A stretch of DNA of 63,997 bases, the filler included, from Diploschistes diacapsis (lineage: Eukaryota): NCBI GenBank assembly GCA_023645945.1. It is 4 parts of 4 records of this genome, joined end to end, with 100 filler letters (N's around TTAATTAATTAA, not from the genome) between each part and the next. Parts side by side here need not be neighbours in the genome. Positions count along the whole stretch, not along the records: positions 33,759 to 50,500 come from JALAIB010000487.1; 3 more parts are not named here. One strand, written 5' to 3'. Positions 1-63,997 of the stretch are shown piece after piece (positions within the stretch are counted from its first letter, which is position 1; every line of letters starts with the position of its first letter). Under the pieces are notes generated by a model. The model worked only from the letters and a program-made list of their open reading frames with translations. It did not search any database and was not told the DNA's origin. Both the position numbers and the translations under genes were made by a program.

Positions 1-35
1 GAGCAGAGGGAGAAGGCGGAGAGGAGGGCACCCAT
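1..35 (-). CDS. Possible 5' start of a gene running off the left edge (MGALLSAFSLC...)
   Basis: ATG at 35-33 opens a frame to the window edge; a GTAAGT donor-like motif lies upstream on the same strand (~176-171). Too short to identify. Confidence 0.25.
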   Translation of the reverse strand, partial: MGALLSAFSLC

Positions 36-2125
36 TGGTTAGACTTTTGGGAGGGTGGGGGTAGACAGGGTTTTGGCGCTGTGAGTTTCGGATTCCGGTG
101 GGAGTGGTGGATGGGTTTGATTCTGTTGTTGGTGTTGAATGGAGATGATGCAGTCACTTACTTACCTTCTTGCTTGGGCTACCCCTTGACTCTAATGCGC
201 CCGAGAAAGCACGATGGTGTGCAGAGACAGACGATTGGAGTCGAGGAGCTTGAAAACCGAGCTGGAGAGAAGCGAGCTTCCAGGTGCTTTTCATGCGCTT
301 GACAGCTCGAGCTCGTACCTGTCGAGTTCCAAGGCCATTGTATTGTTTCTTTGTATGTTCTATAATGCATTGCTTGCACTTAGACTAGGTGAGGTTTCAG
401 ACAAAGGCCACATCCCGTTTTCATACTGGGGCTTGGCTTTGTTCGTCTTGAATAGTGTTTCACTGTGTGATTGATTGGGTAATCATAATATGGTGGCTGC
501 TAGATAAGGTGCGATAGCAAGTTTGGTGACAAGAACGTGTAGAGGGTCGAGCCGGACACCAAGTCACTCGAGATCAAGTGTATCGGAACGCCTCAGGGTT
601 TGGTGATTATCTTGAATGTCCGCTACTATCAGACTGCAGGCCTGATCGTATGATGGAGATTTTCAAGATACTAGAGATAAGAATCTCACCTAACTAATGA
701 CACCAATATTATCATCCGATTACTTGTACAGCAATACTATAGCAATATAATGATCAGCAGAGTAGGCTTTACAAGTAGTGCCATGGCAATGTATGAGTGA
801 TAGGAGTGTCCAAACTCAAAGATAAATCCTTTTACAATCAGCTCAGCGGCATGCAGAACAGTAGGGAAGAATGTGCAGTCAAAGATTAACATAATCACAA
901 GCAATGCCGTCGCAACGCACTAATCAATTTCGAAATTTCGTATATAAGAGGTATGGATTATGCTGTAGAGATTGTCCGACTTGAGAAAGAAAAATGATTA
1001 GCCTACCGTTCTTGTATCATACACAAATATCCGCAATTACTACCACTGATCGCTCCGACGCTCTACTTCGCTCAAGCCAGGCCAAGTTTACAGATAGAGA
1101 AACACTTTGGCAGGGGTCTCAAAAGCTTCGCTATATGCAACCAATGACTTGCCGTCCAATCCAGAGCCCGGGCCAGTTCTAAACTCTTTCCATGGAATCA
1201 GGTCAGCATCGTCAGACTTGAGTACCTTTGACGGTGCAAAGGCATTTTCAATCGCTCGAGCTTGCTTCAACTTTAGAGCGTACCCACGAGGTCATTCTAC
1301 CTGACCACGGTCCTCTGGTCCTTGGATAGCGAAATTAAGCAGAATATTGCTCGCTCAACTGCACTTTCGCCCGGCATTTACCAGTCACAAGAAGCCAGTC
1401 CAGGAGGTCGCGCTTAATCTTTCCAACCAAAGTGTCAATAAAGGCGATGTCGTCCCAGGAGCCATTAGCGGGAGAAAGGAGACGGCGGCACGTGGTGCCT
1501 TTGAACCAGTTCCTTAGAGCCGATATTATTGATCCCACCATTCCTAACCCGGCAGGAGTGCGGAGCCAGGGGGCACGCAAGGGCATTGGCTTAGGAGGTA
1601 TCAGGAGTCTGCATCCTTCATCGACGAAGAGGGATTCAATTATGAGACACGAGGTGAAGAAGAAGCTTCCTGGTCGAGGATGAGCGGACGACTGTGTGTC
1701 GAACTAGCTAGGCAAAGGCAGACGAGTAGGATTGCATCAAGGCTGAAGTAAGTGCTGCGATTGAAAGGCGCTGTGAGCGATAGTAGCAAAAACGAGCGCC
1801 ATCGCCTTGGTATTTATGCTGGGAGATCAGATAGCATCTTTCTGCTCGATCTTTTTCATACCCCAGAACAATTACATCAAGGCGTCTCTACCTTCTTCTT
1901 TGTCCATAACCTTCCACGCGGCATTGTTGACTCGCTCGGAGTATCGACCCTCAAGGCGACAGACAAGCGACGACCTTATACCACCAAAGAAGCGTTGAAG
2001 CGCTTTTAGCTTCACATTACATCGTGGCTCGGTTACAGTGTGATGCGAAGACTTCCTGGGAGTAGATTCGGAGGTTAATTGTATCCATCTTGTCGCAAGA
2101 CCGCTTTGAATAGTATGTCATACCA

Positions 2126-3595
2126 TCAACTAGAGCCATTGTTCTTGTCCTCGAATCTCAGCCTTGTCCTTCTCCCCAAGGTCATTTGGAGAATGAGAAG
2201 CCCAAAGCAGCCAACCATAATCCCGGAAAACATGGTAAAGCTCCATCCTATTCCTATGCCAGCAATACAAGGCATAACGGCCGCCGTACCCGCAGCGCCC
2301 AACAGGCATCTGACAAGGTTCAATGCAGCCGTCGCAGAAGCACTCCTGTTAGAATAGATGTCGACGAGAAACGTTGTGACAACACTCTGGATAGATACAG
2401 AAGCCCAACCGATAATGAACAGACAGACTATCGGAACGGCCATGTGCACACTCTTGTCCAGTGTCCAGCCAAAAACCAGAGTCGAAGTAATCTCGAGTCC
2501 ACCGTATAGCCAAACGGTGCGCAGTCTTGCTTGCTCGAGCGGAAACTCTTTTGGCTCTCCGTTGAAGTTCCTCTTGAGACGCCGGTAGTCAGAATCAAGA
2601 AATTTGCCCGTGAGCAGAGTTCCCGCCATGCAGCCAGCACCGTTCGCAAGGAACACGAGGCCGATTTGTATCTCTGTCAAGTGATAGGTAGTCTGAAACA
2701 GCGTAGAGAGCACCGTCAGGACAATTTGCCATACCATGTAGAATATACCGACCATTAAGATGGTAAAGGTGCCTTGAAGCTGGACCAAAATACGAAGGGG
2801 TCCCAGAACATCAATGTGGGCTTTCTTCTTTGGCGCCTCGGGTATTTGACTATTCGATCTCACAAGCGTATCTGCAGAGAGTCGCCGATGTTGAAGATAC
2901 GCCAACGGCGACTTCGCCAGGCCCTTAGGAGCTATCGACCCATTGCCAACCAAAGCCCGCAGCGTCTCCGGCAAGATGACGACAAGGAGCACCAGAAAGA
3001 CGGCACCGAAGATGGTGAGAAACCAAAAGATAGCCCTCCACCCAAGCGTACCCGCAAACACACCGCCGAGGATCGGGCCAACGGCAAGCGGCACAAGCAC
3101 AATCCCCTGGAAGACTCCCATGAACCCGCCCCTCTCCTCCCGCGTCGTGATATCGCCGATTACGCCCGCTCCGATGGCGATAGTGCTTGCACTCCCGGAG
3201 CTCTGCAAGCACCGCAGCACTGCGAGCTGGGCATAGCTCTTGGTTTCTGCGAGCCCGATGCATGCGCCAAGAAAGACGATGAAGGTGCAGATGTAGGTGA
3301 TCCGACGTCCCTCCACGTCGGATAGAGCGCCCCAGAAGGTGGGAGATAGGCCTTGGAAGATTAGGTAGAGCGTCACGGTTAGATTGACGAGCTCCTGCGA
3401 GACATGCAAATCATCGGCGACCGAGGGGATGGCGGGGAAGTAGATATTGGATGCAAAAGATGAGAAACTGGCTGCTATGGAAACGAGAATCAAGAGGAGG
3501 ACCTTTTGTTGGGAAGTGAAGATGGTGTATGGTGCTGGCACTCCCTCGAAGCGTTCGTGAGGCTTTCCCCTTTGTTGTTCAGGCGTTCCGCCCAT
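2126..3595 (-). CDS. MFS multidrug transporter, DHA1 (QDR/Dtr1-like) type, intronless
   Basis: 489-aa ORF with many hydrophobic segments; motifs SNIYFPAIP, GALSDVEGRR, ERGGFMG, LGWRAIFW, LPETL, FPLEQARL, ATAALNLVRC. Confidence 0.93.
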   Translation of the reverse strand: MGGTPEQQRGKPHERFEGVPAPYTIFTSQQKVLLLILVSIAASFSSFASNIYFPAIPSVADDLHVSQELVNLTVTLYLIFQGLSPTFWGALSDVEGRRITYICTFIVFLGACIGLAETKSYAQLAVLRCLQSSGSASTIAIGAGVIGDITTREERGGFMGVFQGIVLVPLAVGPILGGVFAGTLGWRAIFWFLTIFGAVFLVLLVVILPETLRALVGNGSIAPKGLAKSPLAYLQHRRLSADTLVRSNSQIPEAPKKKAHIDVLGPLRILVQLQGTFTILMVGIFYMVWQIVLTVLSTLFQTTYHLTEIQIGLVFLANGAGCMAGTLLTGKFLDSDYRRLKRNFNGEPKEFPLEQARLRTVWLYGGLEITSTLVFGWTLDKSVHMAVPIVCLFIIGWASVSIQSVVTTFLVDIYSNRSASATAALNLVRCLLGAAGTAAVMPCIAGIGIGWSFTMFSGIMVGCFGLLILQMTLGRRTRLRFEDKNNGSS

Positions 3596-4257
3596 ACTTT
3601 GTTCTACTATCTTGTTGTAAACTATCGATTACAACATATAATCTGAGATCAGCACCAGTCTAAGATGAATTCGGGGTGACTATGAGAGTAGTGAGGAACT
3701 CAGGAAGGTCAGCAGAAGCACTAGAGAGTGAGTCGAAGGAATAAATCCACTGTTGTTAGCAGAAGGAATTTGAAGATGGATAGGTAACCTAAAATGGAGT
3801 ATAACCTAAGCGTCTATATAGCCTCGAGCAATGTCCAACTACTAGCCTTCTCACGTAGCGCTTGCCTCAACCTCGCAGAAAGATTGCGGAAGCCGCTAAC
3901 AGTTAAACATGGCTGGCGACTCTATACTTAGAATTCAGTTAGAGCGCGCACGCGTAGCTGGAAACCCCAGGTATGCCCAGCACTACTTCTCAACAGGGAC
4001 AGGGCCGGCGGCAGCCGAAGTAGCCAATAGCCATACATAGTCGAAGGGCTGACAGAATAACTACGTAGATTGATCATTTTCAGGAGGCCGTATCACTCAC
4101 ACAAAGCATTACACATAAGTATCAGTAACCACACGTCACTTTCCAGCGGTCTCGATAGAACGAGGCGCGCCTGACAGCCTATCCAGAGGCGCACCTGCTA
4201 CATGAACGCAGGAAGGAACAAACCGGCGCGACGGCGGGCAACCGGGCTACCCCATCC

Positions 4258-6158
4258 CTATCCTAGTATAACGTTAAAGCTCGCAGACGCCACGTCCGCC
4301 ACATATGCTGGCGACGCGCCCTGCTTGAACCTCGCACCGCCTGGAACGCCACCATCACCACCACTCGTCATTGGGGCCGTAGAATTACCCGCGAGCCAAG
4401 TATTCACTGTCGCTGCATCCAGCGCTGTATCGAAATCGACCCAGCTACCGAGGACCTGGATGTGGACCTGGTCCCCGGAGACGATGAGCGCCATCTTCAT
4501 GCTTGCCGCGCCGTCCGGGCGGGGAAAGCCCTTGGGTGGGGTACCGGAGTAGTGGCCGTTCATGTGGAGGCTGGCGTAGCCGATGGAGGGGGGCTCGTTG
4601 CCGGGGAGGATCTCGATGACGTCGAGCTCGCCGGCGCCGTTGCTCCAGCCGGTGCAGTCGCCGCTGAAGGAGAAGCCGTATTGGCCGATGTTGATGGTTG
4701 TACTTGCGAGAGACCACCTGGAGACGCTTGTTAGCATGGGTGTCGAAAATAGGTGCCGAATACCGAAGGACTTACCAAGCGGGCAGGTTCGTGTTCTCTG
4801 CCATACCAATAAATTGGTTTGTGCAGTAGGACCCGCATTTGCTTTGTGGCATCTGGAATTCAGCAAGGACAACTCGATCGCCTCCCCAGCCATCTGTTGT
4901 CTTGCATGAGCTTTTCATATTGTTGATGGGGGCTTGACATACGATGAGCGATTGCTCCAGGCGTCACCACACTGCATCCCCCCTCATTGTCACTGGAAGA
5001 GCAGAGAGAGTCGGTGCTGACGATAACCTCGTAGTTGTCAGGGATGAATCCAGAGGAGCCTAACATTGAAGGGCCTTCTGCCTTGTAGGCTCCATTGGAG
5101 GCAACCCAGCCTGGCAGGAAACCGAATGCCTCACTGATTGTCATTAGGTTTTGTTGGTTTTGCCGGGATAGGGATGCTTACATCGTCATATTGTTGTTGG
5201 CGGTAAAGGCAATACCATTGTTCGTCTGCGAAGGGGCATCAAAGTATGCAACACGGGGCCAGCTCCCTGAGCCAGAAAAACCTGCGCTTGGCCCGTCACC
5301 TGAACTTTGAGTATAAACGCTCGATGATGCGGCAGTTGGCGAAGGAACGTTGCTGGACGAGCAACTTGTTGAGACAGCTGAGCTGTATGTCGTACGTCCA
5401 TTATTGACTTCGCTGTAGACAAGTCCACCACTGGTCGTGCTCTGTTTGTCTGCGCTAGCTGAGGCTATGACTGCACTCTTCAGGGCACTGCTGATTGCAC
5501 TGACAATCGCTTGGCTTTTTGCACTAGGGGATGCACTGGCGGCGGCCATATTGGTGACTGTCTCAACCGGTGCCGCAGGATTGTTCCAAGTGTCGGCGAA
5601 ACTCACGACGTTCCCATTGATCGTAGCAGTAATCTCTAGATCGCTGGCAGGTGCAGGAGCAGAGGTAGCTGGAGTATACCAATTATCCTCAAAGCTATCA
5701 ACCTTGCCGTCGATAGTTGCGATCACTTCTGTTCCATAACCACGCTTTTCGACCTGACCACCGAGCTCTTTTCCATGATGATGGTGATTGACGCGCTTGA
5801 TGTCGTGAGAGTGACGGCGCGTATGAGGCTTGCCTTTGGTGTCGCGCTTCATATTGGTATTGGGCTGAGTAGTGGACGCCTGGTAGACGGCGAACTGCAG
5901 GAGGTTGAGAGGCCCGCGAAAGATGTGAGACATTTCATCAGTCAGAGGAGCCAGAGGTCCGTCAGTCGTCACATCCTGCAAAGGACAGCTGGGATTTCCA
6001 TTGTTGTAGTTGACTACAGCAGCTCTCTGGTAGGTGTAACCACCAGGGAAACCTCCGAAAGAGAGAGCGTTGGTAGTCTGTCCGCTACCTACTGCGTCGC
6101 CGGCGATCGCTGGAATCACGCCGGCGAATGCAGCGCTGGCAAGCAGAAGCTGGTTCAT
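4258..6158 (-). CDS. Secreted TOS1/PGA52-like cell-wall protein (DUF2403 + DUF2401), multi-exon
   Basis: Signal peptide MNQLLLASAAFAG; IFRGPLNLLQFAVY motif; Ser/Thr-rich linker with two ATI(D/N)GxVxSF repeats; C-terminal WSNGAGELDVIEIL; introns near 5134-5182, 4900-4940 and 4718-4775. Confidence 0.88.
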
Positions 6159-9100
6159 GACGACAAAGCTAGTGGTACAACAACCAGTGACAGTGATTAT
6201 TCAGAACCCCAGGTCCTTCCTTAAGCGATGACTGGTTTGAAATGAGTGTGAAAGGTGACGCGTATCTCGAAGATGCTCAGATAAAGTAGCCGATAGGGAC
6301 AGAACGGTAGTGAATGTTTGGCATACAAAAGGTAGGATTGCTCAAATGACTGACAGAAGTACTGCTTAGGAAGAATGCAAGAGAAAGCAATGAGAGTTAA
6401 CAAAGAAATACCCTGCTTCCTAAGCAGGAAAAGGAAGTTGCGCTGGGCTGCTATATCTCATTCTAAGTTGTGTAGAATGCGTTCTCCTAGCAACAAGCAC
6501 TGATGAGCCGCTAAGAAGCAAGAGACACAGATTTCGCATTGCGTTGACAAATATTCAATCACAGTGAGTAGAAGACATAGTCCATCAACTGAGGACGACA
6601 CCGATTCCTCTCTAACCTTATTCACTTCAACTGCTCCCATATAGGCACAAAGCCTTTCGAATTATTAGGTCTTCCGCATGAGTCTTCCCATACAGTCTGG
6701 TTTTGCGTCTTGATGAGTGCTGTATGTATGTTCCAAGGTATTGTTGCTGCGAAGTTGAGACTAGACACCGGCTTCAATAAGAGGAGTAGGCAAGTGGAAG
6801 CAATTCAAACCCCTGATCTCTGCGGCTTTGAACGACTTAAAGTCAAGTGTATATAACTACCTCCAACAACTTAAGCTCAGCCAGCGAACCTCTCCGCCCC
6901 TATCCTCAGCGGCACTCTGACTCCCTCCTCCGCTGCATAGTAACATTGTGCATTATCTTCTTCCTCAAAGTCATGCTCCCCTCCTGTCTTACCCACCACG
7001 CCTCCTACTTTTCACTCTCCATCGTTTCACTTAGCTCCTCATCACTCAGCCAGGGGTCAACAACCAATTAAAGCTCCATTCCGAAAGAGAGGCGCAATCA
7101 CTGTCAGAAACTGAATCTAGGCATAACCTCTTTCAATACCGGGTTACGCTTCGATTGAGAATGGGATATATGCCCCTGCAAGTGATTCATAGAGTAATGG
7201 GTTTGGGACGTTTCCGGCTTTAACACTTGGTTCAGCCTCTATCAGCCAGTGTTCATATCCGAAATGGTCAAGGCCCGTGAAGTCTGTATGCGGCTACACC
7301 TGGGGACTTCGAGGCGCTGCCGTCGGGGTTGAGGGAGATCGCCGTATCAGCCAGGTATAGATATTGTTTCCCGTCTATGCTTCGGAATTGATCGTCCACT
7401 GCTGTCTTCTTGGTACATGCAACAGACAATGAGACGCGTAGTTGCTCTGCCATGACGGTTCCGGGCATTCTGTTGAGAGGTCTGAAGATATTCTCCCGTA
7501 GTCCCGTTCAAGGAATCTCTATGGCCTATCATCCTATCAAAAAAAAGGTTGAAGGGGCCCCCTGAATTCAAAATTCGAGGCGAGATTTATGATAGCATAT
7601 ACATGGCGTTTGCTACTGTCCTATGGCATCTTGGCCCTTTGGGTTTAAGTCCGATTGGGCTTATTACTCCGAAAGCGAGCACATAAGATCCTGATTCCAT
7701 ATACGCTTTCAAGCCTTCTTAAAGGATCTTGGAGGAGCAAAGCCAAGCCTTTGTTAAGTCAGCCTGCAGCGCATGTAAGAACCTCGACTTACGAATGACA
7801 ACCCTTAGAAGGGCGGCAGCATTGTGGTTGCTACGCAAGCCATCATCTACCCAAATTCCCTGTTTTGTTAATCACCACGAAAATTAGTCTTACGACATCC
7901 GAGGACAGCGAAGTGATCAGGTTTCCGCCATCCTCATTTCCCTCGGTCTAGCTACCTATCATCGCTTGCGCCTAATATAACTTTTCTAGCCACACTAAAG
8001 TGCCGGTCTTCAGAGATATACCGTCTGGAGACACAATAAGGTATCCCCCATCGCCCTCCACCTTCTCGTACATCTTGTGGCCGTTCCCTCATGAGGCCAG
8101 CGGGAAGATAATCTGTACCCATGGCTCAGCGTCAACTTCTTTGGTGGATAGCTTGGAGCCCAAAGAACGCGTCGGTAGAACAGAAGGATCAAATCGCTCA
8201 AGTCTATGGGGGTATCCTTTATGGTAAGCCTGTCGTCATTGCCTTTATAATGTTGTCCCTTAGCGCCCTACGAACATGTAAGCTGCAAACCGAAGCCAGA
8301 GCGATCGACCGCGTACCGAGTAGAGTAACATACTGTTACATAGAAGAACCTGCGCTGGCCCAGTTTGTTGTACCAACAAACTCGCCCTTTCGGGAAATTC
8401 CTGATGACTATCGTAAAAGAAAGCTTTCGCTGGAAAAGGATTATCCATAAAGGATTCTTGACAACCGTCACAGGCATTCTTCTTGTTAATTCCCATGTCC
8501 AATGAGCATAGTTCAGCAGCAAGCATTGCTCGCTCAGATATACCAATAAAGAGTGGACGAGATAGTACAGCTACTAGTAACCTCTCAATCAAGATTCTTG
8601 AACTCAACATTATTAGCAAGCTTTCCTAAGTCTAACATCATGCATAGCACGATTTTTTTGCTTATACTGCAACACCATACAGCATATTGTTCGTGAATAA
8701 GTTGCAGCAAGAACACAAAGACGCTATCGACAACCGTAACGCTTTCTCCGAATGTCCAGAAATCGAGGGACATGTATAACTCCCAACAACGCTGCGATCT
8801 CTGTAGTGCATTTGAACCGTTGATCCTGGGTTCTTCTGGTCTGTTGGTGCTACTGTCAATATATAGTTAGAGTTCTAGAAGATTGTCCGTGGTTCTTTTT
8901 CCAACGAATAAAGGAGCCGTCTCGCAATATGCCATAACGGATGGTTCCCAGCACCCCCTAGCGCAAGTCAACTACTAGCTTTAACCAATCTGAAGTACAA
9001 CATCCTTCTATTCTGACGGCCCAATCACGTCTTCCGTGCGCTCATGACAGACTCTTAAGATATCGACCCATCCGGATTCTCCTCAGCACTGTACGGGCTT

Positions 9101-10652
9101 TATGCGGTATCATGAGCTTGTCCAAGTCATTAGCTTTCGACGTGCAAGCGCATGTCCTTTAGTTGTAGTTCTTCGAAGTCGACCTCGAGCTCTCTCCGAT
9201 ACTGTCAGGCCCTCTTCGAATGTTATAACCGTTTCTACAATCTAGGACAAGATTGCACACACCCACAGGCCTTCTTGCGACAGTGCTCTCCGCATAAAGC
9301 CAAGAGCCCTGCGACGCAGTGTCTGGTAGTGACAGACCCAAACAACAATATACATACTCTGTCACGCTCTGTCAAAGTACTGTGAGCGGTACAGCGCACC
9401 TGCGCAGAACAGGAATAGGCATCACCGCATTTTGCACCACGTATGTGTCTCAGCCACTGGAAGGGCTAGCCCCATGGTGCGGGTTAGGTTATAACGAGTT
9501 GTTCGTATCCAGCTTGAATGGGTAGCTTACGTGGAGACAAGCATATGTTACTTAATCAACATAGCAATTGCGCTTGGATCTGCCCTGATATGCTTGCCGT
9601 TTTTTTCTTATTAGATCTAATAGTGGTGAGATATCGGAAGGCTCAGACATCATAGTATCCCATCCGCTAATATTTCTGTTTTCATTCAAATTGCACATAA
9701 GCAATCTGCGATAACGCACACAGCCTTGAACAGCTGCATTCATGTAGGAAAGCCAGGGTAACTTGGATGTCACGTTTCCCAATAGCTAGGGAACGAAGTT
9801 CTCAACCCTAAAATTATAGGACTGTCAGGAATCACAAGCACGATGTAAGTGCTCCGTAGACTTTGAAGGAGCAGAAACAGCGGATGAACCATAATTGCAG
9901 CGTACATAAACTAGCGAGACGACAAACCTCAAGTGCCGGTTGGCCTGTCCGTCAGAATCACTATACTAGGGTCAGCAGCCTCATTTGGTTTGCAGCAACT
10001 TGATGGTCCAGTTCACCAGCAATGGAAATGAAGACTATATTGGGCGCAGACAAGCTATGCTGGTTGCGCATGTTCGAAGGTTCTGGACTTGGAGAATCCC
10101 CTCATACCTGATGTTTCATCTTCGTAGTTACCGTTAGGTTCTTAGACTTCGATAGAGCAGATCTGTAGAAGTCAATGTTCTTGGGAGTACTCCTGGATGT
10201 TTCGGGTTGAAACACCTCGGATTGCTCAGGGCAAGATCATCATGCGCCATGGGCCAATCTTATGTGTCCTCTTGATTTCGACCTGTCCCTAGTTTGTCTG
10301 AGCGCTATAGACATGCGTATCTAAAGCGAGGACCCGGGGAACTTCATGCAAGGGAACCGTGACGATCATGCATCGCTAGTGTTGGCTGAACATAACATGG
10401 CTACACGTTGACACGTTAGTAGCCATAGCGAGCCACAGAGGAAATTGGCCCTACCCACATATAGAATATTCAAACACGCCAATGTTGTTACTTGTGCCTT
10501 GCCCTAAGAGTCGGCTGACATTGAAAGAACAGATCAGTGGATACAATGAATAATAAGCAAGCGCATTAGGAAGGCTGAGTCCTTCGTAGAGAAGTCTGCT
10601 TTTGCACATATTGCGATACTGGTTGAGAAATCCACACCTAGGGAACATGGTA

Positions 10653-12230
10653 TCACTTCCCACTAGCAGTAACGTTGGACGCATGTGCTAACAGGAACTT
10701 GCAGCAGGTGAGCGTGTATTTGCATGCACTTGTCCACGCTTCGTCCTGGCTCATTCCAAGCTTGATGCTGACACCGTGAATCTTGTCTTTTTCGATGGTA
10801 TATGGCAATCTCAAGACCTCGCCCTGTCTGTTCCTTGCGCCAGACTTCTCGACATGCTCGCCCAGCTGATTGAGGCAATCAAGGAACGCGACCATTGCCT
10901 CGTTGAACCGTCGATGAATGATCATCTTCCCAAGGGGTAGATCACCCGAGGAAAACAGTTCGAGCGTACTGGCCTTTGGCTGCGATTGAGGAGAAGTCCT
11001 GGAGGTAGCCCTCGTAGGCATAGTGGAATTTGCAGTTGATCCTGCCTGAGCATACTCGGTTTTCTCTATGCGAGAAGTACTTCCCATTGGCTTTATAGTA
11101 TAACCCCGGAAACTAAAGCCTAGCCTTTCGGCTACCGTCGCCAGCAGAAGCGCAGTAGCGCCCCATGCCGCATTAATCTCTGCCCACTCGACGTTGTTAG
11201 GTGGCGACAGCCTGCCAAGGCGAAGTCCATTAATAGTTCCGAAATTGCCATCATGGCCTATGCAAAATGTGTCATTGTAAACGTTCGTTCGCTGTAAGCG
11301 CTCGAGCTGCTCGGCATCATGATCGTAAGATGCGTTGAGAGCATCCCTTGTCCCTGCAAAAGCCAATAACTTGACGTCAAAGGCGTTTTTGGCCTTCCAA
11401 AATTTCATCTCCTCTAGATCCAGTACACGAGACTCAACATCAAGGTCCGCAATCTCCTCTTCGAGCTTGGCCTTTTCTTTCTCGAGCTCCAGAAGCTCCG
11501 CGAATGCCTCCTCCTCGGCTGTTTTCGCAGCTTTCAATTCGTTCTTCGCTGTTGCAACCTCTATTTCTGTAGGTGTAGAGTTCTTGAGCTCTTTCAAGAA
11601 CGTAACGTAAGCATCACGCTCTTTGGTAGACTCAAGGAGTCGTTTATGGAACTGGGCCAGAAGAAGCTCGGTACATTCGTTGCATATCGGATGATCAACA
11701 TCTGATCGAGAGGATAGGATCTCGAAAAGTCGACTATTGACCTCAATTCTGTGAGAGAGGGCTTGGTTCGAGCCACCTTCAACAAAGCTCGCAGGCGACT
11801 GCTGCTCATGCCGCTCCGGCTTACGCGTAGGCGAAAGAGTCTTTGTATTTAAGAGAGGCGGCCTGACCTGAGACTCTGTGAGCATCACAAATGACATTGC
11901 TGGATTCTCCTTAGAGGAGCCTTGAGCTGCTGAGCCCGTAGGAGCGGCAGGTATACCCCGCCGAGGGACCGAGACATTTTTCTTGAATACAGGCGAGGAC
12001 GCATTCTGAGCCGCGGCCTCATATACATTCGTTCGTTCTGTGCTGTTCGGTGGCCGAGGCTGTATGTTCTCGCTTTCAGGTGCTGTCTTGCTTGAGCCTG
12101 TAGCCCTTAGTATGGACACTTCTACGAGCCAAAGAGTTGACCGACCAACAAGCAGATCAAAGGCTGCAGGGTTGAGGCTATCAAGCGAGTGATCTAGTCT
12201 CAGCGGCACTCGACATTTCTGACAGTTCAT
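10653..12230 (-). CDS. ATG6: Autophagy protein Atg6/Vps30 (Beclin-1)
   Basis: Starts MNCQKC; SFVMLTES, DHPICNEC, coiled coil, LQRTNVYNDTFCIGHDG, GTINGLRLGRL, EINAAWG, WTSACKY; likely in-frame 48-nt intron 12098-12145. Confidence 0.96.
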   Translation of the reverse strand: MNCQKCRVPLRLDHSLDSLNPAAFDLLVGRSTLWLVEVSILRATGSSKTAPESENIQPRPPNSTERTNVYEAAAQNASSPVFKKNVSVPRRGIPAAPTGSAAQGSSKENPAMSFVMLTESQVRPPLLNTKTLSPTRKPERHEQQSPASFVEGGSNQALSHRIEVNSRLFEILSSRSDVDHPICNECTELLLAQFHKRLLESTKERDAYVTFLKELKNSTPTEIEVATAKNELKAAKTAEEEAFAELLELEKEKAKLEEEIADLDVESRVLDLEEMKFWKAKNAFDVKLLAFAGTRDALNASYDHDAEQLERLQRTNVYNDTFCIGHDGNFGTINGLRLGRLSPPNNVEWAEINAAWGATALLLATVAERLGFSFRGYTIKPMGSTSRIEKTEYAQAGSTANSTMPTRATSRTSPQSQPKASTLELFSSGDLPLGKMIIHRRFNEAMVAFLDCLNQLGEHVEKSGARNRQGEVLRLPYTIEKDKIHGVSIKLGMSQDEAWTSACKYTLTCCKFLLAHASNVTASGK

Positions 12231-12477
12231 AATGGTTCTCAGTAGAACTGCAAGGTCTTCACAAGGTTCGACTTCGATAATAGCCGCTCTGCTACAATCG
12301 CGGAAAGTTCCCGCAGAAAGAGGAGACGCGATAATCCCTACACGCGCAATCACCGCGCAGACAAACCCCAGCCTCCCTTTTCCACTATTAGTGTGACCTC
12401 AAAGATGGCGGCCTTACGGTGAGGCGTAATAGACATCCTCGAGAAAGTAAGGACGATCTAGAAGGTAATTCTAATCA

Positions 12478-15063
12478 ATGGAGCCTCCAGCAAAACGAAG
12501 GCGCATCACTAAAGACCTTTCTCCTCCAAACAACAACACTGAAGCCCTTCATCCCTCCTGGGCTGATCTGCAGCTGAAATTCAAATCTAAGCTTGAGGAA
12601 ATTTTCGAGAAATACGGTAAAGACTTTACTGGAATCGGCGACGAAATTGATCTCCGTACTGGCGAGATTGTTGTCAACAATGGGCATCTTATCAAGCTTC
12701 GCGACAAGGTTGATGGCGAAGACGCTGAGACAGACAGTGGGTGGGATGTGGGCGCTGAGATAAACAATGGGTGGGAAACAAGCTCGGACGACGAAGACAT
12801 TCTGGCGCTCAGCAATGGTTTGCTGCGAATGAGGCGTCTAGGTTCTGGGCTTGCTGTTCCTCTAGTGAGGAATGATCGCGACCTTGATGCTGAGAAGTTG
12901 ATCACTATGAATTGGAAGGGGCAAGAGCCTCGGAGGCCTAAGAGCAAAGGTACACTCTTAGATTACCATTACCACGAATTGCGCTCCTTATCACTAAGTC
13001 TGATAGTTCTCGAGCCTCCAAATGCTAAATGCGCCCACTTACGAGCAGAAAGGATTATTCGTTCTATGGAGAGCCTGACTACTGACCCTAAATGGCAGGC
13101 TCCGCAGTTACCAGATAATTTATTGTTATGCAAAGGTGTTGATACAAGCAGTATGGGAGGAAAACCAGAAAGTGTTCCGAACGAGCCCATACCTCCGGAA
13201 ACCTTTATATGGCATGGCGAAAGAGACGTTCCGACGCCAACGCCGCGCTCGATTACCAGCAGATGGTCAAGGAAGGAGCTCGACAAGCTGAAACACTTTC
13301 GCTTTGATACAGAACTGGCCTACAGTGACTTGCATCACCATTTCCCTGGAAGAAAGTTGGAGGATTTACGAATTCGTTGGTGTCGTATGAAGAGCGCTGA
13401 CAAACAGTCTACATCCACACCACTCGATGTTGGAAATAATGAGGATTTACGCTATATGGGTCATGAAAAACCAAAGCAGGTACCGGCGCACATTTCGGAC
13501 AAGGGACATCGGAAGCCTTCCGCTATAAAATATCCTTACATCGACGAGATTTCTGCCTTGCGACCTCCACGAGTGCAGGAAAATCTTAGGATGGCGCAGA
13601 GTAAAAGCGTCCTAAATACATCACAGTCATGTTCAGAATCAATCCAAGCCGAGGATGAATTAGCCAGCGGTACGCAGCGTGTACCAAGACCTATAACATA
13701 TACATTGCCGCATGCCAAAATTACAAGGAAATCCTCTGGCCATCGAGCCGTACAAAGCGAAACAAATTCCCCCAAGAATAAACCTGTAAAAAGCCTACGC
13801 TGTCGCCCACCTGCATCTACCTTTCCCAAGCCGCCGTCTCCTCTCTCTGAACTTCGCGAAGAACGGATCCTTCCTACGATAAAACTTCTACCCACCAAAC
13901 ATTATGTTCCTGAGGAGGATAGTATTAGCTTAGAACCCACTGGAACCGTGGCAGGTCTAAGGTCGGGAAAGAGAGGTGAACGTGATGCCCTTGAGCAGCA
14001 TAAATCATCGTCCGCAGAGGAGACACCGGCTATGAGGCCAGAGAGTCTGTCAGGGGTTTGTGAAACAGCGGACACAGTACCGATTGCCAAGTCGGATGCG
14101 GTCAAGCCACCTAGACTGGAAATTGGAGCTCCACGCGTTATGCAGAACACAGATCATGATGATCAAGGCACAGTTGTAAAGAGTGGAAAGTTCCAAAGAG
14201 GATTTACACACCTGAATTCTGATTTCTGGCAAAAACCGACGTCGAAGCACGAACAAAGGTCTCGTTTAGCTTCCCGTATACCGGTGCTAACGGCAGAAGA
14301 GGGCTGCCAAAGCCTCAAGACATCGGTAACGACACAAGATAAACCACAGCTGAAAGCAGGACGGCCTGTCAATTTAAGATCTGCCCAGCCCACTCCTGTT
14401 TATGTGCCATGTGATGTTAAAGGTTCTGAGACGGTGTCAACTGTCCGACTCCATACATCTCGCGAAAGCCTGTCATCGATGTCTTCTGACCTTGTCCATG
14501 CACCAACGCTCGCCACCGATAGCCATGAATCGTTAAGTACAAAAGATAACATCTCGGACGTAGAAGAGTCATTCAGGGAGCCAAGCATTGAAATTGTTGA
14601 AGTACGTGTTGCAGCAGCAACTGTGGAAGAAACTGTCGACCAACCTGCACTACCGCCCAAAGTTGAGAACAGCGCAACTCGAGACAGACATAACTGCGTA
14701 GCAGAACAAACGGCATCCACGCCTGAATACTCGCACAGGAAAAGGCCGTCGTTCTCGAAGTCTGGATTCAAGTCTGCTCCAACATCACAGCTTGGGAAGA
14801 AGCAGTCAATGAGAAGGCTTACCGCTCCTCGAGAAGAAGTTCCGTCGACATCACAGCCCTCAAGTATCTCTTTGTTGTCGCTACTTGGCGAGGCTAGCGA
14901 AGATGAGCTTTCTATCTTTAACCCAACAGCTCTCCTCAAAACTCCGGCTCGGAACGTAGTGCATGCAGGCTTGACGAGCCCACGCTGCGGCAAGAATGGA
15001 ATTACTTGCAAACGCTCGTTCTGTCTTCGGTGTATTTCCTCTGACAGTGACGTGGGGTTCTGA
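12478..15063 (+). CDS. SCM3: Centromeric CENP-A chaperone Scm3-domain protein with Myb-like domain and C-terminal Cys cluster
   Basis: N-terminal LKFKSKLEEIFEKYGKDFTGIGDEIDLRTGEIVVNNGHL (Scm3 motif); Myb-like WSRKE...FPGRK...RW; terminal CGKNGITCKRSFCLRC; possible in-frame 57-nt intron 12950-13006. Confidence 0.85.
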   Translation: MEPPAKRRRITKDLSPPNNNTEALHPSWADLQLKFKSKLEEIFEKYGKDFTGIGDEIDLRTGEIVVNNGHLIKLRDKVDGEDAETDSGWDVGAEINNGWETSSDDEDILALSNGLLRMRRLGSGLAVPLVRNDRDLDAEKLITMNWKGQEPRRPKSKGTLLDYHYHELRSLSLSLIVLEPPNAKCAHLRAERIIRSMESLTTDPKWQAPQLPDNLLLCKGVDTSSMGGKPESVPNEPIPPETFIWHGERDVPTPTPRSITSRWSRKELDKLKHFRFDTELAYSDLHHHFPGRKLEDLRIRWCRMKSADKQSTSTPLDVGNNEDLRYMGHEKPKQVPAHISDKGHRKPSAIKYPYIDEISALRPPRVQENLRMAQSKSVLNTSQSCSESIQAEDELASGTQRVPRPITYTLPHAKITRKSSGHRAVQSETNSPKNKPVKSLRCRPPASTFPKPPSPLSELREERILPTIKLLPTKHYVPEEDSISLEPTGTVAGLRSGKRGERDALEQHKSSSAEETPAMRPESLSGVCETADTVPIAKSDAVKPPRLEIGAPRVMQNTDHDDQGTVVKSGKFQRGFTHLNSDFWQKPTSKHEQRSRLASRIPVLTAEEGCQSLKTSVTTQDKPQLKAGRPVNLRSAQPTPVYVPCDVKGSETVSTVRLHTSRESLSSMSSDLVHAPTLATDSHESLSTKDNISDVEESFREPSIEIVEVRVAAATVEETVDQPALPPKVENSATRDRHNCVAEQTASTPEYSHRKRPSFSKSGFKSAPTSQLGKKQSMRRLTAPREEVPSTSQPSSISLLSLLGEASEDELSIFNPTALLKTPARNVVHAGLTSPRCGKNGITCKRSFCLRCISSDSDVGF

Positions 15064-15153
15064 GTCCGCTTTACGTTTCCCCCCAATTCTGAATCTTGAG
15101 GCTTGGTGCTGCCGCAATTCAACGGATCCTTTACATCAAGCAGAGAAAGTTAG

Positions 15154-16644
15154 TCACGTCTGGAGGATATTGTTAAGCGTTAGGTCTTGCTCCGCCCCTA
15201 CGTTGCCAGCATCCGCCCAGAATTTGGAAAGGTGTCTTGTTCCCGAATCACAGATTAAAGTGACTATTCGATGTCCTGGTCCAAGTTGCTTCGCCAACTG
15301 TACGGCTGCGACGCCTGCGGCTTGTTAGCTGTGAGGATAGTCAATTAGCCTATACTTACAATTGACAGCGCTACTACTTCCGGCAAAAACACCGTCCTTT
15401 TCCACAAGCCATCGAGCCATTCCTAAAGCTTGGTCATCCCTCACTTTAAAGGCCTCGTCAATTAGTTCACGACCCTTTTCGAAGTTCTGAGTCACTCGAT
15501 TGATCCCGATACCTTCAACGATTGAGTCGACCTGATGTCGACGCCTCGTTCCTTCCTTTTCCTTGGGATCGAACATGACTCCATACTTGATGCGGTTGTA
15601 AAGGCCACTACCCTGGGGATCCGCGAGGACAATCCGAACTGAGGGTAGTCGAGACTTGAGAAAACAAGCCACACCAGCAATAGTACCACCAGTGCCAGCG
15701 CCCGCTACAAAGGCATCGACTCGCCCACCACATTGGCTAAATATTTCAGGCCCGGTTCCGTCGAAGTGAGCTTTCCAATTTGACTCGGTTTCGAACTGAT
15801 CGGCGAAGAAGCCTCGGCCGGGTTTTTGAGGGTCTTTTGTGTGTTCAGCAGCAAGATTACGGGCCCGATTCACGAAGTGCATTGGATCAATAATTGACGC
15901 TGGCGGGACACGCTCGACGATAGCACCGAGCTTGAGTAGCAATTCGGATTTTTCAATTGCTTGATCAGAAGGCATGCAGCTGCAGAGTCAGTATTTACTG
16001 TCCCATAATGCGATTACATGGAGATTCTTACATGTACGCTTGATAGCCCTTTGCTCTACATATTGTGGCAAGTGAAATGCCTGTTGAGCCCACAGTGCCT
16101 TCGTAAATCATGTCACCAGAATTTGGCACAAGTAAGCCCTGCTCCTCAGCCTGAAAGGCCATTAAGTAAGACATATTGAAGAATTTGTGCTTCAAGTACC
16201 TGCTTGATAATGCTCAAAGCTACACGATCTTTTGGGCTACCGCCTCCACCATTAAGGAACTGCGCTGCTCATTAGTCCATACTGCTATCCTAACTGTCGG
16301 TTCAAGCCTACCTCTGCCTTTGCTAATATTTCACAGCCCGTTTCTTCGGACAAGGATTTGATCCTAAATAAAGGCGTGTTGCCAATACAACCTTCTATAC
16401 CTTCGCAGATGGCTGGGAGCGTCAGAAGCCCTTCCGCCTCCCTGTCCCTTGCGTCTACTTGGATGGCACCCCCGGTGATACATAGTTTGTCGCCTACATG
16501 CGGCTCGATGTTGACGGCAGTAGCGTGTCTCCTTCCTCGCCGAAAGCGACGTTCCAAATCGGGATAGAAATCTTTAAAGCCTAGGGTCAATGTTATGCCT
16601 GCGATGAAAGCCAGCGTAGGGACGACTCTTGAGTAACTAGCCAT
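15154..16644 (-). CDS. Cysteine synthase 2 (PLP-dependent, Cys12/Mcy1-like), multi-exon
   Basis: [53 protein letters not shown]; last exon [20 protein letters not shown] ends at TGA 15156-15154. Confidence 0.93.
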
Positions 16645-16815
16645 ATATGCAATATCATTGTTGATAGATGGAGAAACTGCTGAAACGAAGTACAACTAAA
16701 TGAATTAGTATGTCTTATTCTGCCTACTGTAAAATTATATAACATATTTAATAACGCCCTAGTATACATTCTGCCTAATTCATTATAGCTCTGTTAGGTA
16801 CTTAGATCTCTATAC

Positions 16816-16915
16816 NNNNNNNNNNNNNNNNNNNNNNNNNNNNNNNNNNNNNNNNNNNNTTAATTAATTAANNNNNNNNNNNNNNNNNNNNNNNNNNNNN
16901 NNNNNNNNNNNNNNN
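16816..16915. other. Assembly gap with artificial six-frame-stop linker
   Basis: N-run, TTAATTAATTAA, N-run; exactly 100 nt. Confidence 0.98.
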
Positions 16916-17312
16916 TATAATTGTAATAAGTTCATAACGCTTACGAAAGCTGTTAACGTGCGTTAAACGAAAGAAAGAGCATTTTATGAGATAAAAAAAT
17001 TAAAAAAATAGAAATAGATTAAGAAAAACGATCAATAATACTTTAAACTACTGAAATATATAAAAATATGAAGATAATTCCGACAAAAGATTAATTATTT
17101 TAAAAAGGGTTTTTGGCGTTAGCGTCGATGACGTTGGCGATTAAATATAATTAGATGAATTTATAGAGTCAGATATAGCTACTATTCGATCTATAGGGCT
17201 TCAAATGAATCATTTTTAGAAATATTTTATTTTAAATATTAACTATTGTAGTTTTGCTATTGTATCACGTATTCGGTTACTAGGGTCTGTTCGGGTACTA
17301 GGGTCACGACGT
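16916..17312 (+). mobile_element. Right end of a degenerate AT-rich pogo/Fot1-type DNA transposon
   Basis: AT-rich tract ending in two direct repeats TTCGG(T/G)TACTAGGGTC (17272-17287, 17290-17305), then terminal ACGT (17309-17312) and TA; same TIR architecture as the MITE at 21160. Confidence 0.6.
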
Positions 17313-17555
17313 TAGCTTAGCTGGAGTAGAGCGAAATAGTAATAAAGCCACTAACACGTTCCACGGCCTGGGGCACTCCCCCTTTCAGGGTACGCTGGCC
17401 AGCATCGGGTAGATGCGGCTTTCTCTGACCTAACGCGTCGACCTACAGATGTACAGAGGTATAACTAGGTATAATGTGGAAGGTGCAGCTTATAATGGCC
17501 TTCATCCTAAGATCTTCGCTTTATAGAAATCCGAATGCCCAGCTGACGCACAGCA

Positions 17556-19079
17556 ATGCAATCTACATGCTTTAAGATTGTTCGACGAGCCACTATTACA
17601 CAGTCTCCACGGTCAATCAGCCTCTTGACGAGCAGGCTCCTTTATACCAAGCATCCGAAAGGCTTCTCGCCGCCCACAAGTGAAGACCTTGCAGAGCTGA
17701 GAGAGACTGTGCAGCAGTTCACAAGTAAATCAAGCCACTCTCTAACTTTGCGCTGTAACGCCGGGCTAAAGCAAGTAGAAAGAGAGATTCCAGAAGAGGT
17801 CGCTGCGAAAACAGATTTGGAGAATGAGTTTCCAAACCATATGTGGAGAAAGTTTGGCGAGGCCGGGTGAGCTTGTTAGTTATGAACTGTCATACTTCTT
17901 CTAGCTCATTTATCACAGCTTTCTCGGCGTAACTGCTGATGAACACTACGGAGGTTTGGGCATGGGATATCAGGCGCACTGTGTTATTCTTGAGGAATTA
18001 AGCAGAGCATCCGGTTGGCAACATAATCATTGCTCTCAAGAATGTGACTTACTGTTGCAGGGAGTATCGGGCTATCCTACGCAGCGCATTCCCAGCTATG
18101 TATTAATCAGCTTTCGCTACATGCTACGCCAGAGCAGAAGGCGCAGTTTCTGCCGGACTTGATTACCGGGGCGAAAATAGGGGCACTGGCCATGTCCGAG
18201 CACTCGGCTGGGTCGGATGTAATTAGTATGAAAACAACCGCCCGCAAAACCGAAGGCGGATGGGTTCTCAATGGCAATAAGATGTGGATCACAAATGTGA
18301 GCCCCATTAGAGTTCTTACAGTTACGAGACTGATACTCGCGCAGGGCCCCGATGCCCATCTTGTAATCGTATATGCAAGAACAGAGCCTGACCGAGCTTC
18401 CAAAGGTATCACAGCCTTCGTCGTTGATACTTCCGAACGAGGGTTCTCTGTGGCACGTAAGTTAGACAAACTCGGCATGAGGGGATCAAACACTGGTGAA
18501 CTGGTTTTTGAAGACGTGTTTGTTCCAGAAACAAGTGTTTTAGGAGCCGTGAATCGAGGTGTTCCAGTTCTCATGGAGGGTTTGGACCTCGAACGCTTGG
18601 TACTCAGTGCCGGTCCGCTTGGGTAAACCCGATCGATTGGCTATGATGTTACGCTCTGCTTATCCAACCCTAGTATCATGCAAGCATCCCTTGACCTGGT
18701 ATTGCCATATGTACACACCAGGAAGCAATTTGGCGCCCCAATCGCTTCGAACCAACTGATACAAGCGAAGCTAGCAGACATGTACACCAAGATGCAGGCG
18801 TCCAGATCGTATACTTTCAGCACGGCCAAAGCGATCGACGAGGGTCGACCCGTTAGAACCCAAGATTGCGCGGGTAGTATACTATATGCGGCAGAAAGAG
18901 CGACCGAGTGTGCCCTGGATGCCATTCAGCTCATGGGAGGTATGGGCTACGTGAACGAGATTCCTGCAGGTAGGCTGCTCAGAGATGCAAAGCTATATGA
19001 GATTGGAGCTGGTACAAGTGAGGTAAGAAGGATGGTCATTGGGCGGGCTTTTAACAGGGAGTACGGTTTGTTGAGATGA
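17556..19079 (+). CDS. ivdA: Mitochondrial isovaleryl-CoA dehydrogenase, multi-exon
   Basis: Presequence-like N-terminus; [70 protein letters not shown]. Confidence 0.96.
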
Positions 19080-19643
19080 TACTGGAAATTTTGATATATA
19101 AAAACGCCACTGTGGCAATGAAAGACCGAAAGTTTTCACATCACAAGATGCAGATCGAATCGTAACCCTCAAAGAACGTCATCCGCAGCTTCACCATTGT
19201 GGTGGGAATGTTTCCATTGTCGGTGTGTAGGTGGTCGTTGATTTGAAATGGGCTTTTTACGTAAATAGTTCAGCTGTGAATTGTTTGGCTGAGGGCGTCA
19301 TCGATACGCACACTGCAGAATTCCAGCACGAGTCGATCCTTCTACCTGCCAACCCGCATGGAATCCCATGAACTATTCCGGCGTGATAGCTATCTGAAGG
19401 TATCCAGTGAATTTCAGAGACTCACCGAGGCCATCTACTCAAACCCTTCCAGGCTCAGTGACTAAAGCTTTTTTGTCATCAGTTAAAAGTTGACTTGCTT
19501 GGAACCAATTTATATCTGAATTTGCTGGGCTACTATCTTAGTCCCGGATCTTGAGGAGTGGCACGTTGTTTATAGGTGCTATCTTTGCTTGTGAGCGACC
19601 AGTTAAGCTTGAGTTGCAGCTATTGTAGTTTTGTCGAACGGCT

Positions 19644-20707
19644 ATGGCACCACAGACGACTATTCCTATTGCAGCGGATGTGCTCAGCACGATCGGGACT
19701 GTATTCTGGTGCGTCCAACTGGCGCCGCAAGTATGGTATAACTGGAGGCGTAAGAAAACGGAAGGTAGAGCAACTGTCTTTCATGATAGACAGTACTGTG
19801 ACTAACAATCCACAGGCTTGCCAGGATCCATGATGTTTATCTGGGCTACCTCTGCCGTGCCGTTTGGAGTATATGCAATCATACAGGTTATAGATACACC
19901 GTACAAGTTCCTCGACCAATACTGACTTTCAAGAATTTTGCAATTCCGATCCAGATTCAACCACAGATATTCGGAACGCTTGCCTTGGTTAACTGGGGAC
20001 AAACGTTATTATACCAGAAGTATTCCAAATTTTCCGAAAGCGACATTATCACTCAACGTCAGCAGCTCCTGGAAGAAGTGGACTGCCTCAGCAATTGTGA
20101 TTCTCTTTGCCGTAATTTTCGGCGGAATTGAGCTCGCATTGGTCCTCACTCTGCGGGTAAGAATCTCAACCGATGGTGATATGTGACTGACGCGAGGGAT
20201 TAGCCGGTTTACGATAAAGGTGTCGCTTGGCCCGTTATCCTTATTGGTGTAGTCGCAGCTGTGCTTCTGGTTTTGGGTTTTTTGCCACCCTACCTGGAGA
20301 TATGGACGAGGAGAGGACAGGTAGTGGGGATAAGTAAGGTCACATGTGCAGAGCGTATGAGTGTGCTGACTCTGTGTTCCAGGTTGGATATTCCTTACCA
20401 TTGACTGTTTGGGTGCTCTGTTTTCGGTGTTTGCACTAGGTAAGATCAGGAATTTCCGGATTCTGGGGCTAAAGGCTTACTGGACAGTCGCGCAACGAAG
20501 CTTCGATGCCCTAGGCGCCACCCTTTATATTGTCGTGTAAGTGAACATGCCTTCAAACTGCAAAGCGCTGCATGTTGATGTCATAGTCTGGTACTGGAAG
20601 TGGGTATCTTGTTAAGCCAAGGAATCTGGCTCCTCAGAACTCGAAGAACGGAGAAGCAAGTTGAGCTCGCCATCCCACCTATCAATAACGACGCTGAAGC
20701 TCTTTAA
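19644..20707 (+). CDS. PQ-loop repeat membrane protein (YDR090C-like), about 7 exons
   Basis: Spliced translation MAPQTTIPIAADVLSTIGTVFWCVQLAPQVWYNWRRKKTEG-LPGSMM...IQIQPQIF...GFLPPYLEIW...GIWLLRTR; stop 20705-20707. Confidence 0.88.
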
Positions 20708-21159
20708 TTCAACGCCATGATCGTAGGGCAACTTTCACTTTCCCCATAGGAGTGCGAGAACGTGCAAACTCTCAAACTGCAGCTCACTAAATTTCGATAT
20801 CAAGAGTTATTCTAAAAGGGTAAGGATAGGAATTGGGAAGTATTGGAATTCAACTTCGTGCAACTTGCGGATGTCGCCCGCTGGAAGACATTTCTTGGCG
20901 GAATAAAGTTTCGTGCCTGTTATCGACAACAGATCTTTGCACTGAAAGGCTGGCCTGGTTCTCGCCGGAAACGGCGTGCAAGATATTTGGCGGACAGGCT
21001 GTGCTAGACTACACCACAACCTGAAAGCTGAGAGATTCATGTCTGTATGGTTGCCAGTAATGAGCAAGATCTATGGCATTTGGACCATATTAGAAACAGA
21101 ACACTAGCCCTAGGGGTCTCCCCTCGCAAGATGATTAAGTTGATAATTCTCCTCCTATA

Positions 21160-21368
21160 ACGTGTTTCACCACATAACGGGTTACACCACAAAGCGGGTT
21201 ACAATCCCTGCACCTTCGTAAAATGTATTTCTTAACATTTTCACCTTTCGTACAAATAATCCCACGTGTGGTTGTGGGGCTCAAAAGCTCGCTTAAAACT
21301 ATCTAGCGCATCTACATTATAATGAGTAACCCGCTTTGTGGTGTAACCCGTTTTGTGGTGAAAGACGT
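21160..21368. mobile_element. MITE of pogo/Fot1 (Tc1-mariner superfamily) type, 209 bp
   Basis: 43-bp terminal inverted repeats (21160-21202 and 21326-21368, 2 mismatches) beginning ACGT, each with a duplicated 17-bp CACCACAWARCGGGTTA unit; flanked by TA on both sides. Confidence 0.9.
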
Positions 21369-22012
21369 TAATACGTTTGACTCAGGACCCAGATCCAATA
21401 GCAGAGCCTAAGCCCTGTTTCGGGTTAGCGGACACTGACTCAATCGTCATCTACTATATCTACTATCTCAACTAGGAAATAAATCCCTAGCCTGCCTAGC
21501 CAGCTGGCAGTAATTGTTAAGCAGGCAGGTAAAAGGCATGGCTGTGAGGTCAGCTGAATTTTACGTTCAGGTTCAGTTCAATTGAATTTATTAAAATTCT
21601 GACTAGACCGAATCGGGAGTAGTATAACCGGTAAGACTTAGTAGATCGCAGCGTAAATAAAAGTTTTTGAATAGGATATCACTTTAATATTAAAAACTTA
21701 AATTTTAACATGGAATATTGACCCGTGTAATGAGCGAGTTTTTATTGTATCGGGTTTAACGCGTAATTTTTAGAAATGATCTTTTAAAATATACTAAAAC
21801 GTAAAATTTTGGCCTTAATCTATTGTAATCGATTACCTGCAACTTTCTCTAACCATCTAGTATATGATCGGGTTCTTAACTCGAGCCTGGACCCTCAATA
21901 TGAATGGCAAATAAGAACCTTTGATCCGCCATTTGCAACTACGGGGGCCTTTGTTTCTTTACTCTTCCTCATGCTGATACGCATGGACTACCAAACCCCA
22001 TAAGCATTCAAA

Positions 22013-22576
22013 ATGGTGGTGAAGATTCGTCTGGCTCGCTTTGGAAAGAGGAACGCGCCCTTCTACAACATCGTCGTGGCAAATGCTCGGTAATACGCCC
22101 CAAGCTCGTTGCTCCATGCCCGGCGTGCCTGGCTCTCCTACTTGTGCTGACTTTAACTCGTACGAAATAGGACTGCTCGGAACAGTAAGCCAATTGAAGT
22201 CATTGGTAAGTGAGCATCCTGCACTCCGTAAGCCTTGTGTTGACCACCAGGGCTAATGGCGCGATGAAAGGCACCTACGATCCAATTCCCAAGAAACCCC
22301 AGTTTGGCGAAGGCAAACCCTATAAGGATATTAAAATCGACACTGGGAGGGCAAAGTATTGGCTCGGTGTCGGTGCTCAACCATCAGATCCGATGCGGAG
22401 GATGTTGGCTATGGTATGATTTGCTCCCTAGAGTCCAATAGAACGCAATCGAGCTGATAGACATACCCGTGGAATAGTTAGGATTGGTACAGCCAAAGTA
22501 TAGTGTACTGGAAACGAAACAGAAGTTAAGAGAACTGGAGCAGGGGAAAGTCGAGGAGGGAACCCTATCAGCGTGA
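22013..22576 (+). CDS. MRPS16: Mitochondrial ribosomal protein bS16m, 4 exons
   Basis: [44 protein letters not shown]...RAKYWLGVGAQPSD. Confidence 0.95.
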
Positions 22577-23004
22577 TGGTACGGATACAGTTTACGGATA
22601 CAGTTCAAGAGTCGGCTGGAAAAGATTAGCTCAACGATCGGATACGGCTGAAGTGAGGGCAAATATACGCCATCTAAGCATCAGTGAAAGTTGGTATAGG
22701 AGTTTTTTAGGAGCATTTGCAACAACCGGTGTTTGGTTCCACCGCTGTATTTATAGCTTTCTGAAACATTTTCATCTTAGGTGCCACACAGACTTCAGTG
22801 TATAAGTCTTCATAGCATAGGGGTTATTGTTAAAAGCAGGGCTTCTTCTATACGATAAAACTTGTGCAAATGGGTATCTGGATATGATAACACCCCATAT
22901 CAAGAAATATGGTTTCATATAAGACTGACACGCGTTTCTACCAAACGCCGGCGCTATGCTTCTCTTCGTGAATTGCCAAAATCCATATGCTTCAGGAGCA
23001 TGCG

Positions 23005-24743
23005 TCAGTGCGTCGCGTGGAAAAATGCGTTGGTCACCAAGCAAGTGATCATGACGCATACGCCGTAAACGGCCAGCACAATGCTCAGCTTTCGAAGAAG
23101 CCCCTTTCTCCAACCCACCGCCTCTGCTCGGCCACCACCTAGCAGATGGTCCTCAGCGCTGTCGTCATCAACCTCGTCATCCTCTTTCACGAGTTTCTGG
23201 TGATGTGGAGAGTCAGGGGAAGATATTTTGTAGTAGAGTAATCCTGGAAGAATGAAGCTAATTGTGGTGCTCCCAGTACTACCAACATAGCCGAGCACAA
23301 CCGCTAAAGAGGACACGGTCATTGCTACAATGTAGCTTAGGATGAGAATAGTGGTAGTGATCACAGCGAAACGAGTATCGTTCATCGGTTCTGCTTTAGG
23401 ATTCTTTTTGGAGGATAGCAGCGGCGCTGAGCCACCCCTCGAGGGTGAACTGTTAGGAGAGTCGGCTCGTCGCCCTGGTCGCCATTTGAGAACAGCGTCG
23501 ACAGATGCTCTGCAGGGATGTAGTTGAAGTGGGTAGGAGAACATCACCATGATCACAATCGCGGCTTTCCCAATGGTAGAAGCGACAGCTGGTGCGTCTG
23601 TAACGATTCAGCATAAAAAGGCATATGGAGGTGCCGCACACGCACACTCTGCTATAATATTGCTCCCGACTAAGTTGCCAAACGAAAGGTATCCTGTAAT
23701 GGCAACTAAGATATACAGGAAGCAAGCCAGACCGTTACTAGCCAAAACCACACCTGTAGTGCGGAAATACGAATTGTTGTTGATTTCATTGAGGATCGAG
23801 AACATCTGGGGAGCAGTAAGCGACCAGGGCATGTAGAGTAGGGAAACGGTACATGCATTTTGATGACAGGTATAGGCAAAGACAATCACCGGGAAACTAC
23901 TTAGCGCGGGAATAGCCCCACCCCAATGAATGACTCTCAGTTCACCGTTGCCACGATCAGTATCCCCTTTGATGAAGTGCGCGAGGACTAGTATAACTAG
24001 ATAGGCAATTGAAACCAGAGCGATGAAACTAGTGTACTTCAAAGAATCAAGACGCCGAAGGAAGGATATCGGAATGATAATAAGCCTGCATTTTATGAGC
24101 ATTTCCCGGCAACCTTCAATTGCCAAATACGCACATGAAGGCAGTGATCCAAAAATGTCTATCAAGGAGAAATGGTAACGCCCCGTGCTCTTTACCAAAG
24201 GCTTGAACAACGCCTGGCATGAGATCTCCTATAATGATAAGGTAGCTGACACCAACACCAAAGCATTTAATCGCTATCGCAGCATCAAAGAAGAAGGCCG
24301 CCGCGGGGTATGTCATCTGGGAAAAAGCGAAGAAGGACGCCGATCCTCTGTCCAGATACCTCGCGCAGCGAGTTTGCAGGTAAAGACCCAATCCAGACGT
24401 TATACCAGACCAGACGATTACCAAAACCCCAAGAACTATGCCCATGTGTGACATGGCTTGTGGCATTGCGAGGACACCGGCCCCAACAACTACGACTCGG
24501 TTAGAAGCTTCCGTTTCCAAGACACATTCTCCTCACTCGTGTTGACAAGGTTGATAACGCTGCTAATCCAGCTCGCTTGCCCAACGATACCGATATCTTT
24601 GCCATGGCGCCTGGAGAAGCATGAGTTGAAGCTCGATGGTGCTGTGCACGGCAGACTTGCCTTCCAGCTCTTGTTGCCGGATTTGCGCTTTTTGGCCGAC
24701 CCATGTGGTTTTCCACGTCTCTATTTATTGAGGAGTAAGCCAT
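23005..24743 (-). CDS. Vacuolar amino-acid transporter, AVT5/6/7-like (Aa_trans), multi-exon
   Basis: GQASWISSVINLVNT-VGAGVLAMP, AIAIKCFGVGVSYLIIIGD, RRLDSLKYTS, FAYTCHQN-MFSILNE, FSYPLQLHPCR, GSTGSTTISFILPG. Confidence 0.94.
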
Positions 24744-25392
24744 TATGGCATGGCCGATGATTTGATGCTGATGCCAAAGTATCAAATATTAATGGTCAAC
24801 CAATGGCAATAACATCGTTGTGTCTCTCGAGGTTGAGGAATGCCTTCAGGGCCGTTAGGAATGCTCCCCAACGGGTGACGTTACGGAAAATAGTCCAAAA
24901 CTGTTAAACTTGGCACGCGTGACGTGCTTTCCTCAGACCAATCAGCTCTGACTAAGCCCGGTCTGGCAAAACGTGGCAAAACAAGCATTTATATCACGTG
25001 TGCGGGTACTAGGGTCACAGCTCTACTAGCAGTTAGAAATGTAACAGCACAAACCTTGTAGAAAGCAATGAAACAGCAATAAGAATAGAATAAATATTTT
25101 AAATAATCTCGTGCGCACAGATTCAACCCCATCACTTAATTGATTGAATATACTTGAAAATGAATACAAACTCCGGCCTGGTGATTGACTAATAAACATT
25201 GCTAGATTCGGCGCTGAAGATTAAATAACTAAGCTTCTGGTTGTGATTGTTCAATGCTCTGTACTGTACTGGCCTCCGAGTTATGTACCAATTGCGGCTA
25301 CCGAGCCAGGAAGGTACCGCAAGCTCCATAGACTATACTAAACATAGCACACTCATATTCAAATGAGTCTGGTGTATTAGAGGCAAAATAGT

Positions 25393-26088
25393 ATGGAGCC
25401 CAATCACGATGACATCGCCGGAGAAATAGTCGCAGATCTTGAACATCGTGTAAAACGACTAGAGTTCTACTTGACCGGGGCATTGGAGCTCGACGATGTA
25501 GCCAAGGATGCCAGTCTCAGGCCAAGTCTCTCCACTAGATTGAAGACCATAGCGGAAACCATCAATAAGGCAGCTTCCCAGCGTCGAGCCGTGAGCGGCA
25601 TGCTACAATTGTGTACGTTGAGGATTTAACTCCCATATTCTATGCTGATGACGGGAGACATTGACTTCCCGGAGCTGTTTCCGAGCGATACGCTGACGCC
25701 GTCTGATCTGTCTGCGGACGACCAGGAGCACGAGGACGAAACGACCCTTAAACAGCAGCTTACCGTCGTCGATGCTTGCGCTACCATGTTCCCCTCTGCA
25801 GTATCCCGCCTGAACCTTCTGAAAGACTCGCCAATGCCACCCTCGCACACCACGGCGTCTCTGTTATCGCTAAAGCCGCGACTGAACAGGGCAGAAATGG
25901 TCCAAGATTCACTCGCAGCCGACTTGGCAGAGCTCAGACTCAGAACTGTTCTGCTGCTGCAGAGGTGGGTCAAAGTGGGAATCCAAGCTGCCGGACACTG
26001 CTGGGCAGATTGGGAGGAGAGACTGCTGGATGTTGAGAGACTTGTCCGACGAACGGAACGTGCTAAGGCGCAGGAGGAGCAGGATTGA
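25393..26088 (+). CDS. ro-10: Dynactin p24-like nuclear distribution protein (RO10-like)
   Basis: LEHRVKRLEFYLTG, FPSAVSRLNLLKDSPMP, LAELRLRT..LLQRW, CWADWEERL; one 45-nt intron 25613-25657. Confidence 0.8.
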
Positions 26089-26500
26089 TCGTCTTCGTTT
26101 GTATATAATTGAGACCAAGGGCCCAATGGGGTCGCATGGTAGTAAAAGCTCGAGGTTCTAATCCGTCCGAGGTTGGTTGCGGCGGCTCCTTAGCAGCTGG
26201 TCTGAAACGTTGAATTTCGGTTTCCTCAAACGCGAGTCTGGGAGTGATAGATACACTCGTTTTGCACTGCAATACATTCAAAATCTCTGCACCGTACACC
26301 ATGATCGCGAATGAGAGTTCGGGATATTCTGATAATTACCGAGACCATAGTTATAAGGATTAGCAAGTCTCGGATTTGAGTTCTAGACTCAGTAAAAGAA
26401 GGCCGCCACAAAGCGGCCTTGCCGTACAAAAGAACTCTTACACTCCTTAAGCGAAAAGGGCTCGTGGAAAGCTCAAGAAACTAGAACGCTAGATGTGGCT

Positions 26501-27894
26501 TCAGCCGTGCACCTCTCCATTGGTCTCATCCACAACGCTTTGCTCCCTTTGCATCCGCGCTTCAATCTCCTTGAGTTGGCTCTCACGAGCGAGAAGCTCT
26601 TGCCTTTTCTCATTGATCTCGCGCTGTATCTTGACCTCAATGTCACGTAGCTTCTCCTCTTCACGGCGCAGTTGCTCCTCCTTCAAACGAACAGATTGAG
26701 ACGCCAAGTCCTCGGGGTTCATCGAGGAGTCCCTAGGTAAAGCATCAGCATGGTTCAAATTGATGAAAGGGTCGACCCACATTCCAGCGCCACCATCGAC
26801 ATTCTTGCTAAGCTTGTCAGTTCGATAGTTTTCATACAAGAAGTCGGTCGTGATTTCCTTGAGGTCTGCAAGGTGACTGTCAAGTAAAGCACTCCGCAAG
26901 GCCAGAAAATCAGAATGTCGCGGGTTGTCAACCTCCACAACGCCCCACGGGTATTGTCGAGCTCTAACCTTACGGCCTCCAATATCTACAATCTCCTCGG
27001 ACCCAACGATAGCGAAAGGCATGAGGCCACGCAACTCTGCGTTTTCTTCAACAGTATCCTCATCATCCTCTTCGACATCGTAAGGAAAGTTGTAGACTGG
27101 GATGCGGTAATGCTCAATATCTTCCATAACCAGCTTCTTCGATTCGGCGAGTTCAGAGGGTGTGAGCGAATCTGCCTTTCCAATCACCGGAATGACATTG
27201 ACGCGGGGCGAAAGGCGTTTCATGAGCTCGATATCGAGTTCTCGTAGTCTGCATGAATCAGCACGAGATCACGTGAAGGTAATGGGCAAAGCATAGTTAC
27301 CCGTGACCTGTAGGCGTAATGAAATAGAGTAAGACGTGGACTCGGTTATCCTTGAAGCGTGTGTTACGCTTAATTCTTGACTCTTCAGCAAGGATATTGT
27401 CGTATTCTCGCTCGAGATATTCGACTATCTCCGAAAAGCTTTGGCATGTCAGCAAGTGCCAAGTGAACTTGCCGCACTCTTCAGATTACCTTGCCTCATT
27501 GTTGATCAAATCACCAAAGCCCGGTGTGTCGACAATGGTGAGCGAGATCCGGGTACCTTCCTCGTCAAGTTCAAGGTCTAGGAAGTCTCAGTTCTGGCAT
27601 TGTAGTTCTTGGTTCAGGGAACGGACCAACGGTGACAGGCTTGATCTTGACACCTTCTGCGAGATGAGCATTGGCCGCATCATCAGAATCCTTGCTCTTC
27701 AGCACTTTTTTGCCGCATAGTGTGTTGACGAATGTGGTGCGCCCCGTCCCGGAAGCACCGCACACCATCAGACAAAACTGAATTCCTTTCTTAAACTTCT
27801 GCTTTCTTCGCATCTTGATCTGAATATTTGCTCGTTCAGCGGTTGCAAGGGGCGCAAAGGACTTGGTAGAACTTACAGCATTGAGAGAAGACAT
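26501..27894 (-). CDS. CDC11: Septin, Cdc11/AspA group, multi-exon
   Basis: KKGIQFCLMVCGASGTGRTTFVNTL, IVDTPGFGD, VIPVIGKADSL, RQYPWG, C-terminal coiled coil. Confidence 0.95.
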
Positions 27895-28399
27895 TGCGAT
27901 AGCGAGAGGCTACAAAGTGTTTTGTGGTAGAAGACTATTCTGAAATGGAGACAAAACGGAAGCGTTTTAATGACTTTAAAGGGGTTCGGCGAATTCTGGG
28001 GTAAATCGTAAAATTATGCTGAAAGATTACCAGTGAAGCTCAACCTTGAAGAGCTTTAAGTTCCCGCGCTTGGTCTAACTCGAACCAGTAAAGCGTGTCA
28101 TACAAGGGATCAGGAGCCATCATGTGATTGTGAGATTGGGACAGAGACATTAGATACCGTGACATGATATAGTATTTTGGTACTTTTGGACATGCGCCAA
28201 AAAGACAGGCAACAGTCAACAGTCCTTGAAGTATCATTCTGTAGCCTCATTGCTTGGTTTTGGTTGTCGCAAAGGCAATCATGATTACAGTCGATAATTA
28301 ATTAAGTGCCCTGGTTTGGTATTAAACCCCCGGAATTGACTGCTTGGGTAGTCACCGCAAAGTTCTACTGATTCATTGGCCAAGACCCCTATTATAAGA

Positions 28400-29778
28400 A
28401 TGAATACTCGACAGCTCATAAACGAGCTTAGTGGGCCTGTCTCCTTGTCCGTATCTTACAATTCCAATTGCACATGCTTTGCGGTAGGGCTAGACACAGG
28501 GTTCTGTAGTATGTGCTCACTCACCACGATTGATTCCAAGTCCGCTTGTACTATTGTTTCATAGTCTTCAATACCGAGTCATGCGAGCTAGAGACCGCAC
28601 GAGGTAAGGAAGGACACGTTTTCCATTGAAGAACAGGGATGTACTAAGTTGACTGTAAGATTTCAATGCTGGCATCGGCACTGCCGAAATGCTCGATCGT
28701 ACGAACTATGTGGCCCTTGTTGGCGGCGGCAGGAAGCCCAAGTTCCCCCCAAACAAGGTGCGCAAGCATGTCACGCCTCTGCTTATCGACGACACATTGA
28801 AAAGACTCTAGGTGGTCCTCTGGGACGATGGCAAGCAAAAAGTAACAATCACTCTTGAACTTCTTACACAGGTCCATGGAGTCAGACTTTCTCGCTCAAA
28901 CATCGTCATTGTTCTGCTGAACAGTGTCCACATATACGAGTTTTGTTCGCCTCCAAGGAAACTATTCGTCTTCGAGACCGCGGACAACCTTGCAGGACTT
29001 TGCTGTCTGGGCTCGAAAATAGTGGCATTTCCAGGACAGACATCGGGCAAAGTCCAGATCGTCGAACTAGGCACTGGGAATATCAGTATAATCCCAGCCC
29101 ATGAGACCTCTCTGCGGGCAATGGACCTGACCTCTGACGGCGAGTTGCTAGCGACTGCTAGCGGAAAGGTGAATCTCTCTGCACATGGAAGTGATGAAAT
29201 CCAGGCCTTCTCACTAAGAATACCTCTAGGGAACCCTTGTCAAAATATTCTCGACTGGAAATTGTGCAAAGATAGCGGAGTTGAGACGTGGCATTGACCA
29301 TGCACGCATCTTTTCGATTAGATTTTCACCTGACAACAGGTATCTAGCCGCAACATCAGACAAGTCCACACTGCACGTTTTTGATGTACTCCATCCAGTA
29401 GCGTCAAGCCCGGCTGTCTTGTCAGACAATGCGAACGAACAGGACTCAAATCATAGTCAGAAGTGGGGCATTTTAGGTAGAATACCGTTCATGCCCAGAG
29501 CTTTCTCTGATGTGTACTCATTTGCATCGGCCCACTTTGAAAGCAACGATGGTCTAGCATCCTTTCCGGCAAGTAGCTTATCGACGACAACACAAACTGT
29601 GCCCGGAGTTCCGGGTGGCCGAGCTTCGAAGGGTGTTATTGGATGGCTCAATGAACTAACAATAGTCGTCATTGGGGCGGGTAGGGACGGAAGGTGGGAG
29701 AGGTTTGTGATCGTTGCGGGAGATGATGGTAAAAGGTATTGTCTTAGGGATGGCTGGAAGCGTTTTCTTGGACGGTAG
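28400..29778 (+). CDS. HSV2: PROPPIN WD40 protein Hsv2 (SVP1-like 2), multi-exon
   Basis: MNTRQ start, [36 protein letters not shown] phosphoinositide motif, [19 protein letters not shown]. Confidence 0.92.
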
Positions 29779-29928
29779 AGTAATATTAGTGATTCTTCAA
29801 TCTCCTAGAAGAGTTTTGGAGCTGCTATTAAAGGTCAAGCACCAAGATAGACGCTCCACCAGGCGTTAAAATCAATCAGGCGTAAGCCCCAGGACTGGCT
29901 AAATATAGCTTCTGTCCCTAAGGGTATC

Positions 29929-30628
29929 TCAAGTGCGCTGCTGACGTGTGTGATTCTCATGGTGCCTGTCCTTGCTTCGTCTTCTCTGTTTACCTCGCTT
30001 TTCATGCCTCTCCTCTTCACGCCGTGCAAGGTAATCTTTCATGGGGTCTTCATCGTCATACCGGTCTTCAATGGCCATAACATCCTTTGTCTGGCGACTT
30101 CTGTGATGTTTTCTCGATTGACCATCCCCTTCGATGTGGCGGCGGTGGTGATGGCGGTGACGCTTCTTTTCGCCATCCACATGAACCTCATCTGGCAACC
30201 CGACAGAGACGTAGAACTCTTCATCATTCTCATCGTCTCGCTTCTTGTACCTTGTATGATCTACCCGCAGAGTTCGGCCTAGGACCGCCGCACCACCCAG
30301 ATTATCTACTGCGAGGTCTGTGCTTCGTTGGTCCTCATATTTCAGAAATGCAAACCCTTTACTTTTCCCAGTTTCCTTGTCTCGCACGAGCTTCAACCAA
30401 ACAGGTTCGCCAAATTGAGAGAAAATCGAGACAATATCCCCTTCGGTAAGATCGAAGGAAATACCGCCGATGTAAATATAAGCAGTATCTCGATAATCAG
30501 TGTGCCATGATGCCGAGGATGGCCTTAACAAGGTTTAGCTTTCTGTGGCCCAGAAGGTGAAAAGGAACTTACACGCAATTCTCCAGCTCACGCTTATTTA
30601 GTGTTTGTATCTCTCTTACTGTATTCAT
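29929..30628 (-). CDS. IST3: U2 snRNP/RES complex RRM protein Ist3 (Snu17/RBMX2)
   Basis: MNTVREIQTLNKRELE exon, then SWHTDYRDTAYIYIGG, GKSKGFAFLKYEDQRSTDLAVDNL, RVDHTRY. Confidence 0.94.
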
Positions 30629-31223
30629 GATGATTACGCAACTGGGGTTTGCCCAACAAAAGAAACCGACCGTGAGCTAGGGAATCTTATATTCTTTCCC
30701 CACAAGGCCGTAGCTTATTGCCGTATAGTCATAGACCCTAGCATGATGCTGAATATTGAGATTTATGATTCATGTCAAAGTAGTGAGGACTTCGTGGTTC
30801 AGGAGTCCAGTTGACTAGTGGGCTTGATTATAGCCTTAAAACTGTGTTATGAGTGTAGCATTTCCCAGTGAATAGGGGATCACTTGTTTCGAAGGAGATG
30901 CAAGTTTTTAATTATGCTGTGGACTGATTGTTCAGTATGAGTAAGACAAAATTTTAAACCTATCGTTTAGTTAGGCAAGGGCTTATTGACTCTCTTTAGG
31001 CGAGCTAAACGCGTTCAAATGATTTCAAACACTAAGTGGTAACAGAGCGAATTGGCTCGACCATGTTTGGAATTAGTCGAATGGATATAGGTTATGGTCC
31101 GAGCCTTCAAGGAATATTGAAAATATCGTTCACCTTCAAAGACAACCTGGGCTGGCACCATGTGCGAGATAGCTAAATGCATAACAATATCTTCATTTCA
31201 CTGTGCTTGACAATCCACCAGCG

Positions 31224-33035
31224 ATGAATTATCCTCAACCATTCCCCTCTTCTAAGAAGCCACCAAATGCTTTCCGAACGCAAGTAGACCAGAATGACAA
31301 AAACACGTGGTCAGCACTATTAGATAGTGTAGCAAGCGGGAAGCGGTTACCAGAGAAGAGAGTAGTCGTGTTAGGTACGTCGAGCTTTCTACTTCGTCCT
31401 AAGCAGGCCTAACAAAGGACAGGAGGCTCTTCAAACATACAGAAGGATTTTGTACGAGTTCTCGGCTCGGACTCGTTAAAGATAACATCGGACCGTCAAA
31501 AGAAACGACCACCGATCGCCAATGAATTTGCTCTTGGTTATACATACCAAGACGTATTAGATGTGGACCACGAAGGTAGACGATGATCATGGGGCTTTTT
31601 TATCTCGTCACTCACTCTTTTTACAGATATTCTGGCAAGGTTGTCTATCTATACCTTGCAGGACTCAGCTCCTGCGTTCGCTCCACTGTTACAATCGCTT
31701 CTGACTCCCGCCGTTATCCCCGAGAGTCTTTTGGTTATTTTATTGGACTGGTCTCACCCGTGGTCATGGGCCAGGCAGATCCGGGACTGGATCCAACTTC
31801 TCCATCGGGTGCTTTCGACACTTGATGACGGCTCAAAGACCATCATGCAGGAGGTTATGCAAGACTGGCAGCAGAGAAGGAGAGGCGGAGCCTACGACAC
31901 TGGTGGTGCAAGCACGAATGCTGATATGAATGTTAACGTGCCTCTGGGTCCGGGTGAATGGGACGAAGCGCTAGGGTTGCCCTTGTGTGTAGTCTGTCAT
32001 AACGTGCGTGCCCACATATTTAGACCATCGGAAGCTCACTATAGTAGTCCGAGCAAATTGATGTTTTGGAAAGGGAACATGGTTGGCGCGAGGAGGATTT
32101 CGACTACGTCCTGCAATTTTTGCGAACCATTCTTTTGAAGCGTAAGTCGTCTGGTCTATGTTATGCGAATTTTTGTCTGATTTAGCCTAGATGGCGCGTC
32201 TTTGATATACACCTCTAGCTCGATGCCAAATTCTCTTCCACTCTTGGTGCAGTCCAGTCTCGGCATTCATTCGATTCTGAAGCGTCAACTACTGAAACAT
32301 AATGTAGTTGATCGTGAAAAAGTTCTCATTCCCCCGAATTGGGATTCATGGGGGAAAATCAGAGTCCTAAGGGACGGCTTCGATGTGGAGAGCATTAGTT
32401 CGGGATGGGGCCTAGAAATCCAACCAAGCGAAACGAAAGCAAATGGTGCAAACGTATCTACCACGGAGCCCTTAACTAAGCAACATGATGGAGAATCAAT
32501 AGCGAACGGCCCTGTGGCGGACTTCGAGAACACTATTCAAGTCCCCAGCTCGAATAAGCCTAAAATTGAGCTTTCGCCCATGCAAAGCGGCGTGGAAGTC
32601 GATACAATGGGAATGCAAGATTTTCTTGCCAAGCAAGCCGATGCCATAGAACGCCTTAAAGTCGAAGAGGAGCAGGCAGCCAAGGACGTCGGCAGAGAAG
32701 CCGCCAACAACTATTCAGACATCTCCCTAGGAAGCAACTTCATCATCGAAGACACAAGCCGTGTGAAAGAGCATGTGGGGCCGATTCAATTCAACATGGG
32801 AGGTATCCAGCTTGATGCAGAAGACATGCTCAATCGAATTAAAGATCGTGGCAGCAAAGACGAGGTACCTCAAAGCCCGCAAAAGGAGAGGGCTTCGATG
32901 CTATCACCTGGGGTCAACGAGCAAGGCAAACCTCGACAAGAGGCTCTGGCTTCTTTCTTCGCGGGTCTTATTAAGAAAAGCGGAGGAAGTGCTCCTAGCA
33001 CGCCACCGCCGAAAGATAAATCAAGGATAGGGTAG
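31224..33035 (+). CDS. nudN: Cytoplasmic dynein light intermediate chain, multi-exon
   Basis: WSALLDSVASGKRLPEK, ANEFALGYTYQDV, LLDWSHPW, GEWDEALGLPLCVVC, IPPNWDSWGKIRVLRDGF, QFNMGGIQ, LASFFAGL. Confidence 0.92.
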
Positions 33036-33614
33036 CGACGGGCTTTTACTACGGCCTTTTCCTCGCGAAACAGATTTAAGAGGTGTTAACTGATAGCTAC
33101 CTGGAGACGACCCTTGACTGTCCAATAGTTTTGCTCACTGATGAAGAGGAGGGTCCCGTTGAAAACATAGGAAACTCGGCTTTCACAAGGGTATGCTTCC
33201 GCCTACGCGCGTGCTTGAGTTTATAGAGGGGCACAGAGACGAATATCTGTCAGCGAGGTATGAGCATGATTGTGCCTCTGGCTGGTCATCAATACCATAT
33301 CGTAAAGAGATCTTAGCAGCTTCACGTTTGTGACAGGCTGCAATGACTATAGGAAGGTCGCTACTAGAGTGCTTGCGCGCATGGCATAAAGTGATTGACC
33401 CAGCGACTCGAACTTGCTTCTAGTGCACACAGCTCTCGACGCGGCTACTCAGAATGATTTCTGGCTGACGCTAGTCCACTGGAGCCTGGCAAATCTAGAT
33501 TTATATAATGCGGCACTTTGATTGATCAGCGAAACCCTCTTGAACAGTGGATTCCGAGTGCAGAAACCCGTTCCACAGAACAACCTTGCTCCTCCGCCTC
33601 GGAGAAAACAAAGC

Positions 33615-33919
33615 ATGGTACATGACAGTCTTGCACCACCCCTCTCCCCCACCAACCCNNNNNNNNNNNNNNNNNNNNNNNNNNNNNNNNNNNNNNNNNN
33701 NNTTAATTAATTAANNNNNNNNNNNNNNNNNNNNNNNNNNNNNNNNNNNNNNNNNNNNCCCCCAAAAAAGCACTAGCTAACCGACCGCCCGAAACCGCCC
33801 TTTCTTCAATACTCAACCAGGCGCACGATGCGTCGCCGCTGAGAAAGGAGATGGGGCGCCATGATGTGGAGGGCTGGGAGATGGTGATGGGTTGGGAGGC
33901 TGTGGAGGGGAGGTTGTAA
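33615..33919 (+). CDS. Probable gene interrupted by the assembly gap (only the ends are visible)
   Basis: ATG at 33615 is open into the gap; after the gap an open frame (..ALSSILNQAHDASPLRKEMGRHDVEGWEMVMGWEAVEGRL) ends at TAA 33917-33919. Confidence 0.35.
33659..33758. other. Assembly gap with artificial linker
   Basis: N-run / TTAATTAATTAA / N-run, 100 nt. Confidence 0.98.
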
Positions 33920-35490
33920 GGGAAATGGACCAACGAAGTTCTCTATTGACTCAGTTATTTGTGAATAAAGTCTTACGCGTCATGATTCATGATTCATACA
34001 AATCGGTAGACTGAAATTGTCTGTCTGCGCCGAAGCATTTGGGGGTTTCTAACACCTTTTCAGAACATGAGCAGTGCTTTGGGAGTATGAGGTGCATGGT
34101 CAGTATAACGACATTGAGATTTTACAATACTTTAAACAAGCAAAAAACTTTGAATCCAACAAAGGGAAACACGAATTCTTTCTCCCAACTTGGTCCTATA
34201 CCTCCATGTGATTGCCCTGCAGGTTGTGATTCATGGTTTTTTTGGTATAAGAAAGCTATATAGTAAGCATATAGACATCGCCGAAGCGACACATGGCAAT
34301 TGCTCAAGTATGAACTAGCCTTGCCCTCAATTGCTTCTCGAAAATAAGTTATTCCACTGCAAAGCACACCTCACTATAATATGTTGTACTGAGGACCTCT
34401 TGCAGCCTAAACGTGTATCTATATTGTTGCCGGTCTGGCGAGCCAAGAATTGAGTAAGCCCGGATATCTCGTAAGATTCACAACCACCATTGCAACAACA
34501 ACAACAATGTCTTTCTATACTGTTAGGGAAGCTGTCGAGCTTCACTATATTAAATAGCTAACAAAGGCGTTTGAGGCTTTGGAGAACCTGCTGTCGTATT
34601 GAGACGCCGGAATATCTTCATATTGCAAGAAAAGAAGACTCTTCACTGCTATGCTCTTGGCGCGGCAATCTCTTTCTCGTTGGAGACGCTCCTCGAGAGC
34701 ATGGATCACGCATCTGAAAGAACAAACAATGTTGGCGGTTGAAGCTCATGCCCCTGGAACGTTTGCAAGAGCATGCTTTGGTTGGTCTAGAGGTCCTTAG
34801 CTGAAGTGTCTTTTACCTGCAGAACGTACCTCCCAGTAGGTGCTTCGACCATTGGCTCACTGGACCATTATCTGGCTTGCTGGAACGGTAGCGGCGTGGT
34901 AGTGACAGTGAACAAGCGCTTGATTTCTTCCCTATCTGGTTTTTCTTCTTTTTTGAAAGTATGTTAAAAGCTACTGGGGCAAAGAAAAGCTTAACGGATA
35001 TGTCTTCAGGTATACCCGCTCTGTTAGGCTTGAGTTCCTCAAGCAGCTTGCACGGAACCATTTAGAGTTGTTGCGTGTATGCTGCTTTCCCGAACCCCAT
35101 CTTTGAATACGGTACCTGAAGGATAGGGAAAGGCACGAAGACCTTGTATCTGGCTGTTGAGCTTTGGATCATCCCAGCCTGGCATGCCCTGCCAATGGAT
35201 TGTGGAAGTTCTATGTATGTTTTTAACCGGTTTCATTGCTATGGCCTTTGAGGGGATCATCTTTATTCCTAATATTAAATCCCGGTTGGTTGTGTCTCTG
35301 CGAACTAATCACAGTTCCCTACTATCCTCGACTTCCCGTACATGTTTCCTCAGCATCTCTGCTTCATCTGTCGTCAGCCTGCTCCTTTATTTGTCCACCT
35401 GCAATCCTTCTTTATATCTCTCAGCCGCTATTATCCGGCCCATCTTTCCACTGTGCTGAACGCAGATTCCTCATAAATCGGATATCTAAC

Positions 35491-36624
35491 ATGAGCACAC
35501 AGCAAGACAGGAAGCCTCCGGCCCCTAAACCAATTTTTGTCATTTCTGTTGTCAATTACCGCGAAAAGGACGGAGGGGCTCCCACAGCAGCGTTGGGTGT
35601 GCAGACTGACGACGGGAAGGGTTGCGATTACATCAATCCATTATTCAGAGCCACTGTCCGGGATCACAAGCTCTCGCTTGCCAGAGCACAAATCATTCTA
35701 ACTATCAGAGCGCTTGAAGAAGGATATATCGAGTACTGCCTGAGAGAAGACGCCGCGTACGAGCATGGAGCATGCTTAGTACACCCGGTTCCCATTGTCG
35801 TTGGCATCGATTCTCTCCATATCATCAACGACATCTGGCCCAACATTGGCAACTGGTATGAAAGAGACTGGAAGACCTCGAAGAACAGACCAGTTGCCAA
35901 TAGCGATCTATTACGATTCATCGCGGAACTTGACATGGCAATGGCCAAGATGAATATCCTAGCTAGTGTCACGTACGCACCATTTGACAAGTCTATTACA
36001 CACAAGCAACTCGACAGGATGCTTGATGCCCAGAAAGTGCCGACGAACAAGGAGACCTGGATCTTGACCAACCAATGCGGGCAACCGATGTGCAGCAATC
36101 CGCTTCTTTTTCGAGATTTTAGACTCATACACGCCGAGACGGTTGTTAGCGCAGACAAGTATACGACCCTCCATGCAATCGGTGTTGGGACCGCGCTCTT
36201 GAATGTGAAACTCCGGGGTGGAAACACGGCAACTCTGTTTGTACGACATGTTCTCTACGTTCCGCGTATTTGCCTGAACGTCATACCGATGAATTACCGC
36301 CACTTCGTCACCAAGGAAGGAGCTGAGCAGGTGGCAAGGACTGGGACGGCCACGCATCTATCGAACGTCACGCAGCACTTCGACCTCGTGGACAGAAGGC
36401 TAAAAGATGGCCAGGGCAAGGAAATTGGATATACGCAAGTCGATAATGGCATGAGCGTCTTGGTTCAGGATGGCATACCTCTTGAAATACACCCACCTGG
36501 CACGCCAGAAAACTTGAAAGAGTGGTATGATGTGGATGGATGGCTAGTAGGGGGAATCCCAAGGAAAACTGGGAAGTTTGACTACCGGGTAATTGTGGAC
36601 GGCGTGCCAGAAGAGTACCTTTGA
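35491..36624 (+). CDS. Chimeric protein: degenerate RNase H1-like domain fused to a degenerate Ty1/copia protease-like beta-barrel domain
   Basis: 377-aa intronless ORF from ATG 35491. RNase H1-like: ARAQIILTIRALE, VGIDSLHIIN, NWYERDWKTSKNRPVANSDL. Copia protease-like: WILTNQCGQPMCSNPLLF, AIGVGT, HVLYVPRICLNVI. Confidence 0.75.
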   Translation: MSTQQDRKPPAPKPIFVISVVNYREKDGGAPTAALGVQTDDGKGCDYINPLFRATVRDHKLSLARAQIILTIRALEEGYIEYCLREDAAYEHGACLVHPVPIVVGIDSLHIINDIWPNIGNWYERDWKTSKNRPVANSDLLRFIAELDMAMAKMNILASVTYAPFDKSITHKQLDRMLDAQKVPTNKETWILTNQCGQPMCSNPLLFRDFRLIHAETVVSADKYTTLHAIGVGTALLNVKLRGGNTATLFVRHVLYVPRICLNVIPMNYRHFVTKEGAEQVARTGTATHLSNVTQHFDLVDRRLKDGQGKEIGYTQVDNGMSVLVQDGIPLEIHPPGTPENLKEWYDVDGWLVGGIPRKTGKFDYRVIVDGVPEEYL

Positions 36625-37140
36625 TAGAGTAAATAGGGTTCAAAAGCCTGTCGGATATGGACGAGGATATGTTGAGTTCATGATGGACACCCGTCCGAAG
36701 CATTCGGCAACGTACGGTGCGGTGGGAAATTGATGCTTTGATGAAAGATATGAAATGAGATGGATGCAAGGTGTGATTGTTGAGAGAAGACGACGACTAG
36801 TGTTGTTGTATCGTGAGATCACGCATGGAAGCGGGTGATAGAGGGTTGGATCATCTGAAGCAATTGGCAAAGTCTATTGAGTTGACCATAGAGCAATAGT
36901 GGTCTTTCTGCCTTTGCATGCTGACTACAAGGTATTGGGCAATTAAAATGTAGGCTTAGTTGCGCACCAGATAGATAGAGCAAACTTCCGCAAGGAAGGT
37001 GACACTACCGGTAATTCAAATCAACATCATATGCTTGATCAATCGTCAGATAGCTCTTCAGAAAGATTTTTCTTACCATGACGTTCAACCTGTAGCTCCA
37101 GGCTGTAACCAAGACTGAAGGAGACACCTTCCTGTAGGCC

Positions 37141-38515
37141 ATGCCGTCGCGTCAATTCAAACACAGATCACGATCCATTCAGCGTACTCTACTGGCTCGC
37201 TGGCGAGCATTGCTCACACTATGTCTCATCCTCGCCCTTGAATCTCTATACCACGTTCGCAGCCTTCTCACCGAGTCGCCAGCGCAGCCCGTCGACGCGC
37301 CCTTCCACACAACATGCCAGGAGCCCGACGTCGACGCGGCCCGAGCCAACGCTACAATCGTCATGCTCGCGCGCAACGGCGACCTAGACGGCGCCGTGAC
37401 CGCCGTGCGATCCCTCGAGAAGCAATTCAACCGCTTGTACCACTACCCGATCACGTTCCTAAACGACGCGCCCTGGTCCCAAACCTTCATCGACGCCCTA
37501 ACGGCCGCATCCAGCGGCGCCGCCACATTCTCCACCATCGACGCACGCGCGTGGGGGTTCCCAGCCTGGATAGACCGGGCCAAGGCCGGGCGGGAAATGC
37601 AGGCGCAGAAGGCCGCGGGCCTGATGTACGCGGACAAGGCCAGCTACCACCACATGTGCCGCTTCAACTCGGGCTTCTTCTACGACCACCCGGCGCTGCG
37701 GGGCTACAGGTGGTACTGGCGCGTCGAGCCGGACGTGCGGTACACGTGCGCCATCACCTACGATCCCTTCGTGGAGATGGAGCGCCGCGGCAAGCGGTAC
37801 GGCTACGCCATCGCGCTCTGGGAGGAGGGCCGCACGGCACCCAGCTTGTACCGCAAGGTTGCGGATTGGAAGGCGGAGCGCCGGATCGCGACGACCTCGC
37901 TGTGGGCTGCGCTGGTGGATCCGTCCACGGCGCCCTGGCCGCTGCGGAAGATGCTGAGTTTCTCGCGGAACAGAGATGCGGAGGGGGACTTGTGGAACAT
38001 GTGCCATTTTTGGAGCAATTTCGAGATTGCCGACATGGAGTTCTTCAGGAGTAAGGAATACAGGGAGTTCTTTGATTTCTTGGATGCCGATGGGGGGTTC
38101 TACTATGAGCGGGTGCGTAAAACCTTGCTTCGCTACTTCTCCTTTTATCCTTCTTTCGTCCTGCGCGTCCCGCTCTGTCACTTCGCTTTTGCACTGCCCA
38201 ATCTTGCTACGGGCAAACCATGTATTAACGAGCATACAGTGGGGCGACGCGCCTGTTCACTCCCTGGCAGCAGCGTTGTTCTTGTCACCAGCGGAAATCC
38301 ATCACTTCTCTGACTTCGGCTATGCCCATCCGCCTTTCCAGTACTGTCCCCTGCTCGAGAAGGCGACCGGCAACTTCCCTCAGTTGAAGGACATGACGGC
38401 GGCGGGCTGGAAGGAGCGATTCAAACAGATAGGATGTCGATGTGACTACGATCCGGCTCTTGCAAAAGTCATTGATCCGACCTGTATGAACACAATTGCT
38501 CGCATTTTGCATTGA
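37141..38515 (+). CDS. GT15 alpha-1,2-mannosyltransferase (KRE2/KTR family)
   Basis: N-terminal TM segment; ANATIVMLARN, SYHHMCRFNSGFFY, WYWRVEP, CHFWSNFEI, GGFYYER-WGDAPVHS across an intron ~38113-38239. Confidence 0.95.
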
Positions 38516-39329
38516 AAGAAAGTCGGCCCTTGCGAACTTGATGACCCGTGGTAATCATCCTCTTGCAATGGGGTACTGAATCAAATTGATGGCACCCTTG
38601 TTTTTACAAAGTCAAAAATTCTACCTGCCAAAAACCTTGTACCAGTATGAGTTGTACGGCGAAGGATGAATGCTAATTCCTCAAGGTCCTAAGATGATCG
38701 CAAAGCACAAACTGGGTGCAAACAATGCTACAAGGACACTTCTAGAAGGAATAGGCGCCCGTGAGTTCACCAGATGGTAAATATATTGGAGAGCTCCCCC
38801 TGGCCACGAGAGGAAGAGGGGGGGGGGGGACGAATAGGATGATAGGCATCTCCCAGGTGCCGTGGCCATATATCTACAGTAGCGCGGTAGTATGGTCACA
38901 TCTTTCTGTTTACAAAGCATATGGGGGGGATATGGCTTGTGGCTCATGGCGGGAGCTTGTCTGGTTTCATTTCCAGAATTAGGCAAAGCAATGCGATTTG
39001 CGCCTATAAAATTTTAGATCACAGTCTTGTTACCAAGCTTTTTCCTTATCCAGAAGACGCTGTGATGAGATTCATGCTGGCCTTGTTTTCCTTCGTCTCG
39101 GGCCCCTTTACGAATTCCGAACTCCGCGGTTCATGGTGGACGGCTAACGAGGGAAGGCTGATGGTCTCGCCAGCCAAATTCCGACCGTTCCTGTTACTAC
39201 CGAAGAGATGTTAGTTCGATATGGTCTTGTACTTTCCATCACCTGGTTTCAGTGAAGCGGTGTAGGCTCTTTCTCTTCAGAAAGACAACTGCTGCGGCAA
39301 TATCTCGAGTTACGACGGAGTCGGGAAAT

Positions 39330-40609
39330 GACCGCTAGAGCCAAAAGCATCGGGAAGAGAAAGGGATCCTGGTCATGCGACCCGGGATGGATGTAGTGAG
39401 GATAACAACCTCAAGAACTGGAGTTATAAAAAAGCGTTGGACGATCATCCTTTTGATGTCAAGTTCTGCATTTCTTCCTTCCCCATCCTCTTCGATTATT
39501 GCCACCTCATTGACGCAAACTACCCTGTGCTTTGGAGTGCAGAGTAACGTGGAAAGGCAGATGATGCTCTCAGTGTTCATTGTGGCCTACGTTATTGTTC
39601 TACTTTTCCTTGGCCCTATATTCGATGGGTCTACGATCTTGCCTAGAATGCTGGCAACTGATCGCTTTTCGTTTCTTGGCAGGCATTAGCGGAAGCGCAC
39701 CTTTCTCGCTTGTTGGAGGGATCCTTACTGGTTTGTGAATACCAGAAGAGCGTGGTTATACCGTCTCAATATATTCTTTGATGCCATTGTTTACACCAGC
39801 GACCGGACCCATAGTTGGTAGCTTCGTTGCCGTGTATGTAGGTTAGCGATGGTCCTTCTACGCAACACTCTTTGCGAGTGTTGTAATCCAAGCGTTGGGT
39901 TTTTCCTTCTTCAAGAAACCAACGAACCGAGGATACTGCACCTCAAGGCTAAGAAGATGAAAAAGACGACAACGGGCGATGGAGCCTTGCACACAGACTT
40001 CGAGCACCTGGACCAGCCTTGAATGAAGGTCTTGAAAGAAAGAAAGTCTTAGTTGGCTGCTCGTAATACTGGGAATACAAATCATCGTACAGGTTGCTTT
40101 GACAATAAGGTGAGAAGTATACGACTCGAGGAAGAAGTTGTAATGAATCGTCTAGATATATAAGCGACTTAAGGATCAGTCGCCGGACAAGAAGGATGGC
40201 CAGAACTTCGGTTGCCGTTTCTGTTTCTTGGGGCCGTCCTGTTACCTACAGGTATGTTGTTTCAGTGCATCCAAGGTCATCTCATCGATACGTTTCTGCA
40301 GTTCGCCGTATCCGCCATAGCGGCAGTGTTGGTCGCGAGGAGCTTTGGTGGGATTTGCAAGTGACCATGTTTTCCTTGGATCTTCGTCCCATATTCTAAG
40401 TATAGGACATCATGGCTGATTCTACAGTACTTTTTTTAGAATTTCCTTTTGTCGCACCTTATGTGTACTCGGCGTTGGGATATGGATGGGAAGGCAACCC
40501 TTTTGCTTTCATAGCAACAGTGCTGTGACTGTCAGGGCCTATTCTGGTGTGGGAATTCGGGCCTGGACTGAGAGCGCACGGCTTGATGGGGAAGAAGATA
40601 GAAACATGA
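39330..40609 (+). pseudogene. Pseudogene of a DHA1 MFS multidrug transporter
   Basis: Collinear fragments in shifting frames: KKRWTIILLMSS, SVFIVAYVIVLLFLGP, RFLAGISGSAPFSLVGG, TGPIVGSFVAVYVG*RWSFY (stop 39844), APYVYSALGYGW...IATVL*LSGP (stop 40526). Boundaries approximate. Confidence 0.85.
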
Positions 40610-40853
40610 AAGACAAGAAGTTATACAATTTAAACTAGATGAACGTAGTCTTCCGCTACGTGCATGTTGCTATTGAGGTTGGTTGCCGCAAATGACGTAA
40701 ACGTCAACACCCGCCGAACGCTACAAACCTTCAGTAGAATACTTAGTTGCAACTTTCCTCTTCATGCTACTGAGAAGTATGGGATATGTACACAAAATGG
40801 CAGGTTATGCCAAATCGGCGTTCATGATTACTAGTGACGGACTGTGAACGCAG

Positions 40854-41849
40854 ATGAACCTATTACATCTGCAGCATGCTCTCCGCGCCCCCTCTCGCTA
40901 TGCGCCCTGTCGCGTGTGTGCGCCAAGTCGACCTCAACTGGCTATCCCAAGCACTCGACAATGCAGAACATTAAGAATAAGGTCTCACAACCCATTTACC
41001 CAGTACGCAAGCCAAGAGCCGCAGTTAGGAACCGATGAAGAGAAGGAGTCGCCCCGTATATCGTGGCAGCAAGAGGAGGAACTGCACCATCAGACTCGTC
41101 CAAGAGCTATACCTTCCGCGGCGCTGCCTAGCCCTACATCCTTACACCCTTTCACGCTGCCTTTGCTGCTGCCCCATATATCACCCTCCCATTTTCACAC
41201 CTCCCTGTCCTCCTTCCTTGCCTACGCCTCCCGCACCGGCCTCTCCCCGACTACCACCGTCTTTAAAGGGACGAAATACGAGTACATCTGCCTTTCATCT
41301 CTCCAGCGATTTGGCTTTTCGCTTCTGCGCACTGGCGGCGCTAATGATGTCGGCATTGACCTCATGGGAACATGGACACTCCCTACCTCCGCACATCCTC
41401 TAAGGGTGTTAGTGCAGTGCAAATTCCGCCGCGCTAAACCTAGTCCCGTGTTGGTGAGAGAGCTGGAGGGGAGCTTTATTGGAGGGCCGCAGGGTTGGAG
41501 GGATGAGGATTACGATAGCGTCGAAAGCGGAGGGGCTGACGCAGGGTTGGTGGGTGTGCTCTGTGTGCCGGGAGAGCCGACAACGAGTGTGCGGCAAGCG
41601 GTGAGGAGGAGTTTGAGAGGGATTGTTGTGGCCGTTATCAGTGAAGAAGGACAGGTCAAGCAGTTTTTCTGGAACAAGAGGGTTGAGGAGCTAGCGCTTG
41701 AAGAGTGGGAGGTTGGTGGGAGGTATCTTGGAGGGCTGAAGGATAGGGAGGCGGTGCTGCTTTGGAGGGGAAGGATTTGGGAGCCCGAGGAAGAAGGTCA
41801 AGAGCAGAAGGAAGCAGGTACGGAATATGCTAAGGCGAGCGAAGCATGA
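40854..41849 (+). CDS. RRG7: Required for respiratory growth protein 7 (DUF2034, restriction-endonuclease-like fold)
   Basis: VFKGTKYEY, RTGGANDVGIDLMGTW, VLVQCK, PVLVRELEG, QFFWN; presequence-like N-terminus. Confidence 0.88.
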   Translation: MNLLHLQHALRAPSRYAPCRVCAPSRPQLAIPSTRQCRTLRIRSHNPFTQYASQEPQLGTDEEKESPRISWQQEEELHHQTRPRAIPSAALPSPTSLHPFTLPLLLPHISPSHFHTSLSSFLAYASRTGLSPTTTVFKGTKYEYICLSSLQRFGFSLLRTGGANDVGIDLMGTWTLPTSAHPLRVLVQCKFRRAKPSPVLVRELEGSFIGGPQGWRDEDYDSVESGGADAGLVGVLCVPGEPTTSVRQAVRRSLRGIVVAVISEEGQVKQFFWNKRVEELALEEWEVGGRYLGGLKDREAVLLWRGRIWEPEEEGQEQKEAGTEYAKASEA

Positions 41850-42225
41850 AGCTCTAAGCTTCGTTTGGATACTTCTCTCTTCTCTTTGCAGTGCATTCAG
41901 TCGGCTGCTGCTCACTTTCACCATAACTAGCCTGTCCTGCCTTTGCTTCCGAAACACCACCCAAAGGACTATTGCTTGCTTGCGTTCTTCAATCTTCGTT
42001 CTCGAACTAATCTCCACTTAATCATCGGTCGGATACTTCCACGCTAGTTCTTGATTGGGAGCAAAAGCCCTAAGCATCAGGCACGGCCTGCTGAGACAGC
42101 CGCGACCTGGGACTGTTGTCTTTAACATTATGTTGGATAATTGTATTCTCCTCTTCAAGCTACCCTCGAGTAACTGGCGCTGAAAGGTAACGACTTTCTT
42201 TCACGAACCTGTATGCAGTTTGGCT

Positions 42226-43222
42226 TCATTTGTCAAGGTTCCTCGCCTTTACAAAGCGTGCAATCTGCTCCTTACATGTCTTATCATTATACTGTTCCCA
42301 CACCTCATAGAGGGAGATAATCTCCTGTGTACTATCAATCATGGCTGCAATATCGATTTCGGACTTTGCGAGCCATTCAAGCAGATGTTTAACTTTTTTC
42401 TTTTGCAGGTTGTTATCGCTATTCTCCGTCGAAGGCGACTCTTTCTCCTTGGCGGAGAGGATAGCAGTCGCTAGAGCAGTCTGGAGGCCGCCTTGCGATG
42501 GTTTCAATGTCATGGCGAAAAATATCGCCATCGCTGCAATGATGTGAAGTGGATATAGCAATGGCAGATCTGTCAGATAGTGGTCGTTGATGATGTTCCA
42601 GGCTAACGTTACGTCTTCCTGGCCCATGTTAAGTGTGTTCTGAAGCTGGCCCAAAGTACGATAAGGGTGGTGGACAATAAGCTGGCAGTCCATCTCCGAG
42701 ATAAGGAAGAACTCGCACTCTCCTAGCTTTGATACATCGGTAACAATGAACTCTGCAGCAAGGTTTGCTTAGCCTACATCGCCTTTAAGAGGCTTGACGT
42801 GCATACCAGGCCATATATTACGGGCTTCGCTCACAATAACTCTGATATACTGCGGACACTCTTCCATTTTACAGGCAAGGTAAAGGGCAGTCGATATGAC
42901 CAAGTATGGATTCGTCTTCCTAATTTCCACTCTTAGGTAGAACCTACGAATGTATATCTGGGCGGTGGCTATTGCCTGCTGTCTGGTTTGCAAACGCCTT
43001 CCCAGCTTGATTAACTCTGGATGCGTTAGTCTCCTCCCCATCACAGGCTTTGGCTTTATTACGTTGATTGAAAAAGATACTGAGGTGGCGTCTATCTGGC
43101 AACGGATACTGTTGGACAAGCGCAGACTCTTCCTTTTCAAGGGCTTGTCGCGTGTTCATCAAAGCCTTTCTGTCGAACTGCCAGTACTTGTGTTGCGTGG
43201 AGTCCCAGTAATTGGCTGCCAT
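42226..43222 (-). CDS. SSN8: Mediator cyclin C (Ssn8/Srb11), 3 exons
   Basis: [55 protein letters not shown]. Confidence 0.96.
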
Positions 43223-43761
43223 ATTGTACAATGGCTCAAGCTCTCATTGCCGATTGAGGAGGCTGATAACCTTGTTGGCATCGTAGTCTTATTTGGATCC
43301 GCTTTGATTAATCCAATCGTTGAGGTATAGGGACAGGCAACCCCGGGATCTGGTTCAACGTCTGGGTATCCATAGAGGAGTTATCCTAGCATGAGTTTCA
43401 GTTTTTGACGTAGTCTCCGAACGTATAGAGTATAATCTGCACAAAGCATCAGATGATGGAATCGTATAGGTAGTCTCTGCTGTTGAGGCTCTTCTGATAG
43501 TATAAAAGCTGGCTAGTAAACTGCAACGTCATAGGGCTGCCATGAATCCTGCGGGAACGTGGAATAACTTCACGCGCTGTTCTTCCATTCCTAGCCTCCA
43601 GATGAGATGCTAGCATTGCTCAGACTGCGAATCCTATGTTATAGTGCGAACATAGCTCTCGGCTCTCGTGCTTGACTGAAAGCTGTATGAGAACAAAAGG
43701 GCGCAGCTCGCAAGCTTACAATAATGAGCAAGCGGAGTTAGCCCCTCAAGGCTGACCGACT

Positions 43762-45887
43762 ATGGAGCATGAATCGCAGAACGCGCAGGACGCTCGGGTT
43801 GAGAGACTGTGGGAATCGCTGCATACAGGACCTATCAAGCCTCTTGACCTAGAGGGTCTAAGGCTAGGATTGAGAAAAATAGACCATCGTAAGGATTTAG
43901 GTTCCTACCCTTGGTATAGAGTTTCCACTAACCCAAGGCCCAGCTCTGGCACACGCAGAGAACTTACTCCGTGAGATCTTCAACGCTGTTGACACTAGCG
44001 GCGACGGACGAATAGAATACTATGGTATCTAGAAACTTCAAATGGGAATGTTTCCCGTCCTGACCCAATCTTCTAGAATTCCGGGAATTTGTTGAGCAGA
44101 CGGAGTTAGAATTACGGCGGCTTTTCAAGAGTATTGATACCAATCATAATGGCTGGCTAGATAGGGATGAACTGCGACGCGCTTTTGAAAAAGCAGATAT
44201 TGCGATTGATAGCGGGAGGTTGGATAGTTTCTTCGACAAGATTGATACCAACCACGACGGAGAAATATCCTTTGACGAATGGAGGTCAGTTTATACCAAT
44301 TACTAGCAGACAACACCGACTAATTGAACATAGGGACTTCCTTATGTTTCTGCCCTCGAACTCGACCGACCTCAAAGCCGTCCTTTCATATTACTCTTCC
44401 TATGTCGTGGTGAATCCGGAAGGGGATGTTCATGTGTCAGATGAGGCAAACCAGGGGATAGGTACAAACGCCTTTTTGCAGACTCTTTTCGGTGTTTTGT
44501 TTTTGATTGCGAACCAAAACTCTAAACACATTCGAACACCCACACTTGAGCCACTCAACAATGTTCGCGCTTCGACAATACAACATCGTCAGACTTCTCC
44601 GTCAGCCATAGACCGTAGCGATATTCCATGGGATCCAGGCGAAAAAGAAAGTTCTTCAGAAATGGCGCAAGTCACTGCTACCATTCAAATTGATTCCCTG
44701 GAGGGATCATTCCTTCACATGCTGACGAATCTGCTCCCTGATCCAGGTTACTTTCTCGCGGGTGGTATTGCCGGCGCCGTCTCTCGCACCGCGACAGCTC
44801 CACTCGACAGGCTCAAAGTGTATTTGATTGCCCAAACAAATGTCAGCAAACCCGCGATTGATGCTGCTAAATCCGGTGCTCCTCTACAAGCTGCAAAAAC
44901 TGCGACACGCCCTTTGATTAGCGCGACTATTGAACTATGGCGGATGGGAGGGATTCGTAGTCTCTTCGCCGGTGAGGAGCATTGTCCCAATGTCCATAAA
45001 GCAGCCCTGATAGCTATAGGAAATGGACTGAACGTCTTGAAAGTGATGCCAGAATCTGCGATAAAGTTTGGCTCTTACGAAGTATGTGTTTATTAGGAAG
45101 GGACTGAACAGGCATACTAATTGCATATTAGGGCTCAAAACGTATTGCGGCAAGGCTAGAAGGCCATGACAACCCACGAGCTTTGAGTGGGTTGTCACAA
45201 TTTCTTGCTGCTGGGATGGGAGGTGTCATTTCACAGTAGGCTTATTGCAAATCTCTACATTTTAGCGACTTACAGACCCGGTAGATTCGCCATCTATCCC
45301 CTCGACACCTTGAAGTTGTTAGTGATACTATATTGCAAGTCAACTTGCCTCGCTAACCCGCCACTAGTCGAATGCAAAACGAGACCGTGAAAGGCGGACT
45401 TCGAGGGAACAAGCTCATCGCTGCAACGGCTAAGAAGATGATGTTAGAAAGTGGTCCGCGGGCATACTATCGAGGACTTGGCATGGGTCTGATAGGAATG
45501 TTCCCATACAGCGCGATCGATCTCACAACATACGAATTTCTGAAACGACTCATCACCAATCGCAATGCAGCTAAAATCAAGTGCTCACAACGCGATGCGG
45601 AGCCAGGAAGAATGACGACGGGCCTAATCGGAGCGGTGAGTAGCTCGTTTGGCGCCAGCACAGTTTACCCGATCAACCTGGTACGGACACGTATGCAGAG
45701 TCAAGGCACTGCAATACACCCTCCCACCTACGATGGATGGAGGGATTGCTTTGCCAGGACCATAAAAGGTGAGGGGCTCCGTGGGTTGTATAGGGGGCTC
45801 ACACCCAACCTCATGAAAGTTGTCCCGTCGATGAGCATTTCCTACATGGTTTACGAGACAAGCAAAAAGGTTTTGGGCCTACGGTAG
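43762..45887 (+). CDS. SAL1: Ca2+-binding mitochondrial ATP-Mg/Pi carrier (EF-hands plus carrier repeats), multi-exon
   Basis: EF-hand loops [89 protein letters not shown]. Confidence 0.94.
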
Positions 45888-46334
45888 TAGAGGTGGCAGC
45901 ACAAGTGCGGCGTGGAGCACTTGGAGCAGCGGGTGACAGTTTTCTGTTCCTTATACGGGAGGAGGCAGCGCATGCATAGCGTATTACACTTGCTTGAGCG
46001 CATTTGATACCCCAGCAAGTGAGTAGGAGAATCCATACTTTTCACAAGACTCGGAGGCCTTTGCTCTTTGTTATCGACCGCTCATTTTCTGCACAGCCTT
46101 GCATATGGCCCTTTACACCATAGTTCTCATCGATAATCTGTTATTTGTGCTGGAGACTTGACCCTCACATGCCTCGATTCGACCGCAGTGACTCAATGTT
46201 GGCTAAGCGTTACAAAGGTGCAGTATAAGTAGCTATATTTCAGAGTAACCATTGGACTCTGGCTCACAGAAAAGGTAGGCGCTAACCTGTCGCTGGCCGT
46301 CCGCAGCTTGGGAGGCAACAGGCCTGAGATGGGA

Positions 46335-47772
46335 ATGTCTCTCGAAGCGGCAGCTCCTGCGATGTACTGATACTAGATAACGCTCTATGTCAAGCGGGCC
46401 CAAAGCTCATAATCTTAGGTTCATCGCTAGGTTTTCTCACTTGTGGTCCCAGCAAAACCCTCCTCCGCCCAATCGAGGCCCTCGAGTCTGCCCAAGGCGG
46501 TAGGTGGTGCCAGAGGATGCATTAGCAAGCAAGAGGTCAATGTCCAGCGGTAATTGAGCGGCGAAACGCAACTCACCCGGAGGTAGGACGACATGGCGCT
46601 GTACGTGTCGACGATCCTAGCTACAGGCACGGATATCCTGCGCAGAACCGGAAGACTCGTCGGAGACAAGAAAGTAGCCGTGACTTCCAAGGAAGTATAC
46701 GTCATCGAGCTGATAGCCACGGCATGCCGTCGCTCTTGAAACGGGCAGTGTTTCCATCATCCCTGCTATCCTAGGCTTGAGAGAGGCGAAACACTGGATA
46801 CCTCGAGAGGCTACGAGTTCGAATAGCGTGCCTACATACTTGGTCATTCTAGGAGCTGGAGCCATCAGCTACTCCGGCTTCGGTGCTTGGGTCAGTATGA
46901 TTAGCTCCGATGCGGAGATCCTGCCGACAGTCGACAAGGAAGCCGGTCACGTAGTTCGGGAGGCACTCGAGGCTCGAGGCATACGCTTCTTGCTACAAAC
47001 TACTTTCTCACCTACATCGAACAGCGGGAGGATACCAGTGTCTTAATCACCACGTCATCGGGACAAACGGTATCCGCATCCGAGCTCCTCGTCGCCCTCG
47101 GCAGAAAAGCCCAAACAGCCACCAGCGGTCTGGAGCATTTGGGCATCCCCCATCGACGGCAACCCCTGTAGACGTCGGCGAGTCTCTCCGCGCAAAAGCC
47201 GTCGCGGGCGGCTGGCTGTACGCCAGGGCGGACGTCAACGGCCGCTCGCCCCTGACACACATGTGCCGGTATCATGCCCGCATCGCTAATGCTGCCATCA
47301 TCCGGCAGGCTAAGGGCTCCTCATCTTCGTCAATCCCGGACCCGGATCAGAAGTAGACTCCATAGGGCGCCGTACCCGCCACCGCCAACCACCACGCCAT
47401 CCCACAGGTCATCTTCATGCAGCCCGCCATTGCCACGGTCGGGCTTGCGCGGGCCTCGACACAGCAGCAGAAGCGCGCCGTGCGCGTTTAGAGACACCAG
47501 CTGCAGCGATAGGGGCGCTGTTACTCAGCGATAGCTTCGGGCAGGAGCGGGCGCAGTGCATGACTGACAGGGAGTCGAACAGATTGCTGGGCATGACAGG
47601 GCTCATACATGCGGCTACGGTGGCGGTTGTGAGTGGAGTGAGGCCAAAAAGGCTCGCGCATGCGGTGCCGTGCTTTCCCACAAGGAGCGAGGTTTTCTTT
47701 AAATTTGTTGGAGGTGATGGGTTTGGTAGCCATTACTTCTTGGTTGTGGCAACTGTAAGAGATAGTATTTAA
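46335..47772 (+). pseudogene. Pseudogene of a class-I pyridine nucleotide-disulfide oxidoreductase (bacterial dihydrolipoamide-dehydrogenase-like type)
   Basis: Fragments in order across frameshifts and stops: CGPSKTLLRP, ARHAVALETGS, WIPREATSS..VPTYLVILGAG, ELLVALGR, GWLYARADVNGRSPLTHM, HAIPQVIFMQP, IHAATVAVV...LAHAVPCFPTRSEV. 5' boundary approximate. Confidence 0.85.
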
Positions 47773-49126
47773 GTTGTCGATGCTAAGTGGTTGAGTATGT
47801 GCGATGAATATCTCAAGCATCAGATGCGGTAGTACCGACGCTGCAGAGGTTGACACCTCAAATTGACTTCATTGAAGTCAGGAAGGAGCATGCCTCGACT
47901 AGGTGGCCTTGTTACGAACATACCATGCCGATTTGCAGCTTCTAGCTGCGAGGATTGAAACCTTGAATTTCCAAAGCGTTCTAGCCCCAACGTTGAAGAT
48001 ATTGGAATTGTCACAGCTCGCAACAATATAGCAGCCACCATAAACCTCCATGTTCGCTGCACTTTTAACTCCTGGGTCGATTAATCTTGGTTGGAAGCAA
48101 GTACTACTGGATCATTTATCGATTCGCAGATATCCGCTGGTTCATCCTCAGTAGCATCAACCGCACAGAAACCGCACAAAGCAAGCAAACACATCCATTC
48201 GCAGCCTCAAAACTTTTATGCATCTCTCCCCATCTCCTTTAATCCGCCCGCTTTTATTCCCTGTACTTCCCCTACCCACCCGCCACTACCAAAGAAAAGT
48301 ATGTACCTAGCTAGTTCCACCGAATCTAAAAGCTATAAATGCAGTTGGGTGGTGTGCTTGTATACCGATGTATAATACACGCAGACGTTCTCCCTGGTTG
48401 CAGACTTGACCCCTGTCTGGAACCGAAGGAGCTTCAACGGCTACACTAGCCTTTTTAGGTAGTATCGACCTACCTGATGCGGGCTAGGGGCTAGCGAGCC
48501 ATTCTCGATGTTTTTTATTTATGAAGCTGAATCATAGGCGTGTTTACCCAGTTTGTGATTTCGTACGCGTCCCTCCTCTAATAGGTTCATCGCTTGCGCA
48601 AGGAGCCTGTCATAGGCTGCCCCGGTAATTGTAGAGCAGAACCAGGCTTTTCAAAACGCTAGGACTTAGTTGAGGGACGTATGGGGTTGAAAGAAAGAAA
48701 ATTCGCAGTACTGTTACGAGACTTCGAACAGCTGGCACTTTATGTACAGATGCAGGCAGATTGGCCGAAGAGCAAATCACCGAGAGGAATGGAGAATTAG
48801 AGAATCTTTTGCAACTTATCACTGGCCCGAAAGACAGCCTTCCGTAGCACACTTTTAACCGCCGAGCCCAATCGAAGCGGCTTAGACCTTTTCACCCTCT
48901 TTTCGATCACAGTCCATTCTTTATCCAAGACGATCAGCAACTCCAAACCCAATGTAGAATGTCAGACAACGCGATGCTGCCCGAAGTGATGGCCCGAGCG
49001 CGTGTCCTGGCTGAGTCAGCGAGTTGATGTCATGCGACGCTGCACCGGGTATCTTAAGCTTGTGTTGCCCAAGCCGCATAGCATACTCAACGTACCACAC
49101 AACCTCCTCCGGACAACTTTGCGGCA

Positions 49127-50500
49127 ATGGCTGAGGAGCCCGCTGGAAACCTCAAGCCTCCTCCTCCAGAGGGCTCTCGGCAGTCAAGTCGAAGCCGAGA
49201 GGGTGCGGTGCAGGCACTGGATTTTGACAAGAACCGTAAGGGCCATCCACACTCCGAGGCTGCTTCAGGCACGTCGAGCCCGCACGGATTGCTGCGAGAT
49301 AGCGAAAGTCTGTTGAGCAACGTTGTCGACGGAATCATAGACAAGGATCGTGTGAGGATGCGGAGGCAGGTGCGGCGGTACCTGAGTTACGCGAGCGCGA
49401 TTCTAAGCTGGTGAGTTGCCTAGACCGCAGTGCGAGATGGACATTCGGGGCTGACGATAGCCGCCAGTCTCTGCGCCGGCTCGATAGCAATCTTCTCACT
49501 CTACGGCCATCTATTCCTAACGCGCCTCCACTACACCCAATACCAAGTCAACGCTATCTCTATAGCTGCCGAGCTCGCTCTCTACCTCCCTGTACCATTC
49601 TTTGGCTACCTTGTCGATCGCTACTCTCCACGACCCATCTCATTATTCGCTGCGATACTCTTCTGTTTTGGGTATGTCCTGGCAGGCTTCGTATACCGTG
49701 CAGGCCCACCTGCCGACAGTGGATATCCGGTGGGCGTTATGATGTTCGCTTTTGTTGCCATTGGCATGGCAACGTGCTCCATGTACCTCGCTGCGGTAAC
49801 AGCATGCGTGAAGAACTTTGGGCGCGGAAAACACAGAGGCCTGGCTCTTTCGCTACCTATCGCTTCTTTCTCCTTGAGCGGCATGTGGCAGAGCCAAGTA
49901 GGCAGCCAACTTTTCTTCGAGCGCAATGTAGACGGCAACAGAGGCGATGTAGACGTCTTTTCCTTTTTTCTTTTCCTCGGCTTCTCTTTACTAGCTGTGG
50001 GTCTTGTCGGCGCCATCGCCCAAGTCATCGTAGACGAAGAAGGCCTGATAGACGACAGCTACGAAGAGCTCGAGCGCAGTGGTCTTCTGAACGAAAGCTC
50101 CTTCTTCCGCGGCTCGACCTTACACGACGCCGAACTCCCCACCGAAGGTTATGGCACTATGAGCATTGGCAGCCTGGCCTCCGCGCGCCCCTCCTGGATG
50201 ATCGAAGAAGAGCGCCGCAAAACCTGGCTCCTGAACGGCGAAACCCGGCGCTTCCTCTCCGACCCAACCATGTGGCTCCTGGCCCTCGGCTTCTTCCTCA
50301 TTTCCGGCCCCGTGGAAACATACATCAACAACTTCGGCACCATCGTCGACACCCTCTACCCGCCCCCTTCCTCCGTCCCGCCGTCGATCTCGCCAGCAAA
50401 CCAAATCACCATCCTCGCCATCCTCTCCACAGCCTCCCGCTTCGCCGCCGGCTTCCTCTCCGACCTGCTCTCCCCCATCCCGCCCACAACATCCCAATAC
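49127..50500 (+). CDS. MCH1: MCH1-like MFS transporter, 3'-truncated by the gap
   Basis: AILS-LCAGSIAIFSLYG, ELALYLPVP, SMYLAAVTACVKNF, GPVETYINNFG, STASRFAAGFLSD; the frame runs into N. Confidence 0.88.
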
Positions 50501-50600
50501 NNNNNNNNNNNNNNNNNNNNNNNNNNNNNNNNNNNNNNNNNNNNTTAATTAATTAANNNNNNNNNNNNNNNNNNNNNNNNNNNNNNNNNNNNNNNNNNNN
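50501..50600. other. Assembly gap with artificial linker
   Basis: N-run / TTAATTAATTAA / N-run, 100 nt. Confidence 0.98.
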
Positions 50601-51135
50601 TTCCATGATCGTACGTGTAGAAAATTGATACAAAAACTAAAAGTTCGTAAAATCGAATGGGGGGTATCTGTTCGCTATAAGTGTCCGCTCGCTATACATA
50701 TACATTATCTAAAAATTAAAATATTATAATTACGTAAATCCGAAATCGCTATTTAGACGATAAAATAAATTGATAGATAAAACGATATTAGATATAATAA
50801 TCAGATATATTAAATATTAATAAACAGTATAAGATTTAAACACCCGGTATTTAAAAAATTGTTAAGACCAATTCAGTCAAGTTTAAAAAGACAAAACGTT
50901 TATTTTTCAAGTACTGAAATTATCTAAAAGCTAAAGAAAGGGCGATAACATAATATTCATCCGAAAGCCACCGGGACGTCCAACGAACGATCTAATGTTT
51001 AATATTAAAAAGATTAACGACGGGTTAATTACCCACGTTAAAGATATATTAATTACGCACGCCAAAAACGTATTAACGATAAAAGCAAAAGTTTAACTGA
51101 ACCATACTAAACCTTTATCATTTATTTCTACCGAG
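50601..51135 (+). mobile_element. AT-rich degenerate Ty1/copia pol fragment (post-integrase SH3-like region)
   Basis: Stop-riddled translations KYYNYVNPKSLFRR*NKLIDK, KQYKI*TPGI*KIVKTNSVKF and RKPPGRP resemble the fungal copia segment KCYSYVDPKSL..DKLMDR..KQYRLWAP..VKF. Confidence 0.65.
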
Positions 51136-51307
51136 TGTAACGACCAAAGGTGCGCCCTGGGATTCAGGTCCCCCTGCTGCCACAGCCACGCACCTACATA
51201 TAGTGTAATAGGGAAACAGTGCTTCGGGGTTCCTGAAAGCATTTGTGTTCAGTCTTTTGGCTCAGTGGGATAGTTGCTACCTATTAGGCACTACCCCCGC
51301 TGTTACA
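51136..51307. mobile_element. Possible solo LTR (172 bp)
   Basis: Bounded by inverted TGTAAC (51136) and GTTACA (51302-51307); no clean 4-5-bp target-site duplication. Confidence 0.4.
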
Positions 51308-52102
51308 GAGTAGCTAAGACGTGCTAAGGTGGATGGATACCTTGGATCTTAACATGCCAGTTTCGCGTATTATATAGTTTTTCGCCTGTTTTCGCCGCCA
51401 AAAGCTTTTCATGATGAGAACGGAATATACATTAAAAAATTTAAGTTATAATTTTAATTTCATAAAGTAGGATTACTAATACTTCTTATTTTACTTTGAC
51501 TTGCTTAATTTCGGTATCTAGTAGCCTACAAAACACCCAGCAAAAGCATTCCTTTGGGTACGTCACCAATATCAAAAAGTCTGTATCCTAGGAATTTCAC
51601 GCCTCGATCTTTAATTGCCCAACAGAAACCGGGTCCCTCCGGCAAAAGGCGGCCATCAAAGCTGAGGGTTGTAAAGCTTGCATCAGCCTGTTACTCTTGG
51701 GAAACCCATCCCTTTTTAGGACTGTAGACTTGTTCTCGCATATCATGGGTACAGTAATGGCTGCTACAATGCAAGGAGCTGGAGTGGTGTACCGTCGGGT
51801 ACCTCTGTTGGAAGCTCACTGGTAGAAACCTAGGAAACCACATTGCAGTGTGACACAAGAAGGCTACCTTGTCTCTTCAGGAACAACACTTTTGCTTCGA
51901 TCTTCGATGTTTGCTGAATATTGCTTTCTCTTATCTTGCACGAACTTTGCTCAGCTCAAGTTCTTTATTTAGTTTTCTAAGAGATAAGTCATGAACATTA
52001 ATCTTGGCTCTTGGTTCTTGTTGTCTTTCTGTTCTCCATCCTTTGATTGTCATCGTCACTTACTATGTATGATCTTGTTTAAGCTCTGGAGTACGTTTCA
52101 GG

Positions 52103-54268
52103 ATGTTGCAGTTTCTGCTACTATGTGGCTTTGGGATTATGCTTGGTAGACAAGCCGGTAATGTTACTTAGCCATTCTGCGTTTGAGTTCAAACATGTTG
52201 ACTGAGTAGTTTCTGTTTTCGGCGAGCCAGTGCGATTTCCTAATTTGCCTCAATTCCTTACGAGCCCAGGCACAGTAAGTCTGGCCTATCTTGGTGATCA
52301 TCGTTGCTGATCCCAATCAAAGTCAATTCGTGCTGGCGTTCCATGGGGTAATGTTTCTGGAGGTGGAGATCCTCCAAACACTGGAATCATCAGGTCATAC
52401 AAGTTCGGGATTCGCAGAGATTTCCATTTCGTGAATGGTAAAAACCGGAGCATGATATTGATCAACAACCAGTACCCTGGACCTCTTGTTGAAGCTAATT
52501 GGGGAGATACCATTCAAGTGACTGTTGAAAACAATATTGAAGATGTACCAGAAGGTGTCTCAATCCATTGGCATGGACAACCTCAGAGAGTATCGCCATG
52601 GTTCGACGGCGTGCCTTCAGTCTCACAATGTCCGATCGCACCAGGAAGTACCTTCACATATAGCTTCACAGCAGAAGCCTACGGCACAAGCTGGTATCAT
52701 TCGCATGTTAGTGCTCAGTATATTGATGGGCTTTTCGGACCTCTTGTTGTCTATGGGTATGCAATGTCCTTCCCGATTTTGGATTTTAACTGACCAATAT
52801 GTGAGACCATCAAATGTACATTATGACATAGATCTTGGGCCGTTGCTTTTGATAAGTCAAACCGTAAACTAGCACATTATCTTCTAACAATTACAGACTG
52901 ACTTCACTGAAACGCCCTACTGGCAATGGATCCGTGCTGTTTACGATAAACCACCCGACTTCCTTCCATTGGATAGCAATCTGATAAACGGCAGAAACGG
53001 ATATAACTGCACGCAGTTACCTCCATCCTCAACTTTATTAGCATGTGATGACCAAGGGGGAATCTCTGAATTTATCTTTTCTCCAGGAATGGTTCACCGG
53101 CTACGGCTAATCAATGCTGGTGGCACAGATAACCAGAAGTTTACTATAGACGAACATGAAATGACTGTCATCGCTAATGACTACGTTTCTGTCGTACCTT
53201 ACACCACTAGTGTAGTCACACTGGGTGTTGGTCAAAGAACAGACGTCCTGGTCAAGGCCACAGGAAATCCAGGTAATAAAGTATGGATGCGCGCTGATCT
53301 TGACCTAAACCCCTCATGCGGCTCTACTGTTACTTATCAGTCTCATGCACTTGCGGTCGTTTCGTATTCCAATTCTTCTAATAATAGCGTACCAACCTCG
53401 ATTGCAACTAAGTAAGAGAGCAACAGTTGCTTGAATGTATAAAGAGCCCCTTCGATTTTATTGGTCTATTTAACTCTGTTATATAGGACCCATTAACACA
53501 AACCGTACCCTTTTATTCAGAATCGCCGCCCCTTCGCTCCACGGCTACTGTAACCTACGATATAACAGCAGGTCTGAATGAAACTGGTTTCCTCGTGTAT
53601 TTTCGTAAACAATTCGAGCTTTAGAGCTGATTACAAGTAAATCACTATTTCTCATTTGGTTATCATCAGTACTAAAATTCTGATAGTAACCCACTCTTAC
53701 TGCTTACGAACCTAGGTAATACGTCTTATCCCCAAAATTCTGAATGGAATGTCTACGACTTTCATCAGAACAGGTCAATTCGAGCTATCATTCGCAATTA
53801 CTCTCCTTTTGCCCATCCAATGCATCTTCATGGACATAATTTTTGGGTGTTGGCCGAAGGCATTGGAGAATGGGACGGTATCATAACCAATCCGACCAAC
53901 CCACAACGCCGCGATACGCATATACTAGGTGCTGGAACCACGGAAATACCAACATATGCAGTCTTTGAATGGATGACTGACAATCCTGGTGTCTGGGTAA
54001 GCGAATTGCAGAGAACGCCATAATTGCTAATTGCCTGCAGCCCCTTCATTGCCACGTAGTTATTCACGTGAGCGCGGGTCTTTATATCAACAGCTTAGTA
54101 TGTGCATGATTAGCATACGACCCGACGATTTGGGTGCTTACCATCTGCTAGGAACGGCCGGATCTTATCAGAGAATACCAGATGCCGTCCTTTATGGCGC
54201 AAACATGTCGGGATTGGGCTATCTGGAGTGGACAGAATGATGTAGATCAAATAGACTCGGGTCTGTGA
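52103..54268 (+). pseudogene. Laccase-like multicopper oxidase (AA1), apparently disrupted
   Basis: Signal peptide; Cu motifs HWHG, WYHSH, HPMHLHGH, HCHVVIHVSAGL; C-terminal DSGL. Lesions: ATAAGT donor at 52852, in-frame TAA 53413-53415, +1 shift at 53600-53604. Confidence 0.8.
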
Positions 54269-54959
54269 AAGTCGGATCGTTCCTAAGCGAAGCGCACTCC
54301 GCATGGCCTTTCCTAGCTGTAATGGAGTATGAGTGACCTGACCTCGGCTAAATTAGGTTATGAGATTCCTTTATAGACTGCATCTGTTCGTCAAATGAAG
54401 ATGGTAAGAGTAGAACCATAACAAGTGTATTGCGGAGTTAATTAGAACCTTGTGAACTTGATGTGTAAATCCATGGGGTACGGACTGTTTCTCGTCTTCG
54501 AAACTCCAATGTTTCCGCTATAAAACTGTCGACCTCAATATTATGATATATATGATCGGACAAGTGTCTTGAGTTCGTTTTTACGCTTCCTATACAACAA
54601 GTTCTATCTCCGCGTTGCCGGTTCCAGAGCGGTGGCCAGATAATTCAATATCTACAGCGAAGAGCGGAGGATGCCTCAACGCAGGCTGGAGAGACACTTC
54701 AAATTCCCCACAAGAGCTCGACCATCAGGCAAAAAGTGCTTTATGCACCTCCCCTTTAGTTATCCGGCGCCAAGGGCTACATACTTGCAGGCCTGGTGCG
54801 TGTCTGTCCAATCGGGCACGAACCGTGAGGAGCACCCGGCAAGAAAAGTTAGTAGCGAAGGAGAAGAGGAAGGAGGGAGATAAAGACGACGACGGCACCA
54901 ACGATTACGAAGAGCAATGTTCCTACTACTCCAGGAGCTTCCACGGACGGTCATCACGG

Positions 54960-56500
54960 CCTAGAAGAAGCCGTCGCCTCTTGCAAGTTGTCCCGGTCTT
55001 CCTTACTCGCTGTTCTACGTTTCGCACGGCCATCTCGAACGGGGTAACCATCCATTCTGTATTCGGAGAACAAGCTCACCGTGTGCCGAACGCATGCTTG
55101 GGCCCCGAAGCCCCTGCAACACCTGAACGAGGAAATAAGCACTCGCGCTGCTCTGTTTTATTGAGATACGCTTCAACCAGTGTTCTTGTACGTACGGACA
55201 CGCTGCTTACATTGATGATAATCCTCTCCTTGAGCCCTGCCATGAGCTCTGCAAGACCTTACAGCTTCACGACCGGCCCTATGCTTCCACCGCAGCGGAG
55301 GTTTGAGCCAGTTTACAGAGAATGGCGGGACCTGGTCGAGTCTATCCGCGAGTATGTTCCGAACAACCAGCTGTGCTTGTCTTTAGTGTGCGATACCCGG
55401 GACTCAGATGTGGCCGAGGCTGTCTTAGACCCTCTATATCGGTTCCCCTATTCTCGAAGACATCTCGATTCGTCTTGCCGAGCGGCCGAACTGGGGGCTC
55501 CATATGATGGCAAGAAGAGCAGCAATTATAACAATGGATCCAGCGCTATATCCTCCGCCTCTTCCATCCCCTCTGCCTTCTTCGGTTATTTCACCTCCCC
55601 TATCTCCATCATCTCCTTCAGCTCTCCATCTCATCCAAGTCTATTTGATGCTTTGCCACAGGAATACGTTTTGGAAGCGGCTATCGCAATACGAGAGGCG
55701 AAGAGGGAAAAACAGAAGCAGATGCCGCAGTGCCTCCCGGAAGAGATCTCGAAAGAATCCTTTTCCCACTCCTCCCTTATCGTGCCTCTCGATCTAGCAT
55801 CCACCCTCCTCCTGCAGCTGCCTGCGCTTCTACACCGCTTATTCCTCAACCTGCAGCTGCTGAACCCTCCCGCTCCCTCTCTCTCTCGCCTCCCGGACCT
55901 TCAACCGAATTTCCACTGCCCTTTTCTTTTCTTCTCCCTCAACACCTTCCACATCCTCCTTCACTCCGTCACCACAACACTCTGCCTTCCCGACCGCTTC
56001 TCCTAATTTTGCTGGAAGGGCGAACCCGGCCCACTATCTCCCCCGCGGGACAACGAACCTGACGGACTTCTTCACCCACATCCCGCCCCAAACCCTGCCT
56101 TCGCTGCGGCGCATCACCGTCGCCCATCCCCGACATCGAGGCACTGAATTTCCTTACCCACCAACGCTACCAGGGTCGCGTAGGACAGGTGGCGCCCAGC
56201 CTTCGCGCTGCTGGCCGCACACACACCGCCCGACAGAATCACGTTTATTTGGACGACGGTAACCATGAGCACGAGTGCGTGTCTGCTCTTGCCCTCTCTT
56301 CTTCCTTCAAGAAAGGAAAGGAGGAGATGGAAGTGGTGAGGGAAAGGGTGGTGCTAAAGGAGAGGTACGGCGCTTATGCAAGGGGCAAGGCAATGAAGGG
56401 CCGGAGGAGGGTGTGGGAAGACGGATATAGCTGGGAGGAGCCTGATAGATAGAGGGTGTGGGTGGCCAGACGAGAGGGCTGGTACGCGGGTTGGCGATGA
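54960..56500 (+). pseudogene. Degenerate member of a fungal F-box-like hypothetical family
   Basis: QLCLSLVCDTRDSDVAEAVLDPL and F-box-like LPEEI; in another frame CSCLRFYTAYSSTCSC*TLP; several frame changes are needed. Boundaries approximate. Confidence 0.45.
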
Positions 56501-58387
56501 AGGCGGAGGGTTTTAATGCGGAGAACAGCAGGAAAGAAAGGTGAGCAATGGTATCATGTTGTTGGGATGCGGTAGGTGCTAGTCACCGTCGACATTCCGT
56601 AATCAACTTGGACAGAGGAAACGGGATGAGAGAAAAAGGAGGTATAGGAGCAACAGGTAAAAGAATATGGCAAAGAAAGAAGTGGGGGAAACAGGTAGAC
56701 CAGAAAGAAATAATGGTGTAGAAAGAAAGGGGACAATGCATCTGGCACAAGCTCCCGAATCATACTTTATTCCACATTGCCACGTAAAACAAGCAAGTAT
56801 CAGAGCTTGCATCGCAACGGCAAGGCGTCGAGGAACCACCCAAGCGAAGTTGACGCTGGAGGAAATAAGCACCCCCACATAGAGGCAAGCAACTGCTTCT
56901 CTCCAAACAGGGCAAAACCTTCAGTTGATATTCGGTGTTGCGGTTTCCAACTCCTGCTTGTTTTTCAGCACACGTCCGGACTGCCCCACCTAGCTTCAAC
57001 CGAAACGTCGATGGGCGTTTTGGGCAACAGTGTTAGAATCTCGCTCGTTAGCATCGTCAACAAAAAGGCAGCTGAAGCATCTCCCGCCCGCACCACTTGG
57101 ACAAGGGCACAGGCCATAAAAGCAGCCCCTTGGACCGAAGGATCGATACAGGAGTGGAGCCAACATGCAAGAACTGAAAGCTGTACAGCAAGCGAAGGAA
57201 CCGGTCCTGCAGGCTCAACCAATATCTTGGAAAAAAAAAAATCGGCTTTGCTACCGCGATTAAACCCACTTGTAAATATGTGGGCCTCCAAAACGCCGCA
57301 CTTTGAGCTTGGACGTTCAGGGCATTGCATTTGGGAGCTTCGAAAACAGTCGCCGATAACCCGCACCTCGCATGAGCACCGTGAACTTCCGTCAAACGCC
57401 CGCGTCACTTCGGAAACGAAGAAGCCAAAGCCGGGAAAAAGCATAACAGGATGACCGGAAAGAATGCAAGTGGCGGGGCGGGGTGCGGCCAGCCAAGAGC
57501 TTTGGTGCTGGCCTGTGACAATTATTACATGGGCACGGTGGAAACGACTGGGCCTAACAACTGGTTCGAGTATAAACCTCCCCCCACACTCTTCTCTTTC
57601 CCAGCAGAAAATTCAAACAAGGAGAAAGCGAGGACAAGGAAGGAAGCAAAGAATAGTAGGCAGCGGACGATCAGACTAAAAAGGCTCGGAACTAAGAATT
57701 CAAAGTAGTGTGGTTTGACAAACAGACAGCAACCGGGACTTTGGGAGTGTCCTTGCTCGCTCATATCTGGATTGCCGTCATGCACTACATATCGTGCACT
57801 GTACCTCGTCCACAAAACGTCACCTGTCCAGTGCACTGCCGCTGTTATCTGAGCGTGATTGTTTGGATGGAGGGTGCCTGACTTTGAGATGAGGAATATG
57901 GGATGCAGGGTATAAGATACAATAGAGGTGGCCAGGGCTTGAATGGAAGAGTAAATAAAGGGCAGAGCAGAGCACAAGGTTGGGCTCAGTGCCAGCTGGG
58001 GGTCAATGAGAAGAAGTAAGAGTTTGGGTTTTTTTTCTGAGAGGGAGGAAGAGAGGAAGGGGAAAGAGGAAATATGAGGGAATGCAAGATAAGAGCGGGT
58101 CTAGTTGCAAAGAGACTCGCTCACTTCGATTCGCCATACATCCCTATGCACAGTATCCCAAGTAGCACGCACCACGCACCACGCCTTGCTGCAACCGTGG
58201 CCCACCAACCAGTACTCCTCAACTCTCCGCTTCGCTCTCCCACCCACTCCATACCAACCTCAAATAAGGATACGGTTGTTCACGCAGAACCATCTTCAAC
58301 CACCCAACATCTCCCCCTTTTCCGTACCAGCCAGCCACCTTTCCCACCTCTTCCACTCACTCTCAAGCCCCTCTTTTCTTCCATGAG

Positions 58388-59364
58388 CTAGTCTACCTGC
58401 TTTTGCATATAAGCATAGGCCCAATAGGCTATCGCTCCGCCGACCAGTATCGCGGCGTAAAGACCGACACCGAGACCCGTGCTGCCGCCGGAGCTGCCCG
58501 CGCCCGACGATTGAGGTTTGGGGGTGGAGGATGAGGATGAGGGGGAGGGATCGCCGGGCTGTAGAGGAGTAAGCGAGGTGAACGAGTGACAGTAAACTGA
58601 CGGTAAGACCAAAAGGGCGAGAAGAGAGTAAGCTTAGATTGGACATATTGTAGAGAAGGCATGGCCGCAGGTTTGATGATAGACGTGGCGTGAATGGGTA
58701 GGAGAGATAAGGGGCAAGCGAAGAGTATGAAAATGGAGAAATCGGCGAATGAGGAAAGGGCATAGGAAGCAGATGTGTACCTGTCTCTTTAGCTTCCCAA
58801 CAAGCAACCCGTTAAGAATCTCCCGGGCCTCGTCCGAGTGTCCGACGTCCTCAAAGGCATCGGTTGCGTCTTCACCTGCTACGTCCATGAGGACTTCTTC
58901 GCCGCCCCTACCATATTGAAACTTCGAGTCAGCAATCTCCGCTTGGTCAGGAGGTTTAGAAGGTATTTGTAAGGCGGTGACAGGACATTGAGCGGCTTTG
59001 GAGGATATGAATGTCGGGTAGAGAAGTGGAGGTGAGTGGCAAACGTGATAGGAAAAAGTAGGCGTACGGATGTTCATCGACGAAGGTGCTGGCGTTGTAG
59101 ACCTTGTCGTGGACGACGACGTAGATGTTCTATTGCACGTCCATGTTAGCCTGAGTCGGTCATCTGCATGCTCCAGCGGTACCGATTCAAGGCGTATAGG
59201 TTGACATGAGGGCCATATTGCAATGCTCTAAACATAACATAACAGCTCCCCCAACAATTGGGCAATGTGATACCGCTAAGATTCTGCGTGTGGAGGGAGG
59301 AAAGTACCTTCCTCTCCTTATGCTCCGCAACATCCGCGTATGTAAACTCCTTGTCGTCTGCCAT
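58388..59364 (-). CDS. CYB5: Cytochrome b5, 4 exons
   Basis: [48 protein letters not shown]-terminal TM anchor. Confidence 0.96.
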
Positions 59365-59954
59365 CTTTTCTGCGAGATCACAGCCTACTTGCGACAGCCC
59401 ACTCCCGATAATAAAGAGCTACAGAGATAACGAGGCAATAGAAAGTCTTATGTTGGTGAGAGCGAGCTTCGGACGTCTTTGTCTTTCGTTCGGACGGGCA
59501 GGCATAAGAAGCCGAGTCAAGTCAGCCTGTTGAAGTAAGAAAGTTCACTAATTAATGAAGCGAGCTTGAATAAGCGCTAACCTTGAAATGGTTAAGTAAA
59601 CGGCAACGGGGCTACAGGGAGGGAGGGTATCATGTGATTGGCTGGGATAGGGTGGCTGTATGGGGAATTGTCTTCCTTGTACTATATTACTATATCTCGT
59701 GCTCGTCTCCTTCTAGTTAAAGTGGATGTATTGGGAATGAGAGCAATGAGAATGGGGAATAATAGAGTATGAATGGGGCTCTGAAGAGCGAAATAAGTCG
59801 CTTGCTATCTCAAACACGGAATACGGAATACGTGCTGGCTGACCCGAAAAACTGAACTACGGCCGGGGTAAAGAGCTCCGAGAACCGCCATTCGACTCTG
59901 CTATCAAAGCACTCTTCAACCGCCCAAAAGCCTAGCCGCCTCTACCAGACGCTC

Positions 59955-61158
59955 TCACCGCGAACGCCCGCCCAAGTCCTGGCCCAACCGATATCCCCCG
60001 ATCTTATCCCAGTCAACCTGACAACCGAATCAGTACCAATTCCTGTACCTCAACACCCTATTTTAACCAACCTTTTGCCTCGTAACAGGCAGCTGTCTCC
60101 TAAGCCCCTTGAACGCCCCTTCGCTCAACGAAGCAAAGCCCCTATTCAACTCCTCCTGATACGACTTCTCTGCCTGCGCTATCTGCCTTACGATATCCGA
60201 CGCGGAGGCACCCGAAGATATCGGGAGGGAAAGATTCTTGTTGGTACTCATCCGAACGTTGCCGTCTTCGTAGTAGTGCACGTCGACTTTGATGGTGCCG
60301 GTCAACGAGCCCGAGGGTTTGTAGAGGTAGGTGTTGCGCCACCGGCCGTTCCTGTTAGAAACGATGTTAGCTGGGAGGGATGGAACGGCGTCCGCGCATA
60401 CCAGAAGTTGGAGGGAGAATACTTGTTTGCGACGAGGATGATGGCGATGGTGGAATCGGAGTCAGTGGGGAAGACGGCGTAGGTTGCGGATGGATAGTGT
60501 TCCGTGACATGTGTCGAGAGCGACTTGTGAAGGGATTTTCTTTAGTAAAGTCAGCTGCAGGAAAGCACTCAGCGCGTAGCACAACCGAACATCAAGTCAC
60601 TGTGTTGCGATTCTAACGAGTACGACTGGACCCCGGAAGCTCTCTGTGTCGACTGTAAGCGGCTTCTTGTCGGTTCTGCATTATGATGCATTACAATTCT
60701 CAGCGTACCTGCGTCGAGTGGTCGAATTCGTACGAGCTTGAGCTTTCGATGTCAAAGTAGCGGCCACCGCCTAACGAGTTATACGGTGTGATCAGAGCCT
60801 GTTGTCCCTTTCAGCTTCCTAGATTTCTATGATATATTCCTTGCTCTTCATACATTCTGGCTACCGCTCGGTAGCTTGATGGCCGTGAGTTGCTCCTCAT
60901 TGTATGTCTCGAACGCGGGCTTGACGGATTGTAACAGTGAGGGTTCCTCGAGGGTCAGGGCCTTGATATCTTCACCGGGTTTGAATACATATCTACCTTG
61001 AACAGGGCTCAATGGCATACTAACCAGCTATCACATTATCGAGCTGCAGACCATTTAGCTTTTTCAGCAGCAGCAGCAGTTACACCAGTCCACTGTACCT
61101 CTCCGGGCGGTGCGCCCTTGATGAACTCAGACACAGCCGCGACATTCTCAGAAGACAT
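59955..61158 (-). CDS. CAP1: F-actin capping protein alpha subunit, multi-exon
   Basis: [59 protein letters not shown]; stop 59957-59955. Confidence 0.95.
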
Positions 61159-61655
61159 TTCCGGCGGATCGCAGTAGATCTCGAAGTCGGCAGCCTGTCG
61201 TGAAGCTCGGCGTCTTGAGCGTGGGATCGTCAGCGGAGCCTGGTGTGGGGCTCGGCCAAAACCCTGCATCGTGGTGGTCGGCCCACGGCGTGTCGTTGTT
61301 CCTGGATGGACAACTCGATCTTCTTTCCCTGAGAAAAGGGAAGCTGTACACTGCATCCCGATCGAGCATTGGATTTGCGTGGAATGTATTAGCATATCGT
61401 CTAAAATTCACAAGCCGGTGTAGTAGTGAATGGCTATAAGCTCTACCAATGTACAGGTGGGTATTACACAAATTCGCTTCCAGCAGTTTCTTCTCCTTTA
61501 TCCTCATCCGCTCCTTCTGCGTCTTCCATTTGAAAAGCCAGAGGCCTGCTGCGTTACTCAAGTGCATCTTCATTACGATCCGCAGCTTCTTAGCTTTGCT
61601 CCTTCTTCAAGAGCTCGTGCTACTGCCGAACCTATCACCTCGTCTTCCATTCCCG

Positions 61656-62555
61656 TCACTCATTGCAGTTGAAAGCCAGACGACACCTCAATATGGCGCA
61701 CAGCTTCTTCATCTTCCTCTTGAAGGGACTCGTGCTGCTGCTGAGCCTGCTCATCTCGTCCTCAACATCCTGTCTGATCAAGAACGATTTTGTATGTTTC
61801 TTCGCCTTCTTGGTCAACCTCATCACCTCGTTCTCACCCTCCTCTCGAAGCTCGAACCAATCGCTCTCCACTTTGCGAACAATGTCCCGCAGGAATCTTC
61901 CCTCTCGCTCCGTATCAATCGCCCCGAGGAACAGCATGTCTAGCATCTCATAGTCCCGCTGGATCGCGTCGAACAGGTCGTCCCATTCGCAAGCTTCCAG
62001 CATACATGCAATATCCGACCTGTGAGCATGCTCTCGGTCTGGCTCCTCTGTTCTATGGCACTTGAAACAGGTTCTTTCCGGATACGCATACTTGAGAATA
62101 AGTTCCCGCACGAAGTCTTCTCTCCATCCCGTTCGGTCGCACACGATTTGGATCGTATCAGCGTTTGGCGTTTGATGCCGCCAAATCTCGGAAACGTTCT
62201 GGCTGGAGACGCTGTACCCCATCTCCCACTCCAGCCTGTCCCAAAACCTCCTCCATATCAACCGGTCTCCCATGACTGGCGGACAAACGTTGGCGTATTC
62301 GTTATGCCACTCCCATTCTTTGAGCTTGGCGAGGTGTTTTGGCGCATGGGAGCCATAGTAGGCGAGGATGCGTTGGCGGAGGATGGATGGGAGAGAGTGT
62401 ATGAGGATCTCTTCTTCTGTATCGTGCGAGATGAGTAAACTGACAAGGTCAGGCTCGCTGGTAGCTCCTGGCGGCCACGCCGGTTGCGGTGGTGCGAAGC
62501 GGGGAGGGCGGGCCTGCCTTGGTGGTTGAGGGAGAGGGGTGCAAAAGTGGCACAT
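61656..62555 (-). CDS. Hypothetical protein (~299 aa from MCHFC), Cys/His motifs and charged helical C-terminus
   Basis: Long intronless ORF with protein-like composition; CHFC and CFKCH...HAH...C motifs; no family recognised. Confidence 0.6.
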   Translation of the reverse strand: MCHFCTPLPQPPRQARPPRFAPPQPAWPPGATSEPDLVSLLISHDTEEEILIHSLPSILRQRILAYYGSHAPKHLAKLKEWEWHNEYANVCPPVMGDRLIWRRFWDRLEWEMGYSVSSQNVSEIWRHQTPNADTIQIVCDRTGWREDFVRELILKYAYPERTCFKCHRTEEPDREHAHRSDIACMLEACEWDDLFDAIQRDYEMLDMLFLGAIDTEREGRFLRDIVRKVESDWFELREEGENEVMRLTKKAKKHTKSFLIRQDVEDEMSRLSSSTSPFKRKMKKLCAILRCRLAFNCNE

Positions 62556-63997
62556 GCTGGTGGCTGATGGGGACTGATGGTATGTGTTTAGCAAGTGCTG
62601 CTGTGCCTGGTTGAGGGGCTCGGATCGTTTCTTGATCCTATTCTCGCTCTGTTGCGCTTTCTGGACGGTGCTTCTCAACCAAGTCAAGTGTCAGATTCGC
62701 CACACTATGCTTGAGTCGTTGTTGTCTGTTCGCAATCACCACTTCCTGGAGTTGGAATCCGGGGCTGATTTCCGACTATGGCCCCTTTGAGTTCTCTGAC
62801 TGGCAAGAGCGCTTGGTGATCCAAAGCCTTTCTTGCAATCACTTCTGGACCTTACGACTGTAGTAGGAACAGGCGACCAGCTTTTGCATTCTCCGTTTTC
62901 CCTATCTGGAAGGCAGCCTGAGCGAGTGGAAGGGGAGTGCTCGATCCTGCAGCAGTATCCCGCAGTGATCAAGAGCAACGATTTGGATCTGGTTGCAGGG
63001 AACGAATGAAGAAGAAAAGGAGGCAACAGCATCCAACCTTGGAATATATAGGCCAGGCCCATCGTGATTCGGGCTGGGCTGCGGCGAGCTCGGATATCTA
63101 TTAGGAAAACCTTGTCAGAGCGCTCGTTATGGCGGATTACTGGTCGCGATCCTCAAGACCAGATCGCAACAAATATTAAGCATTTAGTACCAAGGTAAAG
63201 CAAGGCATGGGACACCTTGCACGGACTAACATTCTGCCATCATATCCCTCTGAGTCAACACCGAACCTCATCGCTAGCAATCCCGATCCTCTCGTCAAGG
63301 GAACAAAGCGCTCTCGAGCTCATGGCGCCGAGCAGCGTCTAGCTATCGCATGTCGACATCAAACTCCAGCGTTCGAAACCCATCTACAGCATATCTTTGC
63401 TACATCGATGGATATCACCAGCAACAAGCTTTTATCCGCCGCTGCCGGTAGCTGAATCCAGCGTGTCAGAATGAGGGTATTCATGGATATTGATGCTTGG
63501 CGTACCTCGCCCCACTGGAACGAGTACTTCACAATGGGACGCACGGGACATCTCTATATATGGTATTTCAAAGTCGGCTGAGGTTGTTAGTATTGGATAT
63601 AGTTCCGGATGTCATTATACAATAACAAGGCATACGCCAGGGGCTACAAGGCAAATATTTTAGCACAAACAACCTCAACTGAACGCCAAGCTGGGAATAT
63701 CAAAGCGAAGTACTCAGCACAAATCGCCTCAACTGAGCAAGAATATGAGATTGTGGTTTTGGACGTAAGCGTGCACAGTACGCAGACCCCCCAACCCATA
63801 CTCTAATGCTACCAACATCGTATATTATTCGTCCCCAATCATCAAGCCAGCCCAGTACAGCAATCGACAAAGCCTCACTAAAGCCAGTTCCCGGTGGCTG
63901 GCACCCGACCCCTTCCATTTCCCATTCCCATTCCCATTTTCACTTCCCTTCTCTCAGACCAACCATGCTTCTCCCTCAGCAGCACCGACCTCTCCCA

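Follow-up and report, generated by a model that had tools for sequence, protein, structure and literature searches.

An RNase H1-like domain joined to a copia-type protease barrel in Diploschistes diacapsis: a candidate double pseudoenzyme from a small unnamed family

An uninterrupted reading frame of Diploschistes diacapsis, in which an RNase H-like half precedes a protease-like half of the Ty1/copia type, raises the question of whether it belongs to the fungus or to a mobile element, and what its product could do when residues of both active sites appear to be replaced. The window, by which we mean the whole stretch of DNA analysed, comprises 63,997 bases and consists of four contigs with N44-TTAATTAATTAA-N44 linkers between them (16816-16915, 33659-33758 and 50501-50600), rather than being a single molecule. 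The ORF lies on the third contig (33759-50500), whose left end is reached 1732 bp upstream of it. We read the ORF as a genuine host gene, present in a single copy, of a fungus associated with lichen or rock; its product would be a double pseudoenzyme that acts by binding only, most likely as an antagonist of copia elements. Taken as a whole, we believe this reading about as much as we doubt it. Its structural and evolutionary part is, in our view, highly probable; the anti-copia mechanism is a tentative proposal, which may sooner turn out wrong than right.

The gene (35491..36624, plus strand, stop codon included) is an intronless ORF of 377 amino acids, here called P0001, that translates without internal stops from the first in-frame ATG. 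Its N- and C-termini match those of two full-length relatives, P0002 (388 aa) and P0003 (375 aa). Codon usage correlates with that of host genes in the frame of the ORF (r=0.41), compared with 0.06 and -0.16 in the other frames. The GC content (0.505), GC3 (0.568) and two dinucleotide indices (TpA/ApT of 0.62 and (CpA+TpG)/(ApC+GpT) of 1.23) resemble those of six neighbouring host genes, and by the same comparison no RIP signature was found in the ORF. The initial annotation had described an intact, intronless frame free of AT erosion, and both points were confirmed.

The open frames of the window are those of ordinary fungal genes, among them Atg6, Scm3, a septin, Tos1, MFS, a KTR-type mannosyltransferase, RRG7, mitochondrial carriers and a multicopper oxidase. 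Among public sequencing runs, the best DNA match is a lichen metagenome, from which the sequence may derive. The mannosyltransferase gene is the downstream neighbour of the ORF (37141..38512, plus strand). It has two exons, with the C-terminal piece in a second frame (37958-38512), and matches Glyco_transf_15 (alpha-1,2-mannosyltransferase, KTR/KRE2 type; Pfam PF01793, E=1.3e-78); judged by this match, it is an ordinary host gene. On the other side, non-coding DNA without recognisable coding content extends to the assembly break at the left end of the contig (33759..35490, no strand assigned). None of the 30 frames of at least 35 aa in 33759-35520 has a Pfam match, and no hybrid-binding or gag exon was found among them.

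The ORF could also be a piece or a cargo of a mobile element, for example of a copia lineage whose protease is preceded by an additional RNase H of the cellular type. The barrel domain of P0001, Pol_BBD, is otherwise a domain of retrotransposon polyproteins, the contig breaks 1.7 kb upstream, and the protein family described below is rare and patchy, with 13 matches. Related RNase H genes form a tandem triplet in L001. However, a count of copies, which had been proposed as a check, gave a single copy in the four contigs of the 64-kb window. No direct repeats of at least 30 nt, and hence nothing resembling an LTR, were found in 28000-44000, where the contig begins 1732 bp upstream of the ORF and a repeat beyond that point is possible. 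TE domains were absent from all 97 stop-to-stop frames of at least 110 aa in the window, and no gag, IN or RT was found in these or in the 30 upstream frames. The earlier claim that no LTR, gag, integrase or reverse transcriptase lies nearby therefore stands for the DNA at hand and reaches only as far as the contig end. The order of the two domains, RNase H followed by protease, also differs from the PR-IN-RT-RH order of copia Pol, as had been pointed out. Moreover, the catalytic Asp of the barrel is absent in all 11 two-domain sequences, which would leave no polyprotein processing, and no longer fused form was found, although this last point is weak evidence.

Further evidence against a mobile element comes from run X2, an independent sample from another study, whose contigs tile 34500-37700 collinearly. 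Record 9 of X2 bridges 36569-37700 and thereby preserves the adjacency of the 3' end of the ORF and the mannosyltransferase gene. The sequencing depth is about 94 in the ORF and 83-90 in the flanks; this is no excess, and it is not to be read as a copy number. Runs X3, a rock metagenome, and X4, from two more studies, contain pieces of the ORF and of both flanks at 90-99% identity, which we take only as the presence of close relatives, given lengths of 151-393 bp and depths of 2-7. With the same flanks retained in X2, an origin as mobile-element piece or cargo appears quite improbable to us, and a host gene is the reading that we follow.

For the C-terminal half, the initial annotation had proposed a copia protease without its catalytic Asp, and this assignment was upheld. 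Residues 186-334 (36046..36492, plus strand) probably form a copia-type retropepsin-like beta-barrel. The Pfam domain Pol_BBD (PF22936), which stands for the Ty1/copia protease, MEROPS family A11, matches P0001 with 33.8 bits against a cut-off of 27, aligning aa 190-266 to profile positions 1-72 of 81. It is likewise above the cut-off in eight of the ten two-domain relatives (32-50 bits) and below it in P0002 (17.7 bits) and P0003 (16.9 bits). The structure model of P0001 was built with the family alignment A1, the single-sequence AF2 prediction having a pLDDT of only 31.5, and all five of the model's matches that cover residues 186-334 are retropepsins. In a plant copia insertion, Pol_BBD is located between the zinc knuckle and the gag-pre-integrase (10.1101/2024.02.14.580303). 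Copia elements have their protease in this region.

The active-site loop of P0001 reads T193-N-Q instead of D-S/T-G, so that WILTNQ replaces the W-I-x-D-S/T-G loop. Copia proteases follow the pattern W-I-x-D-S-G...H-M. In the column of the catalytic Asp we found Ser in nine family members, Thr in one (T193 of P0001), Ala in one and Asp in none of the 11, the column being set by Pfam coordinates, the retroviral offset and this copia pattern. In each of the four retroviral protease matches, the first aligned model residue (186) precedes the catalytic Asp of the chain by seven residues, presuming the numbering FIV D30, EIAV D25, HIV-1 D25 and RSV D37; this offset puts T193 at the Asp position, provided that the stretch is ungapped. 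In other respects the family resembles the Ty1/copia protease (PF22936): it shares W-I-x-[D]-x-x...H-M, G-x-G and V-L-Y/H-V-P...N-L-L-S and has a retropepsin-like model. It differs by Ser, Thr or Ala in place of Asp (11/11), by the lack of gag-integrase embedding and by the preceding RNase H. An 'xLS' variant of the ILG motif is present in clade B, the group of shorter relatives defined below; ILS in place of ILG is given as typical of Ty1/Copia peptidases by Llorens et al. (PMC2642776).

The N-terminal half had been read as following the RNase HI pattern with its basic protrusion. This could be corroborated, and an RNase H fold with the basic protrusion was found in P0001. Residues 54-185 (35650..36045, plus strand) make up the RNase H1-like core, with Q67 in helix A, D107, the basic protrusion (W122...N137) and K167. 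They are preceded by a poorly conserved N-terminus and the degenerate first RNase H strands (aa 1-53; 35491..35649, plus strand), where, by the alignment, V21 stands in for the first catalytic Asp. In this region strands are modelled at residues 16-23 and 32-39, and the pLDDT is below 50 for aa 1-14, 25-37 and 39-52. When the model was compared with PDB and BFVD by Foldseek, the lists were filled by the RNase H domain, and no other matches appeared.

Against Pfam RNase_H (PF00075), P0001 itself scores only 12.1 bits and remains below the cut-off of 25.8, as do P0002 and P0003, while eight of the ten two-domain relatives exceed it (39-77 bits). In a phmmer search of the PDB, the part of E. coli RNase HI that carries the basic protrusion aligned with aa 95-149 (E=4.5e-4). 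A profile of the 11 two-domain sequences matched the catalytic domain of human RNase H1 best (2qk9, E=1.1e-21), followed by E. coli RNase HI. RNase H chains of retroviral RT appear in the same listing at 9.1e-11 to 7.1e-5, the match at 9.1e-11 being an HIV-1 RNase H that was engineered with the E. coli RNase HI loop. Because the profile matches human RNase H1 best, we regard the N-terminal domain as being of the cellular type and not a copia RNase H. Given the scores of P0001 and its relatives, the homology to RNase H holds through the family and not through the single sequence. In the HMM check that had been suggested, Pol_BBD thus exceeds its cut-off with P0001 as a single sequence, and PF00075 does not. 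A hybrid-binding domain of the Cauli_VI type (PF01693) was found neither in P0001, at E-values up to 10, nor in the 30 upstream frames.

According to alignment A1, the four RNase H catalytic positions of P0001 are V21, Q67, D107 and K167, where the fourth adjoins a gap of five residues and its placement is less certain. This agrees with the proposal that the first two positions are replaced (VISVV and RAQI) and the third is kept (GIDS). The suggested fourth Asp, in QLDRML, is not supported by the alignment: D175 aligns with the non-catalytic 'ALD' of the relatives, and K167 occupies the catalytic position, with the lower certainty that the nearby gap implies.

Across the family, the DEDD tetrad is complete in five of the 11 members (P0005, P0007, P0008, P0009 and P0010). 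Three of the four residues are present in P0013, where the last one is Asn, and two in P0004; P0006 is truncated at the N-terminus. A single carboxylate is left in P0001, which keeps D107, and in P0002 (K, E, A, V) and P0003 (S, E, G, P), which keep the Glu. None of the 11 members deviates at W122 or N137. Counting along the profile alignment, we take them to correspond to human W225 (DNA channel) and N240 (phosphate pocket). Both the phosphate pocket and the channel of the protrusion are ascribed a role in RNases H1 (PMC8387031). Compared with RNase H1 (RNase HI; PF00075; human RNASEH1 catalytic domain, PDB 2QK9), P0001 thus has the same fold and basic protrusion, with W122 and N137 aligned to substrate-contact residues, but it is without the N-terminal hybrid-binding domain, has three of the four carboxylates replaced and carries the additional C-terminal barrel.

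How far does this architecture extend beyond D. diacapsis? An HMMER search that was exhaustive over 1.84 billion representatives (threshold E <= 0.001) gave 13 matches: P0001 itself, ten two-domain relatives and two RNase-H-only proteins, which are in tandem. P0002 and P0003 are full-length and show 34-35% identity to P0001 (E=1e-42 and 2e-41), while eight shorter relatives (P0004-P0010 and P0013) aligned over both domains with E=1.5e-15 to 6.9e-4. Both Pfam domains are above the cut-off in eight of the ten two-domain relatives. In a tree calculated without P0011, P0012 and the intron-split third gene of L001, P0001, P0002 and P0003 form clade A with a support of 100/100; the other eight, referred to as clade B, are a grade and not a supported clade. 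Word-index protein searches returned P0001 itself and, in one of them, P0013, and no longer fused form, which is weak evidence. There was no usable match in the ESM Atlas, no match in a metagenome scan with alignment A2 and no family member in viral contigs. A metagenome scan with alignment A4 returned only L001, where the genes are RNase-H-only and form the tandem triplet.

From these comparisons, P0001 is no one-off chimera but a divergent member of a small unnamed family. The ancestral state was likely an active RNase H joined to an inactive barrel. As read from the alignment, the barrel Asp is a loss that precedes the divergence of the sampled members; the RNase H site was likely lost later, in the clade of P0001, P0002 and P0003 and partly in two others. 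With the tetrad down to one carboxylate and the barrel Asp gone, P0001 itself would be a double pseudoenzyme. The initial annotation had envisaged a host chimera of two inactivated enzymes. This fits P0001, which lacks both sites, but not the family of 11, in five of which the tetrad is complete. We found the combination of a conserved RNase H1 with an inactive copia barrel in no paper, and it may well exist in the form of unnamed database entries. The full texts searched contained no paper on PF22936 and nothing relevant on RNase H together with a retropepsin or a pseudoprotease. The papers listed for Pol_BBD are plant studies, one of which uses it as a TE annotation.

Loss of both active sites would also be expected if P0001 were a recently dead relic that drifts neutrally, its motif losses and open frame being stages of decay. 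A minority variant in X2 (depth 60.5 of 258.6) indeed has a 1-bp deletion at 36550 that would shift the frame of the last ~24 codons, and no RNA run is among the public runs listed as containing the locus. However, the stop-to-stop frame spans 465 codons, whereas none of 200 shuffles of 33759-37140 had a frame beyond 249 codons. In X2, the interior of the ORF differs at 7 of 1015 positions (0.69%), against 21 of 812 (2.6%) plus one indel upstream (Fisher p=0.0016), which means that the divergence of the ORF is 3.8-fold below that of the upstream flank. The majority contig of X2 has indels in both flanks and none inside the ORF. Eight ORF differences are among those listed, of which five are synonymous and three are replacements (A30V, V103I and T217K). 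With 257 synonymous and 874 non-synonymous sites, the pN/pS is ~0.18 (binomial p=0.018), a value that refers to the eight listed differences only. For the first 16 codons (35491-35538), X2 offers no more than two short contigs that are alternatives to each other (35449-35566), with 5-6 differences per 118 bp; these differences are outside the synonymous and replacement count.

The relatives agree with the divergence data in this. P0001, P0002 and P0003 are intact and full-length at 31-34% identity, about one third, and they share a clade-specific insert of ~24 aa within the barrel (aa 271-295) as well as an acidic motif at the C-terminus, features that neutral decay would not preserve. The motif, YRV-I/V-VD-x-VP-acidic-acidic-x-L, ends the C-terminal tail (aa 335-377; 36493..36621, plus strand; alignment A2). 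The tail is absent from the shorter relatives and has a pLDDT below 50 for aa 344-377. The gene diverges at a lower rate than its flanks, mostly through synonymous change, and it appears to be kept by purifying selection. This is the outcome of the selection check that had been advised, which rests on the eight listed differences and the collinear locus in X2. A neutrally drifting relic is thus very improbable, and we continue with a maintained host gene.

Conservation is unevenly distributed along the protein. Among P0001, P0002 and P0003, invariant columns make up 29 of 81 in the barrel (36%), 12 of 47 in the protrusion region and 8 of 53 in the rest of the RNase H core (15%); the N-terminus (aa 1-53) has 7 of 53 and the C-terminal tail 11 of 42. 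By this count, the barrel is the best-conserved part within the clade, and, of the folded parts, the remainder of the RNase H core has the lowest share.

Could one of the two domains still be an enzyme with a non-canonical site, for example a nuclease based on D107 and other residues or a Ser/Thr hydrolase in the barrel? D107 is retained in P0001, and the Asp of the barrel is replaced in a consistent manner, by Ser in 9 of 11 members. On the other hand, V, Q and K stand for three of the four metal ligands in P0001, and P0002 and P0003 keep the Glu instead of D107, so the clade has no common site; moreover, no Ser retropepsin is known to us. Residual catalysis of this kind seems to us extremely improbable, and we propose that the protein would work by binding and not by catalysis.

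Retropepsin activity requires that two half-barrels dimerise (PMC2642776). An inactive half-barrel could therefore make homodimers or dead heterodimers with a copia protease. The barrel of P0001 might therefore pair with another retropepsin half-barrel, either its own or that of the protease of copia Gag-Pol. Pairing of an inactive with an active half would yield a dead heterodimer and hence a dominant-negative effect. A homodimer prediction of aa 184-338, run without the family alignment (score 0.00), counts neither for nor against binding. The RNase H remnant retains those protrusion residues by which the DNA strand of a hybrid is contacted, and it may still be able to bind RNA:DNA hybrids; as the core is eroding in the clade of P0001, P0002 and P0003 (8/53 invariant), hybrid binding may be lost too. 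In those relatives whose tetrad is complete, the barrel would serve to recruit a functional RNase H to the replication complex of a retroelement. The most likely role would be antagonism of copia-type retrotransposons.

In a more specific version of this proposal, the family would act as a 'Trojan horse': the half-barrel would heterodimerise with the Gag-Pol protease, prevent maturation and take the RNase H along into the virus-like particle, where intact members would destroy the RNA template or the primers in reverse transcription. The clade of P0001, P0002 and P0003 would then be a pure protease poison or a hybrid clamp. We consider it unlikely that all of this applies.

A role as host nucleic-acid adaptor, unrelated to transposon control, would make different use of the same two domains. 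Here, the dead RNase H would read hybrids such as R-loops or Okazaki primers, and the barrel would serve as a dimerisation or partner-binding module. The invariance of W122 and N137 in 11 of 11 members, the closeness of the N-terminal domain to cellular RNase H1 and the location of the gene among housekeeping genes agree with such a role. However, among the folded parts, conservation in the clade is lowest in the RNase H core (15% vs 36% for the barrel), which would be odd for a hybrid reader, and a barrel of the copia type suggests a copia partner. We judge an adaptor function to be unlikely as well and retain antagonism of copia as the tentative role.

Retroelement-derived host genes are known mainly from Gag, Env and integrase, and active retropepsin relatives such as Ddi1 are known too. 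Ddi1/DDI2 and SASPase/ASPRV1 keep D-S/T-G and are active proteases of a Ty3/gypsy-like lineage, whereas P0001 is of the copia type, predicted to be inactive and fused to an RNase H. The proposed logic is that of Ty1 p22, Fv1 and trans-dominant inactive HIV-1 protease monomers, although in P0001 it is inferred only. Ty1 p22 is a truncated Gag; in such systems a retroelement protein is poisoned by co-assembly with an inactive copy of itself. To our knowledge, the natural examples of dominant-negative restriction are derived from Gag, and no description of a protease-derived restriction factor fused to RNase H was found in the literature searched.

Even if P0001 were only a relic, it would provide a clean example of the reach of motif reading, and a warning that the window had been put together from separate contigs. 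The family as such represents a graded series for the origin of pseudoenzymes, with the RNase H site intact in five members, partly lost in two and reduced to one of four residues in three. If the barrel targets copia Gag-Pol, the protein would be a protease-derived restriction factor and the natural counterpart of the engineered trans-dominant protease monomers.

The window joins four separate contigs through linkers of the form N44-TTAATTAATTAA-N44 (positions 16816-16915, 33659-33758 and 50501-50600), so that distances and neighbourhoods spanning a linker have no meaning. The left end of the contig carrying the two-domain ORF lies 1732 bp upstream of it. An RRG7 family gene at 40854-41849 (+), with a weak match to the restriction-endonuclease-like Mrr_cat domain, looks like an ordinary mitochondrial gene of fungi. 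On the fourth contig, a 477-aa open frame (54573-56003, +) gave no match in a Pfam search; several further open frames, each longer than 110 aa, overlap it.

In the public sequencing run X2, whose contigs are collinear with this region, we found variation at both ends of the ORF. Positions 35449-35566, a stretch of 118 bp that takes in the start codon and codons 1-25, are represented by two short contigs that are alternatives to each other, at depths of 27 and 68. They show 5-6 differences over these 118 bp, a density far above that in the remainder of the ORF. This may reflect a hypervariable N-terminus or two haplotypes. At the 3' end, a minority of the contig depth (60.5 of 258.6) carries a 1-base deletion at position 36550, which would shift the frame of the last ~24 codons, including the acidic C-terminus conserved in clade A.

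On the metagenome contig L001, three stand-alone RNase H genes lie in tandem (1849-2379, 3103-3765 and 4473-5052, all +), and an intron splits the third. All three lack the barrel and share about 35-45% identity with the family's N-domains. In the tree, two of them are nested within clade B with support of 80-94, a placement suggesting that the barrel was lost or gained inside the family.
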